From contig CAYHGA010000002.1 of assembly GCA_964356225.1 (NCBI GenBank), positions 14,894 through 78,893 on the forward strand: a stretch of 64,000 bases of DNA. Direction: 5' to 3'. A model generated the notes under the pieces. It saw nothing but the letters and a program-made list of their open reading frames with translations, did no database searches and was not told the DNA's origin. Of the stretch, positions 1-64,000 are shown one piece after another. This DNA comes from an uncultured Gammaproteobacteria bacterium (GTDB lineage Bacteria; Patescibacteriota; Microgenomatia; CAZETR01; Amesbacteraceae). The translations under genes and the position numbers were made by a program. Position 1 is the first letter of the stretch; each line of letters begins with the position of its first letter.

Positions 1-1128
1 TAAAAAAGCGGGGATGTCCCAGTCGTCAGCCATAGGTTCGGATAAATCCGGGGGAGTAAATGTTTCCGGTTCGGGTTCCGGCTCGGCTTTGGGTTTCTCG
101 GAAACGATGCCGGCCATTCCTGATGGGGCAACGGGGCGGGAGCGGGTGACCATGCTGGCCAAACGCACCCGGGCTTCATCAAAACCGGTGGCAATGACAG
201 TGATTTTCATCTGATCGATAAGCTTTTCGTCCAGAGTAGAGCCAAAAATGATGTTGGCGTCGGCATCGGCGGCCTCGGAAATAATCCGGGCGGCTTCATC
301 TACTTCGGCCATGGTCATATCCGGACCACCGGTAATGTTGAAGAGAATGCCTTTGGCTCCTTCGATAGAAATTTCCAGAAGCGGCGACGAAACCGCGGCC
401 CGGGCTGCCATCTGGGCCCGATTGTCCCCCACTCCGGTACCGATACCCATGAGAGCCGAACCGGCATTTTTCATAATAGTTTTAACGTCGGCGAAATCGA
501 CATTAATGAGGCCGGGAACGGTGATGATATCGGAAATGCCCTGGACACCTTGAGATAAAACAGAATCTACGACCCGGAAAGCTTCCAGGAGAGTCATTTT
601 CCTATCGATTACATCCATTAACCGCTGATTGGGAATGATGATTAAAGTGTCAACTTTGTCTTTGAGCTGCTCTATTCCTTCTTCAGCATTGACCATGCGC
701 CGGGTGCCTTCAAAAGCAAAAGGTTTGGTGATAATCCCTACAGTCAAGGCGCCAATTTCGCGGGCAACCTCGGCAATTATCGGCGCAGCCCCGCTACCGG
801 TTCCACCCCCCATGCCGGCTGTAAGAAAAACCATATCTGAATCAATGAGATATTCCTTAATCTTTTCGCGAGATTCCTCTGCTGCCTGGCGGCCAATCTC
901 CGGATCCCCGCCGGCACCTAAACCCCGGGTAAGATTTTCTCCTATTTGAAGTTTGATGTTGGCTTGGTTGGTAAGAAGAACCTGGGCATCGGTATTAACG
1001 GCGATAAAATCAACACCCTTAATCGTCCCGGATGAAATCATGGAGTTTAGAGCGTTACCTCCTCCTCCGCCAATTCCACAAACTTTTATCTTGGCGTAGC
1101 GGCCAACGTCAGGTTTGACTAAAGCCAT
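1..1128 (-). CDS. ftsZ: Cell division GTPase FtsZ. The C-terminus is cut by the window edge. Start ATG is at 1128.
   Basis: Manual reverse translation from 1128 gives MALVKPDVGRYAKIKVCGIGGGGGNALNSMI..., which includes the tubulin GGGTG(S/N) signature. The frame stays open to position 1 and ends ...MADDWDIPAFL, matching the conserved FtsZ C-terminal peptide. It is absent from the ORF track because no stop codon lies inside the window. Confidence 0.9.
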   Translation of the reverse strand, partial: MALVKPDVGRYAKIKVCGIGGGGGNALNSMISSGTIKGVDFIAVNTDAQVLLTNQANIKLQIGENLTRGLGAGGDPEIGRQAAEESREKIKEYLIDSDMVFLTAGMGGGTGSGAAPIIAEVAREIGALTVGIITKPFAFEGTRRMVNAEEGIEQLKDKVDTLIIIPNQRLMDVIDRKMTLLEAFRVVDSVLSQGVQGISDIITVPGLINVDFADVKTIMKNAGSALMGIGTGVGDNRAQMAARAAVSSPLLEISIEGAKGILFNITGGPDMTMAEVDEAARIISEAADADANIIFGSTLDEKLIDQMKITVIATGFDEARVRLASMVTRSRPVAPSGMAGIVSEKPKAEPEPEPETFTPPDLSEPMADDWDIPAFL

Positions 1129-1168
1129 ACATAGCGGGCAGGAGTGGGTCTGATTGTATCAGGGCAAT

Positions 1169-2413
1169 TCAAGGTAGTAAAGACTTAAGAGCATTACTGA
1201 CTTTCCCCATTAGTCCAGTGAGAGGAAGTCTGTTCAGAAAATTCTCGGACGGAGATTCTTCTGTGTTGTCGATGGCGCATTTTAGTAATCCGACAGAGGT
1301 GGCAAAAGCTGGGCTTTCAATTTCATCAATTAAACCTGTTAACCCGGAAGGGAAACCAATTCTTACGGGCATGCTAAGAATTCTTTTAGCAGAATCAGTT
1401 AGCCCTACCGTCAGAGCTCCCCCACCGCAAATTACCAAACCGGCTGGAGTGAGTCCGGCCAAATTACTCTTTTTAATTTCAGAAGAAATCATCTGGAATA
1501 ATTCGTTAAGGCGGGGGCGAATAATTCCCTCTACTAATGTCTTGTGGGATATAGATTTCATGTCTTCGGGAAGCCCCAGTGGCGAAAGGTCTATTTCGTC
1601 TTCTTTGTCTTTGTTGCGGTTTTGACTAATAAAGATTTTTATTTTTTCGGCGCTTTCTAAAGATATACGCAGGCCGATTGCTAAATCATTAGTGACATTT
1701 CGGGCGCCTACAGGAAGAACAGATGAATAGGATAAAGCTCCGTCGACATAAATAACGATGTCCGTGGTGCCTCCGCCAATGTCCACACACACCACTCCTA
1801 ATTCTTTTTCGGTGTCGGTGAGAACCGCTAACCCCGAAGCCAATCCCCCAAAGGCCAAGCCTGAAATATCACATCCCACTTCAGAAACGCATTTGGTCAA
1901 ATTTTTAAGAGCAGTGACCGAGCCGGTGACGATATGAGTTTCGACTTCCAAACGGACTCCGGTCATACCAATGGGGTCTTTTACACCCTGCTGGCTGTCT
2001 ACTGAATAAGACCGGGGGACAACATGGATAATTTCAGACGAGGTGGGAAGAGAAATAGCCCGGGCTGCTTCTAACACCCGGCGGACATCCTCATTGGAAA
2101 TTTCTCCGTGGGGATCGGAAACGGCGACTACCCCTTGGCTGTTTTGAGAAGCAATATGAGCCCCGTCTACCGAAACCCAAGCCCGGGCGACGTTGTAGCC
2201 AGCCATGCGTTCGGCGGCTTCTACTGATTCGACAATACTTTCCACTGCTTCGTCAATATTTACTATTTGGCCTTTGCGTATGCCTTTAGAGGGAGAGGAA
2301 GAAGCACCTACAATATGAATTTTGGATGAGTCTTCTTCGCGAATCTGGGCCACTAAAGTAGTTATCTTGGTACTGCCGATGTCTATGGAGCTAATTTGTT
2401 TGCTCTTGGCCAT
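1169..2413 (-). CDS. ftsA: Cell division protein FtsA (actin-like ATPase)
   Basis: 414 aa. Starts SSIDIGSTKITTLVAQ and contains DIGGGTTDIVIY, both actin/Hsp70-fold phosphate motifs. It sits immediately upstream of ftsZ in a dcw cluster. Confidence 0.9.
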   Translation of the reverse strand: MAKSKQISSIDIGSTKITTLVAQIREEDSSKIHIVGASSSPSKGIRKGQIVNIDEAVESIVESVEAAERMAGYNVARAWVSVDGAHIASQNSQGVVAVSDPHGEISNEDVRRVLEAARAISLPTSSEIIHVVPRSYSVDSQQGVKDPIGMTGVRLEVETHIVTGSVTALKNLTKCVSEVGCDISGLAFGGLASGLAVLTDTEKELGVVCVDIGGGTTDIVIYVDGALSYSSVLPVGARNVTNDLAIGLRISLESAEKIKIFISQNRNKDKEDEIDLSPLGLPEDMKSISHKTLVEGIIRPRLNELFQMISSEIKKSNLAGLTPAGLVICGGGALTVGLTDSAKRILSMPVRIGFPSGLTGLIDEIESPAFATSVGLLKCAIDNTEESPSENFLNRLPLTGLMGKVSNALKSLLP

Positions 2414-2506
2414 TTTAATTGCGGTAATTTCCCGTCTATTCTACTTCTGGCGATGAGCTGTTGTAAAGAGGTATACCAGGAATTGGCATAAAGAGCAAAA
2501 AGGGTC

Positions 2507-3592
2507 TCATTGAAATTGCTGTTCGATTAATTGAATTATTCTTTCTGAAGCATCTGTGGGAAGCATTAATTTCTCCGGTTTTAGTCTGAATGCTTGTTTA
2601 ATTGAAGAAATTAGGGCTTGGGGAGACAACCTAGATTCCGGTAAAACGACGGCCTGGTGATTGCGTTCTAAGATTTGGGCGTTGAGGAGCTGTTCGTTGT
2701 GAGATGTCCGGGAGATGGGGATTAAAACACAGGGTAGACCTAAGTATCCTAATTCATAGACAATATGGGCCCCGGCCCGACTGACAACGACAGCCGCCTG
2801 ACTTAATGCAGAAACGGCTTGGGCCGAATCGAAAGCGAAACATTCATATCCGTCTTTTAGATAAGACTGGGCAGTAGAATAATCTAAATTCCCAGTTTGA
2901 TGAATAATTTTATAACTGGCTAATAATTTGGGGAGGGCTGCAAAAACTGCTCTATTTATTGTTTGTGAACCCTGTTTTCCGCCTGTAATATATACCAGTT
3001 TTCGGTTTTCGGTTTTCGGTTTTCGGATTTTTATGATTTCTGAACGGAGAGGTAGACCGATAACTACTGATTTGTGGAGTGGGTAGTGATGGACACTGTC
3101 CGGCCAGGTGATAGCAATCTTCTTAACAAAGAGAGATATAAATTTGTTGGCCCAGCCGGAAACGACGGTTTGTTCATGCGTGATAGAGGGAATTCCCAAC
3201 AGCCAGCCGACTAGTACAGTGGGGACAGCCAAATAACCTCCAAAGGAAACGATGCCAGCTGGTTTTAGTAATAGTAAATAGTAAAAGGTCCGAAAAAATC
3301 CGAAGGGTATTCTAATAAGTTTGAGAGGATGAAAAGTGCGGTAAAATTTACCGGCCCGAAGATCATAAAACTTAATTCCGGCAACTGTGACTTCTGTATA
3401 TTCGGCCGAATCAGATTTATCACCCCACATGGAGTGGCGGTGACCAAACCAAACTATGTCCCAGCCCTTGCCTTTCAGAGCCTTGGCTACCTCCAGCGCA
3501 CTTGTATGATGTCCCCCGGTAAAAACCAGCCTTTTCACACATTCATTATACGATAATTGCACTAGGTTCCTAGCTGGCTTGAAAACAAACAC
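2507..3592 (-). CDS. murG: UDP-GlcNAc:lipid I N-acetylglucosaminyltransferase MurG (GT28)
   Basis: 361 aa. N-terminal FTGGHHTSALEVAKAL resembles the MurG G-loop. Two Rossmann-like halves. Sits between ftsW and ftsA. Confidence 0.85.
   Translation of the reverse strand: MFVFKPARNLVQLSYNECVKRLVFTGGHHTSALEVAKALKGKGWDIVWFGHRHSMWGDKSDSAEYTEVTVAGIKFYDLRAGKFYRTFHPLKLIRIPFGFFRTFYYLLLLKPAGIVSFGGYLAVPTVLVGWLLGIPSITHEQTVVSGWANKFISLFVKKIAITWPDSVHHYPLHKSVVIGLPLRSEIIKIRKPKTENRKLVYITGGKQGSQTINRAVFAALPKLLASYKIIHQTGNLDYSTAQSYLKDGYECFAFDSAQAVSALSQAAVVVSRAGAHIVYELGYLGLPCVLIPISRTSHNEQLLNAQILERNHQAVVLPESRLSPQALISSIKQAFRLKPEKLMLPTDASERIIQLIEQQFQ
2999..3031. repeat. Heptanucleotide microsatellite (TTTTCGG)x4 plus a partial copy, inside the murG coding sequence
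   Basis: Read directly: ttttcgg ttttcgg ttttcgg ttttcgg atttt. On the minus strand it encodes KIRKPKTENRKLVY in the linker between the MurG domains. Confidence 0.8.
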
Positions 3593-3618
3593 TCAATACT
3601 GTAACATCCGGCCTTACT

Positions 3619-4401
3619 ATGTCGCTTATTGAAACCGCGGCCAAAAGATTGCTTCGGCCAAAAAAAGAGGCACTTATTCAAAAACTCCGTGCTAACAAAA
3701 TAGGTAAACGGACAATCCAAGCTTTCCAAGCCGTGGATCGTTACGATTTCACTCCTCCTTTTCTTAAGTACCAAGCATATGAAGACAAAGTACTCCTCCT
3801 TGGAAGACGAGGGTCTACTTTGTCCCAACCGTATGTAGTTGCTCTTATGACAGATCTCCTTGATCCGCAGGAAGGCGACAAAGTGCTAGAGGTGGGTACG
3901 GCGACAGGATTCCAAGCTGCAATATTAGCTGAACTTGTCGGGAATTTCGGACGAGTGATCACTACTGAGATAGATTCCAGTCTTGCCAGATCTGCCAACA
4001 GAAGGCTCAAAAGAGTTGGCGTCAATAACGCCGATGTTGTGCAGGCAGATGGTATATATCACTTCAGTGCTCATGAAGCATTTGATCGGATACTTGTAAC
4101 CGCTTCACTTGTTCCTTCTATCCACTTGCCTCTGTATTTTTCCTTGCGGGAAGGCGGAATATGTGTGGCCCCATTCGGCGGAGATGACGGAGAACCAGGC
4201 AGTTGCCTTATGGCTGTGATGAAAAAAGAGGAAGGAGAAATGAGAGTTGATGCAGTGATCAGGGGTTTTTCGTTTGTTTTAGCACAAGGAATGATGGGCT
4301 GGTCCAAATACGAGGCGGCGATGAGGCGCCTTCGTCTATCTACCTTCATTGGGGATGCAAGGGAGATTGAACTGCATCAACGTGATAAGATTGCGGCGTG
4401 A
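3619..4401 (+). CDS. pcm: Protein-L-isoaspartate O-methyltransferase (PIMT/Pcm)
   Basis: 260 aa. VLEVGTATGFQAAILAELVG is SAM motif I of PIMT, and overall collinearity with Pcm is good. It is the only plus-strand gene in the dcw region. Confidence 0.8.
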   Translation: MSLIETAAKRLLRPKKEALIQKLRANKIGKRTIQAFQAVDRYDFTPPFLKYQAYEDKVLLLGRRGSTLSQPYVVALMTDLLDPQEGDKVLEVGTATGFQAAILAELVGNFGRVITTEIDSSLARSANRRLKRVGVNNADVVQADGIYHFSAHEAFDRILVTASLVPSIHLPLYFSLREGGICVAPFGGDDGEPGSCLMAVMKKEEGEMRVDAVIRGFSFVLAQGMMGWSKYEAAMRRLRLSTFIGDAREIELHQRDKIAA

Positions 4402-4632
4402 GAGTCCATGAAGCCTTTGTGGAAACTGATGATGGTCCAAGCCACATTATTCCGGATGGCCTAATTGCAACACCCGAGTCGATAATCGCTTTAGTTTGGG
4501 CTTCCTCTGTCGTTTGGGGTCCCCTGTTGCTAATCTATATCTCAAAACCCCGAACGTTACAACATGTTATTGCAACAACTGCCCCGCGCCATTGCTATAG
4601 GTCTAGGGCTTTCTCCCCACTAATAGAAACCC

Positions 4633-4660
4633 ATCCCACCTGAAAGGTGGGATTTTTATT
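4633..4660 (+). terminator. Intrinsic terminator between the convergent pcm-side transcript and the APH-like gene
   Basis: Perfect 8-bp stem ATCCCACC-tgaaa-GGTGGGAT at 4633-4653 followed by TTTTATT. The T-run overlaps the stop codon of the convergent minus-strand gene. The minus strand has an A-tract before the same hairpin and a weaker U-tract after it. Confidence 0.7.
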
Positions 4661-5423
4661 CGAAAAGCTGGCGGTTTGTTTCTGTCCACTTAGCCCGTTT
4701 TTCAATTTCCTCTAAATCTCCGTTCGCTACCCAATCAACTTGTGGCTGTAATCCACGTTTAGCCAGATCTGCCTCGTATTGCCCGCATGTGCGCTGCATC
4801 TTGGCAACGTCCCCCACAATGTCTCCTAAATTATTCAACCCATACGCATCTGCAAAAACAGCAATGCGGTGCTTCCTGTCTGGAACTTCTGGGAAATGAT
4901 GCCACTTGAGACAAGCTTCATCATCTCTAAACGGAGCAGAGTACTCGAGGGCATAAAGGATGTCATACCTAGGTTTTGCTGGTACGACAAAATCCCAATC
5001 AACTATACCTACCGGCTCATTATCTTTCCAGACAATGTTCCACACTCCAAAATCACCATGGCACATTATTTTCCCATTTTTAATACCACTCTTGCTATAA
5101 GCCCATTCTGAATTCGGTGGAGGATGATAACCAGCTACGGCGTCATGATATTCCCGCAATAATTTTGCGTATTTACGCAGACCACCATCGCCAACAATCT
5201 TTTCCCACCCGTTTTTTCCAGATTCGCCCTCGATAAAACTAAGTATTTCTCTTCCCTGTTCGTCAAACCCCAACACTCTAGGAGAATACACAAATCCAAC
5301 GGCCTCTAAATATTTCAACAAACTATGAACGGATGGAGTCCACCAACCAGTGGGCCGATGAACAGTATTCCCAATTCGAAGAATAGGATGTTTACTATCT
5401 CCGTTTAAGTTCTCTTCAGACAT
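4656..5423 (-). CDS. Kinase of the phosphotransferase enzyme family (APH / choline-kinase fold)
   Basis: 255 aa. HGDFGVWNIVW...VGIVDWDF matches the HGDxxxxN catalytic loop and D-W-D/E metal motif of APH/ChoK-like kinases. Substrate cannot be told from sequence. Confidence 0.65.
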   Translation of the reverse strand: MSEENLNGDSKHPILRIGNTVHRPTGWWTPSVHSLLKYLEAVGFVYSPRVLGFDEQGREILSFIEGESGKNGWEKIVGDGGLRKYAKLLREYHDAVAGYHPPPNSEWAYSKSGIKNGKIMCHGDFGVWNIVWKDNEPVGIVDWDFVVPAKPRYDILYALEYSAPFRDDEACLKWHHFPEVPDRKHRIAVFADAYGLNNLGDIVGDVAKMQRTCGQYEADLAKRGLQPQVDWVANGDLEEIEKRAKWTETNRQLFE

Positions 5424-5446
5424 AGCACTATGTTATCAGAATAAAA

Positions 5447-6571
5447 TTAAGTCTGGCGGGAGATGTTGACCAGGATACCGGAGGCCAGGAGGACCAGGAC
5501 CAGGGAGGAGCCGCCGTAGGAGATGAAGGGCAGAGGGACGCCGGTGAGGGGAATAATGGCCACCATGGCCCCTAAATTGACCAGGGCCTGGAGGGAAATC
5601 CAGGAAGTGATGGCTAAGCTCAAATTGGCGCCAAATTGGTCAGGGGCAGAACGAACCACGGAAAATCCCTGGCTCATAAAAACGAGAAACGCTAAAATGA
5701 CGGCTAGTCCACCCACCAGGCCAAGCTCCTCGCCGATAACGGCAAAAATGGAATCGGTGGTAGCTTCGGGCAGAAATTCATATTTCTGTTTAGATTGACC
5801 CAGACCCACTCCAAACACGCCGCCGGAACCTAAACTTAATAAGACCTGGCGGATGTGATACGAAGACCCCAGAGGATCGCGGGAATAATCAAAAAAAGTT
5901 TTCAGGCGGTTCAGGCGGTATGGAGATAATAGAATTAACCCTCCTAAAAGCAGAATCAGCAGGGGAATAATCAAACCCAAATAGCGCAACTTTCCACCGC
6001 TGCCGAAATAGGTGAGGAGGCTGCTGCCGGTCAAAATTAAGGTGGTTCCTAAATCCGGTTCCAGCATGATTAAGAAACCTACAAAGCCGAGAATAGAAAT
6101 GAAGGGCCAAAAACGGGAGGTCTTTTTGAGGAAACTGGAAAAATAAATAGCCAAAGTCAACTTCGCCATTTCTGCGGGCTGAAAGCTAAAAAAACCCAGG
6201 TTTAACCACCGCCTGGCACCCAAAAGTTTGGAGCCAAGTCCCGGAATCAGAACTAGAATCAGAAGTAACAGAGTAACAAGCAACAGAGTGACAGAAATCT
6301 TTTCCAGTTTTTGGTAAGGGACACGGGAAACCAGAAAGAAGCCTGCTAAACCCATGAAAGCCCAGCCGGATTGGAGTTTGAGGTAATACCATTTGTCGCT
6401 AAAATCCCGAGCGGCGTCAACAACTGATGAGCTGCCGACCATTAAAAGTCCAAAAAACGTAAGTCCTAAAACCAGGAGAGTGATAGTTAGAGCTGGGCGA
6501 GCCACAGGCCAAAAACGGCTAATATAATACCGGCCAACCAGGCGCGCATGACAATTTTGGGTTCTTCCCAA
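5447..6571 (-). CDS. ftsW: SEDS-family peptidoglycan glycosyltransferase FtsW
   Basis: 374 aa, about 10 transmembrane helices. C-terminal PLPFISYGGSSLVLVLLASGIL is the SEDS signature. Sits in the dcw cluster between mraY and murG. The annotated start overlaps mraY by 85 nt. Confidence 0.85.
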   Translation of the reverse strand: MGRTQNCHARLVGRYYISRFWPVARPALTITLLVLGLTFFGLLMVGSSSVVDAARDFSDKWYYLKLQSGWAFMGLAGFFLVSRVPYQKLEKISVTLLLVTLLLLILVLIPGLGSKLLGARRWLNLGFFSFQPAEMAKLTLAIYFSSFLKKTSRFWPFISILGFVGFLIMLEPDLGTTLILTGSSLLTYFGSGGKLRYLGLIIPLLILLLGGLILLSPYRLNRLKTFFDYSRDPLGSSYHIRQVLLSLGSGGVFGVGLGQSKQKYEFLPEATTDSIFAVIGEELGLVGGLAVILAFLVFMSQGFSVVRSAPDQFGANLSLAITSWISLQALVNLGAMVAIIPLTGVPLPFISYGGSSLVLVLLASGILVNISRQT

Positions 6572-7332
6572 CCAATTTTTTGCAATCTGCGATGAGCGAA
6601 GCTGATTAATTCGATTATAAAAATCCCTCCGATGACCAGGAGAGCCAGGGTTTTCCCTAAAAGCAGGCCCACAACAGCTAGTGAAGCCCCGAAAGACAGG
6701 CTGCCGGATTGACCTAAACGCAGACGGGCCGGATAGACATTAAAATATAAAAAGGCGATCAGAGATCCGATCCAGAGGGCGATAAAAATTGACAAGGGAG
6801 TGTCTAATGAAGATAAAGCCAAAGCCCAAAAAGCCAAGAGGCAAATCAGAAGCAATCCACAGGATAAGCCATCGAGTTCATCGGCGCGTTCGAAGGCCTT
6901 GGTAAAGGCGGTGATCAAAAAGGCCGCCAAGGGAATGTACAGCCATCCTAAATTTAAGACGCCGATGTTGGGGATGTTGACGATATGAACACGCAGGTTA
7001 AAAAAAATCATGCTGGCGATAGTTGTGGAAAGAAGAATTTTGGTAATCAGTTTATAGCCGGTTTTAATGTGGCCCAGCAAGCTGAAGGATATAAAAGTGA
7101 AAAAAATAATATTGAGTTCTTCTTTAATGGGAAATGCCGAAGTGATATATACTCCCAGATGAGTGATGAGGGGAAAAAGTAAGACATAGAGAAGAGTGAC
7201 GAGAGTAACAATAAATATGCCTCCGCCAACTGGAGTGCCCCTTTTTTTACTATATAGAAAATCAATGAAGGGGACGATGGCGACACTGGCAATGATGAAG
7301 GAGAAAATAAGAATTCCTAAATAAAGAGCCAT
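6487..7332 (-). CDS. mraY: Phospho-MurNAc-pentapeptide translocase MraY (polyprenyl-phosphate HexNAc-1-P transferase family)
   Basis: 281 aa, polytopic. KKRGTPVGGGIFIV matches the MraY K-x-x-TPTMGG motif, and a DELDGL aspartate-rich motif is present. Position is between ftsI and ftsW. It appears about 40 aa short at the N-terminus, so the true start may be an upstream non-ATG codon. Confidence 0.75.
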   Translation of the reverse strand: MALYLGILIFSFIIASVAIVPFIDFLYSKKRGTPVGGGIFIVTLVTLLYVLLFPLITHLGVYITSAFPIKEELNIIFFTFISFSLLGHIKTGYKLITKILLSTTIASMIFFNLRVHIVNIPNIGVLNLGWLYIPLAAFLITAFTKAFERADELDGLSCGLLLICLLAFWALALSSLDTPLSIFIALWIGSLIAFLYFNVYPARLRLGQSGSLSFGASLAVVGLLLGKTLALLVIGGIFIIELISFAHRRLQKIGWEEPKIVMRAWLAGIILAVFGLWLAQL

Positions 7333-7685
7333 ATCTTGGGGAGGAAAATGATAGCAGCCACAACTATGGCCCCTAACGCGTAAACGAGCATGGCGGCGGC
7401 GGCGGTATCTTTGGCGATTTTGGCCAAACGGTGATAACGGCGGGTAATCAAATCGACGGTGGATTCGATGGCAGTATTAACCAATTCAATGACTAAGCCT
7501 ATAGCGATAGTCAGGGAAATAATTATCCATTCCAGGCCGGAGATTTTTAGTATAAAACCGGCAAGAATGACCAGCGTGGATAAAAAGAGATGAACCGTAA
7601 AGTTGGGTTGAGTGCTGGTGGCGTGAGACAATCCGTCCCAAGCATGACGGAAAGAAATGGAATGGGAACGAGACATGTGTTTCAT
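7317..7685 (-). CDS. dgkA: Diacylglycerol kinase family (DgkA / undecaprenol kinase-like) small membrane kinase
   Basis: 122 aa, 3 transmembrane helices. A N-terminal amphipathic segment followed by LVIELVNTAIESTVD resembles the prokaryotic DAGK catalytic region. It sits where murE-murF normally lie. Confidence 0.6.
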   Translation of the reverse strand: MKHMSRSHSISFRHAWDGLSHATSTQPNFTVHLFLSTLVILAGFILKISGLEWIIISLTIAIGLVIELVNTAIESTVDLITRRYHRLAKIAKDTAAAAMLVYALGAIVVAAIIFLPKIWLFI

Positions 7686-9319
7686 TTTAGCAAACGAAAG
7701 ATCTCTTTGGAGATATCAAACCACAAGGGAGCGGCGGTTTCACTTCCCCAGGGGGATGATTTAGGCTCGCGCAAAGTAACTAACATGGCAAATTTGGGTT
7801 GGTCGGCGGGAGCAAATCCCACGAAAGAGACAATCGTTTTGTTTGCGTCGTAATGGCCGGAAACGGGAATTTGGGCAGTCCCGGTTTTGCCGGCAATACT
7901 AAAGCCTTTAGGCTTGGCCCATTTGGCTTCTCCCCGGTCTACTGCGTTGACCATCATCAAAGTCATCTGGGCGGCAGTGGCCGGAGAGATGACTTGAGTC
8001 GGGGGAAAAGGAGAAATTATTTTGTCGTTAATTTTATCTACCACTTTTGGTTTTGGCATAAGTCCTTTATTGGCAATTGCTGATACGGCCCTCAACATTT
8101 GCAAAGGTGTGACAGCAATTCCTTGCCCGAATGAGGCAGTAGCTAAATCAATATCTACCCAGGTTGATTCGGGCCGAATTTGGGGAGAACTTTCTTCCTG
8201 TAAATCTATACCGCTTAACTGACCGAGTCCGAATTTCTTTAGATAGCTGATTAATTTGTGCTTTCCCAGGCGGCGGCTGACAAAAACCATACCCACATTG
8301 TCTGAGTGCTGGATGACTTCAGTCATGGTACTTTTGGGATAGTATTTATCATTCCAGGTTTTGATAACGTAGTCGGAAACTGCCACAGGGCCGGTACAGA
8401 TATCACAAATGGTGTCCGGCTGGACAGCCTGGGCATCTAAAGCCGCGGCCATGACTAAAGTTTTAAAAGTCGAACCTGGTTCGAAAAAATCAGAAACGAT
8501 GGGATTTTTGTAGAGTTCTGGTGGAGCTTGGGAGAAGAGGGAAGGGTCATAACTGGGCAGACTGACCATGGCCAAAATCCGACCTGTGGATGGTTCCATA
8601 ATGCTTACAGTGCCCGAAACAGCCCCATATCTGGTCAGAGCAGCCGATAGCTTTTGATAGGCAATAAACTGTAGAGTGCGATCGATTGAAGTAGTGAGAG
8701 TGCTGCCGGGTTGGGGAGATAAATAGTCCTGGATGCCGATTAAAATGGGCCGGTTGAGAGCATCTTTTTCCTGGACTAATTTGCCAGGGACGCCGATGAG
8801 TTGGCGGTTGTAGTATCCTTCCAAACCAAAATAACCTTGGGCGTGGCCGGCAGAGTCCTGGCCCACGAATCCTAAAAGTTGGGCACTAGAACTGGCATCG
8901 GGGTAGAGACGGCTGGGATCCGGCTCAAAACCGACCCCGGGCAAGCGTAAACTGTTAATTTGGTCACGGACGGATGCAGATATGTGGCGGGCGATTAAGT
9001 ACCAACCAAGATTTGGAGGAATATGGGAAAGGCGGGCGCTGGCGGAGGCGGGTAAGAGCTGGCTTAATTTTTCAGAGAGGGTAAACTGGCGGGGATTAAT
9101 ATAAAGTAAATAGGCTTCCCGGTTGGTGACCAGAGGAAAACCGTCTGAACTTAAGATAGATCCCCGGGGGCTGGGAAGCTCCAAAAAACTTTGTCTCTGC
9201 CAAGCCGCTTCAGCGGCTAAATCCGCACCCTTAACGACCTGCCAATATCCTAAACGCAGGACGATACCCAGAGTAAAAAGGATAAAAAATGCCTGGATTA
9301 CCGAAAAGCGCCAGTTCAT
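7682..9319 (-). CDS. ftsI: Class B penicillin-binding protein (FtsI/PBP transpeptidase)
   Basis: 545 aa with an N-terminal transmembrane anchor. All three transpeptidase motifs are present: STFK (EPGSTFKTLV), SDN (HSDNVGM) and KTGT (AGKTGTAQ). Confidence 0.9.
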   Translation of the reverse strand: MNWRFSVIQAFFILFTLGIVLRLGYWQVVKGADLAAEAAWQRQSFLELPSPRGSILSSDGFPLVTNREAYLLYINPRQFTLSEKLSQLLPASASARLSHIPPNLGWYLIARHISASVRDQINSLRLPGVGFEPDPSRLYPDASSSAQLLGFVGQDSAGHAQGYFGLEGYYNRQLIGVPGKLVQEKDALNRPILIGIQDYLSPQPGSTLTTSIDRTLQFIAYQKLSAALTRYGAVSGTVSIMEPSTGRILAMVSLPSYDPSLFSQAPPELYKNPIVSDFFEPGSTFKTLVMAAALDAQAVQPDTICDICTGPVAVSDYVIKTWNDKYYPKSTMTEVIQHSDNVGMVFVSRRLGKHKLISYLKKFGLGQLSGIDLQEESSPQIRPESTWVDIDLATASFGQGIAVTPLQMLRAVSAIANKGLMPKPKVVDKINDKIISPFPPTQVISPATAAQMTLMMVNAVDRGEAKWAKPKGFSIAGKTGTAQIPVSGHYDANKTIVSFVGFAPADQPKFAMLVTLREPKSSPWGSETAAPLWFDISKEIFRLLK

Positions 9320-9561
9320 GGTCGGGCGGCCGCCACGGGAAGAGAAGAGAGGAAATTTATAGAAATGTAGCTAAGGGAAGACGAAGAATAAATGGCTTCC
9401 CGCAGATGTTGATTTTCAGAGGCCAATGCCTGGGCCTGATTTTGCAAGCGGCCTAACTCACCTCCCTGGGTAGCTCTGCCGAACGACAGAACCACCTGCC
9501 CGGAGAGGAGAATAATGTTAATGATGATTAATAGTTTTAACATATGCTCTGAGCTTGGCAC
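9316..9561 (-). CDS. ftsL: FtsL-like small bitopic division protein. The true start is probably the internal Met at about 9543.
   Basis: 81 aa. MLKLLIIINIILLSGQVV is a transmembrane helix, followed by a leucine-rich coiled-coil-like segment (LGRLQNQAQALASENQHLREAIY). It lies between rsmH and ftsI, the canonical ftsL position. The 5' end overlaps rsmH by 44 nt. Confidence 0.45.
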   Translation of the reverse strand: MPSSEHMLKLLIIINIILLSGQVVLSFGRATQGGELGRLQNQAQALASENQHLREAIYSSSSLSYISINFLSSLPVAAARP

Positions 9562-10309
9562 CTTTTTCGCCTACGACCGGTTTGGGAGTTAGAGATTGCA
9601 TATTAGTAAGAGCGTGCTTGACGATTCTGTCTTCCAGGGAATGAAAACTGATAACTACCAGCCTCCCTTCGGGAGCCAGAATTTCTTGTCCTTCGGATAA
9701 AACTTGTTCCAGAGCTCCTAGTTCGTCGTTGACGGCAATGCGCAGGGCTTGGAATGCTTGACGAGACCACTTACCAGTTATGTCAGCAAGTTGATCAGTG
9801 GTAGCCAGTGGCCGGGCGGCGGCAATTTTGACAGCTAGGGTCTTGGCGACCGGTATTTCTCCGTAGTCTTTGAAAAGACTGGTCAATTGGCTAACTGATA
9901 ACTGGTTAACCAGGGTGGCTGCAGTATTAGGCAAGGCAGGATCCATGCGCATGTCTAACGGGCCTGACTCTTGAAAAGAAAAGCCACGATCGGGAGTGTT
10001 AATTTGATGTTCTGACACTCCCAGATCGAGCAGGATTCCTAAGACGGGTTGCCAGTGATGCGCAGAGACAATTTCTGCCAGATGGATAAAATTGGATTGA
10101 ACTTTGGTCAGACCGGCAAGATCAGGGCAGGCTTGCAAGGCTTCTGGATCTTGATCGAGACCTAAAACTAATCCACCCTGGCGGATAATTTCAGCTGCAT
10201 GTCCCCCACCGCCTAACGTGCAGTCAACGTAATGACCGCCTGGTTTTACGGCTAAAAAGTGACAAGCTGATTGTAAAAGTACGGGATTATGATAATGCAT
10301 GCTACGCAT
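9518..10309 (-). CDS. rsmH: 16S rRNA m4C1402 methyltransferase RsmH (MraW)
   Basis: 263 aa. YHNPVLLQSACHFLAVKPGGHYVDCTLGGGGHAAEI is the MraW N-terminal signature. Confidence 0.9.
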   Translation of the reverse strand: MRSMHYHNPVLLQSACHFLAVKPGGHYVDCTLGGGGHAAEIIRQGGLVLGLDQDPEALQACPDLAGLTKVQSNFIHLAEIVSAHHWQPVLGILLDLGVSEHQINTPDRGFSFQESGPLDMRMDPALPNTAATLVNQLSVSQLTSLFKDYGEIPVAKTLAVKIAAARPLATTDQLADITGKWSRQAFQALRIAVNDELGALEQVLSEGQEILAPEGRLVVISFHSLEDRIVKHALTNMQSLTPKPVVGEKGAKLRAYVKTINHH

Positions 10310-10312
10310 GGC

Positions 10313-10735
10313 TTACAGCTCAAGTTTTTCAGCAATTGACTCTCTTTGGGAATTAACTGAAGTCATATAGCTGTCAAACTTGGATTTATCCCAGATTTCC
10401 ACTCTCTCTACGGCTCCGGTCACTAGACAGGTATTTTTCAGGCCGGCGAAACTTTTGAGATAATCCGGAATTAGTATCCGGCCCAGGGAATCGATTTCGA
10501 CCTCTACCGCGCCGTATGACAGGCTACGGGTGAAAGACCGGGCGTCGCCCCTGGTGAGCGGCAACTGGGATAACTTGGAAATGAGCGACTCCCAGGCGGC
10601 CTGGGGATATAAAAATAAACAGCCGTCTAGTCCTTGGGACAGGACGGCGCCTTTGGCCAGTTGGGAACGGAATTTACTTGGGATGGACAGCCGGTTTTTA
10701 GCTTCAAGGTGGTGTTCATACTGACCGATAAACAT
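10313..10735 (-). CDS. mraZ: Transcriptional regulator MraZ
   Basis: 140 aa. Starts MFIGQYEHHLEAKNRLSIPSKFR and has two tandem MraZ/SpoVT-AbrB-like halves. First gene of the dcw operon. Confidence 0.9.
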   Translation of the reverse strand: MFIGQYEHHLEAKNRLSIPSKFRSQLAKGAVLSQGLDGCLFLYPQAAWESLISKLSQLPLTRGDARSFTRSLSYGAVEVEIDSLGRILIPDYLKSFAGLKNTCLVTGAVERVEIWDKSKFDSYMTSVNSQRESIAEKLEL

Positions 10736-10745
10736 GTTTATAATT

Positions 10746-10798
10746 TACCATTTCTTACCACTTTATACCACTATGAACCGATTTTCACGCCGTGTCAA
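10746..10798 (-). promoter_or_regulatory. Candidate dcw promoter (Pmra) and MraZ operator
   Basis: Minus strand reads TTGACA (10798-10793), a 17-nt spacer, CATAGT (10775-10770), then three direct repeats (G)TGGTA at exact 10-bp spacing. On the plus strand these are TACCA at 10746, 10756 and 10766. The ATG of mraZ is at 10735. Confidence 0.5.
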
Positions 10799-10829
10799 GA
10801 CTAATAAAAACCGAAGAAACCTTGTGCGT

Positions 10830-11327
10830 TTACTCTGAGGCAGTAAGTGTAACGGATTTACCAGGGGTGACGGTAAAGGGATAAGAGGCGGTGAAGATGG
10901 AGCGGCCGGAGGCGTCGCGGAGAGTTAATTCCATGACGGCGTTGGCAATTTTTTCGTGATATGTGAACTTGCCGGAGGATTCGGAGCCAAGCAGTTGTTT
11001 TTGAGAAAATGTGGATTTACCGGCAATATTGGCGGTGGAGTTAACGCCGGTCTGAAGCTTGCTGCTTTTAACCATGGCGTCATATATGAGGTTGTATTCT
11101 AATTGGTCAGCGTTTAGATTGGACAGAGATACGGTGACATAGTGGCCGTCTGAAGCGAATTTCAGTTCAACCCGGGGTTGTTTGTCGGCAGCCAGCTGGA
11201 CGGCTGCTTCGGGAGTCGGAGTCGGCGTGGGCAGAGAGGACTTGGGTTTACCTTTGAAATACAAAATTATCCCCGCGCTAATTCCTAGAGCTACAACCGC
11301 TCCTATAATGGGCAACCACTTATTCAT
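10830..11327 (-). CDS. Hypothetical membrane-anchored or secreted protein with a Pro/Thr linker
   Basis: 165 aa. N-terminal hydrophobic helix, a PTPTPTPE linker, then a beta-rich domain. I recognise no family. Confidence 0.4.
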   Translation of the reverse strand: MNKWLPIIGAVVALGISAGIILYFKGKPKSSLPTPTPTPEAAVQLAADKQPRVELKFASDGHYVTVSLSNLNADQLEYNLIYDAMVKSSKLQTGVNSTANIAGKSTFSQKQLLGSESSGKFTYHEKIANAVMELTLRDASGRSIFTASYPFTVTPGKSVTLTASE

Positions 11328-11331
11328 AGGT

Positions 11332-12570
11332 TCACTTTAGCTTTTTTTGAAAATAACTGTCAAGCTGCGAGATGTCCACTCTTTCTTGTTTGGCGGTGTC
11401 TCTGTCCCTGACGGTTGCTGAATCTGACTCGTAATCTATTGTTACGCACCAGGGGGTGCCTATTTCATCCTGGGCGTAATAGCGCTTGCCAATGTTGCCC
11501 CGGTCGTCCCAAACAGTGTTCAGTTTAAGTTTAAGTTCCAGATAAATTTCTCTGGCTTTTTTGACAATATCTTCTTTGTTGACAACGAGGGGGAAAACGG
11601 CTACTTTGTAGGGAGCAAGATGGGGATGGAGTTTAAGTATGACTCTTTTTTCATCTTCAAAATAAGCATCTAATAAAAAGAAGAGAGCGGCCCGATCGAC
11701 CCCGCCTGAAGTTTCAATCACCCAGGGGGTATATCCGTCATGGGTTAACTTGTGGCGGGACAGGTCCCAGTCACCACGATGGTGAACTCCTTCGAATTCT
11801 TTCCAGCCAAACGGGGAATTGTATTCTATGTCTTCAGCTTTCCGGGCGTAATGGGCGCGCTCATTCGGAGCATGTTCTCTAAATCTAAGGTTTTCTCTTT
11901 TTATTCCTAGGTTCAGGTACCAATCTAGACGTTGTTTTTTCCAGTACGCGAACCATTTCTCTCCTTCGGAGTCTTTGGGCTCTACAAAGAACTCTAGTTC
12001 CATTTGTTCAAATTCCCGGCTTCGGAAAGTGAAATTGCCGGGAGTAATTTCGTTTCGGAAAGCTTTGCCTATTTGGGCGATACCAAAAGGAACATCGATG
12101 CGACTTGAATCAATCACGTTTTTAAAATTTACAAAGACTCCTTGGGTAATTTCTCCCCGCAGGTAGGCTTTTTGTTTGGGTTCGGTGACCCCCAGATATA
12201 CTTCGGTGAGCAAGTTAAATTTTTTAGCCTCGGTAAACTGGCCGCCACAGTTTGGACAGCTGTCTTTTACCTGGTCGGCGCGAAAGCGATGGTGACACTT
12301 TTTGCATTCCACGAGAGGATCTGAGAAAGCTTTGGTGTGACCAGAGGCTTCCCAAACTTGGGGATTCATGACAATGGCGGCGTCCAGACCGACAATATTT
12401 TCTCTTTGATAAACCATGGATTTCCACCACTCCCGCTTGATATTATTCTTCAGCTCAACTCCCAACGGGCCGTAATCCCAAAAACCGGTTATCCCGCCAT
12501 AAATTTCTGATCCGGGAAAAACAAATCCCCTTCTCTTACACAGGCTGACAATTTTTTCCATGAGATCCAT
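11332..12570 (-). CDS. glyQS: Glycine--tRNA ligase, dimeric alpha2 type
   Basis: 412 aa. VSLCKRRGFVFPGSEIYGGITGFWDYGPLGVELKNNIKREWW is the conserved N-terminus of class II GlyRS. An anticodon-binding C-domain follows. Confidence 0.9.
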   Translation of the reverse strand: MDLMEKIVSLCKRRGFVFPGSEIYGGITGFWDYGPLGVELKNNIKREWWKSMVYQRENIVGLDAAIVMNPQVWEASGHTKAFSDPLVECKKCHHRFRADQVKDSCPNCGGQFTEAKKFNLLTEVYLGVTEPKQKAYLRGEITQGVFVNFKNVIDSSRIDVPFGIAQIGKAFRNEITPGNFTFRSREFEQMELEFFVEPKDSEGEKWFAYWKKQRLDWYLNLGIKRENLRFREHAPNERAHYARKAEDIEYNSPFGWKEFEGVHHRGDWDLSRHKLTHDGYTPWVIETSGGVDRAALFFLLDAYFEDEKRVILKLHPHLAPYKVAVFPLVVNKEDIVKKAREIYLELKLKLNTVWDDRGNIGKRYYAQDEIGTPWCVTIDYESDSATVRDRDTAKQERVDISQLDSYFQKKLK

Positions 12571-12575
12571 AGTTC

Positions 12576-13121
12576 TTATTTTAACCTATTTAGAAGTTTT
12601 GGGGAATTGAGAGGGCGGTTAATCAAGTTTTCTATAAATTCATCTACTTCCCCAATGAATTCCTTGGCTTGGGGCCAATAACCCAGCTCCACGAGAATTT
12701 TTAATTTTGAATTTTTAATTTTTAATTCCCAGTCGGATCCAAAACCACCAATTTGGGAAAGACTTTCTTTGAGAATTTTAAAGATTTCGGGGTGGGGCTG
12801 GTGGTCTGGGGTGAGTTTGTCCACCACTTCTGCCAGTTGATATGCCAGATTGACCCGGCCGAGGTGCTTCCGCCACCCGGAATGGCTTTCCAGGATCTGC
12901 ACTTCGGCTAAGGTGTCCAGTTCTCCCTTGCCCTTGATGAAAGAGGATTTGACTATATTGAATAACTCTAGAGATCCGGCACGTTTGGAAGTGGGCCTGC
13001 GCAACCCCCGGGCGATGGCAGTAACCTTACCGTGGCGCTGGGTGTAAAAAGTTACCAGTTTGTCTGCTTCGCCTAAATTTAATCTTTTGAGGACGATACC
13101 AACGTCAGAATACGAATTCAT
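12576..13121 (-). CDS. recO: DNA repair protein RecO (short form)
   Basis: 181 aa. GIVLKRLNLGEADKLVTFYTQRHGKVTAIARGLRRPTSKRAGSLE matches the RecO N-terminal OB-fold region. Confidence 0.7.
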   Translation of the reverse strand: MNSYSDVGIVLKRLNLGEADKLVTFYTQRHGKVTAIARGLRRPTSKRAGSLELFNIVKSSFIKGKGELDTLAEVQILESHSGWRKHLGRVNLAYQLAEVVDKLTPDHQPHPEIFKILKESLSQIGGFGSDWELKIKNSKLKILVELGYWPQAKEFIGEVDEFIENLINRPLNSPKLLNRLK

Positions 13122-15033
13122 GATCGGCGGACAGGAGAAATTCGGGATATGCTTTGCCGTTGATTTTGAATGTGTAGTTGAAGTTTTTAGATCCTCCCTG
13201 TTTTTGAATGAGCATTTTGTATGGAGACTTCATTTTCATGGGCAGTTTATAGCGGAGAGTAATAGTCCGGACGTTGAGAGGGGTCACGGTAAAGAAACCT
13301 TCGAAAACGGTTTTACCCAGATCTTCAGATGTTTTCTGGCCGGTTTCAAAACCCTTGGCTTCCAGCAATTCACTGCCTTTGGGCACGTATACCCGCAACC
13401 AATCGCGGAATACCCCATTGAGCTTGAGATTTGTGCCTTTTTCCAGGAAATACTCTTGAGGATTTTTGTACGTCAAAGTTAAAGTCTTGGTGACTGTGCC
13501 ATCGCTTTCAACGTCTATTTTTTGATCCGCGGAGTAGGTGACCCAAACGTTCGTCTTGGCCCCTGCAAAATTGGTGTCTACTACCATGAGATAGTCTCCA
13601 GTTGTTTCACGAACCCGCCCGGCCAGATTGAAGCTTTCGATGGCGCTTTGGATTTTTGGATCGACAAAATATAACTGAATATGCTTGCTGCTGATGGCGG
13701 AAATGGCTGTATTGAAGAGTTCAGATATTTTCTTTTTGGGCTGAGCAAAAACGTTAGTCATGACGGAATGCATCATGGGGCCGATGAAAGATTTGCGGTC
13801 ACCGTAATTTCGAGGAGCAAAAACTATTTTTCCGGAAACCGAATCCCAGACAACGGGCCCTTCTTGGTCAGCAAACTTTTCCAGCTCGTAGAAAACTTGG
13901 GGGCAGTTGCAGCGTTTGTCTATTTCGGCACTGTAATTCCCAAAACCGGAAACTCCAATTGGACCGGTAACCTTAAGCAAGTCTACCAGCAGTTGAGTGT
14001 CTACCGCTATAATGCCGTCGACGACGGGAGATTTGGTCAGGAGATAGTTGGGATAAAAAGTATCCATAGATACTTTGAAATCCGGGGATAGGTTTTGATC
14101 ACGCAGATTCCAATATGGAACATTGGGAAGATATTTCTTGATGGGTTCGGGTGCAGCTATCTTTTTGGGAAATTTGTCGTCCAGAGTGTAGATGTCGTTA
14201 GACTGGATGATGTTGATTTTGCCCTTAGAAACTTCGATTACTGCGTAGGCGGTCATGAATCCGCCGGTGGGACGAAGTTCAGCATCGTTTTGAAAAAGAA
14301 CCAGATATTTGCGGGGCTTATCTTTACCTAAGATATATGGGGCTGATTCTAACAAAGGCTTAGCGTCATTGACCAGACTGGAAGCTTGGTCGATAAGGGC
14401 GATCCCGGAAGCAAGTTGGGATTGGTATTTGGGGTAGCGGGAAGGTTTGATTTTATTTACTTCGGATTTGGCTGTGGCTAATTTTTCCCCGATTTGGGCA
14501 AGTTGGGGCCGGACTTTATCTAGGGTTTCAACCACGAAATTAACCCTATCCTGAGCTGTTTTTGTGCCATCGCCTGTGGTGGCTAAACCTTTAAGTCCAA
14601 CTAAATCGGCGTATGGGGCAATTGCATCAACCGTGATTTTGGTTGCCTCCAAAACTGCAGATCCTGCTTTCAATCCGTGTTGACCGTCGGCATAATACAA
14701 ATTGGCGATTGGGACAATTTTAAGCCAGGCCAAACGGGAGTAATCCTGGTTGAGTTGAGCCAGATCTTTTTCTACTATCTGTAATTGCTGATTGACCGTC
14801 TTGAGATCCTGGGACTTAACAGCCACTGCTACCGCGGCTCCGGAGGCCTTGAGACGGTCCACTGATGCGGTTAATTTCTTGACCGAGGGTAAAAGAATAA
14901 CGGCCAGTATGGCGGCTACCCCTACCAGAGCAACCAGGATAATTAAAATTAACTTGAGAAACGGGGGAAATTTGCGGGATGGTGTGACCAGGGGTTGACC
15001 TTCGAGGGTGTGGACCAGCGTTTCTTCGGGCAT
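13105..15033 (-). CDS. Large N-terminally anchored extracytoplasmic protein (possibly DUF4012-like)
   Basis: 642 aa. One N-terminal transmembrane helix (LKLILIILVALVGVAAILAVILL), a coiled-coil-like stretch, then a 500-aa soluble domain with no C-terminal helix. Lies immediately upstream of the initiating sugar transferase. Confidence 0.4.
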   Translation of the reverse strand: MPEETLVHTLEGQPLVTPSRKFPPFLKLILIILVALVGVAAILAVILLPSVKKLTASVDRLKASGAAVAVAVKSQDLKTVNQQLQIVEKDLAQLNQDYSRLAWLKIVPIANLYYADGQHGLKAGSAVLEATKITVDAIAPYADLVGLKGLATTGDGTKTAQDRVNFVVETLDKVRPQLAQIGEKLATAKSEVNKIKPSRYPKYQSQLASGIALIDQASSLVNDAKPLLESAPYILGKDKPRKYLVLFQNDAELRPTGGFMTAYAVIEVSKGKINIIQSNDIYTLDDKFPKKIAAPEPIKKYLPNVPYWNLRDQNLSPDFKVSMDTFYPNYLLTKSPVVDGIIAVDTQLLVDLLKVTGPIGVSGFGNYSAEIDKRCNCPQVFYELEKFADQEGPVVWDSVSGKIVFAPRNYGDRKSFIGPMMHSVMTNVFAQPKKKISELFNTAISAISSKHIQLYFVDPKIQSAIESFNLAGRVRETTGDYLMVVDTNFAGAKTNVWVTYSADQKIDVESDGTVTKTLTLTYKNPQEYFLEKGTNLKLNGVFRDWLRVYVPKGSELLEAKGFETGQKTSEDLGKTVFEGFFTVTPLNVRTITLRYKLPMKMKSPYKMLIQKQGGSKNFNYTFKINGKAYPEFLLSADHEFVF

Positions 15034-15042
15034 GGCAGGTTT

Positions 15043-15684
15043 TTAGACAGCTCCTTTGCCGGATAACATGACAAAAGGAGTTTTAAACAATATTTTTAGA
15101 TCATAACATAGATTCATGTTCTCGGCATAATGCGAATCCATTTCTATGCGCTTATCAAAATTAATATCGCTTCTGCCGGATACTTGCCATTGGCCGGTAA
15201 TCCCAGGGCGGACAGAGAGAGCTTTTTTTACCAGCTCCTTGGTGTGGGGATATTTTTTCTGCTGTTCTTCAAGTTCGTCTGAAAAATAGGGTCTAGGACC
15301 AATAAGGCTCATATCTCCCCAAAATACGTTGACTAATTGAGGTACTTCATCGAGCGAAAATTTACGGATAAATTTTCCCACTCTGGTCACCCGGGGATCG
15401 GAATTTAACTTGTAGCTGCTTTTTTTATATTCCTCGTAGAGTTTTTTGAATTTGGGATCGGTGCGAAGTTTGAGGTGAGCGTCGGGAATCATAGAACGGA
15501 ACTTGTGCAAATGAAAAAGCCTGCCATGCTTGCCTACACGGTTGGGAATATCGGCAAAAACGGGGCCTTGCGAAGACTCGAGTTTGATGGCTAGAGCGAC
15601 CAGGAGACTTATAGGGAAAAACAGGGTCCCCAAAAATATGGCAAGAAAAATGTCCATTATCCGTTTGAGGGTTTCGTATTTCAT
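15043..15684 (-). CDS. Initiating polyprenyl-phosphate sugar-1-phosphate transferase (small monotopic PglC/WbaP-C-terminal type)
   Basis: 213 aa with a single N-terminal re-entrant helix. PGITGQWQVSGRSDI is the hallmark PGITG motif of PF02397. DEVPQL and GPRP motifs are also present. Confidence 0.85.
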   Translation of the reverse strand: MKYETLKRIMDIFLAIFLGTLFFPISLLVALAIKLESSQGPVFADIPNRVGKHGRLFHLHKFRSMIPDAHLKLRTDPKFKKLYEEYKKSSYKLNSDPRVTRVGKFIRKFSLDEVPQLVNVFWGDMSLIGPRPYFSDELEEQQKKYPHTKELVKKALSVRPGITGQWQVSGRSDINFDKRIEMDSHYAENMNLCYDLKILFKTPFVMLSGKGAV

Positions 15685-15687
15685 GGA

Positions 15688-16845
15688 TTACAGGTATTTT
15701 AGCAGTTTTTGCTCTTTGAGCATTCCATGCAGCTGTTTAACAGACTGGGCGTCATTTTTGGGGCAAATGAGAATTGCATCTGGCGTATCGATTACCACCA
15801 TGTCCGAAAGGCCGACTAAGGAAATAAGCTGTTTGTCTAAAACAAAAAGATTGTTTCGGGAATTGAGACCAACTAGTTCACCTTGCCCACGACTACCAAT
15901 AACCGCATTGCCAGCGGAGTCTTTGGGTAGATTTTGCCAAACTATGTTCCAATCCCCTACGTCAGACCAAGTGAAATGGCCAAGAATACAAATAAAATTG
16001 GTAACTTTTTCGGAGACGGCATAATCTACGGAAATGCTGGGGGCCATTTGGAAAGCCAGTTGAATAGTTTCTTTTTCTTTACCAGTACCAATATCATCTA
16101 TTATTTTGGGTAGAAAAGCATACGATTTGGGAGCGAACTTTTTGAGAAGATCCAAATATAGCTTAGCTTTCCAAACGTACAAATTGGCATTCCACAGATA
16201 ATCTCCCGACGCGGTAAATTTCATGGCCAAATCCAAGGAGGGCTTTTCAACAAACTTCAGACCAATGTTACCCTTAAATTTAATGTGCCCCATTCCAGTA
16301 TGAGGAAATTTTGGTTTAATACCCACAGTGACGAATTTATTTTCCCAGGCGTAGAAAACAGCCTTTTTAATGTCACTCACAAAACCTGTGACTGGAGTGA
16401 TGAGATGGTCAGAGGCTAAATTTACAATTACGGCTTCAGGGTCCTGGAGATAAATGTAGGCGGCTCCTAAACCATGAGCAATGGCTGTATCTTTACGCTG
16501 GGGTTCAGCAATAATATTTTCGCTTTTTACTTTGGGACATTGTTTTTTTATTTCAGCCACATATTTTGCTGACGTAGAGATGTAAATCTGATTGGGAGGA
16601 GTTAATTTTAAAGCTCTATCAACTGTAAGCTGGAGGAGAGATTGTCCACTAAATAGTTTTATAAATTGTTTAGGAGAGTTTTCCCGGGAGAGAGGCCAAA
16701 GACGGGTGCCGCCGCCGCCAGCCAGAATAAGAACGTACAAGTGCTTGCTTAAATTCTCTTTGGAATCGGTCTTTGGCAAACTTTTGGGCATGTGACTTGA
16801 TGAATTCCCGGTCGAATTGAGCGGGATCAAAGTTAAGAATAGCAT
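15688..16845 (-). CDS. manC: Mannose-1-phosphate guanylyltransferase-like sugar nucleotidyltransferase. The likely start is the internal Met near 16791.
   Basis: HLYVLILAGGGGTRLWPLSRENSPKQF is the NDP-sugar pyrophosphorylase G-loop, and the ManC-type C-terminal half is present. The annotated 5' end overlaps the upstream GT4 by 176 nt. Confidence 0.75.
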   Translation of the reverse strand: MLFLTLIPLNSTGNSSSHMPKSLPKTDSKENLSKHLYVLILAGGGGTRLWPLSRENSPKQFIKLFSGQSLLQLTVDRALKLTPPNQIYISTSAKYVAEIKKQCPKVKSENIIAEPQRKDTAIAHGLGAAYIYLQDPEAVIVNLASDHLITPVTGFVSDIKKAVFYAWENKFVTVGIKPKFPHTGMGHIKFKGNIGLKFVEKPSLDLAMKFTASGDYLWNANLYVWKAKLYLDLLKKFAPKSYAFLPKIIDDIGTGKEKETIQLAFQMAPSISVDYAVSEKVTNFICILGHFTWSDVGDWNIVWQNLPKDSAGNAVIGSRGQGELVGLNSRNNLFVLDKQLISLVGLSDMVVIDTPDAILICPKNDAQSVKQLHGMLKEQKLLKYL

Positions 16846-17887
16846 TTTTTAGGTCGGCAACGCTATCTAAGAGCAATCCCGTTTGGCCATGAATTACGGT
16901 TTCTGCGACTCCCCCTTTGTTTATGCCGATAACAGGAGTGCCGGCGGCGTGGGCTTCCAACGGCACTAATCCAAAATCTTCTTCGTGGATAAATAAAACC
17001 GCCCGGGCGTGCTGATAATATGAAATTAAATCTGCTTCGGCCAAATGGCCGAGGAAATGAATGTTGGGATTGGCTGCGGCTTTAAGTTTATTTTCTAAAT
17101 TCCCCGTTCCAATTATAGCCAGGGGCAATTTTAAATCGTTAAAAATTTCTACCAAAACGTCTGCTTGTTTGTAGGCCACTAAACGGCCAACGTATAAAAA
17201 GAAGTTATTAGTTATTAGTTTATGGTTCATAGTAACCGGTTGACTGAAAGAATCCACCTCTACCGGAGGATAAATAACTTGAGAATCCTGACCGTAATAT
17301 TTTTTAATACGATCTTTGACTGTCCGGGAAATGGCAATGTAGGCATCGGGGCGATGGGAAGCGATGAGATCCCAGCGCTTTAAATAATTAAACAGGGGAT
17401 GAAATAGAGGAGACGTTTGGGATTTATAAAAATCTTCGTGACTCCATAAATAGCGGGTAGGAGTGAGACAATAACAAAGGTTAAAAGTGTGGGGCTTAGT
17501 AATAATGCCCTTGGCGTCGGCGGAAGTAACCGAAATGACAATATCGTAATCGTCAAACTTTAAGGTTTCAAAAACGATGGGAGTGAGCCAGGGGTAGAGC
17601 TCATGATTGGATTTGGCCAAGGGGAATTTTTGCAAGAAAGAAGGGATTACGGCGGGAAAAATCTGAGCCCAAGGAGCCCGCTCTTGGTCATAAACGGCGG
17701 TGTACAGCGGAGCATCGGGAAACATTTCATGCAGGACCAGAAGCACTCTCTCCGCCCCGCCCCACTTATTCACCCGGTCGTAAACTAACGCAACGCGGCT
17801 TGGTAAATCTGCCATGTTTGGCTGGCCATGAAGGCCCAGGAGTATTTGGTAACTTGCGATTGGCCTTTGACTATTAGCTTTTGGCAT
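16670..17887 (-). CDS. Glycosyltransferase family 4 (GT-B)
   Basis: 405 aa. The C-terminal domain with GLVPLEAHAAGTPVIGINKGGVAETVIHGQTGLL matches the Glycos_transf_1 E-x7-E region. Confidence 0.75.
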   Translation of the reverse strand: MPKANSQRPIASYQILLGLHGQPNMADLPSRVALVYDRVNKWGGAERVLLVLHEMFPDAPLYTAVYDQERAPWAQIFPAVIPSFLQKFPLAKSNHELYPWLTPIVFETLKFDDYDIVISVTSADAKGIITKPHTFNLCYCLTPTRYLWSHEDFYKSQTSPLFHPLFNYLKRWDLIASHRPDAYIAISRTVKDRIKKYYGQDSQVIYPPVEVDSFSQPVTMNHKLITNNFFLYVGRLVAYKQADVLVEIFNDLKLPLAIIGTGNLENKLKAAANPNIHFLGHLAEADLISYYQHARAVLFIHEEDFGLVPLEAHAAGTPVIGINKGGVAETVIHGQTGLLLDSVADLKNAILNFDPAQFDREFIKSHAQKFAKDRFQREFKQALVRSYSGWRRRHPSLASLPGKLS

Positions 17888-18846
17888 AGTTTTTTATCGA
17901 TGAGTAGGCTCTGGATTTTGTCTGCCAAATCTACTGGGTCGTGAGGATCAAAAAAAAGGGCGGCGTCGCCGTAGATTTCCGGCAGGCAGGAGGCCCGGGC
18001 GGCAATGACTGGCAAACCGGCGGCCATTGCTTCTAACCCCGGCAGGCCAAAACCTTCTATTAATGAGGGAAAAACAAAGGCAAGGGCTCTATGATATAGG
18101 TCAACCAGTTGCTCATCTGTGAGCCGGCCTAAGTATTGTACGCGGGAAGAGATGGGCAGGCGTTTCTCAAAGACTGACCTGGCGCAGACAACCTTTAGGT
18201 CTATTTTAGCCAGCTCTACTGCTCTAATTAACACGGGGATGTTTTTATGCGGGTATAGATTCCCTGTGTAAACTATGAAAGGCTTCGGGATGCTCTTAAA
18301 AGGAGACTCCTTAAAAGAGTCTCCTGTAAATGGTTTGGTTACGCCCTCGTAGGTGACGGAGATTTTAGCTGGGTTGAGATGATATTTTTTTACTAATATA
18401 CTTTTCCAGTATTTGGCAGGGACGATAATATGCCGGGCCCGATGCACAGCCAGCCAGACAATGGCTAAATAACCAAAATATTTCGGCCAATAAAAAATGG
18501 GATTATGAGTAGTGGTGTCCCGGCCTTTGGACATGTGTTTGATCAGGTCGTGGATAGTGACCACCATTTTGCCGGGCCAGAAAACGGGGATGGTAAAGTG
18601 GGGCACGTGCAGAACGTCGGGTCTGATAAAAGATAATATCCACAGCATTTCCAGTTGGGAGAGGAGTGAGTAGGGGTGGAAACGGGCGTAATATTTGGTG
18701 AACTTGGCCAGTTTGAGCTCGTTTTTGAGGTCCGGGGGGACGATTAAAACTGCTTCACCCGGCAAATTATCAATCAAATTCTCTACATATCTGCCGATTC
18801 CGGTATGCTTAATCCCCCACATTCTGGCATCAATACAAATTTTCAT
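17785..18846 (-). CDS. Glycosyltransferase family 4 (GT-B)
   Basis: 353 aa. GFGLPGLEAMAAGLPVIAARASCLPEIYGDAALFFDP is a typical GT4 C-domain. Confidence 0.75.
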   Translation of the reverse strand: MKICIDARMWGIKHTGIGRYVENLIDNLPGEAVLIVPPDLKNELKLAKFTKYYARFHPYSLLSQLEMLWILSFIRPDVLHVPHFTIPVFWPGKMVVTIHDLIKHMSKGRDTTTHNPIFYWPKYFGYLAIVWLAVHRARHIIVPAKYWKSILVKKYHLNPAKISVTYEGVTKPFTGDSFKESPFKSIPKPFIVYTGNLYPHKNIPVLIRAVELAKIDLKVVCARSVFEKRLPISSRVQYLGRLTDEQLVDLYHRALAFVFPSLIEGFGLPGLEAMAAGLPVIAARASCLPEIYGDAALFFDPHDPVDLADKIQSLLIDKKLCQKLIVKGQSQVTKYSWAFMASQTWQIYQAALR

Positions 18847-18849
18847 AAT

Positions 18850-19683
18850 TTACTTAATTGATCTAATTAATCTCATTGATCTAATTATCCAAATACCAAC
18901 GTCGACAGTCCAGTTTATGAAGAAGGGGTATTTAGCGGCCAGGTGCTTAGTGTAAAAAAGGCGCATGGCGTCTGTTGAATTGATGGCCCAGCGGCGGCGG
19001 CCGGAGGCAATGGCCCGGACTGACGACCCTTTAAAATGAGTTATTTTGACGCCGGGAATATATACAACTTTCCAACCTTTTTCTTTTAATTTGTAGCAAA
19101 AATCTATATCTTCGCCGTTAAATTTATAATCTTCGTCCAGCCAACCGACCTGGTCTCCGGCGGTTTTGCGAATCATGGCGAAAGCGCCAACGAGAGAATC
19201 TATTTCATGAATTGAATTGGGGATTTTTTGGTTTGTGTAGGCTGATAAGTGTTTTAGTCCAATGATATGCAAAAAAGAACCTACCGGATCGGGAAAATTG
19301 CGATGGCAGGAGTAATCGAGTGAACCGTCCGGCAATTCCACCCGGCAGGTAGCTGCGCCAATGTCAGGGTGATCCTGCATATATTCGAGGACTGTTTCAA
19401 TGGTTTTAGGATAAACGATGGTGTCCGGATTAAGGAGGAGAATGAATTCTCCTTGCGAGTGGCTAATACCGACGTTGTTTCCGGCCGCAAAGCCGAGATT
19501 AGTATTGTTTTGGATAGTGGCGATCTGGGCGCTGCCGTCCGTGGAGCCGTTGTCGGGAATTATTATTTCCCAATCTTTATGTTTGGGAATAGAAGCCAGA
19601 CAGTCAAGAAGCTGTTTCTTGACGTTATAGCTAAGAATGATGATGGACAAGGTCTTCATATATGCTCTCCAGTTTTTGGGCAA
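18850..19683 (-). CDS. Glycosyltransferase family 2 (GT-A)
   Basis: 277 aa. LSIIILSYNVKKQLLDCLASI...IIPDNGSTDGS is the GT2 N-terminal motif, and DxD-type aspartates follow. Confidence 0.75.
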   Translation of the reverse strand: MPKNWRAYMKTLSIIILSYNVKKQLLDCLASIPKHKDWEIIIPDNGSTDGSAQIATIQNNTNLGFAAGNNVGISHSQGEFILLLNPDTIVYPKTIETVLEYMQDHPDIGAATCRVELPDGSLDYSCHRNFPDPVGSFLHIIGLKHLSAYTNQKIPNSIHEIDSLVGAFAMIRKTAGDQVGWLDEDYKFNGEDIDFCYKLKEKGWKVVYIPGVKITHFKGSSVRAIASGRRRWAINSTDAMRLFYTKHLAAKYPFFINWTVDVGIWIIRSMRLIRSIK

Positions 19684-20830
19684 TGGGTTCCCAGGAAAAG
19701 TTGGTGTCTACCAAATGCCTGGCATTGTTGGCAATTTGGGTATACATCTTTTTGTTTTGTAAAACCCGGATAGATTTATTAGCAATGTCTTCCGGAGTGG
19801 TGCCGATAATAATTGATTCGCCGTCGACCGCCCCATACCCTTCGGCCCCAACGGGGGTAGTAACGACCGGGATCATGGTCGCCATGGCCGCCAGTATTTT
19901 CAGTCTGGTGCCCCCCGGGGCGTACATAGGAGCCACAAACAAACCTGATTCAAGATAAGCATTGACTACTCCCTGGGTGTCGGAGTCTTTGAGCTCTAAA
20001 ATCTCTACGCCTGGTGTTTTGAGAGCTTTGACTTCAGAGGTAGGGAATTGACCGGCGATAATCAGCGAGGCTGTGGGGATAGCTTTCTGTATGAGGGGAA
20101 AGACTTTCCTGGCCAAAAGCTCGGCCGCTTCCCAATTCTGGATCCATTTGTAATTACCCATATACAAAATACGGTGATTATAGTGAGGTTTTTTGGGTAA
20201 ATTGCTGACGTCCTCCCCTACTCCGTTGGGAACAACGTCAACTTTCAGGCCGGGGATTATTTTTTGAATAACCCGGGCATCTTCGGCGGAAACTGTGACT
20301 ACCCGGCTGACCCGCCTCCAGAAATATTGTTCCCAAAAGCGCATTTTGGCTACATCAATCCACATAAACGGGCGGAACCACAGCCGTTTGTCGGTGTTGG
20401 CTTGATGGCCAAAAATCCGGGACATAATGGTTTGTTCGACCAGAATAATGGGGAGGTTATGAGCCGGTAAATAGGGCAAGGTGTACGACATTTCTGCGTG
20501 AATCAAATCGTATTGGCCGCTTTGCAATTCTTCCTGGAGCACCTGTTTTATTTTGGGAGAATAATAAATGGAAACGAGAAAAGGGTAGGGAGAGAAACCG
20601 GTGCGCAGAATGTTGGCTAGAGTCCAGGTTTTCCCCCGCTCAATGACGATGACTTTGCGGCAAAACTGCTTCATATGACTGATTTGTTCCTGGGTATTAT
20701 GCTGGCGGGAGAAACAGACTAGGGTAATAGTGTGTTTTCTGGATAACAGCTTGATAAGTTTGTAGGAACGGACTTGGCCGCCCTCTGACGGAGGATAGGG
20801 CAAATACGGCAAAAGCATGAGGATGTTCAT
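19631..20830 (-). CDS. Glycosyltransferase family 4 (GT-B)
   Basis: 399 aa. MNILMLLPYLPYPPSEGGQVRSYKL is the GT4 N-domain start. The C-domain contains GTRLKILAAMATMIPVVTTPVGAEGY. Confidence 0.7.
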   Translation of the reverse strand: MNILMLLPYLPYPPSEGGQVRSYKLIKLLSRKHTITLVCFSRQHNTQEQISHMKQFCRKVIVIERGKTWTLANILRTGFSPYPFLVSIYYSPKIKQVLQEELQSGQYDLIHAEMSYTLPYLPAHNLPIILVEQTIMSRIFGHQANTDKRLWFRPFMWIDVAKMRFWEQYFWRRVSRVVTVSAEDARVIQKIIPGLKVDVVPNGVGEDVSNLPKKPHYNHRILYMGNYKWIQNWEAAELLARKVFPLIQKAIPTASLIIAGQFPTSEVKALKTPGVEILELKDSDTQGVVNAYLESGLFVAPMYAPGGTRLKILAAMATMIPVVTTPVGAEGYGAVDGESIIIGTTPEDIANKSIRVLQNKKMYTQIANNARHLVDTNFSWEPIAQKLESIYEDLVHHHS

Positions 20831-22167
20831 GGCCGGATGGGTTCAACGAGCTCAACGATGACGTATTCAGGTGTTTGCTCAAGAACGGTGTATTTTTTCA
20901 TAATGGCGTTGGTCTGGTCATCATAATTGACCGATATATAATACTGGGCATTGAAGCGGTCCCGCAGGTCTTTGATGGGTAAAGACAGGTTGGGGAAACC
21001 CCGGCGGTTGGTCTGATATAGAAATGCCGTATCTCCATTGTAGGGGGCGACAACAATAGCATCTTTGGGCAAGAGTTTATCGGCGGCAAGGCCTGCGTGG
21101 ATAATGGACCAGTTGTTGACTTGATAATCCCCTTTAAGGTCGTACCAAGCCAGGCCGATCATGAGCAGCAAACAAAAGGCAATGACGGCTTTTTTGGCCA
21201 GAGTAGTACTAAAGTGGATGGCCCCGAGAGCCACAAGAACGGAAACTATGGGGATGAGAGGAATCTGGTAATAATCGTGTTGAATATTGCCGGTGGCAAA
21301 AACAGCCAGATACAGCAACGCTCCGGCGGCCCAGGAAAGAAAGTACGAATTGGCTTGGAATAGACCCAATAGGAAAGGGAAAACCCCCCATTGCCCCAGA
21401 ATCATGTCCCCCAGCCTTTCGCCAAACAGCCAGCGAAACCAGGCCGGGCGGAAGCGAATGCCGTTGCCGTTTAAGAGCCAGAGGCTGGCGGGGATGCCCT
21501 CCGGAAAACGGTGCTCCCAAATCCGCCACAGGCCAAACGGGGCAAGCAGACTGACGAAAAGCCAAAAATCTTTGAGAAGGGGCAGGAGGAAAAAAATGGC
21601 AGTGGGTTTGACTAAGACTGCCAAGGATCCAAAGATCCAGGTCAGCGGACGCGAAGAAGATTGAGCTAAAAGTGCTGCTAAAACTAAGGTGACCATCAAC
21701 GGGTCCGGTAAAACGACCCGGGTGAAATAAATGTTGTACGGCAAAAAGAGGAAGATGGCAGTGGCCAACCACGCAACCCCCGGGGTGGAATGGCGGCGGA
21801 CGAGTAAGAAGAGAAGGACAGCAGAGACCAGAGTTGCAAGAATTGAAGTTAAACGGCCGACTAATTCCAGTGAGAAGTGAGAAGAGAGAAGAGAGAAGAG
21901 GCTGTAGTGAAGAAGGTTAAAGAGAGGGAATTCGGTAAATCGATAACCTTGAGGATTAAACAGGCCATTGCCGGAAACGTCGGAAAAATCGTCGTAGCGG
22001 GGAGTGAGAATGTTTACGCCGCTTTTTACCCAGTTACGGGTGACGGCGGAAGTATCGGCCTGACGCCAGGAGTGCCAGTCGGCAATGGGGTTACTAATTT
22101 TGTAGAGGCGAACAGCAAAACCGGCTAAAACTAGGATTCCCAAAATAAAATATTGATATTTTTTCAT
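20827..22167 (-). CDS. Polytopic membrane glycosyltransferase, GT-C fold (PMT_2/ArnT-like)
   Basis: 446 aa, about 10 transmembrane helices. A first-loop DWHSWRQADTSAVTRNW motif follows helix 1, which is the usual position of the GT-C catalytic acid. A C-terminal soluble domain follows. Confidence 0.5.
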   Translation of the reverse strand: MKKYQYFILGILVLAGFAVRLYKISNPIADWHSWRQADTSAVTRNWVKSGVNILTPRYDDFSDVSGNGLFNPQGYRFTEFPLFNLLHYSLFSLLSSHFSLELVGRLTSILATLVSAVLLFLLVRRHSTPGVAWLATAIFLFLPYNIYFTRVVLPDPLMVTLVLAALLAQSSSRPLTWIFGSLAVLVKPTAIFFLLPLLKDFWLFVSLLAPFGLWRIWEHRFPEGIPASLWLLNGNGIRFRPAWFRWLFGERLGDMILGQWGVFPFLLGLFQANSYFLSWAAGALLYLAVFATGNIQHDYYQIPLIPIVSVLVALGAIHFSTTLAKKAVIAFCLLLMIGLAWYDLKGDYQVNNWSIIHAGLAADKLLPKDAIVVAPYNGDTAFLYQTNRRGFPNLSLPIKDLRDRFNAQYYISVNYDDQTNAIMKKYTVLEQTPEYVIVELVEPIRP

Positions 22168-23399
22168 AAAGTCTTGGCTTTCTCGGCAGCTCCAAGTAAG
22201 GTCCAGGCTATTATAGCGACTTTTGAAGCTTCAAAAATGTCGATGAATACCGCGTTTAACAATAGACTGACTAACCCCAAAGTTGTGGCTACTATGAAAG
22301 CGTCTGAGGAGGAAGCGGGGGCGCGGAAATACGGTGAACTGGTTTTGAAAATACGCAAGAGAATTAGACCGAAGGCAGCCAGTCCGAAAAAGCCAGTTTC
22401 GGCCAAGACGCGCAGATAGTCATTGTCCACCGCCAAGCCTACCGATGAAAAACCGGTACCTAAAAGAGGATTTTGATAAAAGGCCCGCAGGGCCCGGGGC
22501 CATTCGGCTTTGAGGCGGATGTTTAAAGACCGATCTTCGGGAACGGCCGGGGGTTTGAGCGCATCGGGAATTTCCTCATCTGCTGCCGCCTGAACGTGAT
22601 TAATAAGCAGCTCGCGGTACCGGCCCAAAAGTTGGGGAGAGGCTAAAATGCTGAAAATACCCAAAAGGATTAAGGGGATAAGCCAGAGCTTTTTGCGGAT
22701 AAGCAGCATAAAAAGAGCGGTAGTGATGTAAAAAGCGGCAAAGGTGACCCGCGAAGCGGAGAGAAGCATGGTCCAATAAGCCAGAGAGCCAATGCCGATT
22801 AACAGCCATTTGTGACGGATTTGGGGCAGAGTCAAGAGAGCGATTACCAAAAGTAAGGGAAAGATAGAAAAGGCTGCCAGGTCGTAGTGGCCGGCAAACG
22901 TGGAGTTAATACGGGCTCCTGCACCCAAAGTAAGAGCCAACCCCTTGGAAAATTCACTATTGGTGGTAGAAATGACCGGCCAGCCCAAAAACTGCTGGCC
23001 CAATCCGAAAATAGAGGCTATTAACGCTATCAGTAAAAAGGCTCTAATTAGAAAATGCAGTTGTTGCTTGTTTTGCAGAGCGTGGAAACCCACGGCAAAC
23101 ATCGCCATATATTCTACCCGGCGCAGAGCGTGTAGCAGGCCAAGGTTTAATCCGGCGGTTTTGGTGACAAAAATAGCCGAAAATACCGAAACGAAGCCGA
23201 TTATTAAATATAGAAGTATCGCACGATGAACAGGCAGGTATTTTTGCCGCAGGGCGGTGAGCGCCCAAAAAATAATGGCCGCAGCAACTACAAAATCTTC
23301 CAGACGGACAGCCACAAACGTGCCGGATACTCCCAATAAGGGAAATTTTGGGTAGAGGGCAACAAAAAGCAAAACCAGAACCAGTAAGTATTTAGACAT
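22164..23399 (-). CDS. O-antigen ligase/polymerase-like membrane protein (Wzy_C family)
   Basis: 411 aa, about 10-12 transmembrane helices. A large loop holds conserved Arg/His residues (GHYDLAAF...SASRVTF), typical of WaaL/Wzy. Confidence 0.45.
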   Translation of the reverse strand: MSKYLLVLVLLFVALYPKFPLLGVSGTFVAVRLEDFVVAAAIIFWALTALRQKYLPVHRAILLYLIIGFVSVFSAIFVTKTAGLNLGLLHALRRVEYMAMFAVGFHALQNKQQLHFLIRAFLLIALIASIFGLGQQFLGWPVISTTNSEFSKGLALTLGAGARINSTFAGHYDLAAFSIFPLLLVIALLTLPQIRHKWLLIGIGSLAYWTMLLSASRVTFAAFYITTALFMLLIRKKLWLIPLILLGIFSILASPQLLGRYRELLINHVQAAADEEIPDALKPPAVPEDRSLNIRLKAEWPRALRAFYQNPLLGTGFSSVGLAVDNDYLRVLAETGFFGLAAFGLILLRIFKTSSPYFRAPASSSDAFIVATTLGLVSLLLNAVFIDIFEASKVAIIAWTLLGAAEKAKTL

Positions 23400-23868
23400 G
23401 GGAATATTCTTTAGCTAACCAGAGAAATAATGGACCTGATAAAGCTAGAACTGTAAGGCGGGAAATAGGGTGGGAAGACAGGTAGCGGACAGTAACTTTG
23501 TTGAGATAATGAACACCTTTAATGTTGATTTGCTCAGTAGGTTTGGTGGGCACAAAGGCGTTGACATACAATGACTCCCGCAGAGGGTGAACAATTAGCT
23601 CCAGAAAGCTGCTTTTGGTTTGATCGCGGATAACGGAGTAGGCGTCTTCGGGGGGGAGATTTAAACGATATTGGACCGGGCCACGAAAAGCTTTGTCGTA
23701 ATAATCCATTATTTCTAATCGAGAGAGATTGGTGTAATACGCCCGACGATAGATAGATTCTGTATCCGCCGGTTCTGTTGATTGAATTGAATTTGGCGGA
23801 GGCCCTGGAAATTTCGGGGAAGGCAATGCTAAATAAATACCAATAAATATAGCGATGATTAGCTTCAT
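23392..23868 (-). CDS. Hypothetical exported protein
   Basis: 158 aa. N-terminal signal or anchor (MKLIIAIFIGIYLALP) and a C-terminal hydrophobic segment. No family recognised. Confidence 0.35.
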   Translation of the reverse strand: MKLIIAIFIGIYLALPSPKFPGPPPNSIQSTEPADTESIYRRAYYTNLSRLEIMDYYDKAFRGPVQYRLNLPPEDAYSVIRDQTKSSFLELIVHPLRESLYVNAFVPTKPTEQINIKGVHYLNKVTVRYLSSHPISRLTVLALSGPLFLWLAKEYSHV

Positions 23869-24476
23869 TGAAATAATCTGGCCCGTCCTAGTCTATATTT
23901 TAAATTTTTGTTACTTCTCTCCCCTATTATCTGGGCAGGAACCCCACCAACAACGGCAAAGTCGGGAACGTCTTTGGTAACTACAGCCCCAGCAGCCACG
24001 ACCGCTCCCCGGCCAATCTTGACGCCCGGCAAGATTATCACCCGAGGACCAATAAAGACGTAGTCCTCAATTTTCACCGGCGCAAGAGTAGCTGTGAAAT
24101 CTTCTGCAGTCAGATCATGTTCGGAGTTGTAGATCATAACTTCTGAGGCGATATCTACATGACTGCCGATTTTTAATTTAGCCCGACCGTCGAGAAAAGC
24201 GTGATCTCCGATTATGGTGTCGTTTCCAATCTCGATGTTGGCTGGGTTATAAAATCTGGCCCACATGTGGACGGTGCCACTAATTTTCATTCCGCAAAGT
24301 CTATAAATTATTTTACGGAAGATATGGGAAGGAACCAGGCCTGCAAGAGTGAGGAAATACAGCTCAAGGTCCAAAAAAATATTGAAGATTCTGGCAATCC
24401 CCTTTTGCAAAACCTGGGAAGTGGTTAGTGTTTTGCCGTTGCGGTCTGTAAACATTTTAAAGTTTGGCGGGCGCAT
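23865..24476 (-). CDS. Hexapeptide-repeat (left-handed beta-helix) acyl/acetyltransferase
   Basis: 203 aa. Repeated [LIV]-G-x-x-x-x hexads: IGNDTIIGDHAFLDGRAKLKIGSHVDI ... IGPRVIILPGVKIGRGAVVAAGAVV. Confidence 0.8.
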   Translation of the reverse strand: MRPPNFKMFTDRNGKTLTTSQVLQKGIARIFNIFLDLELYFLTLAGLVPSHIFRKIIYRLCGMKISGTVHMWARFYNPANIEIGNDTIIGDHAFLDGRAKLKIGSHVDIASEVMIYNSEHDLTAEDFTATLAPVKIEDYVFIGPRVIILPGVKIGRGAVVAAGAVVTKDVPDFAVVGGVPAQIIGERSNKNLKYRLGRARLFQ

Positions 24477-25501
24477 TCGGCCCAGCTGAATAATTTTACT
24501 CTTTGTAGGCCCTTTTTAATCCTTCGGCTCCGCTCAGGACCCATGGCCTCTATTATACCTTGAGCAATAGACTTTGGGTCATGGGGATCGACGTAGATGG
24601 CGGCTCTCCCGCCAACTTCCGGCAAGCTGGCTACATTGGATATAACAACCGGCGTGCCGCAAGCCATGGCTTCCAAAACAGTAATGCCAAAACCTTCATG
24701 GAAGCTGGGCAAGACGTAGGCGAAGGCTTCCTGCATAAGGGTCACTTTAGTGGCCTCGTCTACGAAGCCGGTAAACTTAACTCTATCTTCCAGGCCTAGT
24801 TGTTTTACCAGGGTAAATATTTGGTCGTAATGCCAAGCCTTCTTACCCACAATTTTTAATTTTAAATTTTTAATTTTTAATAAATCAAATGCTTTAATTA
24901 GTCCTTCTACATTTTTACTAGGTTTTAGACTGCTTAAAAAGAGAATGTAAGGCTGGGGAGGTTTGTAGCTTGGTTTAAATAGTTTGGTGTTGTAACCCAA
25001 AAGGGTAACGACGATATCCTGCGGGTCGCGGTGATAATTTTTGATAATGTCCTGTTTCGTGTATTGAGAAATGGCGATTATTTTGGCAGCATTTTTGACA
25101 GAATAGGCTGTCCAGCTTTTTAATTGATTAAAGTCGGCGGGAGTGAACTGTTCCGGGGTTTGCAAAAAACCCAGATCCATAATGGCCACAACCGTAGGAA
25201 CGGGCGAAAAACGGGGCGCGTAGTGAGTCATGCTGAAAAATACATCCAGCCGGGGCTGGTGGGTATATAAATCCCACGGCAGACGGGTTTGGGTCCAGAA
25301 TTTGGGGAAGGGAATGACCCGATACTTCCAACCCCACCTTTCAGGTGGAAGTGTTTTTTGGGGCGGGGTTTTCAAATAGATCACAAATTTGTGATCTGAT
25401 TTCAGATTGTAAACGGCCCACAACAAATTAAAGGCATACTCATTTATACCTACTAAGTTGGGGGTTAAATTGGCTTCGTTGGCATCAATTCCGATTAGCA
25501 T
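24425..25501 (-). CDS. Glycosyltransferase family 4 (GT-B)
   Basis: 358 aa. GFGITVLEAMACGTPVVISNVASLPEVGGRAAIYVDP is the GT4 C-domain. It contains the 31-nt AT-rich element shared with recO. Confidence 0.75.
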   Translation of the reverse strand: MLIGIDANEANLTPNLVGINEYAFNLLWAVYNLKSDHKFVIYLKTPPQKTLPPERWGWKYRVIPFPKFWTQTRLPWDLYTHQPRLDVFFSMTHYAPRFSPVPTVVAIMDLGFLQTPEQFTPADFNQLKSWTAYSVKNAAKIIAISQYTKQDIIKNYHRDPQDIVVTLLGYNTKLFKPSYKPPQPYILFLSSLKPSKNVEGLIKAFDLLKIKNLKLKIVGKKAWHYDQIFTLVKQLGLEDRVKFTGFVDEATKVTLMQEAFAYVLPSFHEGFGITVLEAMACGTPVVISNVASLPEVGGRAAIYVDPHDPKSIAQGIIEAMGPERSRRIKKGLQRVKLFSWAECARQTLKCLQTATAKH

Positions 25502-26481
25502 AATGATTTATAAACTCTTAGAGTTTCCTGGGCGACGTTATCCCAACTAAATTTGGCTAACTGCTTTGTGCCGGCGGCGGTTAGCCGGTCGCGGTCTTTA
25601 ATTGCCTGGGTGATACCGGCGGCAATAGATTCGACGGACAAGGGATCAAAATAGGCGGCGGCTTCACCCGCTACTTCGGGCAGACTAGAAGTGTTTGAAC
25701 AAGCGACGGGAACATGATAATAAAAAGCCTCTAAGATCGGTAGACCGAATCCTTCATAAAGACTGGGGTATACAAAAGCCGAGGCCCCGGCCAAATAATT
25801 GACCAGAGCCTGATCGGAAACGTAACCTAAGTCGCTTCCTTCACCGACGACGATCAGTTTTTGCCCCAATTTGGCACAGGCAAGTTTGAGGCGGTCGATG
25901 TTCTTGCGGGGCTGGCGGGCGCCGATGGCAAAAACATAATTGGCGTTTTTGGTAATCTGGGGCTGAAGTGATAAATATTTACCCGGTAGGGCCTCGGGGA
26001 TAACAACCGTCCGGCCGATGGTGCTTGGAAATAATCTGTGCAAGTCAGCGGCGGTTGAATTGGAGACACAAATAATTTTGTCACATTCTTTGACCACCCA
26101 TTTCATGCGGGCGGCGTGGACGGCCACAATTTGGGGATCGGTTTCAGCCGGGTATAAAAATGGGGACAGGTCGTGAACGGTGGTAACCTTTTTGGCCTGG
26201 CTGGGTCCTTGAGTCCAGTCTGATGAATGATAAATGTTAACTTCCCCAATAAATGACTCTACGTTAACTAAATGCAGAACGTTCCATAAATAATGCATGA
26301 CGGTGGGGGGGATTGGGAGGGACACTCCTTTAAGGATTATCCTTTTTAGTTCGGCGAGGCGACGGAGAGAGTAGCCGAAAGGAACCAGAATGTCCTGCGG
26401 CAGATGTTGCAGCAGTTCCAAAGTGTAATTGGAAACTCCTGTGCCGTAAATAATTGATGAAACGTCTAAACCAACTTTCAT
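25495..26481 (-). CDS. Glycosyltransferase family 4 (GT-B)
   Basis: 328 aa. GFGLPILEAFYYHVPVACSNTSSLPEVAGEAAAYFDP. Confidence 0.75.
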   Translation of the reverse strand: MKVGLDVSSIIYGTGVSNYTLELLQHLPQDILVPFGYSLRRLAELKRIILKGVSLPIPPTVMHYLWNVLHLVNVESFIGEVNIYHSSDWTQGPSQAKKVTTVHDLSPFLYPAETDPQIVAVHAARMKWVVKECDKIICVSNSTAADLHRLFPSTIGRTVVIPEALPGKYLSLQPQITKNANYVFAIGARQPRKNIDRLKLACAKLGQKLIVVGEGSDLGYVSDQALVNYLAGASAFVYPSLYEGFGLPILEAFYYHVPVACSNTSSLPEVAGEAAAYFDPLSVESIAAGITQAIKDRDRLTAAGTKQLAKFSWDNVAQETLRVYKSLC

Positions 26482-27797
26482 TTGTGATAATAGTCTATAA
26501 AACCCACTCCTTCAAAATTATACCTTTTTTGCATGGCATAGCCGTCGGCTTGAATCCGGGCGTCAATTTTGTATTGCGGGTCAGTCAGACCGGTGAGATA
26601 TTGAAAAAGGTAAAAATCAGATAAATCTGCACGCAATGATGAGGCAGTAATCACCGGCAGGTCGGGCGCGTACCAGGTCATGGGGGCAAAGGGTCCTGGA
26701 AATTTAACTACCATGGTAGCGGGCCGGGTGCGGATAAATTCCAGAGCTTGGCGCCACTGTTCCCTTTGCAACCTTGGGCGGGTGAAATATGTGTAGTTGC
26801 CGACGATGGCGATATAAATAAGCAAAGTAAAAAATATTTTGAGAAAACGCCTGGTTGTTTCGGCCAAGAGGATGATTAAAGCCGGCAGAGTAAAAATCAG
26901 GCGGAAGGGTTGGGTTTGGGGGATAAAAAATGAAAGGATAATGCTGCCGATAATTGGAGCAAACAACCAGGTATAGAGCAGGCGGCGTTTGCCACGGGCA
27001 AGAAGTAACCCCGCAGCTGTAACGAGGAGGACGAAGGCAATATATACGGCGTATATATATCTAGGAATGAGGTCTATGCGGCCAGCTACAAATTTAAATA
27101 GAATCAAGGGCAAAGATTTGAGCGGAGAAAGGGTTAAGATACTTCGCCACCCCGGTAAATAAGTATCGATGTTGGCTCCCGATTGGAGCTGGTGCTGGAA
27201 TTGGGGAAGCCAGGGCGTGTAAAGTGCAATACTTAATGCGCAATTTATAATACTTAATTTAAGTAATTTTCTGTCGAAAATAAGCGAATATGCCAGTTGG
27301 GAGAAAATGAGAAATACCGCAGCATAGTGGGTATAAAGCATGATAGTGTTGATGAGAAAAAGGGACCAATGTTTTTTATAGAAGGCTGACATGGAGAGAG
27401 TTCCTAATAATGCCAATAAAGAATACATGCGAAATTCCTGGGAATAGTAGACGTGGAAAGGATTAATAGCGAGTAAGAAGGCCGCGGTAAGACCTAATTT
27501 GGGGTTAATGGCGTAAGCTAGATAATAAATTACTGCAATATTTAAAATGCCGAAAGAAATAGGGAGTAGCCGCAGCCAAGTTTCGGATCGGCCGAGTTGC
27601 AGCCAATAGTGAGCCAAAAAATAAAATAATGGCGGGTGGAAATCACCCGGACGATTAGACCAGATCTGGGAAAGAGACATTGAAGAGAGTTGGGCCTGGG
27701 AAGCTTCATCCAACCAGAAACTTTGATCTAATTTAATCAAGCGCAAACCCGACCCCAGAATAAGAATTAAGATCAGGAAGAACTTTTCTTTACCCAT
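26478..27797 (-). CDS. GT-C fold membrane glycosyltransferase (ArnT/PMT-like). Its stop overlaps the start of the GT2 upstream.
   Basis: 439 aa, about 11 transmembrane helices. The first extracytoplasmic loop FWLDEASQAQLSS carries the D-E motif typical of GT39/GT83 enzymes. Confidence 0.55.
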   Translation of the reverse strand: MGKEKFFLILILILGSGLRLIKLDQSFWLDEASQAQLSSMSLSQIWSNRPGDFHPPLFYFLAHYWLQLGRSETWLRLLPISFGILNIAVIYYLAYAINPKLGLTAAFLLAINPFHVYYSQEFRMYSLLALLGTLSMSAFYKKHWSLFLINTIMLYTHYAAVFLIFSQLAYSLIFDRKLLKLSIINCALSIALYTPWLPQFQHQLQSGANIDTYLPGWRSILTLSPLKSLPLILFKFVAGRIDLIPRYIYAVYIAFVLLVTAAGLLLARGKRRLLYTWLFAPIIGSIILSFFIPQTQPFRLIFTLPALIILLAETTRRFLKIFFTLLIYIAIVGNYTYFTRPRLQREQWRQALEFIRTRPATMVVKFPGPFAPMTWYAPDLPVITASSLRADLSDFYLFQYLTGLTDPQYKIDARIQADGYAMQKRYNFEGVGFIDYYHK

Positions 27798-28423
27798 GTT
27801 ACAGTATGATAAATAGCCATTAAATAACTTAAGAATAATCCGTGCCAGCCGTCCAAAAACCCCAGGTGCCAGATATATCGGCGAAAAAAATCAAAAAATG
27901 GGTTCATGCTTCTGGTTTCGCGGGAGGTGTAACCGTTCATTTTATCCATGAATTCTTCGACGGAATGATAACTGTGATGAATTTTTAGCCCCCGTAATTG
28001 GCCTACCGGTCCGGGAGTGACGATCTCTTCGTGAACCGGGTTTTCCCAATGACCGCGAGTTCTGTCGTAAAGCCAGATATGAGTGTCTGCCGGAGGTTCC
28101 CAATTGGTGTGACGCATTGCTTTGCCGAAAATAATATTTAATCTGGGAATTTTATATGCAGTGTATCGTTCCTGGTTCACGGTTCGTAGTTCATGGATAA
28201 GCTGCGGTGACAATTCTTCGTCTGAATCCAAAGACAACACCCAATTATATTTGCATTTACTGGCAGCAAAGTTTTTCTGATCGGCGAAATTTACAAACTT
28301 ATGGTCGGCATTTGTTATTATGACTACATCGTCGGATACTTGCCGAGCACTTTCTAGGCAACTTGGAAGAATAATAGATTTGTCCTTAGCAATTATGGAA
28401 ACAGAGATCATAAAGTTTAGCAA
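27773..28423 (-). CDS. Glycosyltransferase family 2 (small, GT-A)
   Basis: 216 aa. ISVSIIAKDKSIILPSCLES...VVIITNADH...LSLDSDEE carries the DxD region. Confidence 0.6.
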   Translation of the reverse strand: MLNFMISVSIIAKDKSIILPSCLESARQVSDDVVIITNADHKFVNFADQKNFAASKCKYNWVLSLDSDEELSPQLIHELRTVNQERYTAYKIPRLNIIFGKAMRHTNWEPPADTHIWLYDRTRGHWENPVHEEIVTPGPVGQLRGLKIHHSYHSVEEFMDKMNGYTSRETRSMNPFFDFFRRYIWHLGFLDGWHGLFLSYLMAIYHTVTWVKKSSS

Positions 28424-29339
28424 TTGTATCCCAAGAAAATTTTGACGCTTGTTGGCGGGGTTTATCTCCCCAGTTTGTATTCAAGGCTTTTTTTAGAGTT
28501 TGAGCGTACGCTGCGGTGTCTGTAGGATCGACGAAGAGCCCGGCTTCTCCTACTATCTCACGACGGATAGGGTCATCTGTAGCGACCACGGCCAATCCAC
28601 TGGCCATGGCCTCCAGCATGGCGATGCCGAAAGATTCTTGAGGTGACGTAGGATAAGAAAATAAATCGCATGCGGTGTAAACTCTCGGCATATCTTTGTG
28701 GTCAAAAGTCATATTCCCGCCTTTACCGACTAATAAAACCGGATAAGGGCTGGCCTTTAAAAGTAAACCCTGTCTTTTAAAAGAATCCACAACGCCTACA
28801 TTAAGAATTATGTGTTTAGATTTACTGATGGCTAAAGGTTTTACGCGTGGGTTGAATTTATCTAAATCTACGCCGTTGGGAATGGTCACTGTTTTGACCC
28901 AAGGATTAATGTATTTAGCCCACACACATTGAAAATTAGTCAGCCCTATAAATACGTCAGGAAAAACCCAAAGGTTAAGTTTGTCGTCCCAGCCAAATCC
29001 GGACTGGCCGGGAATAATTAACTTGGCTCCATAAACCGTGCACCAAAGTTTAGCTAGTATGGCGTCAAGCCTGCCGTTGGTGGAAATTATAATTTCGGTG
29101 TTGGGGTTGACATGATCCCAAATATTTTTGCGAATACTAACCTGATGCCCCAGATTCTTTAGCCGCCGGGATAACTCATCAACGTAAGTTTCGACCCCCC
29201 TGGTGTTGACCCCCTGCCATTGGCTGAGAAAGGCTATTTTCATGTTACAATTTGCGAATATGAAGCTGACTGTAATTATACCAGCGTACAATGAAGAAAA
29301 GACAGTTGCCCAGGTACTTCGAAAGGTGCAATCAAACAA
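28386..29339 (-). CDS. Glycosyltransferase family 4. The probable true start is Met33 at about 29243 (MKIAFLSQW).
   Basis: GIAMLEAMASGLAVVATDDPIRREIVGEAGLFVDP is the GT4 C-domain. The N-terminal 32 codons overlap the divergent gene. Confidence 0.7.
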   Translation of the reverse strand: MFDCTFRSTWATVFSSLYAGIITVSFIFANCNMKIAFLSQWQGVNTRGVETYVDELSRRLKNLGHQVSIRKNIWDHVNPNTEIIISTNGRLDAILAKLWCTVYGAKLIIPGQSGFGWDDKLNLWVFPDVFIGLTNFQCVWAKYINPWVKTVTIPNGVDLDKFNPRVKPLAISKSKHIILNVGVVDSFKRQGLLLKASPYPVLLVGKGGNMTFDHKDMPRVYTACDLFSYPTSPQESFGIAMLEAMASGLAVVATDDPIRREIVGEAGLFVDPTDTAAYAQTLKKALNTNWGDKPRQQASKFSWDTIAKLYDLCFHNC

Positions 29340-29949
29340 ATTAGTTAAAGAAATAATCGTGGTGAATGACGGATCGACTGACAGAACAAAAGCTCAAATC
29401 TCAAAAGTCAAAGCTCAAAAGTACAGGTTAAAACTTATAGATAAAAAGATAAACGAGGGGAAGGGGGCGGCGGTGAGGGACGCACTGAAAATTGCCACGG
29501 GCGACGTGTTTATTATTCAAGACGCGGATTTGGAATATGATCCTGATGAATACAAATTATTGCTGGAGCCGATTCTAAAGAAAAAAGCAGACGTGGTATT
29601 TGGATCCAGGTTTGTGGGTAATCAACCGCACAGAGTTTTATATTTTTGGCACTATGTGGGGAATAAATTTATCACTCTACTGTCAAATTGTCTGACAAAT
29701 TTGAATTTGACGGATATCGAGACCTGCTACAAAGCTTTTACTAAAGACGTGGCTGATAAGTTGAATTTGCAGGAAAAGAGATTTGGATTTGAACCGGAGT
29801 TTACAATTAAAGCGGCTAAAATGGGAGTACGGATTTATGAAGTGGGGATCAGCTATTCCGGTAGAAGTTACGCAGAAGGGAAAAAGATCAATTGGAAGGA
29901 TGGATTGGTGACATTATGGTGTTTGGTTAAGTATTTTGCGTTTGATTGA
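29203..29949 (+). CDS. GT2 polyprenyl-phosphate hexosyltransferase (DPM1/GtrB-like). The likely start is MKLTVII at about 29260.
   Basis: LTVIIPAYNEEKTVAQVL...VVNDGSTDRT...IIQDADLEYDP is the classic DPM1-like catalytic core. Confidence 0.75.
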   Translation: MLTPCHWLRKAIFMLQFANMKLTVIIPAYNEEKTVAQVLRKVQSNKLVKEIIVVNDGSTDRTKAQISKVKAQKYRLKLIDKKINEGKGAAVRDALKIATGDVFIIQDADLEYDPDEYKLLLEPILKKKADVVFGSRFVGNQPHRVLYFWHYVGNKFITLLSNCLTNLNLTDIETCYKAFTKDVADKLNLQEKRFGFEPEFTIKAAKMGVRIYEVGISYSGRSYAEGKKINWKDGLVTLWCLVKYFAFD

Positions 29950-30768
29950 TTTTAACGGTGTTTGCCAAGTAGCGTTAAGAATAAAAAATAGGCTACGCTG
30001 GTTCCAGGGAGTAGGTACTATTTGTGGTCTCGGAAAGTAAAAACATTTAGGGTATTCAAAGTCAGACAGAAGGGGCTTCCCCAAGTCATATTTAAATTTT
30101 GGACTGCGCCAAAATACTTCTTTATCGTGGGAGCGGGAGGATCTGGCCAGGTGCGTCATATGCAGATACGGGGCGCTTATAAAAGCGATCCCCTGTGGAT
30201 CTCTGTCCTGAATTTTGACACTCTTAGAATCGCAATAACTCTGAAGTTGGCCTGGGGGATTAGAAACTTGTAAGCCCGGGATTTTTTTTAGGTTGATGAA
30301 TCTGAGATTATAATGACCCGTCTTGCCGGCGATCGAATACCGACCTGCGCTAGGGGACGAGATGTGAAAAATATCTCCCACACAATTTAGAGTGGGGACG
30401 ACTATGGAATCGTAAAGATGACCTTGGGTTTTTATAAAATTTACCACTCTTTGAATTGAACTGTCCGGCCAAATTTCGTCTCCGTCTAAAATCATTAACC
30501 AGTCAGCTTGTGTTTCTTCTAACATATGATTACGAGCTTTAGATAGGTCGGACTCGTTTTTGGTGACTTTGATTGCTTTAAATTTAATTCTGGGATTGTT
30601 GACACTTTTTATTATATTAGCCGTCCTGTCAGTGGAGCCAGTGTCCCATATTATTATTTCATCGATATGGTTGATCACCGATGTGAGTGAATACCAAATC
30701 CAATTTTCCTCGTTTCTAACTATGGTGTGTGCGACAATTTTCATATTGCCAGAAACTAGCTGCAGCAA
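29914..30768 (-). CDS. Glycosyltransferase family 2
   Basis: 284 aa. HTIVRNEENWIWYSLTSVINHIDEIIIWDTGSTDRT...LDGDEIW (DxD). Confidence 0.7.
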   Translation of the reverse strand: MLQLVSGNMKIVAHTIVRNEENWIWYSLTSVINHIDEIIIWDTGSTDRTANIIKSVNNPRIKFKAIKVTKNESDLSKARNHMLEETQADWLMILDGDEIWPDSSIQRVVNFIKTQGHLYDSIVVPTLNCVGDIFHISSPSAGRYSIAGKTGHYNLRFINLKKIPGLQVSNPPGQLQSYCDSKSVKIQDRDPQGIAFISAPYLHMTHLARSSRSHDKEVFWRSPKFKYDLGKPLLSDFEYPKCFYFPRPQIVPTPWNQRSLFFILNATWQTPLKSIKRKILNQTP

Positions 30769-31984
30769 AGAATATATGGCTAATTAATACCGCTGCTGCG
30801 GTACCAATGATTCCGAAACGGGGAATAAGCAGTGATCCCATTGTAATAACTATAGCTGCCTGGGTTAGGTTAGCCCAAAAGAAAAATTGGGGGAGGTGAT
30901 AAAAATATAATATGCTATCACGCAGCGGATTAAGCGATGTAAAAAGTGTCAGAGATGCCAAAAGGATAAGAAAAGGGGCGAAAGCTGCAGAAAAATCACG
31001 GCCAGTAAGCCAGAGTACGATAAGGGCCGTGGGAATCATTATCAGGGCCACTATGAGACTTGTACCAAGGGAAAATAATCCGGCTTTTAATAAGTACCTG
31101 CTGGAATAGGTTGAATTGGTAAATGACGCAAATTTGGGAGCGGTAACTGCTCCCAACGCAGAAGCGAATTGGGGTAAAAAGGCTACCATGGTCACCGCCA
31201 AAGAGTAAACTCCGGTATCTGAAAGGGTGAGAAACCGTGCTGTGAGAAGGGTATCAATTCTACCGGAAAGTGATCCTGTGATGGTAAAGGCTGCTGTCCA
31301 TTTATTGAAATGCCAAAACTTCTGAATTTGCTCCCTGGTGATCTTGGCCTTAATTATATTTATTAGTGGCAACCAAATTATGGAAATTAAAAAACCAAAT
31401 AAAGGTGCCGATGCAAAAAGGATAAGACCTAAATATGAATCAATTTTAACCACTGACAACAGTAACCCAAATAGAATGAGACGGAAAAAGTTGGCTCCAA
31501 ATTGAGTACCTCCCCAAAGGATAAATTTTTGTTGACCCTGAAAAATATAGGTTGCTAGCCCAAACAAAAGAATGGCAAAGATGCCAAAACCTACTATCGG
31601 AAGTAGCGGGGCGACTTCCGGTTGATGCAGTACCAGATTTCCAATCGGGTGTGAAAAAATCCATAAAATTACACAAAAAAATGCTCCAATCGCTATTTTT
31701 GTTTGAATAGCTATTTTTGCAAACGGCCAATAGGCATTATTACGGTTATTTTCGGCTACAAATTTAACCAGCCCTTGTCCCATGCCCACATCTGCAAATG
31801 AAACTAGTAAAGTTAGAATGGAGACTGCGACAGAAAATAGTCCAAATTCATGAGAACCTATAGTTCTGGCAAGGAGAAGATAAAATACTGCTCCCAACCC
31901 TGCAGTGCCAAAGGTAGAAACAACTGTAATGACTGACTGGCGGAAAGTGTGGGTCATAATTACACTTTTGATTCGGGAGTACAT
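30716..31984 (-). CDS. Wzx-type oligosaccharide flippase (MOP superfamily, Polysacc_synt)
   Basis: 422 aa, about 12 transmembrane helices. The N-terminal region LLLARTIGSHEFGLFSVAVSILTLLVSFADVGMGQGLVKFVA is characteristic of Wzx. Confidence 0.55.
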   Translation of the reverse strand: MYSRIKSVIMTHTFRQSVITVVSTFGTAGLGAVFYLLLARTIGSHEFGLFSVAVSILTLLVSFADVGMGQGLVKFVAENNRNNAYWPFAKIAIQTKIAIGAFFCVILWIFSHPIGNLVLHQPEVAPLLPIVGFGIFAILLFGLATYIFQGQQKFILWGGTQFGANFFRLILFGLLLSVVKIDSYLGLILFASAPLFGFLISIIWLPLINIIKAKITREQIQKFWHFNKWTAAFTITGSLSGRIDTLLTARFLTLSDTGVYSLAVTMVAFLPQFASALGAVTAPKFASFTNSTYSSRYLLKAGLFSLGTSLIVALIMIPTALIVLWLTGRDFSAAFAPFLILLASLTLFTSLNPLRDSILYFYHLPQFFFWANLTQAAIVITMGSLLIPRFGIIGTAAAVLISHIFFAAASFWQYENCRTHHS

Positions 31985-31991
31985 TTCTGAA

Positions 31992-32723
31992 TTATATCCT
32001 TTTTGGAAATGGCTTCACACTTAAACAATAAACTGAAGTGCCAAATGGCAAGTTTATATGTTGGGCGAATAGGGATTCGAATTTAAGCAATATATATAAA
32101 ACGAAGTTGAATGGTTTCCATATAAGTTGAATATCCGATTTTTTTTTAAAATTTAACTTGCGAAACAAAAACGTTGGCAAGAAAAGACTTGAATTGAAAT
32201 AGGTTATTCTTAGAAGTGAAAAGTTAGCTTCTGTAATAATTTTTTTTAACTGCGGTAAACTGAACCTTCTTGTTCCGTGAACCACTTTGTCATGAGTACC
32301 TTTTAGGAACAGAAAGGCTGGCACTCGAACTAGAAAAATACCCCCGGGGCGGAGAACTCTAAATACTTCATCTACAGTCTTGTGTACATTTACAGCTCTG
32401 TGATACAAAACATCTAAGCTAACAACTAAATCAAATTTTGAGGGTGCAAAGGGGAGATGATTAGAGTCGGCTTGCCGTAAAACTTCAATGGGGTATCGGT
32501 GGGCTAACTTGATTGCTTCATGACTAATATCTATTCCTGTGACTCGACCATACTTTTGCAAGACTACGGTAGTGCCTCCTGTGCCGCAACCTAAATCTAG
32601 GATAGAAATCTGTTTTCGGGGAAGAAATTTGTCAAGAAGGTTCAGAGTGAATTCCCTATTTGCTTTATACCACCAATGATTGTTTTCAAGTCTAGATATA
32701 TTGAGGTATTCACTTTTTTGCAT
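31992..32723 (-). CDS. Class I SAM-dependent methyltransferase
   Basis: 243 aa. ILDLGCGTGGTTVVL is SAM motif I, and RPGGIFLV is the post-II motif. Confidence 0.7.
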   Translation of the reverse strand: MQKSEYLNISRLENNHWWYKANREFTLNLLDKFLPRKQISILDLGCGTGGTTVVLQKYGRVTGIDISHEAIKLAHRYPIEVLRQADSNHLPFAPSKFDLVVSLDVLYHRAVNVHKTVDEVFRVLRPGGIFLVRVPAFLFLKGTHDKVVHGTRRFSLPQLKKIITEANFSLLRITYFNSSLFLPTFLFRKLNFKKKSDIQLIWKPFNFVLYILLKFESLFAQHINLPFGTSVYCLSVKPFPKRI

Positions 32724-35244
32724 ATTTACTTCCTAACCATATTAAAACTAACAAAATGATTGTCGTCAGGGAAATAAATGATCCTGGTAACACATATTTC
32801 TGGGGTTTGTACTTGAGAAGATATTCTCCGGTATTTAACACAAAGTATCCATTCAACATATCGTAGGCTGGAACTGGAGTGATAATCTCTTTTGTTTTTA
32901 AATTTGTTAATTCCCAATTGCTGTCAAAACTTTCAGAAAAGACCAACCACTTGTTGGATTCTGTGATTTGAATTTTGTAGTATGTAGGACTTTCTTGTCG
33001 GTATGAAACTGGCTTAAGACTGGAAACTATAGAATTGGTCTTGAGTTGATTTAATTGGTTTAATACTCTGGTACGAATATTGGCCATTTCGCCGCTGGGC
33101 ACGATGGCGAATGCGTTAAGTATATTAATTTGACCATCGGTTATGATTTTAAACTTGGTTCCTGCTGTATATGGACCAACTCGCACCCAGGCAAAATTAT
33201 TTCTTTGGAGTTGGGTGGGGATACTTGTATTTAAAATTTGGACGTAATTTCCTGAATCGCTTAATAATAAACGGACATATAAATCTCCTGACTTGTCTAG
33301 AGTGATTTCGTTTGACTCCTGGCGTCCTTCTGCTATGGAGTAACCTAATCCTAAATCTACGTCACTAAATTTGACTTGGTGCTGATCAAATAAATAATTT
33401 CTGACGAACAGGAAATCTTCCGTGGTTCTGTTCCACCACTCAGCCCCACTAATTATTGATTTTGCGGGCTTGAGATATTGTTTAGGAACCTGGGTCATGA
33501 TCAAATCTAAAACATTTGCGTCATTAAACATAACTTCGTCCCCATTTTGAGGCGCAAAAGGAATACCGTTTTCTAAGTGAACAACCATTTGCGACCGCAA
33601 GGAAGCGCTTGGGGAAGCAAAGAGTTTTTCATAGGTATTGTGGCTACCCACCACCCATTTTGCATTGTTTACTTCGTATAGCCGGGGGGCATGATTGAGA
33701 GTTTTAAATACTGCTAATTTGTCTGACCAAGAAAGGTCTTTCAGCCAAGTTGATTTGGCAAACCAGTCTCTATACCAGTAATAGTATTCTTTTTCGTCCG
33801 GTTTTAGGACTTTTTTCCTTTCGTCTGGATAAGGATAGACTAGATATTCAACTCCGCTAACATCTAATAGTTGGCTGGCGGCTGGGGCTCGTAGATAATT
33901 GAGCACCTCATAACTGCCATCAACAAGATTTAAAAGGGGAAATTTATTCAGAAAGGACATCGATTCTGTCCAAATTTTTTTGTCGGAAATTGGTCCTAAT
34001 GGGGGTTTGGCGGGTAACCACAACAATCGTCCAAAGCCAGAGTCTGTTTCAAGAAGACTGGTTAATTTCTCATAGTCTTTTTGGAAAGGCTGGGGGGTAA
34101 ATGACCCAGACATTTTTCCTAAAAAGGCTGGGCTGGCAACAATCAAGAAATAAAGGGATAGAATTATACTTATTATCTTTTTTGATCCTACTGCTTGAGC
34201 TATGAGTCCGGCATAGCCGATACTTACTAAAATTAAGAATTTGGAGGGATCTCGAAATACGGCAAATCCCGGGATAGATTTGTACAGCCACTCGTATATT
34301 TGCCCAAAAGGAGGAAGGCTACCTTTGGCCAGAAACAGTCCAATTAGTGTTGAGGCAATGAAAAATTTAGATGGTTTTTTTGCAAAAAGTGAAACTGTCG
34401 CAATTGCGGGGATCAACCACAAATACCAACGCACAGGTTGAACGTCCCCAAACAGATTATTAAACCAATGAGGTTGGGAAAAAGCCAGTAAGTGACCAGT
34501 TGTTGCAAAGCTAAATTGAGATAGCTGGGAAAAGTTGGAGTAACTAAAATTTATAGGTACTTGGCTTTTGACTGCCGGCCAGATCCAAAACATATTCCAC
34601 CCAATCAAGATAATTGATAGTAGTGGTATTACTGCTACTGACCGCTTTAGATTCATTAACGCCAAACAACCAAAAAACAGTGGAATTACTCTAATATCAA
34701 ATGATTGGGAGATGATTAAAAGTAAACTTAGTTTGGCAATATTTTCAAGTTTGAAATTGGCAAGCGTTTCGTATCCTAAATAGAGAAGTAATGGAAATAA
34801 GGAATAGATTCCAGCTACAAATATTAATCCCCCATCAATTAGGGTCAGAAAATAAGTGTTGGAAAAATAAAATAGAGTGGCAACAGTAGTGGCCATTTGA
34901 GACATGCCTAGACGCTTCAGAAACTTATCGAGCCCGATTATTCCGATGATCAGTTCCAAAGCGATAATTATTTTCAGTATTAGGGAAAAAGTAAGTCCCA
35001 ATCTGGCTACTTGGGACAATGTAATTAATAAAGGCTGCATCCACATATTGACAATTTGGTTGTGGCCCAAATCTACTCCCCCTAAGTAACTTTCCCAAGT
35101 TTGGGGAAATAAGGAAATTGATCTTAAAGCCGAGTCGGTTAAATAGTTAGTATCGTTACCCGCATTAACAAACCCTAAAAAAAGTATGGAGTGGAATACT
35201 GCAAATAGTAATAGTAATCTAATGATCATCGAATTAACCTCCAA
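32710..35244 (-). CDS. Large polytopic membrane protein, putative GT-C glycosyltransferase (YfhO/AftD-like). The likely true start is ATG at 35229 (MIIRLL), which overlaps the stop of the small upstream ORF as ATGA.
   Basis: 844 aa. About 12 N-terminal transmembrane helices, a soluble extracytoplasmic domain of about 450 aa, and one C-terminal helix (SFISLTTIILLVLIWLG). The first loop has the motif W-x-S-Y-L-G-x-V-D-L-G-H-N-Q, resembling that of the 1174- and 1031-aa proteins. Confidence 0.5.
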   Translation of the reverse strand: MEVNSMIIRLLLLFAVFHSILFLGFVNAGNDTNYLTDSALRSISLFPQTWESYLGGVDLGHNQIVNMWMQPLLITLSQVARLGLTFSLILKIIIALELIIGIIGLDKFLKRLGMSQMATTVATLFYFSNTYFLTLIDGGLIFVAGIYSLFPLLLYLGYETLANFKLENIAKLSLLLIISQSFDIRVIPLFFGCLALMNLKRSVAVIPLLSIILIGWNMFWIWPAVKSQVPINFSYSNFSQLSQFSFATTGHLLAFSQPHWFNNLFGDVQPVRWYLWLIPAIATVSLFAKKPSKFFIASTLIGLFLAKGSLPPFGQIYEWLYKSIPGFAVFRDPSKFLILVSIGYAGLIAQAVGSKKIISIILSLYFLIVASPAFLGKMSGSFTPQPFQKDYEKLTSLLETDSGFGRLLWLPAKPPLGPISDKKIWTESMSFLNKFPLLNLVDGSYEVLNYLRAPAASQLLDVSGVEYLVYPYPDERKKVLKPDEKEYYYWYRDWFAKSTWLKDLSWSDKLAVFKTLNHAPRLYEVNNAKWVVGSHNTYEKLFASPSASLRSQMVVHLENGIPFAPQNGDEVMFNDANVLDLIMTQVPKQYLKPAKSIISGAEWWNRTTEDFLFVRNYLFDQHQVKFSDVDLGLGYSIAEGRQESNEITLDKSGDLYVRLLLSDSGNYVQILNTSIPTQLQRNNFAWVRVGPYTAGTKFKIITDGQINILNAFAIVPSGEMANIRTRVLNQLNQLKTNSIVSSLKPVSYRQESPTYYKIQITESNKWLVFSESFDSNWELTNLKTKEIITPVPAYDMLNGYFVLNTGEYLLKYKPQKYVLPGSFISLTTIILLVLIWLGSKYAKK

Positions 35245-35381
35245 ACTCCAATTACAAAAAGGACTATGAATATATAGTTAGCTAGCTGATCAGCTCGGCT
35301 GTAATGGCCGGTTAAAAGCAGCCCCGCTTCGATGAGCATGGCGACCCAAAGTACGATTAATAATGCATTTTTACTTGGCAT
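35226..35381 (-). CDS. Small two-helix membrane ORF (51 aa) coupled to the 844-aa GT-C gene. It is not in the ORF track.
   Basis: Manual translation gives MPSKNALLIVLWVAMLIEAGLLLTGHYSRADQLANYIFIVLFVIGVWRLIR. The start overlaps the stop of the upstream gene, and its TGA overlaps the ATG of the 844-aa gene. It resembles the 44-aa ORF at 46396-46530. Confidence 0.4.
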   Translation of the reverse strand: MPSKNALLIVLWVAMLIEAGLLLTGHYSRADQLANYIFIVLFVIGVWRLIR

Positions 35382-36696
35382 ACCACACCTCTACTCCATT
35401 GGTTAAGCTTACTCTTTTACTAAAGTTGTTTTGAAGATATGTGTAAATTAAAGGAGTAAATTCCTGTATTTTTTGACCGTCAATTGAAGCCTGGAGGTCA
35501 ACAAGTACAAATTGGGGCGGATCTGATTTTAATGTAGAAATAATGGTGTCTTCAACACCGGGAACGATATTTCCTCTCAAAAGTTCTATCCATGTTTTTT
35601 GAGGAGGTAGGGTTTGTGTTAAATGGTAAATATTATCGTTTACCCCATAAACGTAGATGGGTCTGCCAAATTTGGCATTTTCCTTTACATAATTAACTGT
35701 ATTTTGGGTACTTTGATCGTAAAAATATATTTTCCCCGGGGTGTCTTTAACCAATACCCTGAATGTAAAGAAAACTCCTAGGGTTAAAAGAACAATTGCT
35801 ACAGACGGAGACAATTTACGTGAGATTGTGTAAATTAGAATTGGAAGAGTAATTTGAGCGTGAATTAGGCCAAATCGGGGAAAAACATAGAAAAGCGAAG
35901 CGAACAGGTAAAAATAATGAAATACATTTTTACTTTTTTGTAATAAAAGCGCCGGAATCACCAGAGACAGAAACCTGGCTAACTCGCCAAAAACCGGCCA
36001 CCGGCCTTCCAGTCTGGTATACCCCTGAAGATTGTGACTGACAGTCCAGAACCAAAAATCTTTAAATACTCCAATTTTATATAACCAAAATAGAATGGTT
36101 GCCATTGGCAATCCTCCACCAATGACAAACCAGGCTAAACGCTGAAGTGATGGTCTCCGGTTTAAGACCCATACCCCCGCGGCCAAACAAAGAAAGATCC
36201 CGTGTTGTTTGAATGTTAATAAAACTCCGAAGATGAGTCCACTAAAGAAGTACGTCAAGTTGTTTTTAAATGTCCATCCAGATTCTAGTACGTAAAATCC
36301 CAAGAGTGAAAGAGTGGCGATAAAGGAATCCACCCACAAAGTATTTCCTTCCCAGGAATATAGAAATAACGAATACAATAATAGACTGGCAAATCTGACG
36401 ACTGAGTTAAAATTTTTTAGTATTTTTGACAAGAGCATGAAATTGGCGATTATCAGGAAAATATGAATAATGCGGAGAATTTCAACTGAGTTTAATGGCA
36501 AGAGCATAAATCCGGGGAAATGCTGGTCGTTGATCTGCGTATATGGGAGCATTCCTGATTTTAGAAAATATATTTCTGTGAGAATTTCAGGATAAGGGAA
36601 GAAGGATGACCGCAAAAGAAGAATTAAAAGTAATGAAAGTGGAATAACAAAGGATATTAGGCTAGATACTCTTGTTTGATGATGAGTTTCCACCAT
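35371..36696 (-). CDS. Polytopic membrane protein, putative GT-C glycosyltransferase
   Basis: 441 aa, about 11 transmembrane helices and a C-terminal soluble domain of about 130 aa. Its start overlaps the stop of an upstream DPM1-like GT2. Confidence 0.4.
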   Translation of the reverse strand: MVETHHQTRVSSLISFVIPLSLLLILLLRSSFFPYPEILTEIYFLKSGMLPYTQINDQHFPGFMLLPLNSVEILRIIHIFLIIANFMLLSKILKNFNSVVRFASLLLYSLFLYSWEGNTLWVDSFIATLSLLGFYVLESGWTFKNNLTYFFSGLIFGVLLTFKQHGIFLCLAAGVWVLNRRPSLQRLAWFVIGGGLPMATILFWLYKIGVFKDFWFWTVSHNLQGYTRLEGRWPVFGELARFLSLVIPALLLQKSKNVFHYFYLFASLFYVFPRFGLIHAQITLPILIYTISRKLSPSVAIVLLTLGVFFTFRVLVKDTPGKIYFYDQSTQNTVNYVKENAKFGRPIYVYGVNDNIYHLTQTLPPQKTWIELLRGNIVPGVEDTIISTLKSDPPQFVLVDLQASIDGQKIQEFTPLIYTYLQNNFSKRVSLTNGVEVWYAK

Positions 36697-37373
36697 AGTT
36701 TTATGATCCCGGTTCCGGTCCGGTATAGCCGAGGCAGGTTAAAGAACTGGCTAAACCCACTCGGCCGGTCATAATGGCTGACCGGGACTTCTTTAATTTT
36801 ATAGCCAAAATGGGATATTTTCTTGACTAGTTCTACACAAATAGTCCCCGACGATTCAAATAATTTAACCTTGTCAAAGACTCTTTTTTCAATTAATCTG
36901 AAGTCACAATCGGTGTCGCGGATTGTTAAGCCAAACATCATTTTAACCGTGTGATGGTAAATTCCTCCCAAAACGGTTCTATACCACGGGTCATGGCGGA
37001 CTTTTTTGTATCCGTTTACTAAGCCGGTACCAGGTCTGTATACTGCGAAAAGTTTAGACAATTCGCGCACGTCGTATTGAGCGTCACCGTCGGTATAAAA
37101 AATTAGCTTGCCCTGTGATTTTTTAAATCCAGACCGTAAAGCACCTCCATAGCCCGTGTTTTTGTTGTGGTGAACGACTCGTAAATTTGGAACCAGTCTT
37201 TTCATTGTTTCCAATGCATCTTTGGACATTTTGTTGCTACCGTCATCAACTACCAGAACTTCGAAACTCTTTTTCAATTTTTTGGCAGTTGATACAGACA
37301 AAAGAATCATACTCCCAACTGTCCCCCAATCATTCAGATATGGAAAGAAAATTGTTAGATCAATTTTTTTCAT
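36657..37373 (-). CDS. GT2 polyprenyl-phosphate glycosyltransferase (DPM1/GtrB-like)
   Basis: 238 aa. EVLVVDDGSNKMSKD...FYTDGDAQYD...GYKKVRHDP...RDTDCDFRL is the DPM1-like core. Confidence 0.75.
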   Translation of the reverse strand: MKKIDLTIFFPYLNDWGTVGSMILLSVSTAKKLKKSFEVLVVDDGSNKMSKDALETMKRLVPNLRVVHHNKNTGYGGALRSGFKKSQGKLIFYTDGDAQYDVRELSKLFAVYRPGTGLVNGYKKVRHDPWYRTVLGGIYHHTVKMMFGLTIRDTDCDFRLIEKRVFDKVKLFESSGTICVELVKKISHFGYKIKEVPVSHYDRPSGFSQFFNLPRLYRTGTGIIKLWWKLIIKQEYLA

Positions 37374-37388
37374 CGGGTTGATTCTACC

Positions 37389-38168
37389 ATGATTCTGTGT
37401 GAGAATAACGCCATGTTGAATAAGGGCAGCGGTTTACACATTAATCCCTGGGAAGGACCTGTTTTAAAAGGAGCTGTCAAGGAAATATTTGAAGTTGCCA
37501 AAAGATATTTAAATAAACCAATTAAGTCCATTTCGGTGTTAGATGTTGGCTCAGGACATGGAGAATATTCAGCCGAAATGGCTAAATTATTTGGGCAAGT
37601 AACTGGGGTTGAGCCTATCCGGGATGTCTATAAAGTGGCCACCCAAAAAAGAATTAGAAAGAATCTGAAATTTTTCAATTCCAAAATTGAAGACTTTAAA
37701 ACTCGCAAAAAATATGACCTCGTCACTCATCTCACCGTGTTTGAACACATGTCGAACCCTAAAGCCGGTTTTGACCGAATTTTTTCTCTCCTTAACAAAA
37801 ACGGAGTTGTTTACTTAACAGCCCCGAACAAATATTGGCTTTTTGAGCAACACTACGGTCTGCCATTTTTGTCCTGGTTACCTTTACCCATTGCGAATAA
37901 ATACCTTGAGCTAACAAGAGGAGCAAAATCCTACGAAGACTGTTCCTATTCTCGGGGATATGGTGGCATGAAAAAGTTTTTCGATCAGTACGATTGCCAT
38001 TATGAATTTATTTTACCTTTTGATGAAAACAGTGCATATATTGGGTGCGGAAGAAGCCAATTGGGATTTACTCTTGTAAAGAAGTTGGGATTAAAACTAA
38101 TTCGTCTTAATCCCTTCTTTTGGAATTTTTCTAAGGGGTTCATAATGATAATTAGAAAAAATACTTAA
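37389..38168 (+). CDS. Class I SAM-dependent methyltransferase
   Basis: 259 aa. ISVLDVGSGHGEYSAEM is SAM motif I. Confidence 0.65.
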   Translation: MILCENNAMLNKGSGLHINPWEGPVLKGAVKEIFEVAKRYLNKPIKSISVLDVGSGHGEYSAEMAKLFGQVTGVEPIRDVYKVATQKRIRKNLKFFNSKIEDFKTRKKYDLVTHLTVFEHMSNPKAGFDRIFSLLNKNGVVYLTAPNKYWLFEQHYGLPFLSWLPLPIANKYLELTRGAKSYEDCSYSRGYGGMKKFFDQYDCHYEFILPFDENSAYIGCGRSQLGFTLVKKLGLKLIRLNPFFWNFSKGFIMIIRKNT

Positions 38169-38169
38169 G

Positions 38170-39114
38170 ATGTCCGTTTGTATTGTTTGTGGAGAAAAAA
38201 GATTTTCCTTCCTTTTTAGGACAAAAGACAGAATGTTTGATATTTCGGGGTCATTTGGTGTCAGAAAATGTCGCCGGTGTGGTCTAGTTTTTTTAGATCC
38301 TCAACCATCACAAAAAATATTAGAAAAACACTATCCTCGTCAACAATATTATTCATACAAAGGAAGTATTAAAGGATTGAGTGGCCTGATAAGACGTTTT
38401 CGTTCATATCTTATTAAAAACTATTACGAACCAACGATTTTAAGTGGCACGTTTTCACTTCTTATTCATGATGTTCCCGGAATACCCAAAAAACCTGATA
38501 AAAAGCCGTGGAAAGTCCTTGATGTGGGTTGCGGATCCGGTGATACATTGATGGCTTTGAAAGAATTAGGATGGGATGTGTACGGACTCGAAATAGACAG
38601 AAATGCAATCAGACTTGCGAAGGAGAGAGGGCTTGTGAATATTAAATTGGGTGGGTATGAAAAAATAGAAAATTTTCCCAATAATTACTTTAACTGCATT
38701 AGGTTATATCATGTGATCGAACATCTACCCAATCCATATCGTTGTCTGCAGCTTATTTACAAAAAACTAAAACCAGGAGGAGAAGTTGTATTAGGAACAC
38801 CAAACGCTGGAAGCATGGTGAGTAAAATCTTTGGCAAATACTGGTATAACCTTGATATACCAAGACATCTTTTTGTTTTTTCTCCTAAAACACTTTCGAG
38901 TCTTATTAAAAAGGCAGGTTTCTCTCAAGTTTCAGCCTCTTTTTGTTCTGGCGACGGTTTAGGTAGAAGTGTTATTTATACAATAAATGAGCTCTTTAAG
39001 AAAAAGATGAATACTAACAAATTTACTTTGCTTTTTTTCATTCTCTATCCAATAGAGTGGATTTTGGATAAATTAAGAGTTGGGGACATTGTGATTCTAC
39101 GGGGAATACGATAA
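38170..39114 (+). CDS. Class I SAM-dependent methyltransferase with an N-terminal Cys4 zinc-ribbon
   Basis: 314 aa. CIVCGEK...CRRCGLVF, then VLDVGCGSGDTLMALKELG (motif I) and KPGGEVVLGTP. Confidence 0.7.
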   Translation: MSVCIVCGEKRFSFLFRTKDRMFDISGSFGVRKCRRCGLVFLDPQPSQKILEKHYPRQQYYSYKGSIKGLSGLIRRFRSYLIKNYYEPTILSGTFSLLIHDVPGIPKKPDKKPWKVLDVGCGSGDTLMALKELGWDVYGLEIDRNAIRLAKERGLVNIKLGGYEKIENFPNNYFNCIRLYHVIEHLPNPYRCLQLIYKKLKPGGEVVLGTPNAGSMVSKIFGKYWYNLDIPRHLFVFSPKTLSSLIKKAGFSQVSASFCSGDGLGRSVIYTINELFKKKMNTNKFTLLFFILYPIEWILDKLRVGDIVILRGIR

Positions 39115-39127
39115 AATAATAGCACAA

Positions 39128-39805
39128 TTGCAAAAAATGAAAAAGTTTTTGAGTGTACTAAAAAAAACTTTTCCGCGTTTTGTCCTAGCCACTTTTGTTG
39201 TGGAGGTTGAAAAACACTTAAAAGGTTGCCAGTCGATCTTGGACGTTGGATGTGGCAATAATTCCCCTATTAGTTTTTTAGAAGAAAAATATACTACTGT
39301 TGGTGTGGATGCATATAAACCTGCAATTGAAGATAGCAAAAAAAGAAAAATACATGATGCTTATATACTTGGAGACATAAAAAAGTTGAACTCATTGGTG
39401 AAAAAAAAATCATTTGATGCCGTGCTAGCACTAGACGTGATAGAACATCTAAAAAAAGATGATGGATATAAACTGCTTGATAGTATGGAGAAAGCCGCAC
39501 GAAAAAAAGTAATTTTGGTCACACCTAATGGTTTTATTCCTCAGTTTGATAAAGACAACAAACTCCAGGCACACCTTTCAGGATGGACTGTTGAAGATTT
39601 TAAAAAAAGAGGATACCATGTAGAGGGTATATATGGCACCAAACTTTGCAATATATTGAGGACTGATGAAGCTGAACTAAGGTGGAAACCTAAATTTTTC
39701 TGGGCATTAGTTTGGGGAGTGTTGGTAGAAATAACTCACCATTTGTATACCAAGAAGAACCCGAAATACTCTATTGGTTTACTTGCAGTTAAAAAAATTA
39801 AGTGA
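39128..39805 (+). CDS. Class I SAM-dependent methyltransferase
   Basis: 225 aa. ILDVGCGNNSPISFL (motif I) ... AVLALDVIEHL (motif II/III). Confidence 0.65.
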   Translation: MQKMKKFLSVLKKTFPRFVLATFVVEVEKHLKGCQSILDVGCGNNSPISFLEEKYTTVGVDAYKPAIEDSKKRKIHDAYILGDIKKLNSLVKKKSFDAVLALDVIEHLKKDDGYKLLDSMEKAARKKVILVTPNGFIPQFDKDNKLQAHLSGWTVEDFKKRGYHVEGIYGTKLCNILRTDEAELRWKPKFFWALVWGVLVEITHHLYTKKNPKYSIGLLAVKKIK

Positions 39806-39807
39806 TC

Positions 39808-40827
39808 TCATTTTTTTAAATTTTCCCTCACTAGTGATAAATGATGTAAATAAAAAGATAAAGGAGGGTTTTTCATTACCCGTTTAAAAATCTCGTTGTC
39901 ATCTAGTTTGCGTCTTTTTTGAATAAAACTTCGTTTTTCTAATGTATCATTTATATTTAATATATTCCACCATATTGCCTTAAGTATCGCTACCGACCCA
40001 TCAGTCTGTCCTGATAAGAAAAAATAAGTTGACAACACTACACAAATTACAATATGAATAGGAAACATCCAAAGCAATGTTGTTAAAGATGTGTTCTTGA
40101 TAATTGTTCTTATTCTGTTTTTAAATGAATGGTAATGGATGAAAGCACTTCTCATGGTTGTGCTTGTTGCTCCCATTTTGTGATATATTATTGATTCAGG
40201 TTCGAAGGCAACGTGATACCCCGTGACCCAAGCACGCCAACACAAATCCGATTCCTCAAAATAACACCAATATTTCTCATCAAAAGCACCTAACTCTAAA
40301 ACCGCTTTCTTAACCATCATACATGCTCCTTTGGCCGCAAATGTTTCTCTAAATTTCTTATATTCAGTTTTATCAGTATCCAAATATCCTATATGAAATA
40401 AGAAACCCATATTCGTCAAATAAGAAACTACATTATCAAGTTGTTCTGGATTGTCCATAATAAATATCTTACTTTGAACTATCCCCAAACTGGGGTCTTT
40501 TTCAAGATCAACTACTAGAGGTTCAATAAAACCAGGAGTTACTAAAGTATCATTGTTCAAAATCAACAAATATTTTCCTTTTGCATGTCTGATCCCAGCA
40601 TTGTTGCCACCAACATAACCAGAATTGTTATTGTTTAAAACTTGTCTGACTTTGGGAAACATCTTTTTAATTACCTCTACGGATTCGTCTTGAGAATTGT
40701 TATCGACAACAATTACCTCATAATTAGGGTAAGTTATTTTCTTCAGCGACTTCAAACAATTTAAAGTAAACTGCTTCTGGTTAAAATTTACAATAATTAT
40801 CGAAACTTTTGGATAAATCATTTCCAA
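39808..40827 (-). CDS. Glycosyltransferase family 2 with C-terminal transmembrane helices
   Basis: 339 aa. VSIIIVNFNQKQFTLNCLKSL...YEVIVVDNNSQDES; hydrophobic C-terminus. Confidence 0.75.
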   Translation of the reverse strand: MEMIYPKVSIIIVNFNQKQFTLNCLKSLKKITYPNYEVIVVDNNSQDESVEVIKKMFPKVRQVLNNNNSGYVGGNNAGIRHAKGKYLLILNNDTLVTPGFIEPLVVDLEKDPSLGIVQSKIFIMDNPEQLDNVVSYLTNMGFLFHIGYLDTDKTEYKKFRETFAAKGACMMVKKAVLELGAFDEKYWCYFEESDLCWRAWVTGYHVAFEPESIIYHKMGATSTTMRSAFIHYHSFKNRIRTIIKNTSLTTLLWMFPIHIVICVVLSTYFFLSGQTDGSVAILKAIWWNILNINDTLEKRSFIQKRRKLDDNEIFKRVMKNPPLSFYLHHLSLVRENLKK

Positions 40828-42554
40828 ATACCGATTTTAATGTCTTCCTTAACAGATAAAAACTTTGTGGAAAACATTCCCGAAAGCCCGGCCAGCGTTT
40901 CCAAAGATTTAACCAAGAAAACACCAATTGTTAAAATAGGGTGAGATAGAAGTTTTCTCCAATTTCTAAAAAATGCAGGTCTAAAAATAATATTTCCGTA
41001 CTTTAATGCGAATGCCGGATTTGCCAACATGAGTATACTTGCTGTTCTTCCGTAAAAAAACTTCTTTTTCATGGAGTTGAATATACTAAAATTTCCTTCA
41101 TTATGATAGATTGGTCCACTTATTCTTCCAATCCTAAAGCCCGACCTCCTTACTCTCAAATCTAAGTCTTTATCTTCAGATAAAACCATTTTTTCGTTAT
41201 GACCCCCGACTAATTTGTAAACGGATGTCTTGAAAAAACGGGCAGATTCTATGGTATCATCTCCAACATACATACTTCTCTCGAATATTTTCACTTTTGC
41301 CCAAAAGCCCCTTCCGTATGAAATTTCAGGAATAACGAGAGCGTCATAATTTTTTATCTTTTTTATGCACTGCTCTAGTACTGAAGAAGCAAGTTTCATG
41401 TCAGCGTCCAAATGCAGTAGATACTCACCCCTGGCTAATTCAGACGCGGATTTTCTTCCTTGGGCCATACTAATATTTTTTTGTAGATGTCTTATCTTAA
41501 TTTTTTTGCTAAATCGTTTTAAAAGATATTTTGTGTCGTCCATTGTTTTTACGTCATCATTAATAATGACTTCAAATTTTTTATTTGTTTGTTTCACAAG
41601 CGAAGGAAGCAAATTTTTCAGATGTTCACCTGCATTTAAAGTGGGGACAATGATCGAGATCAAACCTTCTTCTGTCTTACTTTTTTTCATCGGTTCATAA
41701 TTTTTAAGATTTTCCAGTGTCTTGTCTGTAAATATCACTTGAATTGTATTTATAAAACCCCAAAGAGCGGCAAATGTTTCTAGTGTTTTCATCAAAAACA
41801 TTCCTAGCGATAAAGTAGGGTTTGCCAGTATTTTCTTCCAATGCCTAAAATACGCGGTTCTGAAAATTAAGTTGGCTTGATTGAGAGCCTGTTTGGGGTT
41901 TTCTGCTATATAAACGTGTGCTGTTTTACCGTAGAAAAACTTTTTCTGTAAATTTTTTTTAAGACTCAAATTGCCTTCATTGTGATAAATGGGGGCGTTA
42001 ATTCTTCCTATTTTAAAGCCGGCTTTTCGGATTCTTAAGTCTAAATCTTTATCCTCTGATAACACCATTTTTTCATTATGGCCTCCAATTTTGTTGTAGA
42101 CATCCGTCTTGACAAATCGAGCAGATTCTATAGTTTCGTCACCGATATACATGCTTCTTTCAAACGTTTTTACCTTAGCCCAATATCCTTCCCCATATGA
42201 AATTTCAGGAATAATTAAAGCGTCGTACCCTTTGTTAACCTCTTTGATACATGACTCTAACACCTTTGATGATAAAGACATGTCTGCGTCAAGATGTAAA
42301 AGATATTCTCCCGAAGCTTGCTTAGCTCCTCTTTTCCTCCCTTGAGCCATACTAATGTTCTCCCGTAAATATTTTACTTTAAGCTTTTTGCTAAATTTCC
42401 TTAGCACCACTTTTGTATTATCCGTGGTCATTTTGTCATCATTAATAATCACTTCAAAATTTTTGTACGTTTGATTAACTAGAGATGGCAAAAGATCGTT
42501 TAAATAGCCCGCGGCATTTTTTGTAGGAATTATAATTGAGATTAATTTATTCAT
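40818..42554 (-). CDS. Tandem-duplicated two-domain GT2 glycosyltransferase
   Basis: 578 aa. Residues 1-290 and 291-578 are collinear paralogous GT2 modules about 70% identical, for example ISIIIPTKNAAGYLNDLLPSLVNQT versus ISIIVPTLNAGEHLKNLLPSLVKQT. Each half ends in a hydrophobic segment. Confidence 0.75.
   Translation of the reverse strand: MNKLISIIIPTKNAAGYLNDLLPSLVNQTYKNFEVIINDDKMTTDNTKVVLRKFSKKLKVKYLRENISMAQGRKRGAKQASGEYLLHLDADMSLSSKVLESCIKEVNKGYDALIIPEISYGEGYWAKVKTFERSMYIGDETIESARFVKTDVYNKIGGHNEKMVLSEDKDLDLRIRKAGFKIGRINAPIYHNEGNLSLKKNLQKKFFYGKTAHVYIAENPKQALNQANLIFRTAYFRHWKKILANPTLSLGMFLMKTLETFAALWGFINTIQVIFTDKTLENLKNYEPMKKSKTEEGLISIIVPTLNAGEHLKNLLPSLVKQTNKKFEVIINDDVKTMDDTKYLLKRFSKKIKIRHLQKNISMAQGRKSASELARGEYLLHLDADMKLASSVLEQCIKKIKNYDALVIPEISYGRGFWAKVKIFERSMYVGDDTIESARFFKTSVYKLVGGHNEKMVLSEDKDLDLRVRRSGFRIGRISGPIYHNEGNFSIFNSMKKKFFYGRTASILMLANPAFALKYGNIIFRPAFFRNWRKLLSHPILTIGVFLVKSLETLAGLSGMFSTKFLSVKEDIKIGIWK
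40818..42554. repeat. Intragenic tandem direct repeat, two units of about 870 bp each (about 75-80% nucleotide identity)
   Basis: The duplication is seen both in the protein and in DNA. Compare 41170-41350 with 42040-42220. Confidence 0.7.
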
Positions 42555-42870
42555 TTGGGGGTTTAGTCGCTACTTTTAACAGTCTTAAAAAAGAATAAAA
42601 GACAAATGTGTAAATCATGAATCCGGTTTGTATTCCAAACAGGCTTAGTGGCAGAAGAAATAGAATGCTAAAAATGACTAAAGTTTCCGGGACTTTATAC
42701 ATCGTTACTATTGCCAATGAAAATAAGAGCAACTTAAGCTCCAGGCTTTGTTCTAAAATATAAACTTCGGCTCCGGTCTTTATAAGCTCAGAAAAAATAA
42801 TATAGAAAATCAAAAGTAACATAATTTTTGGCTTTTCCAGATGTATATGCGTAATTATATTAATTTTCAT
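42547..42870 (-). CDS. Small polytopic membrane protein, possible GtrA-like lipid-linked sugar translocase
   Basis: 107 aa with 3-4 predicted transmembrane helices. It lies between a GT2 and a giant GT-C gene with 4-8 nt overlaps. Assignment rests on size, topology and context only. Confidence 0.35.
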   Translation of the reverse strand: MKINIITHIHLEKPKIMLLLIFYIIFSELIKTGAEVYILEQSLELKLLLFSLAIVTMYKVPETLVIFSILFLLPLSLFGIQTGFMIYTFVFYSFLRLLKVATKPPNE

Positions 42871-45800
42871 TTTTTTGAATAAAATAATACTAAATATATT
42901 AACCCCAAACTAAACAACGATATTATACTAACTAAAGAAGTTTTATAGAGAATATTTTGGGGCCGATACTCGATAAGAAATGCCAATTCCTTTTCACTAC
43001 CACTGTCTATTAACCAACCGTTGCCATAAGCATTTAACTTAATATCCGGACTTTTAGCCCCCTCTCCCTTAAACACCAAATCTGATAATAAATGCCTGTC
43101 CTGTCTTTCATATTCGACCACTTTTCCGCCCAAGTATTTTTTCTCTCTGCCTTTAAAATAGGAGTTGGCAAGACTTGTTTCTACTTCCCGCACACTCCAC
43201 TGTTGATCAAACCTAGAATTAAAACCTAAAATAAACGAGTCGCTGATACCGGACACTTTGACAAGATAAGCGGTCTGATTAAGCGCTACAAATTGTAAGT
43301 TGTAGTTTTCTGGCGGAATTAATGGATTTTCTTTTGTTACAAAAGCCAAATAATCGGAATAATTTTCAGTGACTTTTATACCTTTTAATTCAAAGGCAGC
43401 AGGAAAGTCATAAGTACCCTCTACACATATTCTTAAGAGGGCCGTTTCTGCATAAATACTTGGTTTATATTTAATATTTAACCTATAGGAAAATGGGGCA
43501 GAAGAATTTTTATCCGTCTGGGGATAAATAGTTTTTTTATTGCCTTTGGGAAATTGTTGATTTGTCTCCAGAAGTTCAATATCCACTAATCTATCGGAAA
43601 GTGTCAAATATTCCAAGTTGAGATTATAGTCTATTTCAGGATCTACCTCACCAAGATTTATTGATTTGCATTCAGAAGATCTAGCGGTTGCGTTGATTTT
43701 GAAACCGGGATAGGATTTCTCTTTGCGAATTAATTCTGGCAAAACTATTGATTGTCCGCCCTGGTCAAGTCTAATTGATTCTCCAAAATACCATTTATTA
43801 CTTGAGGACGACTTTGCAAGGATGTGAGGGGTATTGTTTACGAATCCAGAAAGAGCTTGTCTATCATTGGGCTTGTAATTATAAACAGCCAGTTTGTAGT
43901 TGCCTGCGTATGGTACGTTTATAGTATATTGTTTTGTGCGTACATCGTAATTAGAAATAGGAACCTCGGGAGAAATGTCCAATTCCTGAACGCTCATGGT
44001 TAACATGTCCTCAAATTTGCCTAGTTGTGCCCGAGTTGATTCTGTAAGTCCAGTCTCCCTCCACTTTTGGATACTGACCAAAAAATTCCAGTAGTAAAAA
44101 TATATTCTGCGAGCGTATTCGTCTTTTTGACTTTGTTGGTCAATATCCTTGAAGAACTGATCAACTAGATAGATATTGTTACTCCACTTTCGAAAAAGAT
44201 ACGAAATCGTATTACTATTTTTGGGATTTATTATTATTCTGTCCATGGCTGATATCTCCTTACTCATTGTTCCCATAGTAAAGTCTATTTTTTCTGTTGG
44301 CAGTTCATACTTTTCACTTTTTTGTTGGTCTATAAATTCAATAAGAAAATAAAATGGATTGCTTGGAAAGATCGGAGGAGGGTTTGATCTCACGACGTCT
44401 ATGTATTTTTTTTCTTGACAATTTAAACACTGTGCTTGAATTGTAATGTTTTGAATATCCTTCTGGTATATGATAGGGTCTATATTGCTTCCCTCGCTAA
44501 TGTGCTTGAATATAAACGCGTCTGCCAAAGAAGGCATCCCTGGCGTTTGACTGATTCGAGAAAGTTGTGAAGTTTCTGCCAAAATATATGAAAAATTTTG
44601 TGGGATATAAATGAGAGGTTTTGTCTCGGGGTCGTTAATAGTAAAAAACTTCCACTTACCAACTTCTTTATATAAAGATGAATTAGGCGCGCGGTAGAGT
44701 GCCTTTTTGATTGAACCCGTAAGATAGTCCATGTCCTCGTCAACTTTAAAATCTTCTTGCACGATAGCTCTATCTACTCCCACGTATTTCAGAAGCGATG
44801 ACTGAGAAGATTTTTCAAGTTGTTGATAAATTGCATTAACTAACCCGGGCTCGTCCCCACTCAAGACGGCGTCATTAAGTAGAACCGGTTTTCTGCTCAA
44901 TATGCTGGGTATACTCGATAGGCTGAAGTATTTCCAATCATAAGCAATATATTTATTGCCGTCGTGAAGTTGGGGTAGCATGAGTGTTCTGGCGGAAAAA
45001 CTATTACTATCAAGCTCCTTCTTTGCCTCTAGGATATAGTCTGGAACTTTAACTCTGGTGGAGTATTTATTAGACCAATTGAAAAACACTCCTGTAAAAA
45101 CCGGGTAGTTATATATGCCCAATAAGACGACAAAGGCAGTGAGGCTAAAAAAAGGCGCTCTCTTTACGGTCAGCTGTTTTAAACCGACCGCTACTAGATA
45201 AGAATAAGCAAACCAAAGGGCCATACCAAATTTATAAAAGGGGGTTCGGAAAATCGGAAAACCGGGGATATATTTTAAGGCCAGGTCATATAAGACACCT
45301 GTTGGAGGGTGGGAACCTGCCGTAAAAGGTATTGCTACCAGCAAAATCGCCAGAAATACGACTTTGTAAACTATGTCAGAGTTGGCTTGACCCTTTTTGT
45401 TAAGCAAGCTGAAAAAGGCTATGGCAGGAAAAACGCTGGCAAGCAGTAAAAAGAAATAATTTGTTAGAAGTGTATTGGCATACGGATGGTTGGGATTATC
45501 ATACCAATCGGGTATGCCTTGGAGTTTAATAAGGTTGGTGAAACTGGCATTTTTACTTATCTCGCGACTCCAGGCGATTGCTCCTTCGCTACCACCTGCG
45601 GCACCGATTCTATGTGTATAGTTATATTGATATGAAGCTATGTAGGGATATATCCAGTAGAAGTTGAGTAGGAGGACAAAAATTAAAGATAAAAGAGAGA
45701 AACTTAAAGTTCTTTTGAATTTATCTACAAATGGTTGTGAAGAAATTAGAAAAGTTATTATCGTTGTAGTTAGAGCAACAATGAATAACCCTCCCCATAA

Positions 45801-46391
45801 CGGAATCCCGGCTCCACCGTTTAGGAAAAAAAGTGTTACTCCTACCAGGATGGCATTTTTAAAAACTGACCCTTCTCTTAAATTAACATTGATTATTGCG
45901 AGAGTTATCAAAGGAAGCGCTGAGACAATAGAAAACTTGGACATCTCGGCAATAATCCAGGCCTGGAGAAGATAATGGTTCAGCATGTAAAACAAAGATC
46001 CGGAAATTCTTAAGACGGAATTTTCTTTTTCTGGGTGAAGCGATTTTAAAAGAACGTACATAGTTATCCCGGGAAGGGTAAACCAGAAAATGAAGTCAAA
46101 CTTTTGAGCAAGCTGTAATGAGCCTGTTAGCGCGTAAAAAAACGCCTGTAGGCCGTGTATAAAAATACCGGGGATGGCATCGGTTTGATTAGAACCAAAA
46201 CTGCCAACTCTATCAGTCCAAACAAATAACCTGTCTAACCAAAAGTCTATTGGGGCTAAAGGATAACTCATATCGTGGCCAGCGGCTAAATAACCACCCT
46301 TAAACCACAAAAGCGGTACTAACCCTACTAGGAGAAGGAATATTATTTCCAACCAATACCGATTAAATTTAGGTAGTTTCAACGGTCCCAT
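42867..46391 (-). CDS. Giant polytopic membrane protein, putative GT-C glycosyltransferase (AftD/YfhO-like)
   Basis: 1174 aa. About 13 N-terminal transmembrane helices, first loop GHDMSYPLAP...WTDRVGSFGSNQ, a soluble domain of about 650 aa, and one C-terminal helix. It is a paralog of the 1031-aa neighbour. Confidence 0.5.
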   Translation of the reverse strand: MGPLKLPKFNRYWLEIIFLLLVGLVPLLWFKGGYLAAGHDMSYPLAPIDFWLDRLFVWTDRVGSFGSNQTDAIPGIFIHGLQAFFYALTGSLQLAQKFDFIFWFTLPGITMYVLLKSLHPEKENSVLRISGSLFYMLNHYLLQAWIIAEMSKFSIVSALPLITLAIINVNLREGSVFKNAILVGVTLFFLNGGAGIPLWGGLFIVALTTTIITFLISSQPFVDKFKRTLSFSLLSLIFVLLLNFYWIYPYIASYQYNYTHRIGAAGGSEGAIAWSREISKNASFTNLIKLQGIPDWYDNPNHPYANTLLTNYFFLLLASVFPAIAFFSLLNKKGQANSDIVYKVVFLAILLVAIPFTAGSHPPTGVLYDLALKYIPGFPIFRTPFYKFGMALWFAYSYLVAVGLKQLTVKRAPFFSLTAFVVLLGIYNYPVFTGVFFNWSNKYSTRVKVPDYILEAKKELDSNSFSARTLMLPQLHDGNKYIAYDWKYFSLSSIPSILSRKPVLLNDAVLSGDEPGLVNAIYQQLEKSSQSSLLKYVGVDRAIVQEDFKVDEDMDYLTGSIKKALYRAPNSSLYKEVGKWKFFTINDPETKPLIYIPQNFSYILAETSQLSRISQTPGMPSLADAFIFKHISEGSNIDPIIYQKDIQNITIQAQCLNCQEKKYIDVVRSNPPPIFPSNPFYFLIEFIDQQKSEKYELPTEKIDFTMGTMSKEISAMDRIIINPKNSNTISYLFRKWSNNIYLVDQFFKDIDQQSQKDEYARRIYFYYWNFLVSIQKWRETGLTESTRAQLGKFEDMLTMSVQELDISPEVPISNYDVRTKQYTINVPYAGNYKLAVYNYKPNDRQALSGFVNNTPHILAKSSSSNKWYFGESIRLDQGGQSIVLPELIRKEKSYPGFKINATARSSECKSINLGEVDPEIDYNLNLEYLTLSDRLVDIELLETNQQFPKGNKKTIYPQTDKNSSAPFSYRLNIKYKPSIYAETALLRICVEGTYDFPAAFELKGIKVTENYSDYLAFVTKENPLIPPENYNLQFVALNQTAYLVKVSGISDSFILGFNSRFDQQWSVREVETSLANSYFKGREKKYLGGKVVEYERQDRHLLSDLVFKGEGAKSPDIKLNAYGNGWLIDSGSEKELAFLIEYRPQNILYKTSLVSIISLFSLGLIYLVLFYSKK

Positions 46392-46395
46392 TTTA

Positions 46396-46530
46396 TCATC
46401 TACTTCTTTCTTTTAGTGAGCTGATTAATATGAGGAATAGAAAACTGTAAACTAAAACCCCAGTTATTTCCCCCAGTTTGTCAAAAAGCAGGAGTAAAAT
46501 AGATGTAAGGATTAAAAATTTACTTGCCAT
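46396..46530 (-). CDS. Small two-helix membrane ORF (44 aa) coupled to the 1174-aa gene. It is not in the ORF track.
   Basis: Manual translation gives MASKFLILTSILLLLFDKLGEITGVLVYSFLFLILISSLKERSR. It starts 2 nt after the stop of the 1031-aa gene and ends 5 nt before the ATG of the 1174-aa gene. It has the same M-x-S-K N-terminus and two-helix layout as the ORF at 35226-35381. Confidence 0.4.
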   Translation of the reverse strand: MASKFLILTSILLLLFDKLGEITGVLVYSFLFLILISSLKERSR

Positions 46531-46532
46531 AT

Positions 46533-49500
46533 CTATAAAAGTAAAAAAAATAAAATAATCAATAAAGAGGCTGTACTTACTCCTACTGCTTTGTAAAAAT
46601 CGTTTTGGTTATTATATTCCAAAAGATAAACATGTTCATTATCCTGGTTACTTTTTTCGGAATTTAAAATCCACCCGGGAGAGAAACCATTTAGTTCAAG
46701 AGTCGGATAAAGTTTTTTGCCGTTGTTTGGGAAAACGATGTCTGATAGCACGTGGGTATCTTGTCTTTCGTACTCAACCACTTTGCCGTTTTGAAAACTT
46801 CTCTTGTCTCCTCTAAAGTATTTGTTTACATCTTGCTCTATTTCTCTTAAACTCCAATTCGGATCAAAACGCGAGTTAAAGCCTAGCAAGAAGCGTTCGC
46901 TGCCTTTAGCTTTGAGTAAATATTTGGTTTGATTTAGGGCTACAAATTCAATATTTGGTGAAACAAACTCGGGAGCATTTTTCATCAATTCTGCAAAAAT
47001 TTTAGGTCTTGTTTCTGAATTTTTCGGTTTTTGTAACTCTAATAAAATCCGTACGTTTTCAAGCGGCACATTGGTAATTTGGTACCAATTTGTGCCGATT
47101 CTTTGAGCGCTAAACGTGCGATTGTTAACCGTCAATTGTATTTGATCACTTAATGTTGACTTATTGTAAAGATAAAGATTATAGCTTCCTGTTTCCGGAA
47201 CTTCGAGGCCGTATTTATATAATTTGTCGTCTACCTTCACCACAGGCTGTCCAAACTGTTCATCAATTTCTGTAATAGCTTTTCTTAATTCAATTTCAAG
47301 ATTAATCAGGTCTGATTTTATCGGGCCTAGTTGAGCAGAAGTTGCCCACTGAGATTCATAAGAAATGAAAAATGACAAGTAAAAACGAAGTTTTCTAAGG
47401 ATTTCTTGTTTTATTTTTGAATCCGAAATTTGATCCAGGTTAAGTTTCATTTCTTTCAAGTTTTTGATTAAATCCATTACTGCTACCCCGATCCCCTTTT
47501 CATCTTTCTTGGCTTGAAGCAAACCCAGGTCTGAAATTAAAGTTGTAGAAGCCGATAAATTGATTTCAATTCTCGCGTTTGGACTACCGGAAAAGTATTT
47601 TCTCGCGTCAGTTATAAACTTACCCAGCTTATAAAACGCTGTTCCGGGTATTAACGCCTTTGATGTGGAGAAATATATTTGATAGTTATCGGCTGAAGGA
47701 CAATCAGTACAATTAGCCTGGATAATAAGTTTAGAAAAAATGTCTACTTTTTTGTTATCTTCTGGAAAATCAGACCACAAAAACGCAGCGCTATCTAAGG
47801 CCCCTGGCAGATTTGCGACTATATCTAAATCTTTTTGATCAGATGAAATGAATGTAACTGCCGGTGGAGAGTAAATTCGAGGAAGGATTTCCCCATTATA
47901 ACCGTAGAAATCCCATCTTCCTATACTTTTCTTAAAAGTAAAATCTTTAGATTTTTTAAATGACTCTTTTATCCCACTTAAGACGTTGCCTTCATAATCT
48001 GGCGAAATAAAGTCATTTTGCACTACGGCTCTGTCAGCCCCTGTAAATTTAACCAAATTAGAATTTCCAAATTTAATATACTCTGATAAAGTGCTGATTA
48101 TCAAATTTGTCTCATTGGGCCTTGCTAACACTCCGTTTACTGTTAAGGATTTTCTTCCCATCATATGTGACAAATCATTTAAGCTAAAATAACCCCAATC
48201 GTAATCAATATACTCAGTTCTTATATCAGCGTTGGGTAAAGATAAAGTTCTGGTAGAGAATTTACTACTATCAAGTTCCTTCTTTGCTTCAAAGATATAA
48301 TCAGGCACTTTTACCATCGTGGATTTCCCTTTAGAATAGTTAAAAAAACTTCCTGTTAAAAATGGATAATTGTATATAAAGAGCGAAACTATAAATGCGC
48401 CAAGTAAAACCTTTGGTTTAATTTTTAACCAGTCTATTACATCTTTGACTCCCACTGCGATTAAATAGGCATAAGCAAACCAAATAATCATCCCAAATTT
48501 AAAAAACCCGGAACGAAACATGCCAAAACCGGGGGCGTTAACCAACAAGTAATCGTAAAATATTCCCAAAGGAGAATGGCTTCCTGCAGAGAGCGGAACT
48601 GCAATAAGTAATAAACTTAAGAAGTAAATTCTCGTTTTAAATAATAAGCCCGATAGTTTTTTAAGATTTAAAAGACCAAACAGAGCTAAAGTCGGAAAAA
48701 GAAGGTTTAGAAATAATAATATGGGATTTTTAAAAAATTCATTTGCAAAAGGATGATTTGGGCTGGCATACCAATCAGGTATTCCCCTAAGTTTAAACAG
48801 GTTTATCCAACTGGTATTTACGCTTATCCCCTGGCTCCAGGAAAGAGTCCCCGCTATTCCCCACGCTTGTTCGAATCTTTGCCCAAAGGTTTGGTTATAA
48901 GACTTAAAATAAGGGTAAAACCAATAACTACTAAGCAGTGTCCAGAATAAAGCAGATAAAAAAGAAAAGATGAGTAATCTTTTTATCTTAGGCCAAAAAC
49001 TTTCGTTTGACAAAAAGAAGAATATTATTGCTGTCGATGCAACTACTACAAACAAGCTAATCAAAAGTGGAATACCCTCTCCACCATTTAAGAAAAATAA
49101 GGTCAGGGCAAAGAGTAGAGAATTTTTTACGGGAGATTCTTTTTTATGTAATGTCTTAATTATTAAAAGTACAACTATAGGTAGAGCTGCGACGATTGAA
49201 AACTTAGTTCTTTCCGCGATAGTCCAGGCCTGAAGAAGATAGTGGTTCATCATGTAAAATAGGCTTCCGAAAATTCTAACCGGATAATCATTTTTCTTAG
49301 GATGTAGATAACAAAGAAGTGCGTACATCATAATTCCCGGAAGAACAAACCAAAAAATGTAAGTTATCTTTTGAACTGCGGATAGCGAGAACCCTATGAA
49401 GGACAGCAAAGCTTCAAGTCCATGTATAAACACGCCCGGCAGAACTTGAACTGAATTAGAGCCAAATGGGCCCAGTCTGTCGGTCCATGTATATAGTCTA

Positions 49501-49628
49501 TCTAAAAAATGAGCTACTGGGGCCAGGGAGAAACCCATATCGTGACCCAATCCTATGTATCCAGGCTTATACCAAAGAAGTGGTGCTAAACCAACGATTA
49601 ACAATAAAAGGATCTCAATTTTTTTCAT
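46533..49628 (-). CDS. Giant polytopic membrane protein, putative GT-C glycosyltransferase (paralog of 42867-46391)
   Basis: 1031 aa. N-terminus LIVGLAPLLWYKPGYIGLGHDMGFSLAPVAHFLDRLYTWTDRLGPFGSNS aligns with the 1174-aa protein. Same topology, ending in a C-terminal helix. Confidence 0.5.
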   Translation of the reverse strand: MKKIEILLLLIVGLAPLLWYKPGYIGLGHDMGFSLAPVAHFLDRLYTWTDRLGPFGSNSVQVLPGVFIHGLEALLSFIGFSLSAVQKITYIFWFVLPGIMMYALLCYLHPKKNDYPVRIFGSLFYMMNHYLLQAWTIAERTKFSIVAALPIVVLLIIKTLHKKESPVKNSLLFALTLFFLNGGEGIPLLISLFVVVASTAIIFFFLSNESFWPKIKRLLIFSFLSALFWTLLSSYWFYPYFKSYNQTFGQRFEQAWGIAGTLSWSQGISVNTSWINLFKLRGIPDWYASPNHPFANEFFKNPILLFLNLLFPTLALFGLLNLKKLSGLLFKTRIYFLSLLLIAVPLSAGSHSPLGIFYDYLLVNAPGFGMFRSGFFKFGMIIWFAYAYLIAVGVKDVIDWLKIKPKVLLGAFIVSLFIYNYPFLTGSFFNYSKGKSTMVKVPDYIFEAKKELDSSKFSTRTLSLPNADIRTEYIDYDWGYFSLNDLSHMMGRKSLTVNGVLARPNETNLIISTLSEYIKFGNSNLVKFTGADRAVVQNDFISPDYEGNVLSGIKESFKKSKDFTFKKSIGRWDFYGYNGEILPRIYSPPAVTFISSDQKDLDIVANLPGALDSAAFLWSDFPEDNKKVDIFSKLIIQANCTDCPSADNYQIYFSTSKALIPGTAFYKLGKFITDARKYFSGSPNARIEINLSASTTLISDLGLLQAKKDEKGIGVAVMDLIKNLKEMKLNLDQISDSKIKQEILRKLRFYLSFFISYESQWATSAQLGPIKSDLINLEIELRKAITEIDEQFGQPVVKVDDKLYKYGLEVPETGSYNLYLYNKSTLSDQIQLTVNNRTFSAQRIGTNWYQITNVPLENVRILLELQKPKNSETRPKIFAELMKNAPEFVSPNIEFVALNQTKYLLKAKGSERFLLGFNSRFDPNWSLREIEQDVNKYFRGDKRSFQNGKVVEYERQDTHVLSDIVFPNNGKKLYPTLELNGFSPGWILNSEKSNQDNEHVYLLEYNNQNDFYKAVGVSTASLLIILFFLLL

Positions 49629-51246
49629 TTGTGATATCCTTTTTTAATTTCTCTCTTATGTTTCCAGAAACGTTTTTAACAGAGTGTTTTTGATAGTCCC
49701 AATAATACGCATGCACATTGTCAGAAGATACGTCTGGATTCTCTTTGAGCGCACTTAATAGTTTGCTATAAGTCATGAAATATCCGTATTTGCCAGTTTT
49801 ATATTGTTTAAGCCCTTCATGGGAGAGGTCCCAAAAATCTGGATCGGTTAAAGCTTCATTTGGAACCTTGCCGGTGTTGTATAACCAAACAGCTAATGTT
49901 TGTCCAAATCCTGACTGAAATTCCCAAAACCCATTATTGTCCGTAAAAAAATAAAAGACATTGTTTCTTTCCAAGTTTGGTTTAATTTGTGATACAGTCT
50001 CAAGCATGGCTTTGCGGTATGCTCCTGTTTTGATATCTAATGCCAAGTCTCGTTTGATATTTGTTACATAATAACCCAAGAGGGGTAACAATATTATTAT
50101 GGATAATGGCAGTTTAATTTTAGGCAAAATTGACATATAAGTGTCGACTGTGAGAGCCAAAATCAGCCCTGCCCAAAGAGCGGGAAAAATATAAAAGCGG
50201 TGCTCTAATGTTGCCGGTTGGTTGGGGAACAAGACAAAAGGCGCACAGGAAAAACCAAAAGTTACTAGCGAGAACAATATTGTTTTTTTTGACCTTTTGG
50301 CTAAAGCTACGGCCCCAAGTACTATTGATAAGACTGTAATTGAACCAATTACTGAAACGGCGTCTCCAATAATGCTTTCTATTACATAACCGTTAGTCAA
50401 ATCTCCATAATGGATCTTGTTAGCTTTGTAAAATAAACTATAAAGTTGTTTTTGGGGGATGAAGACTTGGAAAAGGGTACGGGAAGGAATTAAAAGTGTG
50501 TTGTAGACAATATTTCCGCTCTGGGTAATTTTAGCCGCTTCAGGAACACTAGATGAAACCTCAATATTTTTGAAAAGTAGTTTTGGAAGTGCAATTGTTA
50601 AAAGAATTGGAATTATTAATATACTCCAACTCCATCTAATGCCTTTGGAAAAGACTAGTAATGGAAAAGTAAGTATGTAATATATTCCAGATTCTTTAAA
50701 AAGCAGTGAGATCAACATAAAGAGTGAGCAAAGTAATAAATTTTTTATCCTGCGATTTTTTCGGAAGGTTAATAGATTCCAAAAAGACATCATGAAGAAT
50801 GTAAACGAAAACTGAGACGGCACAATCGAGCTAATCCACGTGATGGCTTGTTGTGAGTATCCGTTTGTTAACCAAAATAGCGTAGTTACGATGGAAATTA
50901 CCCTGGATTCAGTAAGCTTCTCGATGCAAAAGTAAATTAGCAGAGAATTGGCCACTGCCATAAAAAATGCCAAATAACCGTACCATGAAAAATTTAGGCC
51001 GAAGGTGTTGAAAACCACATAATTGGCCAAAGATGTAAGGGGAAGGAATCTGAACAAGCCTCCGGCTGGATGAAATATGTCTATAACGGCTCGGGTTATG
51101 CCACCATTATCCCTTCTACTCATGGCCCCACCCAATCCCAACCACTCATCCTGCTGAAAAAAGATGTTATTTATTCCCCAAAAGGCTAGTAGAGCAACTA
51201 AAATAATTATTGACAAACTAAGAATGTGGGGCCGTATCTTACGCAT
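49615..51246 (-). CDS. Polytopic membrane protein, putative GT-C glycosyltransferase
   Basis: 543 aa, about 13 transmembrane helices. First loop FFQQDEWLGLGGAMS has a D-E motif. A soluble C-terminal domain of about 130 aa follows. Confidence 0.45.
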   Translation of the reverse strand: MRKIRPHILSLSIIILVALLAFWGINNIFFQQDEWLGLGGAMSRRDNGGITRAVIDIFHPAGGLFRFLPLTSLANYVVFNTFGLNFSWYGYLAFFMAVANSLLIYFCIEKLTESRVISIVTTLFWLTNGYSQQAITWISSIVPSQFSFTFFMMSFWNLLTFRKNRRIKNLLLCSLFMLISLLFKESGIYYILTFPLLVFSKGIRWSWSILIIPILLTIALPKLLFKNIEVSSSVPEAAKITQSGNIVYNTLLIPSRTLFQVFIPQKQLYSLFYKANKIHYGDLTNGYVIESIIGDAVSVIGSITVLSIVLGAVALAKRSKKTILFSLVTFGFSCAPFVLFPNQPATLEHRFYIFPALWAGLILALTVDTYMSILPKIKLPLSIIILLPLLGYYVTNIKRDLALDIKTGAYRKAMLETVSQIKPNLERNNVFYFFTDNNGFWEFQSGFGQTLAVWLYNTGKVPNEALTDPDFWDLSHEGLKQYKTGKYGYFMTYSKLLSALKENPDVSSDNVHAYYWDYQKHSVKNVSGNIREKLKKDITNEKN

Positions 51247-51266
51247 GCAGGTTTGATTTTAACTCT

Positions 51267-51959
51267 TTATCTGGTTTTTGAACACTTTAAAAAAGCCGTT
51301 GATAGTCCGGGGGACTGATATTCTATGTCTAGCTGGTGGTTAAAAAAATTCTGAAATAGCGGGCGGCGGCGAAGTACCCATTTGGAAAGATACATGTTCA
51401 AAGCGTATAGAACCTCCCACAACTTTCCCTTAATAAAAAGCTTGTTGACAGTTAGACCTGCCTGTTGGCTAAACTGCCTTAATTTTTCTAATGAGTAATG
51501 TCTGTGTTTAATTAACCACCAGGCGGGATCGAATAACTTTGACGGCCAAGAGGCAAAAGGTGTAGACAAGTAAAAATGGCCACCAGGTTTCAGAACACGG
51601 TAAACTTCACGAAACATTCTTTTTTCAGTCCGGGGCGGGATATGCTCTAAAACCTCCCAACAAACGACTGTGTTAAAACTATTGTTGGCAAACGGCAGTT
51701 TAGTGGCGTCAGCTACCCGAAATTTTACCCGTGAGTTTTTAATGTTAGATTTAATGGTTTCTAGGTCACCTTCGGTAACCTCACTAGCAACAATCGACCC
51801 CGCTCCCCTAGTTAGAAAATTTAATTCGCACCACCCGTAACCGCTGCCAATATCAAGAATAGTTTTATTTTTTACGTCAGAATTGTCGACAAAATCCATG
51901 CTAAACTTAAGCCGGCCATGGATATCGGTTGAGGGCCTTTCTGAAAGAATATTTTTCAT
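51267..51959 (-). CDS. Class I SAM-dependent methyltransferase
   Basis: 230 aa. ILDIGSGYGWCELNFL (motif I) ... VVCWEVLEHI ... KPGGHFYLSTP. Confidence 0.7.
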   Translation of the reverse strand: MKNILSERPSTDIHGRLKFSMDFVDNSDVKNKTILDIGSGYGWCELNFLTRGAGSIVASEVTEGDLETIKSNIKNSRVKFRVADATKLPFANNSFNTVVCWEVLEHIPPRTEKRMFREVYRVLKPGGHFYLSTPFASWPSKLFDPAWWLIKHRHYSLEKLRQFSQQAGLTVNKLFIKGKLWEVLYALNMYLSKWVLRRRPLFQNFFNHQLDIEYQSPGLSTAFLKCSKTR

Positions 51960-53501
51960 TTAAATTTTACGGGCATATATTTCAAGAGAATCAAAAAAAT
52001 TTATGGTTAAAAACGGTTTTCCCTTAAGCGCGGATAACAATTTATATATTGGTGGAAATATATTTTTTAGACGGGTTATCCAGTAATTTAAGCTAAAAGT
52101 CCAACTGTATTTCCCGAGCTTTTCAATTTTATACCCTAAAGACAAAAGAAGTAAAGATAATGTTTCTTCTGTAAAATAATAAATATGATCTGGACGAATG
52201 TGCCACCAATTTTCACCCAATAATTTTGAAATTAGGCTCCCTATATCGGGCGTCACTAGACATAACACCCCGTCTTTATTCAGAATTTTGTGAATGTCTG
52301 CTAAAAGTTTTCTGGGGGAAGATACGTGTTCAATCACGTCCAGGCAAGTTACGGCATCAAATGGCTTCCCCTTGAGCTTAACAGTTTCAAGTGTACCTTG
52401 AATAATATTTAGTCCGAATTTTTCCCTCCCAATTCTAGAAGCCCATTTTGATGGCTCAATTCCGATTGACTCCCACTTATGTCTGTGCGCAATTTCTAAA
52501 AGTGTTCCTGTAGCGCATCCAATATCCAAAAGCTTTCCAGAAAATTTATGTAGATTTTCTATCTTCTTAAATATTCTTTCATGCGTCATTAACCTTGCCG
52601 TTCTTTCATTTTCATAATCAGGGTCTACAAAGCCTGAATATCTTTCTACTAGTTTTTTATCTTTCTCTCTGGGAGAACAGTAAAGTAAATTACAATCCAA
52701 GCATTTAACTATTTGAGAATGGTCACCATATGAATTGTCGGTTATGTAGTACTTATCTTTGGCAATTCCCCTTTTTTGGTAAACAACTCTTGCTTTATCG
52801 TTACTACAAATATCGCAAATATGATTTGATAAACTGTTTATTTGAAATGTTTTTTTCATGAATCTATGATATTTTGTTAAAAGAAAAACCCAGGGAATTA
52901 CCAATGATTTTTTGAATTGTGCTTGAGAAAGATTTTCTAAAAACTCACTTCGACTCGAAAAATTATCCATGCAGATGTAATTTCTACCAAGCTCGTATTT
53001 AGTGTGAGCGTCACTGCCGATACACACAATTTTCCCTATTTTCTTTGCAAACTTTTCTGCTTTTAAATTGTCCCATGGCTTAATTGTTCTACCATTAAAG
53101 ACTTCAATTATGTCTATGTCATCAATATTCAAGGTTAAAGAATTTTCGTTAATGGCGGTTTTCCTTGTGGTGGTGTCAAACGGATGCGGTAAATACACAA
53201 GCCCTCCTTGGTGTTTAATTTCTTTAATTGTTTGCCTCATTGAAAGACCTGAAGGAATGAATTTTTTTAAAAATAAGCCTATTATCTCTCCTTCTTTACT
53301 CAAGATCTCCTCACCCACAATTACTTTAAATGGGGCAATTCTTTGAAGCCGTAGGGCGCCTTCAATTTGATTGTGGTCGGTAACAGCTAAAACATCAATC
53401 TTTTTCTGGATGCATTTATCTATTAAATCTTTGTAAGAGATCGAACAGTCGTACGAATACTTTGTATGAACATGTAATTCAACTTTAATTTTGGCAGACA
53501 T
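51960..53501 (-). CDS. Fusion protein: N-terminal PHP-family phosphoesterase, Cys4 zinc-ribbon, C-terminal class I SAM methyltransferase
   Basis: 513 aa. ELHVHTKYSYDCS...AVTDHN...GSDAHT are the His/Asp metal motifs of a PHP domain. The middle has CDICSND...CLDCNLLYC. The C-terminus has LLDIGCATGTLLEIA...AVTCLDVIEHV...KDGVLCLVTP. Confidence 0.65.
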   Translation of the reverse strand: MSAKIKVELHVHTKYSYDCSISYKDLIDKCIQKKIDVLAVTDHNQIEGALRLQRIAPFKVIVGEEILSKEGEIIGLFLKKFIPSGLSMRQTIKEIKHQGGLVYLPHPFDTTTRKTAINENSLTLNIDDIDIIEVFNGRTIKPWDNLKAEKFAKKIGKIVCIGSDAHTKYELGRNYICMDNFSSRSEFLENLSQAQFKKSLVIPWVFLLTKYHRFMKKTFQINSLSNHICDICSNDKARVVYQKRGIAKDKYYITDNSYGDHSQIVKCLDCNLLYCSPREKDKKLVERYSGFVDPDYENERTARLMTHERIFKKIENLHKFSGKLLDIGCATGTLLEIAHRHKWESIGIEPSKWASRIGREKFGLNIIQGTLETVKLKGKPFDAVTCLDVIEHVSSPRKLLADIHKILNKDGVLCLVTPDIGSLISKLLGENWWHIRPDHIYYFTEETLSLLLLSLGYKIEKLGKYSWTFSLNYWITRLKNIFPPIYKLLSALKGKPFLTINFFDSLEIYARKI

Positions 53502-53504
53502 TGA

Positions 53505-54383
53505 CTATAAGTAGAAAAGTATAAATAAAAGAATAATGACGATGGTATTTAAGATAAACTTATAACTAAAAACGAATGATTCAATATTTCTTGATTTGGC
53601 TTCACCGGATTTTACTTTTTTTACTATCCAAAGAAAATATAACACTATAAACGGAATTCCCATTAAAAATGACCGCTGATATTTATAAATTTCTCTAGCA
53701 ATAAAAATTGTTGATAGAGCTATATAAAAATACATCATGATCAACAGGCTTTTCAGAGAATAGGTATCAAATGTGTTTCTGTATGGAACTAGTTTTTTAC
53801 CATAAAACTTGAGCTCACCGTATCTTTTTGCGGTCATTAAAACTGCTCCTATAGACCAGGTTGATAATAAAATTAAAAGAGGGGGGAATTCTGATTTAAC
53901 TATCACAAACCAACCCAGGAGAAATCTGATAGGATTATTTAATGATTCTGAAATTACGTCTAAATAAGGTATATTTTTTAGTCTTATAGGTCTAATGTTA
54001 TACAAAATTCCGGCGATCCAGAGGGATCCAAGGACGTAAAGGAAATTGACATTATAAAAAATGTTAGCTACGAGCAAACTTCCAAATAATAGAATAAAGG
54101 CTAGTATTTCTGCTCTAAAAATTGTTATTTTGCCTGAAGGAATTGGTCTTGTTTTTTTGTCCGGGTGTCTTTTATCGAATTCTACATCTGCGATCTGGTT
54201 GACAATGTAATTAACCGAAGAAATTAGAGACGCCAGGATAAAAGCTCCAACTGCTTGTATCACAACTTGCGATCCAATGGATTTGCTTTGACTAAGAAAA
54301 ATTGCCGATATTATTCCAGCGATAATAAACAAGTTTTTGAACCAGTGATCAACCCGCATCAGCCTGATGTAACTATAGAACAT
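53505..54383 (-). CDS. UbiA-family polyprenyl-phosphate prenyl/phosphoribosyl-transferase (resembles decaprenyl-phosphate 5-phosphoribosyltransferase)
   Basis: 292 aa, 8-9 transmembrane helices. NQIADVEFDKRHPDKKTRPIPSGKI matches the N-x-x-x-D-x-x-x-D ... R-P-[IL]-[PA]-S-G UbiA active-site motif. N-terminal RVDHWFKNLFIIAG resembles the RPxQWxKN start of DPPR synthases. Confidence 0.7.
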   Translation of the reverse strand: MFYSYIRLMRVDHWFKNLFIIAGIISAIFLSQSKSIGSQVVIQAVGAFILASLISSVNYIVNQIADVEFDKRHPDKKTRPIPSGKITIFRAEILAFILLFGSLLVANIFYNVNFLYVLGSLWIAGILYNIRPIRLKNIPYLDVISESLNNPIRFLLGWFVIVKSEFPPLLILLSTWSIGAVLMTAKRYGELKFYGKKLVPYRNTFDTYSLKSLLIMMYFYIALSTIFIAREIYKYQRSFLMGIPFIVLYFLWIVKKVKSGEAKSRNIESFVFSYKFILNTIVIILLFILFYL

Positions 54384-55668
54384 TACTTTGGCTCAAAAAT
54401 TTCTTAACTTCTTTAAATACTGCATTTTGATCTTGATTTGCGTCAATTATTTGAAGTTTGATAAGTCTAGGCAAGCTTTGATATATTTTTTGCTGCTCAT
54501 AGTAATAATCGGGGGTAAATTCCTGTTCGCGTTTAAAAATAGTTGTTGGTCCTGCTGACATCATAAAGGCTATGTCTGATTTGGGTAATAATTTTACAAA
54601 AAATTTAAATGCCCACACCGGACAGTACCCGTAGTAAAAAAGATTGGCCCAAATGTCAGTGTAAAACCTGTCTGCGATGACAAAATCATTACTGGTAACA
54701 ATTGGGTATATTTTAAAAATATATGCTGCCCAAATATCAATAAAGGCAGGTATGAACCATAATTTAAAAAGAGGGTTTTTATTACGCCTAACTGGACCAG
54801 ACGGTGAACTACCCGTTGTTAATCTCAAAAATCCAATCAATGGCTTAAACAAAAAATACGTAAACATTGATTCGCCTGCGTTGACTCTTTTTCCATGGCT
54901 AATTAAATAATCAGTTAGAAGTTTTACTTGAGTGCTTTTCCCGGTACCATCAATCCCTGTAAACGATATCAAAAATCCCCTTCTTTCATAGGGTAAAGTT
55001 TTATTAACCAGATATCTAACACGGAAAAAGAGATAATAAGCTAAACTCACAAAATCGAACTTCTCTAGGTAAGAATATAGTATTAATTTCACTGGTAAAA
55101 ATAGGGGAAATTTTGGCTTTGGTTGCTGGTTTTTCATCCACTTTATGAAATTTATAAATGTGTTGTTCCAATTATACTGAACGGTCTGTTGTATGAGTTC
55201 TTGAGAATTCTTTATTTTTCTCCATTGGGGGAAAAACATTTCAAAGTCATCCTGTGTGAAATAGGTCTTTTCGAAAATAACGTTTATCATAACTAAAAAG
55301 GCATCCCATGTGGCGTCCACACAGTTTTTGGTTGAATTTAGCCAGATTTTTTTAACATCCAAATATTTTTCCTTGCGCCATGTAAAATCCTGGTGTAAAT
55401 CGATTTTTATTCTCCCGGGCCTGTTTAAATTAACCTGTATTCCCGCAATCCGTCCTCCTAATGCTTGATCGTGTGAAGATTGTTTGTAGCCTAATCTCTC
55501 AAGACTGTAAATCGATCCTTCAAAATCTTTAGACCGAACCAGAATATCAAGATCATCAGGAGCCCCTGTATTGGGATTATACCGCGTTAACAAATAATTT
55601 ATTCCTCGTAAATCCTGTAAAGTCTGCCTCATTTTTTTAATCATATCTTCTTTTTCATGAACAACCAA
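54373..55668 (-). CDS. Two-domain protein: N-terminal nucleotidyltransferase-fold (NTase/LicD-like) domain fused to a thymidylate-kinase-like P-loop kinase domain
   Basis: 431 aa. N-terminus GINYLLTRYNPNTGAPDDLDILV has a Gly...D-x-D NTase-fold signature. C-terminus FLISFTGIDGTGKSTQVKLLTDYL is a Tmk-type Walker A. Confidence 0.5.
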   Translation of the reverse strand: MVVHEKEDMIKKMRQTLQDLRGINYLLTRYNPNTGAPDDLDILVRSKDFEGSIYSLERLGYKQSSHDQALGGRIAGIQVNLNRPGRIKIDLHQDFTWRKEKYLDVKKIWLNSTKNCVDATWDAFLVMINVIFEKTYFTQDDFEMFFPQWRKIKNSQELIQQTVQYNWNNTFINFIKWMKNQQPKPKFPLFLPVKLILYSYLEKFDFVSLAYYLFFRVRYLVNKTLPYERRGFLISFTGIDGTGKSTQVKLLTDYLISHGKRVNAGESMFTYFLFKPLIGFLRLTTGSSPSGPVRRNKNPLFKLWFIPAFIDIWAAYIFKIYPIVTSNDFVIADRFYTDIWANLFYYGYCPVWAFKFFVKLLPKSDIAFMMSAGPTTIFKREQEFTPDYYYEQQKIYQSLPRLIKLQIIDANQDQNAVFKEVKKFLSQSNVL

Positions 55669-57173
55669 CCTTCTGGAGTCTCTTCTACGATTTTGAATTT
55701 TTCAAAGAGGTATCGATCAATTGTTTGATTATAGTTTTGCATTTTCGGTGTTCTCATTTTAGGGCCGTTGTTGGGATCATAAACAACGACTTTGACATTG
55801 TTTTTTTCGATCTTGTCAATAAATTCTAGTTGTTCTTCTTCTGTGGTAATAAACCCGGCCAGGAGATTATTAAACTGGGTAGGACTGGACCTGTGTGACA
55901 GAAAATAAAGACCTGCCATGTAAGGTAAAACCAGCACAGATTCGGTTGAAGTGGAATTTTCTCGTAAGAAAGTTGCTGATCTTTTCAAACTTTCTGCTGA
56001 AGGCTTTGTTGAGTTTGCAGGGTATTTGGAATTGAGATTAAACGTCTGATCAACTATTTGTATCTTATGGTCATTAAAGTGTATCCACCAGACCGATTGG
56101 GATATAGCGGCAACAAACAAGCCAATAATTAAACCATGCAATATAATCCTGGTTTTAAAATTCCGGGTATTTTTAAGAAGAAACACTCCCAAAACAAGAA
56201 ATGGCATTCCCCCTTTTACGAAATGTCCCATATCGCTCCGGCCAAAAACGTAAGGCAGAGCGAGTATTCCTGCAAGAGTAAGAATCGGAATTTCTATATT
56301 GTTTTTGATTATGACAGCTGTTTTTTTTAGAACCAGGAGGATACTAACCAAATATGTAGCTATGATGGCATATCCGTAATAGGCCGTGAATGTGTTACTC
56401 ACAGTGGCTAAATCAAACCGCAAAGGAATTAAATCTAATATGGATGGGAAAGATAAATGGTGAAGTCGGGTAATGGTTATTGCGCCCATAAAGACTTGGT
56501 TTATGAAAGCGCCAAAAATTCCCAAGTTGACCGTCCATAAGACTATAGCCAAAAGCGGTAATCCAAAACCGATTCCCATAAACAGTGAATACACGAACCA
56601 CCTTCTAATCCAGTCTTGGCGGGAAACCAAAAAAAGATGGATCGGCAAAACAACTATGGCAGCTACCCCAAAAGTACCAGGGATGTCTAAACGGAAAAGG
56701 CTAGACAATCCCAGCACCGAACCCGAACAACTAAAGAGCCACTTATTTTTTTGGTCAACGGCTTGAAGAAAAAGATACAAACCCAAAAAAATGAAGGTCA
56801 TCAAAAAAAGACGTTCGATGTTGACATCTAAAAATGTAATCAAAGTAGCTGGAATAGTAGATAATTTCGTTGACGCAAACCTTTTGCAGATGAGGAAAAT
56901 TAAAACTGGCGTAAATGAAAAAATGACGCTGGAAATAATTCTAGGTACTTGTACTGACTCACCGAAAAATTTGAATATTAAAGCATAAAAATAGTTATCC
57001 ATAGGAGGAAATATGGCAAAAAAATCACGATACGGGATGTCTCCAGTTAAAATTCTCCGAGCATTGTGCAGACTCTCCCCTTCGTCCACTAATCCAAAAC
57101 CATAGAACGAGAAAAGAGTAGTTTTAGAAAGAGCTACAAGAAAAATTAGAATTATGATCAGGTTACTTTTCAT
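55641..57173 (-). CDS. GT-C fold membrane glycosyltransferase (ArnT/PMT-like). Its start overlaps the stop of a GtrB-like GT2.
   Basis: 510 aa, about 13 transmembrane helices. First loop LVDEGESLHNARRILTGDIPYRDFF has the D-E-x-x-x-x-x-A motif of GT39/GT83 enzymes. Confidence 0.55.
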   Translation of the reverse strand: MKSNLIIILIFLVALSKTTLFSFYGFGLVDEGESLHNARRILTGDIPYRDFFAIFPPMDNYFYALIFKFFGESVQVPRIISSVIFSFTPVLIFLICKRFASTKLSTIPATLITFLDVNIERLFLMTFIFLGLYLFLQAVDQKNKWLFSCSGSVLGLSSLFRLDIPGTFGVAAIVVLPIHLFLVSRQDWIRRWFVYSLFMGIGFGLPLLAIVLWTVNLGIFGAFINQVFMGAITITRLHHLSFPSILDLIPLRFDLATVSNTFTAYYGYAIIATYLVSILLVLKKTAVIIKNNIEIPILTLAGILALPYVFGRSDMGHFVKGGMPFLVLGVFLLKNTRNFKTRIILHGLIIGLFVAAISQSVWWIHFNDHKIQIVDQTFNLNSKYPANSTKPSAESLKRSATFLRENSTSTESVLVLPYMAGLYFLSHRSSPTQFNNLLAGFITTEEEQLEFIDKIEKNNVKVVVYDPNNGPKMRTPKMQNYNQTIDRYLFEKFKIVEETPEGWLFMKKKI

Positions 57174-58215
57174 GAGCGATCAATGTTGATAATTTGCTCG
57201 GATTGAACAACAGAAGAATAATCAGTAGATCGGTAATCAAAAGGTTAACCACCGGCTCATATAAACCCACCCAGTCTCTGTGTTTGACTGATTTATATAT
57301 GCCCACAAATACGGAAGGGATTATCAAATTGACGTAGACTATCCATATGAATATTTTGAACAGATTTCTTTTGAGATCAATCCAAGTATAGAGATTATTT
57401 TGAAGATGAGAAAAATATACTTTAGTGAGATTATATTTTCGTTTACGGAGTAACTCTTTTAAGCTTGTTACGTGATGGTGATACAGGACGGCTTGAGGAA
57501 CAAAGGCAAATTGTTGATGACCATGAAGCACTAAAAGCTTTAAAAAATCCAATTCTAGAAACATCTCAAAGTTTTTGGTTAACTCCCATAATTGTTTACG
57601 TCTATATAGGCACCGCCCGGATGGCGGGATTCTATCGGTTTCATATTTGCATAAAAAATAACTAGTAAGAGATTTAATAATCGTTGATTCAACTGATGGA
57701 GTAAGCCATTGATATAATCCGTCCCGTTGGAGAACGTCAAAAGATAAATATCGTTCGATAGGAGCAGAATTCGGACCAGCTCCTTCTTTGGTAAAGCTAG
57801 CAACTATTCTAATATCTTGTTCCAAAGGAGTAACTAGTTGTTTAAAAAAATCTTTACTTATTAGTTCTACGTCTGCATCCAGATACATGAAGTACTTACC
57901 CGTTGCCGCCCTAAATCCGATCATTTTACCGATTTCACCGTGTTTTTGGCCGTTTCGTAAAAGCAGTACTGGATATTTTTTGGCAATTTTTAAGGTGTGA
58001 TCTGTAGAATCATCATCTACTACCAATACTTCTAATTTGTCTTTAGGATAATCCTGACCAAAAATTGAGTCTAAACATTTCTTGATATTTTTTCCCTCGT
58101 TAAAGGTTGGGGCAACGACTGAGATTTTTGGCCAGATCATTTTTCTAAATATTTTGTAAACAACAGTCCTTTTGCAAAGGTGTAAGCATAACTTAAATGT
58201 GATAAATAAATGCAC
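57163..58215 (-). CDS. GT2 glycosyltransferase with C-terminal transmembrane helices (GtrB/DPM1-like)
   Basis: 350 aa. ISVVAPTFNEGKNIKKCLDSI...LEVLVVDDDSTDHT...YLDADVEL, plus two C-terminal helices. Confidence 0.7.
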   Translation of the reverse strand: MHLFITFKLCLHLCKRTVVYKIFRKMIWPKISVVAPTFNEGKNIKKCLDSIFGQDYPKDKLEVLVVDDDSTDHTLKIAKKYPVLLLRNGQKHGEIGKMIGFRAATGKYFMYLDADVELISKDFFKQLVTPLEQDIRIVASFTKEGAGPNSAPIERYLSFDVLQRDGLYQWLTPSVESTIIKSLTSYFLCKYETDRIPPSGRCLYRRKQLWELTKNFEMFLELDFLKLLVLHGHQQFAFVPQAVLYHHHVTSLKELLRKRKYNLTKVYFSHLQNNLYTWIDLKRNLFKIFIWIVYVNLIIPSVFVGIYKSVKHRDWVGLYEPVVNLLITDLLIILLLFNPSKLSTLIAHEK

Positions 58216-59144
58216 AAAGGTAGAATTAGGGCGACTTTCCAGTCAGCTATTCTTAAGGCATCGATCATGCCAATTATGTATAAAATGATTCCCAACATTA
58301 ATACCTGCGGAAAAACGATTGAGGTTAACATTAAAATTATGGTTATAATAATGCCAAGTAAGGGCATGAAGTAACTGGGACGAAGTGATGTTTGGGGATA
58401 TTTTTTAACAAAATATCCTCTGTGCAGACCCACATTGCCAACTTGGGCTAGATATCCTTCTGGAAAATGTCTCCGGTGGTGGTAAACCACTATTTCGGGA
58501 TGGTATAAAATTTTTTTCCCGGAATTAATTAGTTTGAGACATAAAGCAGTATCTTCACCTCCGTAAAATTTATTGCCGAAGCCGCCGATGGAGAGTAAGT
58601 CTTTACGTTTAGCTATTAAGTTATATGCGGGGTAGTCGTCTACCAGCCGGGGTGACTTCTGAATAAATCTGTAGGCATATGGACCCGTGCCCCAAAAGGT
58701 GGAGAGAATGGCTCCAGTGATTTGCTGGCGGAATCCGTCCATGGGGGGAGTTAAACCAGGACCGCCAATGGCGGAAATATCGGGGTGTTGATTAAATATT
58801 TTTATTGCTTGCTTGAGCCAATCCCGCCGGGGGTAAGAATCATCGTCTAAAAAGGCTATATATTCAGCTTTTGATTTAATGATACCAATGTCTCTTTTTT
58901 CAGCCGGACCAGTGCGCGACTGTCCCGTTTCCAAAACACGTATCCGAGGGTTTTTGAAATTTAGCTTCACTCCCTTATCTACTCCTATTAGAATTTCAAA
59001 ATTAGGATATTCCAATTGTAAAGATTGAGCTACTGCTTCATAAAAATATGCTGTTTCTTTATAGAGAGCAATGATAATTGAAATTTTGGGGTATTTTTTC
59101 ATATGTGTGTTATTTTTTTTGAACTTGATAAAATTTGTTTCCAA
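58137..59144 (-). CDS. GT2 glycosyltransferase with C-terminal transmembrane helices
   Basis: 335 aa. ISIIIALYKETAYFYEAVAQSL...FLDDDSYP (DxD); hydrophobic C-terminal 90 aa. Confidence 0.7.
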   Translation of the reverse strand: METNFIKFKKNNTHMKKYPKISIIIALYKETAYFYEAVAQSLQLEYPNFEILIGVDKGVKLNFKNPRIRVLETGQSRTGPAEKRDIGIIKSKAEYIAFLDDDSYPRRDWLKQAIKIFNQHPDISAIGGPGLTPPMDGFRQQITGAILSTFWGTGPYAYRFIQKSPRLVDDYPAYNLIAKRKDLLSIGGFGNKFYGGEDTALCLKLINSGKKILYHPEIVVYHHRRHFPEGYLAQVGNVGLHRGYFVKKYPQTSLRPSYFMPLLGIIITIILMLTSIVFPQVLMLGIILYIIGMIDALRIADWKVALILPLCIYLSHLSYAYTFAKGLLFTKYLEK

Positions 59145-60220
59145 TTGTATCTTCGACTCATTCTCGATGTGTTGCCAGCTAATATCATATATTCTTTATT
59201 ACCAAAATATTTTAAGAAAAGCGTGGCAATTTGTCTGTCATCGTCAAATAATAATCCTGTCTCATCATTTACTATCAGTTCGTCCATACTACTCCCCTTT
59301 TTGGCAATCGTTGGAGTACCAGAAGCGGCTGCTTCCAAAACTGTTAATCCAAATCCTTCCTTAAATGACGAGTGAATTAAAAAATGAGATTTGGCATATA
59401 GAGTGTTTCGTTGTTGATCAGAAACTTTCCCAAGAAACTCTACATTTTTTTGTAAATGGTTTGAGTTCACATAATCTTTAAGTTCCTGAACATAGCCTAA
59501 ATCTCCATCTCCAACTACAAATAATTTAAATTTTGGAAGATTTTTTGATATCTCTCTGGCGGCTCTAAGTGCAGACTCAATACCCTTCATTTTAACAAGC
59601 CTGGCTACGAATAAGGCTGATGGGAAATTAAACTTTGTGGCGGGCTTAAATTTTGATATATCAATTCCCAAAGGAATAATTTTTATTTTCAAATTTGGGT
59701 TTATTTTGAGGATGTCTCTTTTTGTACTTTCTGATATCGCCCAAATTTCGCAGTTTCGATAAACAAGATATACGATTCTTTCTAGAAATTTTCCTATGTG
59801 GTTAATTGGAAAGGGATACATTTTGTCCCAAATTGTACCCGCGACCTCACATACCCATAATACTTTTCGGCCTCTTGCGTAGAGAGGTGAAAATAAAGGT
59901 AGTCCATGAATTGCGTCCACAACTAAGTCGATTTTTTTGTTTCTGATAATTCCCCAACCGATCCAGATGTTATTTAATAAAAATATTGGGTAGGTAAGAA
60001 GCATGGTTAATGTGTTGTAAAACTTCAATTCTGGGCCAACTCTATGAATGGTTAATCCGTGCGTACTTTCGTCTATAGGTAAGTTTCCATAACGGCTCCC
60101 TAACCAAAAAACTTTGTGTCCGGCATCAGTCCAATGTGTGACATATTTCAACATCACTTGCTCTGCTCCTCCACTCCTGGGATTGGACGGATCCCGCCAC
60201 GACAAAATCAAAATGTTCAT
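59099..60220 (-). CDS. Glycosyltransferase family 4 (GT-B)
   Basis: 373 aa. MNILILSWRDPSNPRSGGAEQV (N-domain) ... GFGLTVLEAAASGTPTIAKKGSSMDELIVNDETGLLFDD. Confidence 0.75.
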   Translation of the reverse strand: MNILILSWRDPSNPRSGGAEQVMLKYVTHWTDAGHKVFWLGSRYGNLPIDESTHGLTIHRVGPELKFYNTLTMLLTYPIFLLNNIWIGWGIIRNKKIDLVVDAIHGLPLFSPLYARGRKVLWVCEVAGTIWDKMYPFPINHIGKFLERIVYLVYRNCEIWAISESTKRDILKINPNLKIKIIPLGIDISKFKPATKFNFPSALFVARLVKMKGIESALRAAREISKNLPKFKLFVVGDGDLGYVQELKDYVNSNHLQKNVEFLGKVSDQQRNTLYAKSHFLIHSSFKEGFGLTVLEAAASGTPTIAKKGSSMDELIVNDETGLLFDDDRQIATLFLKYFGNKEYMILAGNTSRMSRRYNWKQILSSSKKITHI

Positions 60221-60224
60221 GAAG

Positions 60225-61994
60225 CTATTTTACTACTTTCCAAATTTGAACGACAGCGTTCTCAAATATTTTCTCGATACCATAATCGCCGGGAGAAAAT
60301 CTCAACAGTTCGGCTGTATGCGCGTATTTACTTACATAAATATAACCGGCACCTGTAGATTTTACTTTGGCTTTCAGCCCGTCCTGGGATTTTGCGGCAA
60401 AAACCCCGCTGTTATAAATTATGGCTTTTCCGGAATATTTCTGAACATAGTTTCTGGCGTTGGCAAAGGCTGCCGGACGGTATTTGCCAAAATACTCGCA
60501 CTGCAAACATTCGCTGTCATAGACCAGCACTTTACCTGGCGGTAATTGCCTCAACTTATCTAATCCAATAATTTCTTCCGGAGAAATCCAATATTTTTCT
60601 TTTTTGAATTTATCCCAATCGAAAGAAATAACAGCCCTGATGAGACTTTTGGGGGCCTTGAGTAAGTGTTTTGTGGTCAGGCCCCAGTCGCTAAAAACGA
60701 TCCCGTCTTGTAAATTTTCTGTTCCAGTATTTAATTCTATCCGCCAATTATTGTTAATTTTGGTGATTTTAATTAATTTTGACTTGAAAAATTCTTTAGG
60801 AGGTTTGTTTATTGATTCAAAATACTTGGGCATGGTTTTGATATTTAGATCAGTGATTTTCCAAACTTCAGAAGGATTTTGGATAGAATCAATTAAAGAC
60901 GGAATGTTGATGCGCAAGTCTTTTTCCCGGTTTGGCCAGAGATAATATGGCTCACGCAAATTCGGCGGATAGACTCTGAAATCAATAATTTTACCGTTTG
61001 TCTGGTCTATGCCCAATCGGTAAAAAGGCGATTGATACCAAATCATGCCGTCAAAATTAATCTTTTGTTCAGGCGATATATTAGAAAATTTATCTGTGTA
61101 CCATTTGGCAAAGTCTTTCATGGTCATTTTGGCTGCGGTTTTTTGGGCTATAGTCTGCATTTGTTTAGCATATTCGCCTTGGTAAGCGTCAGGGCTAAAA
61201 TCGCTTTCCAAGCCTACAGTAACTTGAGAAAATAGATCGGTAAGCTGGGAGAAATAATTGATAGCAAGCTTTGGAGTGGTGAAATAGTCCTGGGTGCTGT
61301 ATAGACTGTTGTAGTAACCCCGGCGGGGCTCGCGCGGAGCCCACTGGAAAGTGATTACTCCTATTTTATTGTCTGGGCTGGCCGCCGGAATACCGGCATG
61401 AAGTTTACTGGGGTAATACGGGGTAGACCAATAAGTACCCCATACCTGATAATTATCAGTCGAGTACTGATCCGCCACTCCCAAATTGGCAATGATCCCG
61501 TATTTGTCGCGCATATACTGCAGCGAGAAACTCTCCACCCACCAGGCCCCAACGGAAACCGGGTAGTAATCAAACTGCTCTTTAAACTTAGCAAACACCG
61601 TATCTATAAACTTGATTCTTTCTTCTTGGGTGTAACCCGATAAAAAAACGGCGTTGGCAAAATGCCAAGAACCGGTGTTGTGATACGAGACTCCCGCAGC
61701 TTTACTAAATTCAGGAGTAATCTCCAAGAAAATTCCGAGTTCTTGACTGGATGAAAATTTTTTAAATTCGGTGACTATTTCTGGTTGATTCAGTACATCG
61801 TAAGTCAGTAACCAAGTTGCTGGTAACTGATATTGGGAAATGATGCTGTGCTGAGCCCGAAGGCTAGCTAAATGGTTGATATTGTATTGAGAAATCCGAA
61901 CTGGATTAACAACTGTAATAAATTGATCGGAGGCCAGGACTGGTGAAGTTATAGAAAAAAAAGCAAGAACTAATAACAAGATTAATTTATCCAT
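60225..61994 (-). CDS. Secreted hypothetical protein (possible glycan-processing enzyme)
   Basis: 589 aa with a cleavable-looking signal peptide (MDKLILLLVLAFFSITSPVLA). Rich in aromatic residues. No family recognised. Confidence 0.4.
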   Translation of the reverse strand: MDKLILLLVLAFFSITSPVLASDQFITVVNPVRISQYNINHLASLRAQHSIISQYQLPATWLLTYDVLNQPEIVTEFKKFSSSQELGIFLEITPEFSKAAGVSYHNTGSWHFANAVFLSGYTQEERIKFIDTVFAKFKEQFDYYPVSVGAWWVESFSLQYMRDKYGIIANLGVADQYSTDNYQVWGTYWSTPYYPSKLHAGIPAASPDNKIGVITFQWAPREPRRGYYNSLYSTQDYFTTPKLAINYFSQLTDLFSQVTVGLESDFSPDAYQGEYAKQMQTIAQKTAAKMTMKDFAKWYTDKFSNISPEQKINFDGMIWYQSPFYRLGIDQTNGKIIDFRVYPPNLREPYYLWPNREKDLRINIPSLIDSIQNPSEVWKITDLNIKTMPKYFESINKPPKEFFKSKLIKITKINNNWRIELNTGTENLQDGIVFSDWGLTTKHLLKAPKSLIRAVISFDWDKFKKEKYWISPEEIIGLDKLRQLPPGKVLVYDSECLQCEYFGKYRPAAFANARNYVQKYSGKAIIYNSGVFAAKSQDGLKAKVKSTGAGYIYVSKYAHTAELLRFSPGDYGIEKIFENAVVQIWKVVK

Positions 61995-62787
61995 CTAGGT
62001 ATGTGTCGGGGAGCCAGTTTTTGCGATTGGAGTCGTCGTAATAGTGAAGAATTTTTAGTCTGTAGAAAACGGCAGCTGAATCCCAAGCCATGTTGAAAGC
62101 GGTTTTGATAAAACCCGTGTTGAATATGGAAGAGGTATGTAGAAATTTCATGGAAAGTTTAACAGGGGCTTCGTATATCTTTGTGAAACCCAAACAATGG
62201 GCTACTGCAAGAATTTCTATATCAAAAGCAAACTTTTTTACGAGAAGCCGAGGAAGAACTGCTTTAATCAGTTCTTTTCTGTAGAGCTTCATGCCTACCT
62301 GAGTATCTCGAACATTTAATCCAAATAACAATTTAACGCCTATCTGGTACCCCCACGACAAAATCTTTCTTTGCCAAGGATAAGTAACCTGGGAAACTGG
62401 ATGGCGCTTTGAAGCTATAATGGCATCTGCTTTGTACCAGTTAAAATGTTCCAGCATCATGGGAATCATGCCGTAATCCAACTCTCCTGAGTCTACAAAG
62501 CCGATTATACGTCCAGTGGAATGAGCCATGCCGTATCGGACGGCAAATCCCTTGCCAGAATTATTTGGGTATCCTATTACTTTAATATTGTTAGTGGAAA
62601 TGGATTTAGTTTTTTCAAAAGTTTTGTCTAAAAATCCATCAACTACACAAATAATTTCATATGGTTTATTGAGACTTTTAAGCACTGTTTCAAGCCGGTG
62701 AAGGGTTTTGATTATGGTTTTTTCCTGCTTATATGCCGGGACAATAATAGAAATATAGGGGTCATTCAAAGTTTTGGCGGGTGGCAT
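61987..62787 (-). CDS. GT2 polyprenyl-phosphate glycosyltransferase (DPM1-like)
   Basis: 266 aa. ISIIVPAYKQEKTIIKTLHRLETVL...IICVVDGFLDKT...GKGFAVRYGMAHSTGRIIGFVDSGELDY. Confidence 0.7.
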   Translation of the reverse strand: MPPAKTLNDPYISIIVPAYKQEKTIIKTLHRLETVLKSLNKPYEIICVVDGFLDKTFEKTKSISTNNIKVIGYPNNSGKGFAVRYGMAHSTGRIIGFVDSGELDYGMIPMMLEHFNWYKADAIIASKRHPVSQVTYPWQRKILSWGYQIGVKLLFGLNVRDTQVGMKLYRKELIKAVLPRLLVKKFAFDIEILAVAHCLGFTKIYEAPVKLSMKFLHTSSIFNTGFIKTAFNMAWDSAAVFYRLKILHYYDDSNRKNWLPDTYLDG

Positions 62788-63988
62788 AGAAACTATAAAT
62801 TATTAAAACTGCCGCAAGTATACCAAAAACAACACTTAAAGAGAAAACCACTTGAGTCAAATTGGCATGAAAGAAATAAATCCCTGCAGCTTCTAACCCC
62901 AGTCCTATAAGTGAAATCCAAGCTGCCTTAATTTTGTTTAAGGCTAATAGAAATCCTGCGCAGGTATTGGCTAACGAATAGCCTAAAATAGCTAACCCCA
63001 TCCAGGCTATTAAAGGAGCAGCCGCTATAAATTTGCTTGAAAAAACGGATGTTATTAATACCTGGGCAGTCAAATGATAGAAACCCACTATTAAAGCCCC
63101 TATTGTTCCCGACACTCCTAATAGTAACCATAAATCACTTCTGGCGCGTCCGGGGTGATGAGATTTTCGAGCCACAACTGGAACCATCGCCGACCCGAGA
63201 GGTGCTTGGGCAAAATATACTACTTTGCCAGCAGTAACAAGAACCGCATAAATTCCTGTCCAATAATCATTAAAGAAATGTTTAACCAGCAAAATATCTA
63301 TCGAGTACATTAGAGTATAGGAAAGCGACAATAACAACCCCCCAAGCCCTAAAGATTTAATAGGCCATTTATGGTGCTCAAATTTGCTGGTTGGCACTTT
63401 AAATATCTCGCGGGCTTGAAATAAATTAATGAACAGAACAACTATTGAGGCTAAAATGACTCCAACCAGCCCCCATCCATACCACTGCGAAATTGAATAA
63501 ACCAGGACTACTGAAAAAATAAGCCTAATTGCCATTTCCACTATTTGATTTGAGACAAGAGCTGTAAACCTAAACCATGCTTTCAGAACTGAACGTAAAA
63601 CTGTAATTATCAATGACAAATAAATAAATACCCAGATTGTGACTACTGGTCCTACTTCCGGGAGATTTAAAAAATGCTGCACGGATTTGGAAAAGAGCAA
63701 TAAGACCGGCAGCATAAACAACGATATTAAGCCTACGCGTTGACCCAGATAAACCAGCAAGCCACGGGTATGAGAAATCATCTTGCCAGGTTCAAAGCTA
63801 GATATTAGTTTCGTTACCAGGAAGTCTAAGGCATTCATCGGCACTCCTACTACATACAGCAAACCGAAGAGTGCTGCTAGAATGCCATATTGTTGTGGCC
63901 CTAATAGCCGAGCCAAAACGAAGTGATAGGCAAAGGCTAGGCCACTAACTACGACGTTTCCAATTAAAAAAATAGAGGTACCTCTCAA
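62762..63988 (-). CDS. Wzx/MurJ-like polysaccharide flippase (MOP superfamily)
   Basis: 408 aa, about 12 transmembrane helices. N-terminus VVVSGLAFAYHFVLARLLGPQQYGILAALFGLLYVVGVPMNALDFLVTKLIS is typical of Polysacc_synt. Confidence 0.55.
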   Translation of the reverse strand: MRGTSIFLIGNVVVSGLAFAYHFVLARLLGPQQYGILAALFGLLYVVGVPMNALDFLVTKLISSFEPGKMISHTRGLLVYLGQRVGLISLFMLPVLLLFSKSVQHFLNLPEVGPVVTIWVFIYLSLIITVLRSVLKAWFRFTALVSNQIVEMAIRLIFSVVLVYSISQWYGWGLVGVILASIVVLFINLFQAREIFKVPTSKFEHHKWPIKSLGLGGLLLSLSYTLMYSIDILLVKHFFNDYWTGIYAVLVTAGKVVYFAQAPLGSAMVPVVARKSHHPGRARSDLWLLLGVSGTIGALIVGFYHLTAQVLITSVFSSKFIAAAPLIAWMGLAILGYSLANTCAGFLLALNKIKAAWISLIGLGLEAAGIYFFHANLTQVVFSLSVVFGILAAVLIIYSFYATRQNFE

Positions 63989-64000
63989 TATCTGGTTACC

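Follow-up and report, generated by a model that had tools for sequence, protein, structure and literature searches.

The window (the whole stretch of DNA that we analysed, 64,000 nucleotides long) contains an open reading frame of 431 codons on its minus strand, at positions 54373..55668; the strand had been left unstated in the sequence-only reading of this DNA. The maximal frame reaches a TTG at 55668. The true start is probably the ATG at 55644, which shares an ATGA with the stop codon of the upstream gene; starting there gives the product of 423 amino acids found in public gene calls. The gene delimited in this way (54373..55644; 423 residues, stop included) is 100% identical to the public protein P0001. 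The upstream gene (55641..57173) encodes a GT-C glycosyltransferase resembling PMT_2, which constantly accompanies the pair of activities described below. Downstream, a UbiA-family polyprenyl-phosphate phosphoribosyltransferase-like gene (53505..54383) shares 11 nt with the end of the fused gene, and a PHP phosphoesterase::methyltransferase fusion lies at 51960..53501. The GT4 glycosyltransferase of the locus is at 59099..60220. All of these genes, and the domains, motifs and junction described below, are on the minus strand. The sequence-only reading had placed the fused gene inside a glycan locus, and this is borne out by its neighbours, which comprise GT2 (58137..59144 and 57163..58215), GT4 and GT-C glycosyltransferases, UbiA, methyltransferases and a Wzx-like flippase. 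NCBIfam gave no match for the large neighbouring membrane proteins, and Rfam no RNA family in the window. With its UbiA phosphoribose synthase, GT2 polyprenyl-phosphate-sugar synthases and several GT-C enzymes, the locus resembles the mycobacterial arabinan/LAM pathway.

Both motifs on which the sequence-only reading was built are found by direct reading of the 431-residue frame: TGAPDDLDILV spans residues 34-44, and GIDGTGKST, with the P-loop Lys K244, spans residues 238-246 (nt 54931..54957). They belong to real domains and are not chance strings, because PF14907 matches 22 of 22 homologues of the N-terminal half and AlphaFold gives a recognisable fold to each half. The two domains were aligned and modelled separately, because a joint MAFFT alignment placed N-domain homologues onto the C-domain, and the models carry no domain interface. 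The N-terminal part (54985..55644) has, as had been claimed, a nucleotidyltransferase (NTase) fold. It is a pol-beta NTase domain, probably of the PF14907 (NTP_transf_5) family, that ends in a helical bundle, and its AlphaFold model (pLDDT 85.6) shows the pol-beta fold. The 22 clade members match PF14907 at E <= 0.01 (best 5e-14), and the window protein itself reaches 23-25 bits (E 2e-5 to 5e-5), short of the gathering score of 31.2 bits. Across the alignment of these 22 sequences, the D-x-D metal-binding pair D39/D41 in DDLDILV (55537..55557; 431-residue numbering) and the third catalytic carboxylate D90 in KIDLH (55393..55407) are invariant, together with His92. The hG[GS] triphosphate-binding motif before the D-x-D is absent in this clade, and a conserved LTR(Y/F) stands there instead. 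No PDB sequence matched the N-domain profile, and structural relatives were found by fold comparison only, the nearest being MenT1 (8an4), ANT(2'')-Ia (4xje), TglT (6j7n) and LnuA (4wh5). Like PF14907 proteins, these have in common with the domain a pol-beta NTase core, a helical bundle after it, a D-x-D and a third Asp. ANT(2'') and LnuA nucleotidylate sugar hydroxyls, and MenT acts on tRNA ribose. In many distant fused homologues the triad reads N-x-D…H, so the domain may have been conserved for something other than classical nucleotidyl transfer.

The sequence-only reading went further and took the N-domain for a LicD/fukutin-type enzyme, which would move a phospho-headgroup (phosphocholine or polyol phosphate) onto the glycan after the kinase had phosphorylated that headgroup. 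LicD and FKRP are also of the pol-beta NTase superfold, and in one distant locus a CDP-alcohol phosphatidyltransferase gene adjoins the module. Moreover, a thymidylate kinase and a PF14907 protein are paired in a phosphonate cluster family, mentioned in passing in the one paper that our literature search returned for "PF14907" (PMC8942020); "NTP_transf_5" and combined terms gave nothing relevant, and no paper was found describing the NTase/Tmk-like pair, or an activity, substrate or product for any member. The LicD profile (PF04991), however, matched neither the window protein at E <= 1 nor the 22 clade members at E <= 0.01, and neither LicD nor FKRP is among the closest structural neighbours of the model. 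Membership of the LicD family was rejected, and we regard the headgroup-transfer model as very unlikely. The same structural matches, with MenT1 and TglT among the best, raise the thought of a MenT/AbiE-like NTase toxin with a kinase antitoxin, or of an anti-phage defence module, given that the antitoxins of these toxins work by phosphorylation. Yet the antitoxin kinases of MenT systems are not of the Tmk fold, PADLOC returned no family match beyond P-loop noise, and the genes are translationally coupled in a long glycan operon and fused in relatives to GT4 or methyltransferase domains. This reading was rejected as extremely improbable.

The C-terminal part (54376..54984), which follows with a linker of zero length, is a P-loop kinase domain of the thymidylate kinase (Tmk) fold, supported by profiles and an AlphaFold model (pLDDT 89.7), and here too the sequence-only reading was right. 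The Walker A GIDGTGKST conforms, by direct reading and alignment, to the G-x-D-G-x-G-K-[ST]-T of thymidylate kinases, and DRF (54664..54672) to their DR(Y/H/F) motif, with D109 and R110 (domain numbering) invariant; the lid Arg is intact as well. PF02223 scores 24.2 bits over the P-loop segment only, below its gathering score of 27 bits, and the profile of the kinase clade matches Tmk chains in the PDB at E 3e-11. NCBIfam returned only P-loop noise for the fused protein. None of the best sequence and fold matches is an ABC or AAA protein, and an ATPase of those families was rejected. Thymidylate kinases (PF02223; Sulfolobus tokodaii ST1543, PDB 2plr; Aquifex aeolicus Tmk, 2pbr) are the closest known proteins. 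In contrast to these, the kinase here has lost the nucleotide-binding Arg and Gln, and its dTMP-binding segment is replaced by a conserved aromatic, hydrophobic one (MFxYFL…GPVKRN…KLWFIPAFIDIW). Region 34-89 of the domain gave no HMMER alignment to any Tmk, and REPGG is absent from the alignment. At the position that we assign to the alpha3 Arg (E. coli R78), all sequences carry Ile88, part of AFIDIW, and A-N-L/Y-Y presumably corresponds to the A-Y-Q of Tmk, with the Gln lost. Many aromatic, Asp and Asn positions are invariant in the family. A hydrophobic helix of the kinase (75-102) has a Kyte-Doolittle value of 1.58, just under the transmembrane threshold of 1.6, and might contact a partner subunit and not lipid or membrane. 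Furthermore, and again in contrast to thymidylate kinases, the gene always lies in glycan operons and is often fused to GT4, NTase or methyltransferase domains. A true dTMP kinase was rejected because the dTMP-binding residues are missing and because of this constant setting.

How did two such domains come to lie in one gene? The fused gene arose very recently, when two translationally coupled genes merged in frame and came to encode a single polypeptide. Relatives at 70-86% identity carry two overlapping genes in place of the fused one, among them the closest (L011-L015 and L024-L033). The junction CCC TAT GAA AGA AGG GGA (P-Y-E-R-R-G; 54976..54993), identified by comparison with their sequences, falls on the site of the stop/start overlap in these relatives (…TATGATTTTTAAGAGAGG…), and a deletion of 4 nt relative to L011, or of 10 nt relative to L013, joins both frames. 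The deletion is common to the window, at least four independent assemblies and a 97% variant (L023). Of the claim that an NTase and a kinase are fused, the single reading frame is thus real, but the fusion is a lineage-specific merger of overlapping genes and not a designed bifunctional enzyme of the family. The small deletion, and the label "thymidylate kinase" that some homologues bear in their sources, might be taken to mean that a housekeeping dTMP kinase was accidentally fused to an unrelated NTase, giving something pseudogene-like or an artefact of assembly. We give this next to no credence: the recurrence of the fused allele in independent assemblies and in the variant rejects an assembly artefact, the junction position matches that of old fused families, and the lost dTMP-binding residues and the unvarying glycan operons speak against a housekeeping role.

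Fused or not, the NTase and the Tmk-like kinase are an obligate, conserved pair in cell-surface glycan loci of ultrasmall groundwater bacteria. Both genes are present in every related CPR locus with enough flank, in varying order, adjoined by GT2, GT4, GT-C and methyltransferase genes; a scan of genome contigs gave four loci. Among the 150 best representatives of the homologues there are at least 10 NTase::Tmk and 5 Tmk::NTase fusions, and GT4::Tmk, Tmk::GT4 and GT4::NTase fusions were also seen, as well as a triple Tmk::GT4::NTase fusion (P0119). Additionally, the methyltransferase half of the PHP::methyltransferase gene is fused to the Tmk-like domain in locus L005 (P0002). So many independent fusions, joining kinase with NTase, GT4 or methyltransferase and NTase with GT4, are strong comparative evidence for one common substrate. 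In the contexts of distant members a GT4 always abuts the module, and an AftD-like or PMT_2 GT-C is often present. On the Herpetosiphon plasmid pHAU01 (one locus, tblastn against plasmids), a "thymidylate kinase-like" gene overlaps a GT4 gene with no NTase, and therefore the kinase is tied directly to the GT4 and not to the supply of an NTase.

One way to read these associations is as a salvage module for donor activation, in which the kinase phosphorylates a free sugar, the NTase makes an NDP-sugar from the sugar phosphate and the GT4 uses this donor; the pair would then parallel FKP (fucokinase/GDP-fucose pyrophosphorylase) or HldE without being orthologous to them. A kinase::NTase fusion in a glycan locus is typically a sign of sugar activation, as these two enzymes illustrate, and an HldE-type PfkB+CTP_transf gene occurs in L020. 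All the pairwise fusions, and the triple one that includes GT4, are compatible with a three-step channel, the invariant aromatic, Asp and Asn residues of the kinase resemble sugar-binding sites, and salvage is plausible for metabolically reduced hosts of the CPR/DPANN type. Against it, we know of no NDP-sugar pyrophosphorylase of the pol-beta fold, the proteins structurally closest to the NTase act on hydroxyls and not on phosphates, many distant fused proteins have a degenerate NTase triad, and the Herpetosiphon pair does without any NTase. We consider a salvage module doubtful.

Another possibility starts from the UbiA gene, which in the window and in many relatives lies directly downstream of the Tmk-like gene or domain and overlaps it. 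The kinase might make PRPP from ribose-1,5-bisphosphate, as PhnN does, for the adjacent UbiA-type polyprenyl-phosphoribose synthase, or might treat polyprenyl-phosphate-ribose-5-phosphate as a mimic of an NMP, in either case serving a pentofuranose donor. Tmk chemistry is a phosphate-to-phosphate transfer, and the P-loop Asp, which contacts the ribose 3'-OH in Tmk, is kept. The locus also has the UbiA, PHP phosphatase and GT-C parts of a three-component pentofuranose system (Kelly et al. 2024, PMC11127046). However, the pair occurs with no UbiA or PHP nearby in L007/L040, L016, L018/L036/L037, L034 and distant nonulosonic-acid loci, and the GT4 fusions and the role of the NTase would be left unexplained. 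This makes a pentofuranose donor role unlikely.

Our own interpretation, put forward tentatively, is that the kinase phosphorylates a sugar on a lipid-linked glycan at the cytoplasmic face and that the NTase and a methyltransferase then act on the same site. The pair would be an accessory module, on that face of the membrane, of an assembly line for lipid-linked glycan or lipoglycan made up of GT4, GT2 and GT-C enzymes and a flippase. With ATP, the kinase would phosphorylate the lipid-linked intermediate made or used by its partner GT4, at a sugar or at a sugar phosphate that this carries, its aromatic, hydrophobic segment sitting where the nucleobase pocket normally lies. The NTase would then move a nucleotidyl group onto this intermediate, as a cap or to activate it for a phosphodiester, and the co-conserved methyltransferases would modify that site further. 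The fusion would only hard-wire what in relatives is a complex of two subunits. In favour of this reading are the folds and motifs, the recent fusion, the obligate pairing, the fusions and GT4 contexts in relatives, the Herpetosiphon pair, and the sugar hydroxyls nucleotidylated by the nearest structural relatives of the NTase, with LpxB/LpxK and WbdD as precedents. Against it, Tmk-type enzymes normally phosphorylate a phosphate and not a hydroxyl, the known glycan kinases WaaP, WbdD and KdkA have a protein-kinase-like fold, the hydrophobic helix of the kinase may be an interface between subunits, and the N-x-D…H triad of many distant fused homologues puts nucleotidyl transfer in doubt. Moreover, the fusion patterns fit a donor-synthesis pipeline equally well.

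A bolder version, which we hold as doubtful, would make the Tmk-like kinase, the PF14907 NTase and the GT4 a hitherto undescribed unit of three enzymes that is found widely in CPR bacteria, in DPANN-like archaea and in some Chloroflexi. This unit would phosphorylate and then nucleotidylate a lipid-linked sugar primer, and the resulting nucleotide-capped or phosphodiester-activated glycolipid would be extended by giant AftD-like or PMT-like GT-C enzymes into a lipoarabinomannan-like lipoglycan. If true, it would be new chemistry for both folds, with an NMP-kinase fold working on a glycolipid and a pol-beta NTase on a glycan, and either of the two activities would extend the known chemistry of a very large superfamily. 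CPR and DPANN organisms make up a large part of microbial diversity and their envelopes are essentially uncharacterised; one small soluble protein linking both activities is a concrete, testable entry point.

The obligate kinase/NTase pair is absent from any known pathway, and several systems resemble the locus in part. Three-component pentofuranose systems (PMC11127046) and mycobacterial DPA/arabinan synthesis share with it a UbiA-type phosphoribose synthase, a candidate PHP phosphatase, a flippase-like gene and several GT-C enzymes, including AftD-like giants, but they have neither a Tmk-like kinase nor a PF14907 NTase. The pair, in turn, is also found in loci without UbiA. FKP and HldE, like the fused gene, combine a kinase and an NTase in one polypeptide for glycan biosynthesis, but their folds are unrelated to those here (GHMP or PfkB kinases with Rossmann-like or HIGH-motif NTases). 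In WbdD, the chain terminator of E. coli O9a, a kinase and a SAM methyltransferase are linked in a polysaccharide locus, as in P0002, and this linkage suggests that one site is first phosphorylated and then methylated. A WbdD-like way to "phosphorylate and cap", one option of the sequence-only reading, gains indirect support from P0002 and the GT4::Tmk-like fusions, as an analogy only, because the WbdD kinase has a different, eukaryotic protein-kinase-like fold. WbdD also has a coiled-coil ruler and an ABC transporter as partner, whereas we see a Tmk-fold kinase, no coiled coil, Wzx-like and GT-C components in the locus, and a methyltransferase that is a separate gene in the window and fused only in L005. 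Finally, LpxB and LpxK provide a precedent for the coupling and fusion of GT4 and Tmk-like kinase: there, too, a GT-B glycosyltransferase hands its lipid-linked product to a P-loop kinase, which works on it at the surface of the membrane.

The fused gene occupies 54373..55668 (minus strand) as an open reading frame of 431 codons, with the motif …TGAPDDLDILV… close to its N-terminus and …FTGIDGTGKST… in its second half. In the public annotation, the identical protein (P0001, 423 aa) begins at the ATG at 55644, which shares the sequence ATGA with the stop codon of the gene upstream; at the 3' end, the overlap with the next gene is 11 nt. The gene lies within a long minus-strand operon of glycan genes. 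It is preceded, in order, by a Wzx-like flippase, GT2, GT4, GT2, GT2 and a PMT_2-like GT-C, and followed by a UbiA-family phosphoribosyltransferase-like protein, a PHP::methyltransferase, another methyltransferase, a 9-TM protein and two paralogous membrane proteins, each longer than 1000 aa. Therefore, the sequence-only reading was correct in placing an open reading frame with both motifs inside a glycan locus. The G+C content is 45-48% at 1-28 kb, which includes housekeeping genes (FtsA, a PBP transpeptidase and a class II tRNA synthetase, among others), versus 34-38% over the glycan region (32-60 kb). Nowhere in the 64 kb window did an Rfam family reach threshold.

Homologues of the N-half (about 240 aa) and of the C-half (about 205 aa) stand alone, and are separate genes even in relatives at 70-86% identity. 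In these close relatives they lie side by side and share 11-17 nt, the start codon (ATG) of the kinase gene falling within …CCT TAT GAT TTT TAA. At this junction the window has 4 nt fewer than one related locus (L011) and 10 nt fewer than another (L013), so that the stop codon is gone and the frames are joined as …LPYE-RRGFLISF…. Judging from these comparisons, the fusion is recent. As an event it is unremarkable, a short deletion where a stop and a start codon are coupled. Assembly error was considered and rejected: at least four independent assemblies, most of them from Hainich groundwater, carry the fused allele, as does one 97%-identical variant, so the allele is a real genotype. The fusion is informative as one among many Rosetta-stone links.

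The pairing of the two genes is obligate: phmmer mapping in 18 plus 26 related loci, whose named genomes are Candidatus Woesebacteria and unclassified MAGs, found both in all loci whose flanks were long enough. Their arrangement varies (NTase|Tmk, Tmk|NTase, NTase|MTase|Tmk, four genes between, or Tmk fused to a methyltransferase as in P0002 of locus L005), and the constant neighbours are two GT2 genes, a PMT_2-like GT-C, the 9-TM protein and a ~1030-aa membrane protein. Several related loci have no UbiA or PHP near the pair, which is therefore not bound to the pentofuranose branch; a role involving PRPP or polyprenyl-P-ribose-5-P is a lesser alternative. One relative lacking UbiA near the pair (L007/L008, 12870..15693) carries an epimerase/dehydratase and a transketolase split into N and C halves after the cluster, hinting at a different sugar donor branch.

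In the window, the UbiA-family protein (53505..54383, minus strand) resembles decaprenyl-phosphate phosphoribosyltransferase (NCBIfam E 8e-28, below cut-off). Together with the PMT_2-like GT-C (55641..57173, minus) and the Wzx/MOP-type flippase (62762..63988, minus), it has the appearance of a three-component system that adds pentofuranose extracytoplasmically, here in a CPR bacterium. The PHP phosphoesterase domain shares a polypeptide (51960..53501, minus) with a class I methyltransferase containing a zinc ribbon; in L005 this methyltransferase is joined to the Tmk-like domain instead. Since the PHP half was seen in no locus lacking UbiA (L005, a short contig, has UbiA without PHP), it is a candidate 5-phosphatase for polyprenyl-P-ribose-5-P. 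The paralogous membrane proteins of 1031 aa (46533..49628, minus) and 1174 aa (42867..46391, minus) have roughly 9-12 TM segments by hydropathy and no Pfam or NCBIfam match in the window; relatives of both in other loci match GT-C_AftD, and for the ~1030-aa protein the AftD match is weak in relatives but above Pfam significance in locus L050. These proteins are always downstream of the pair, with the 543-aa 9-TM protein (49615..51246, minus). At the locus edge, a 578-aa protein (40818..42554, minus) matches Pfam Glycos_transf_2 on two separate stretches (E 5e-46).

As for the two halves, the identity of both folds is shown and bears out the NTase-fold and Tmk-like assignments of the sequence-only reading; its assignment of the N-half to LicD was wrong, and LicD-like headgroup transfer is a lesser alternative. 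The catalytic motifs are intact throughout the clade, with GxDGxGKST, D109-R110 and R156 in the lid invariant in the kinase. Residues 34-89, which make up the dTMP site in Tmk, could not be aligned to any Tmk by HMMER and carry aromatic-rich clade-specific motifs (MFxYFL, GPVKRN, KLWFIPAFIDIW). Additionally, counting back from DRF, the position of the alpha3 Arg of E. coli Tmk (in FYAAR) is taken by an invariant Ile in the clade. The dTMP site is thus lost, and the C-half is a Tmk-fold kinase for which dTMP kinase activity is very unlikely; a housekeeping Tmk is likewise a lesser alternative. In alignment A5 of distant fused homologues (P0155, P0134, P0138, P0142, P0145, P0141), many have an NTase triad of N-x-D…H rather than D-x-D…D, the His of DLH/HLH being invariant; family-wide, the N-domain may depart from the classical two-metal NTase type.

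An exhaustive phmmer search returned 1395 matches at E <= 1e-3, among them many proteins of 410-480 aa that match both halves colinearly at 22-28% identity, the junction falling where it does in the window. According to domain mapping and Pfam scans, the NTase and Tmk-like parts have fused repeatedly with each other (NTase::Tmk in at least 10 of the 150 best matches, Tmk::NTase in 5), with GT4 (GT4::Tmk and Tmk::GT4 in P0121, P0105, P0113, P0163 and P0196; GT4::NTase in P0210; a triple Tmk::GT4::NTase in P0119) and with a methyltransferase (MTase::Tmk in P0002). GT4 also abuts the module in distant members, whose other partners include a large GT-B (Epimerase_2/polyST-like) in nonulosonic-acid loci, an archaeal STT3 locus, and AftD-like or PMT_2 GT-C genes. 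One of the proteins matching both halves is a second, divergent fused paralogue in locus L016 (2943..4262, minus; 440 aa, about 18% identity), whose contig also encodes a split NTase|Tmk pair. Locus L020 has two fused paralogues, one on each side of GT4, and L046 and L047 have one with an additional 320-aa NTase. In Herpetosiphon aurantiacus (pHAU01, CP000876.1 119494..120186; L051), Haur_5092, a member of the same clade with the annotation 'thymidylate kinase-like', overlaps a GT4 gene at that gene's end, within the cluster GT2-GT2-Alg14-Alg13-GT4-GT4, which holds no NTase gene. This species is cultured, which opens the Tmk-like/GT4 coupling to genetics.

We infer that the module and GT4 act on the same molecule at the cytoplasmic face of the membrane. 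The main rival, an FKP/HldE-like sugar-activation pipeline supplying GT4, seems rather unlikely to us, and a toxin-antitoxin pair, which has no PADLOC support, is a lesser alternative. Tentatively, we prefer a possible scheme in which the kinase would phosphorylate a sugar on a lipid-linked intermediate and the phosphorylated site would then be nucleotidylated and/or methylated. This scheme is favoured by the coupling of the kinase to GT4 even without the NTase, by the fusion of kinase and methyltransferase in one lineage, which follows WbdD logic, by the LpxB→LpxK precedent, where after a GT-B a P-loop kinase acts on a glycolipid, and by the structural neighbours of the NTase half, enzymes that nucleotidylate sugar hydroxyls. 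The earlier interpretation is partly supported overall, and its suggestion of WbdD-like capping is plausible only as an analogy.

Both domains come from known superfamilies and no characterised member of either subfamily was found in the literature, so the fused gene is an uncharacterised variant made of known folds. The sole trace found in the literature is a passing remark on a phosphonate gene-cluster family, in which a thymidylate kinase and a PF14907 protein flank Ppm (PMC8942020). The locus around the fused gene is similar to the three-component pentofuranose systems and to arabinan synthesis in mycobacteria (PMC11127046), neither of which has a kinase/NTase pair of this kind.
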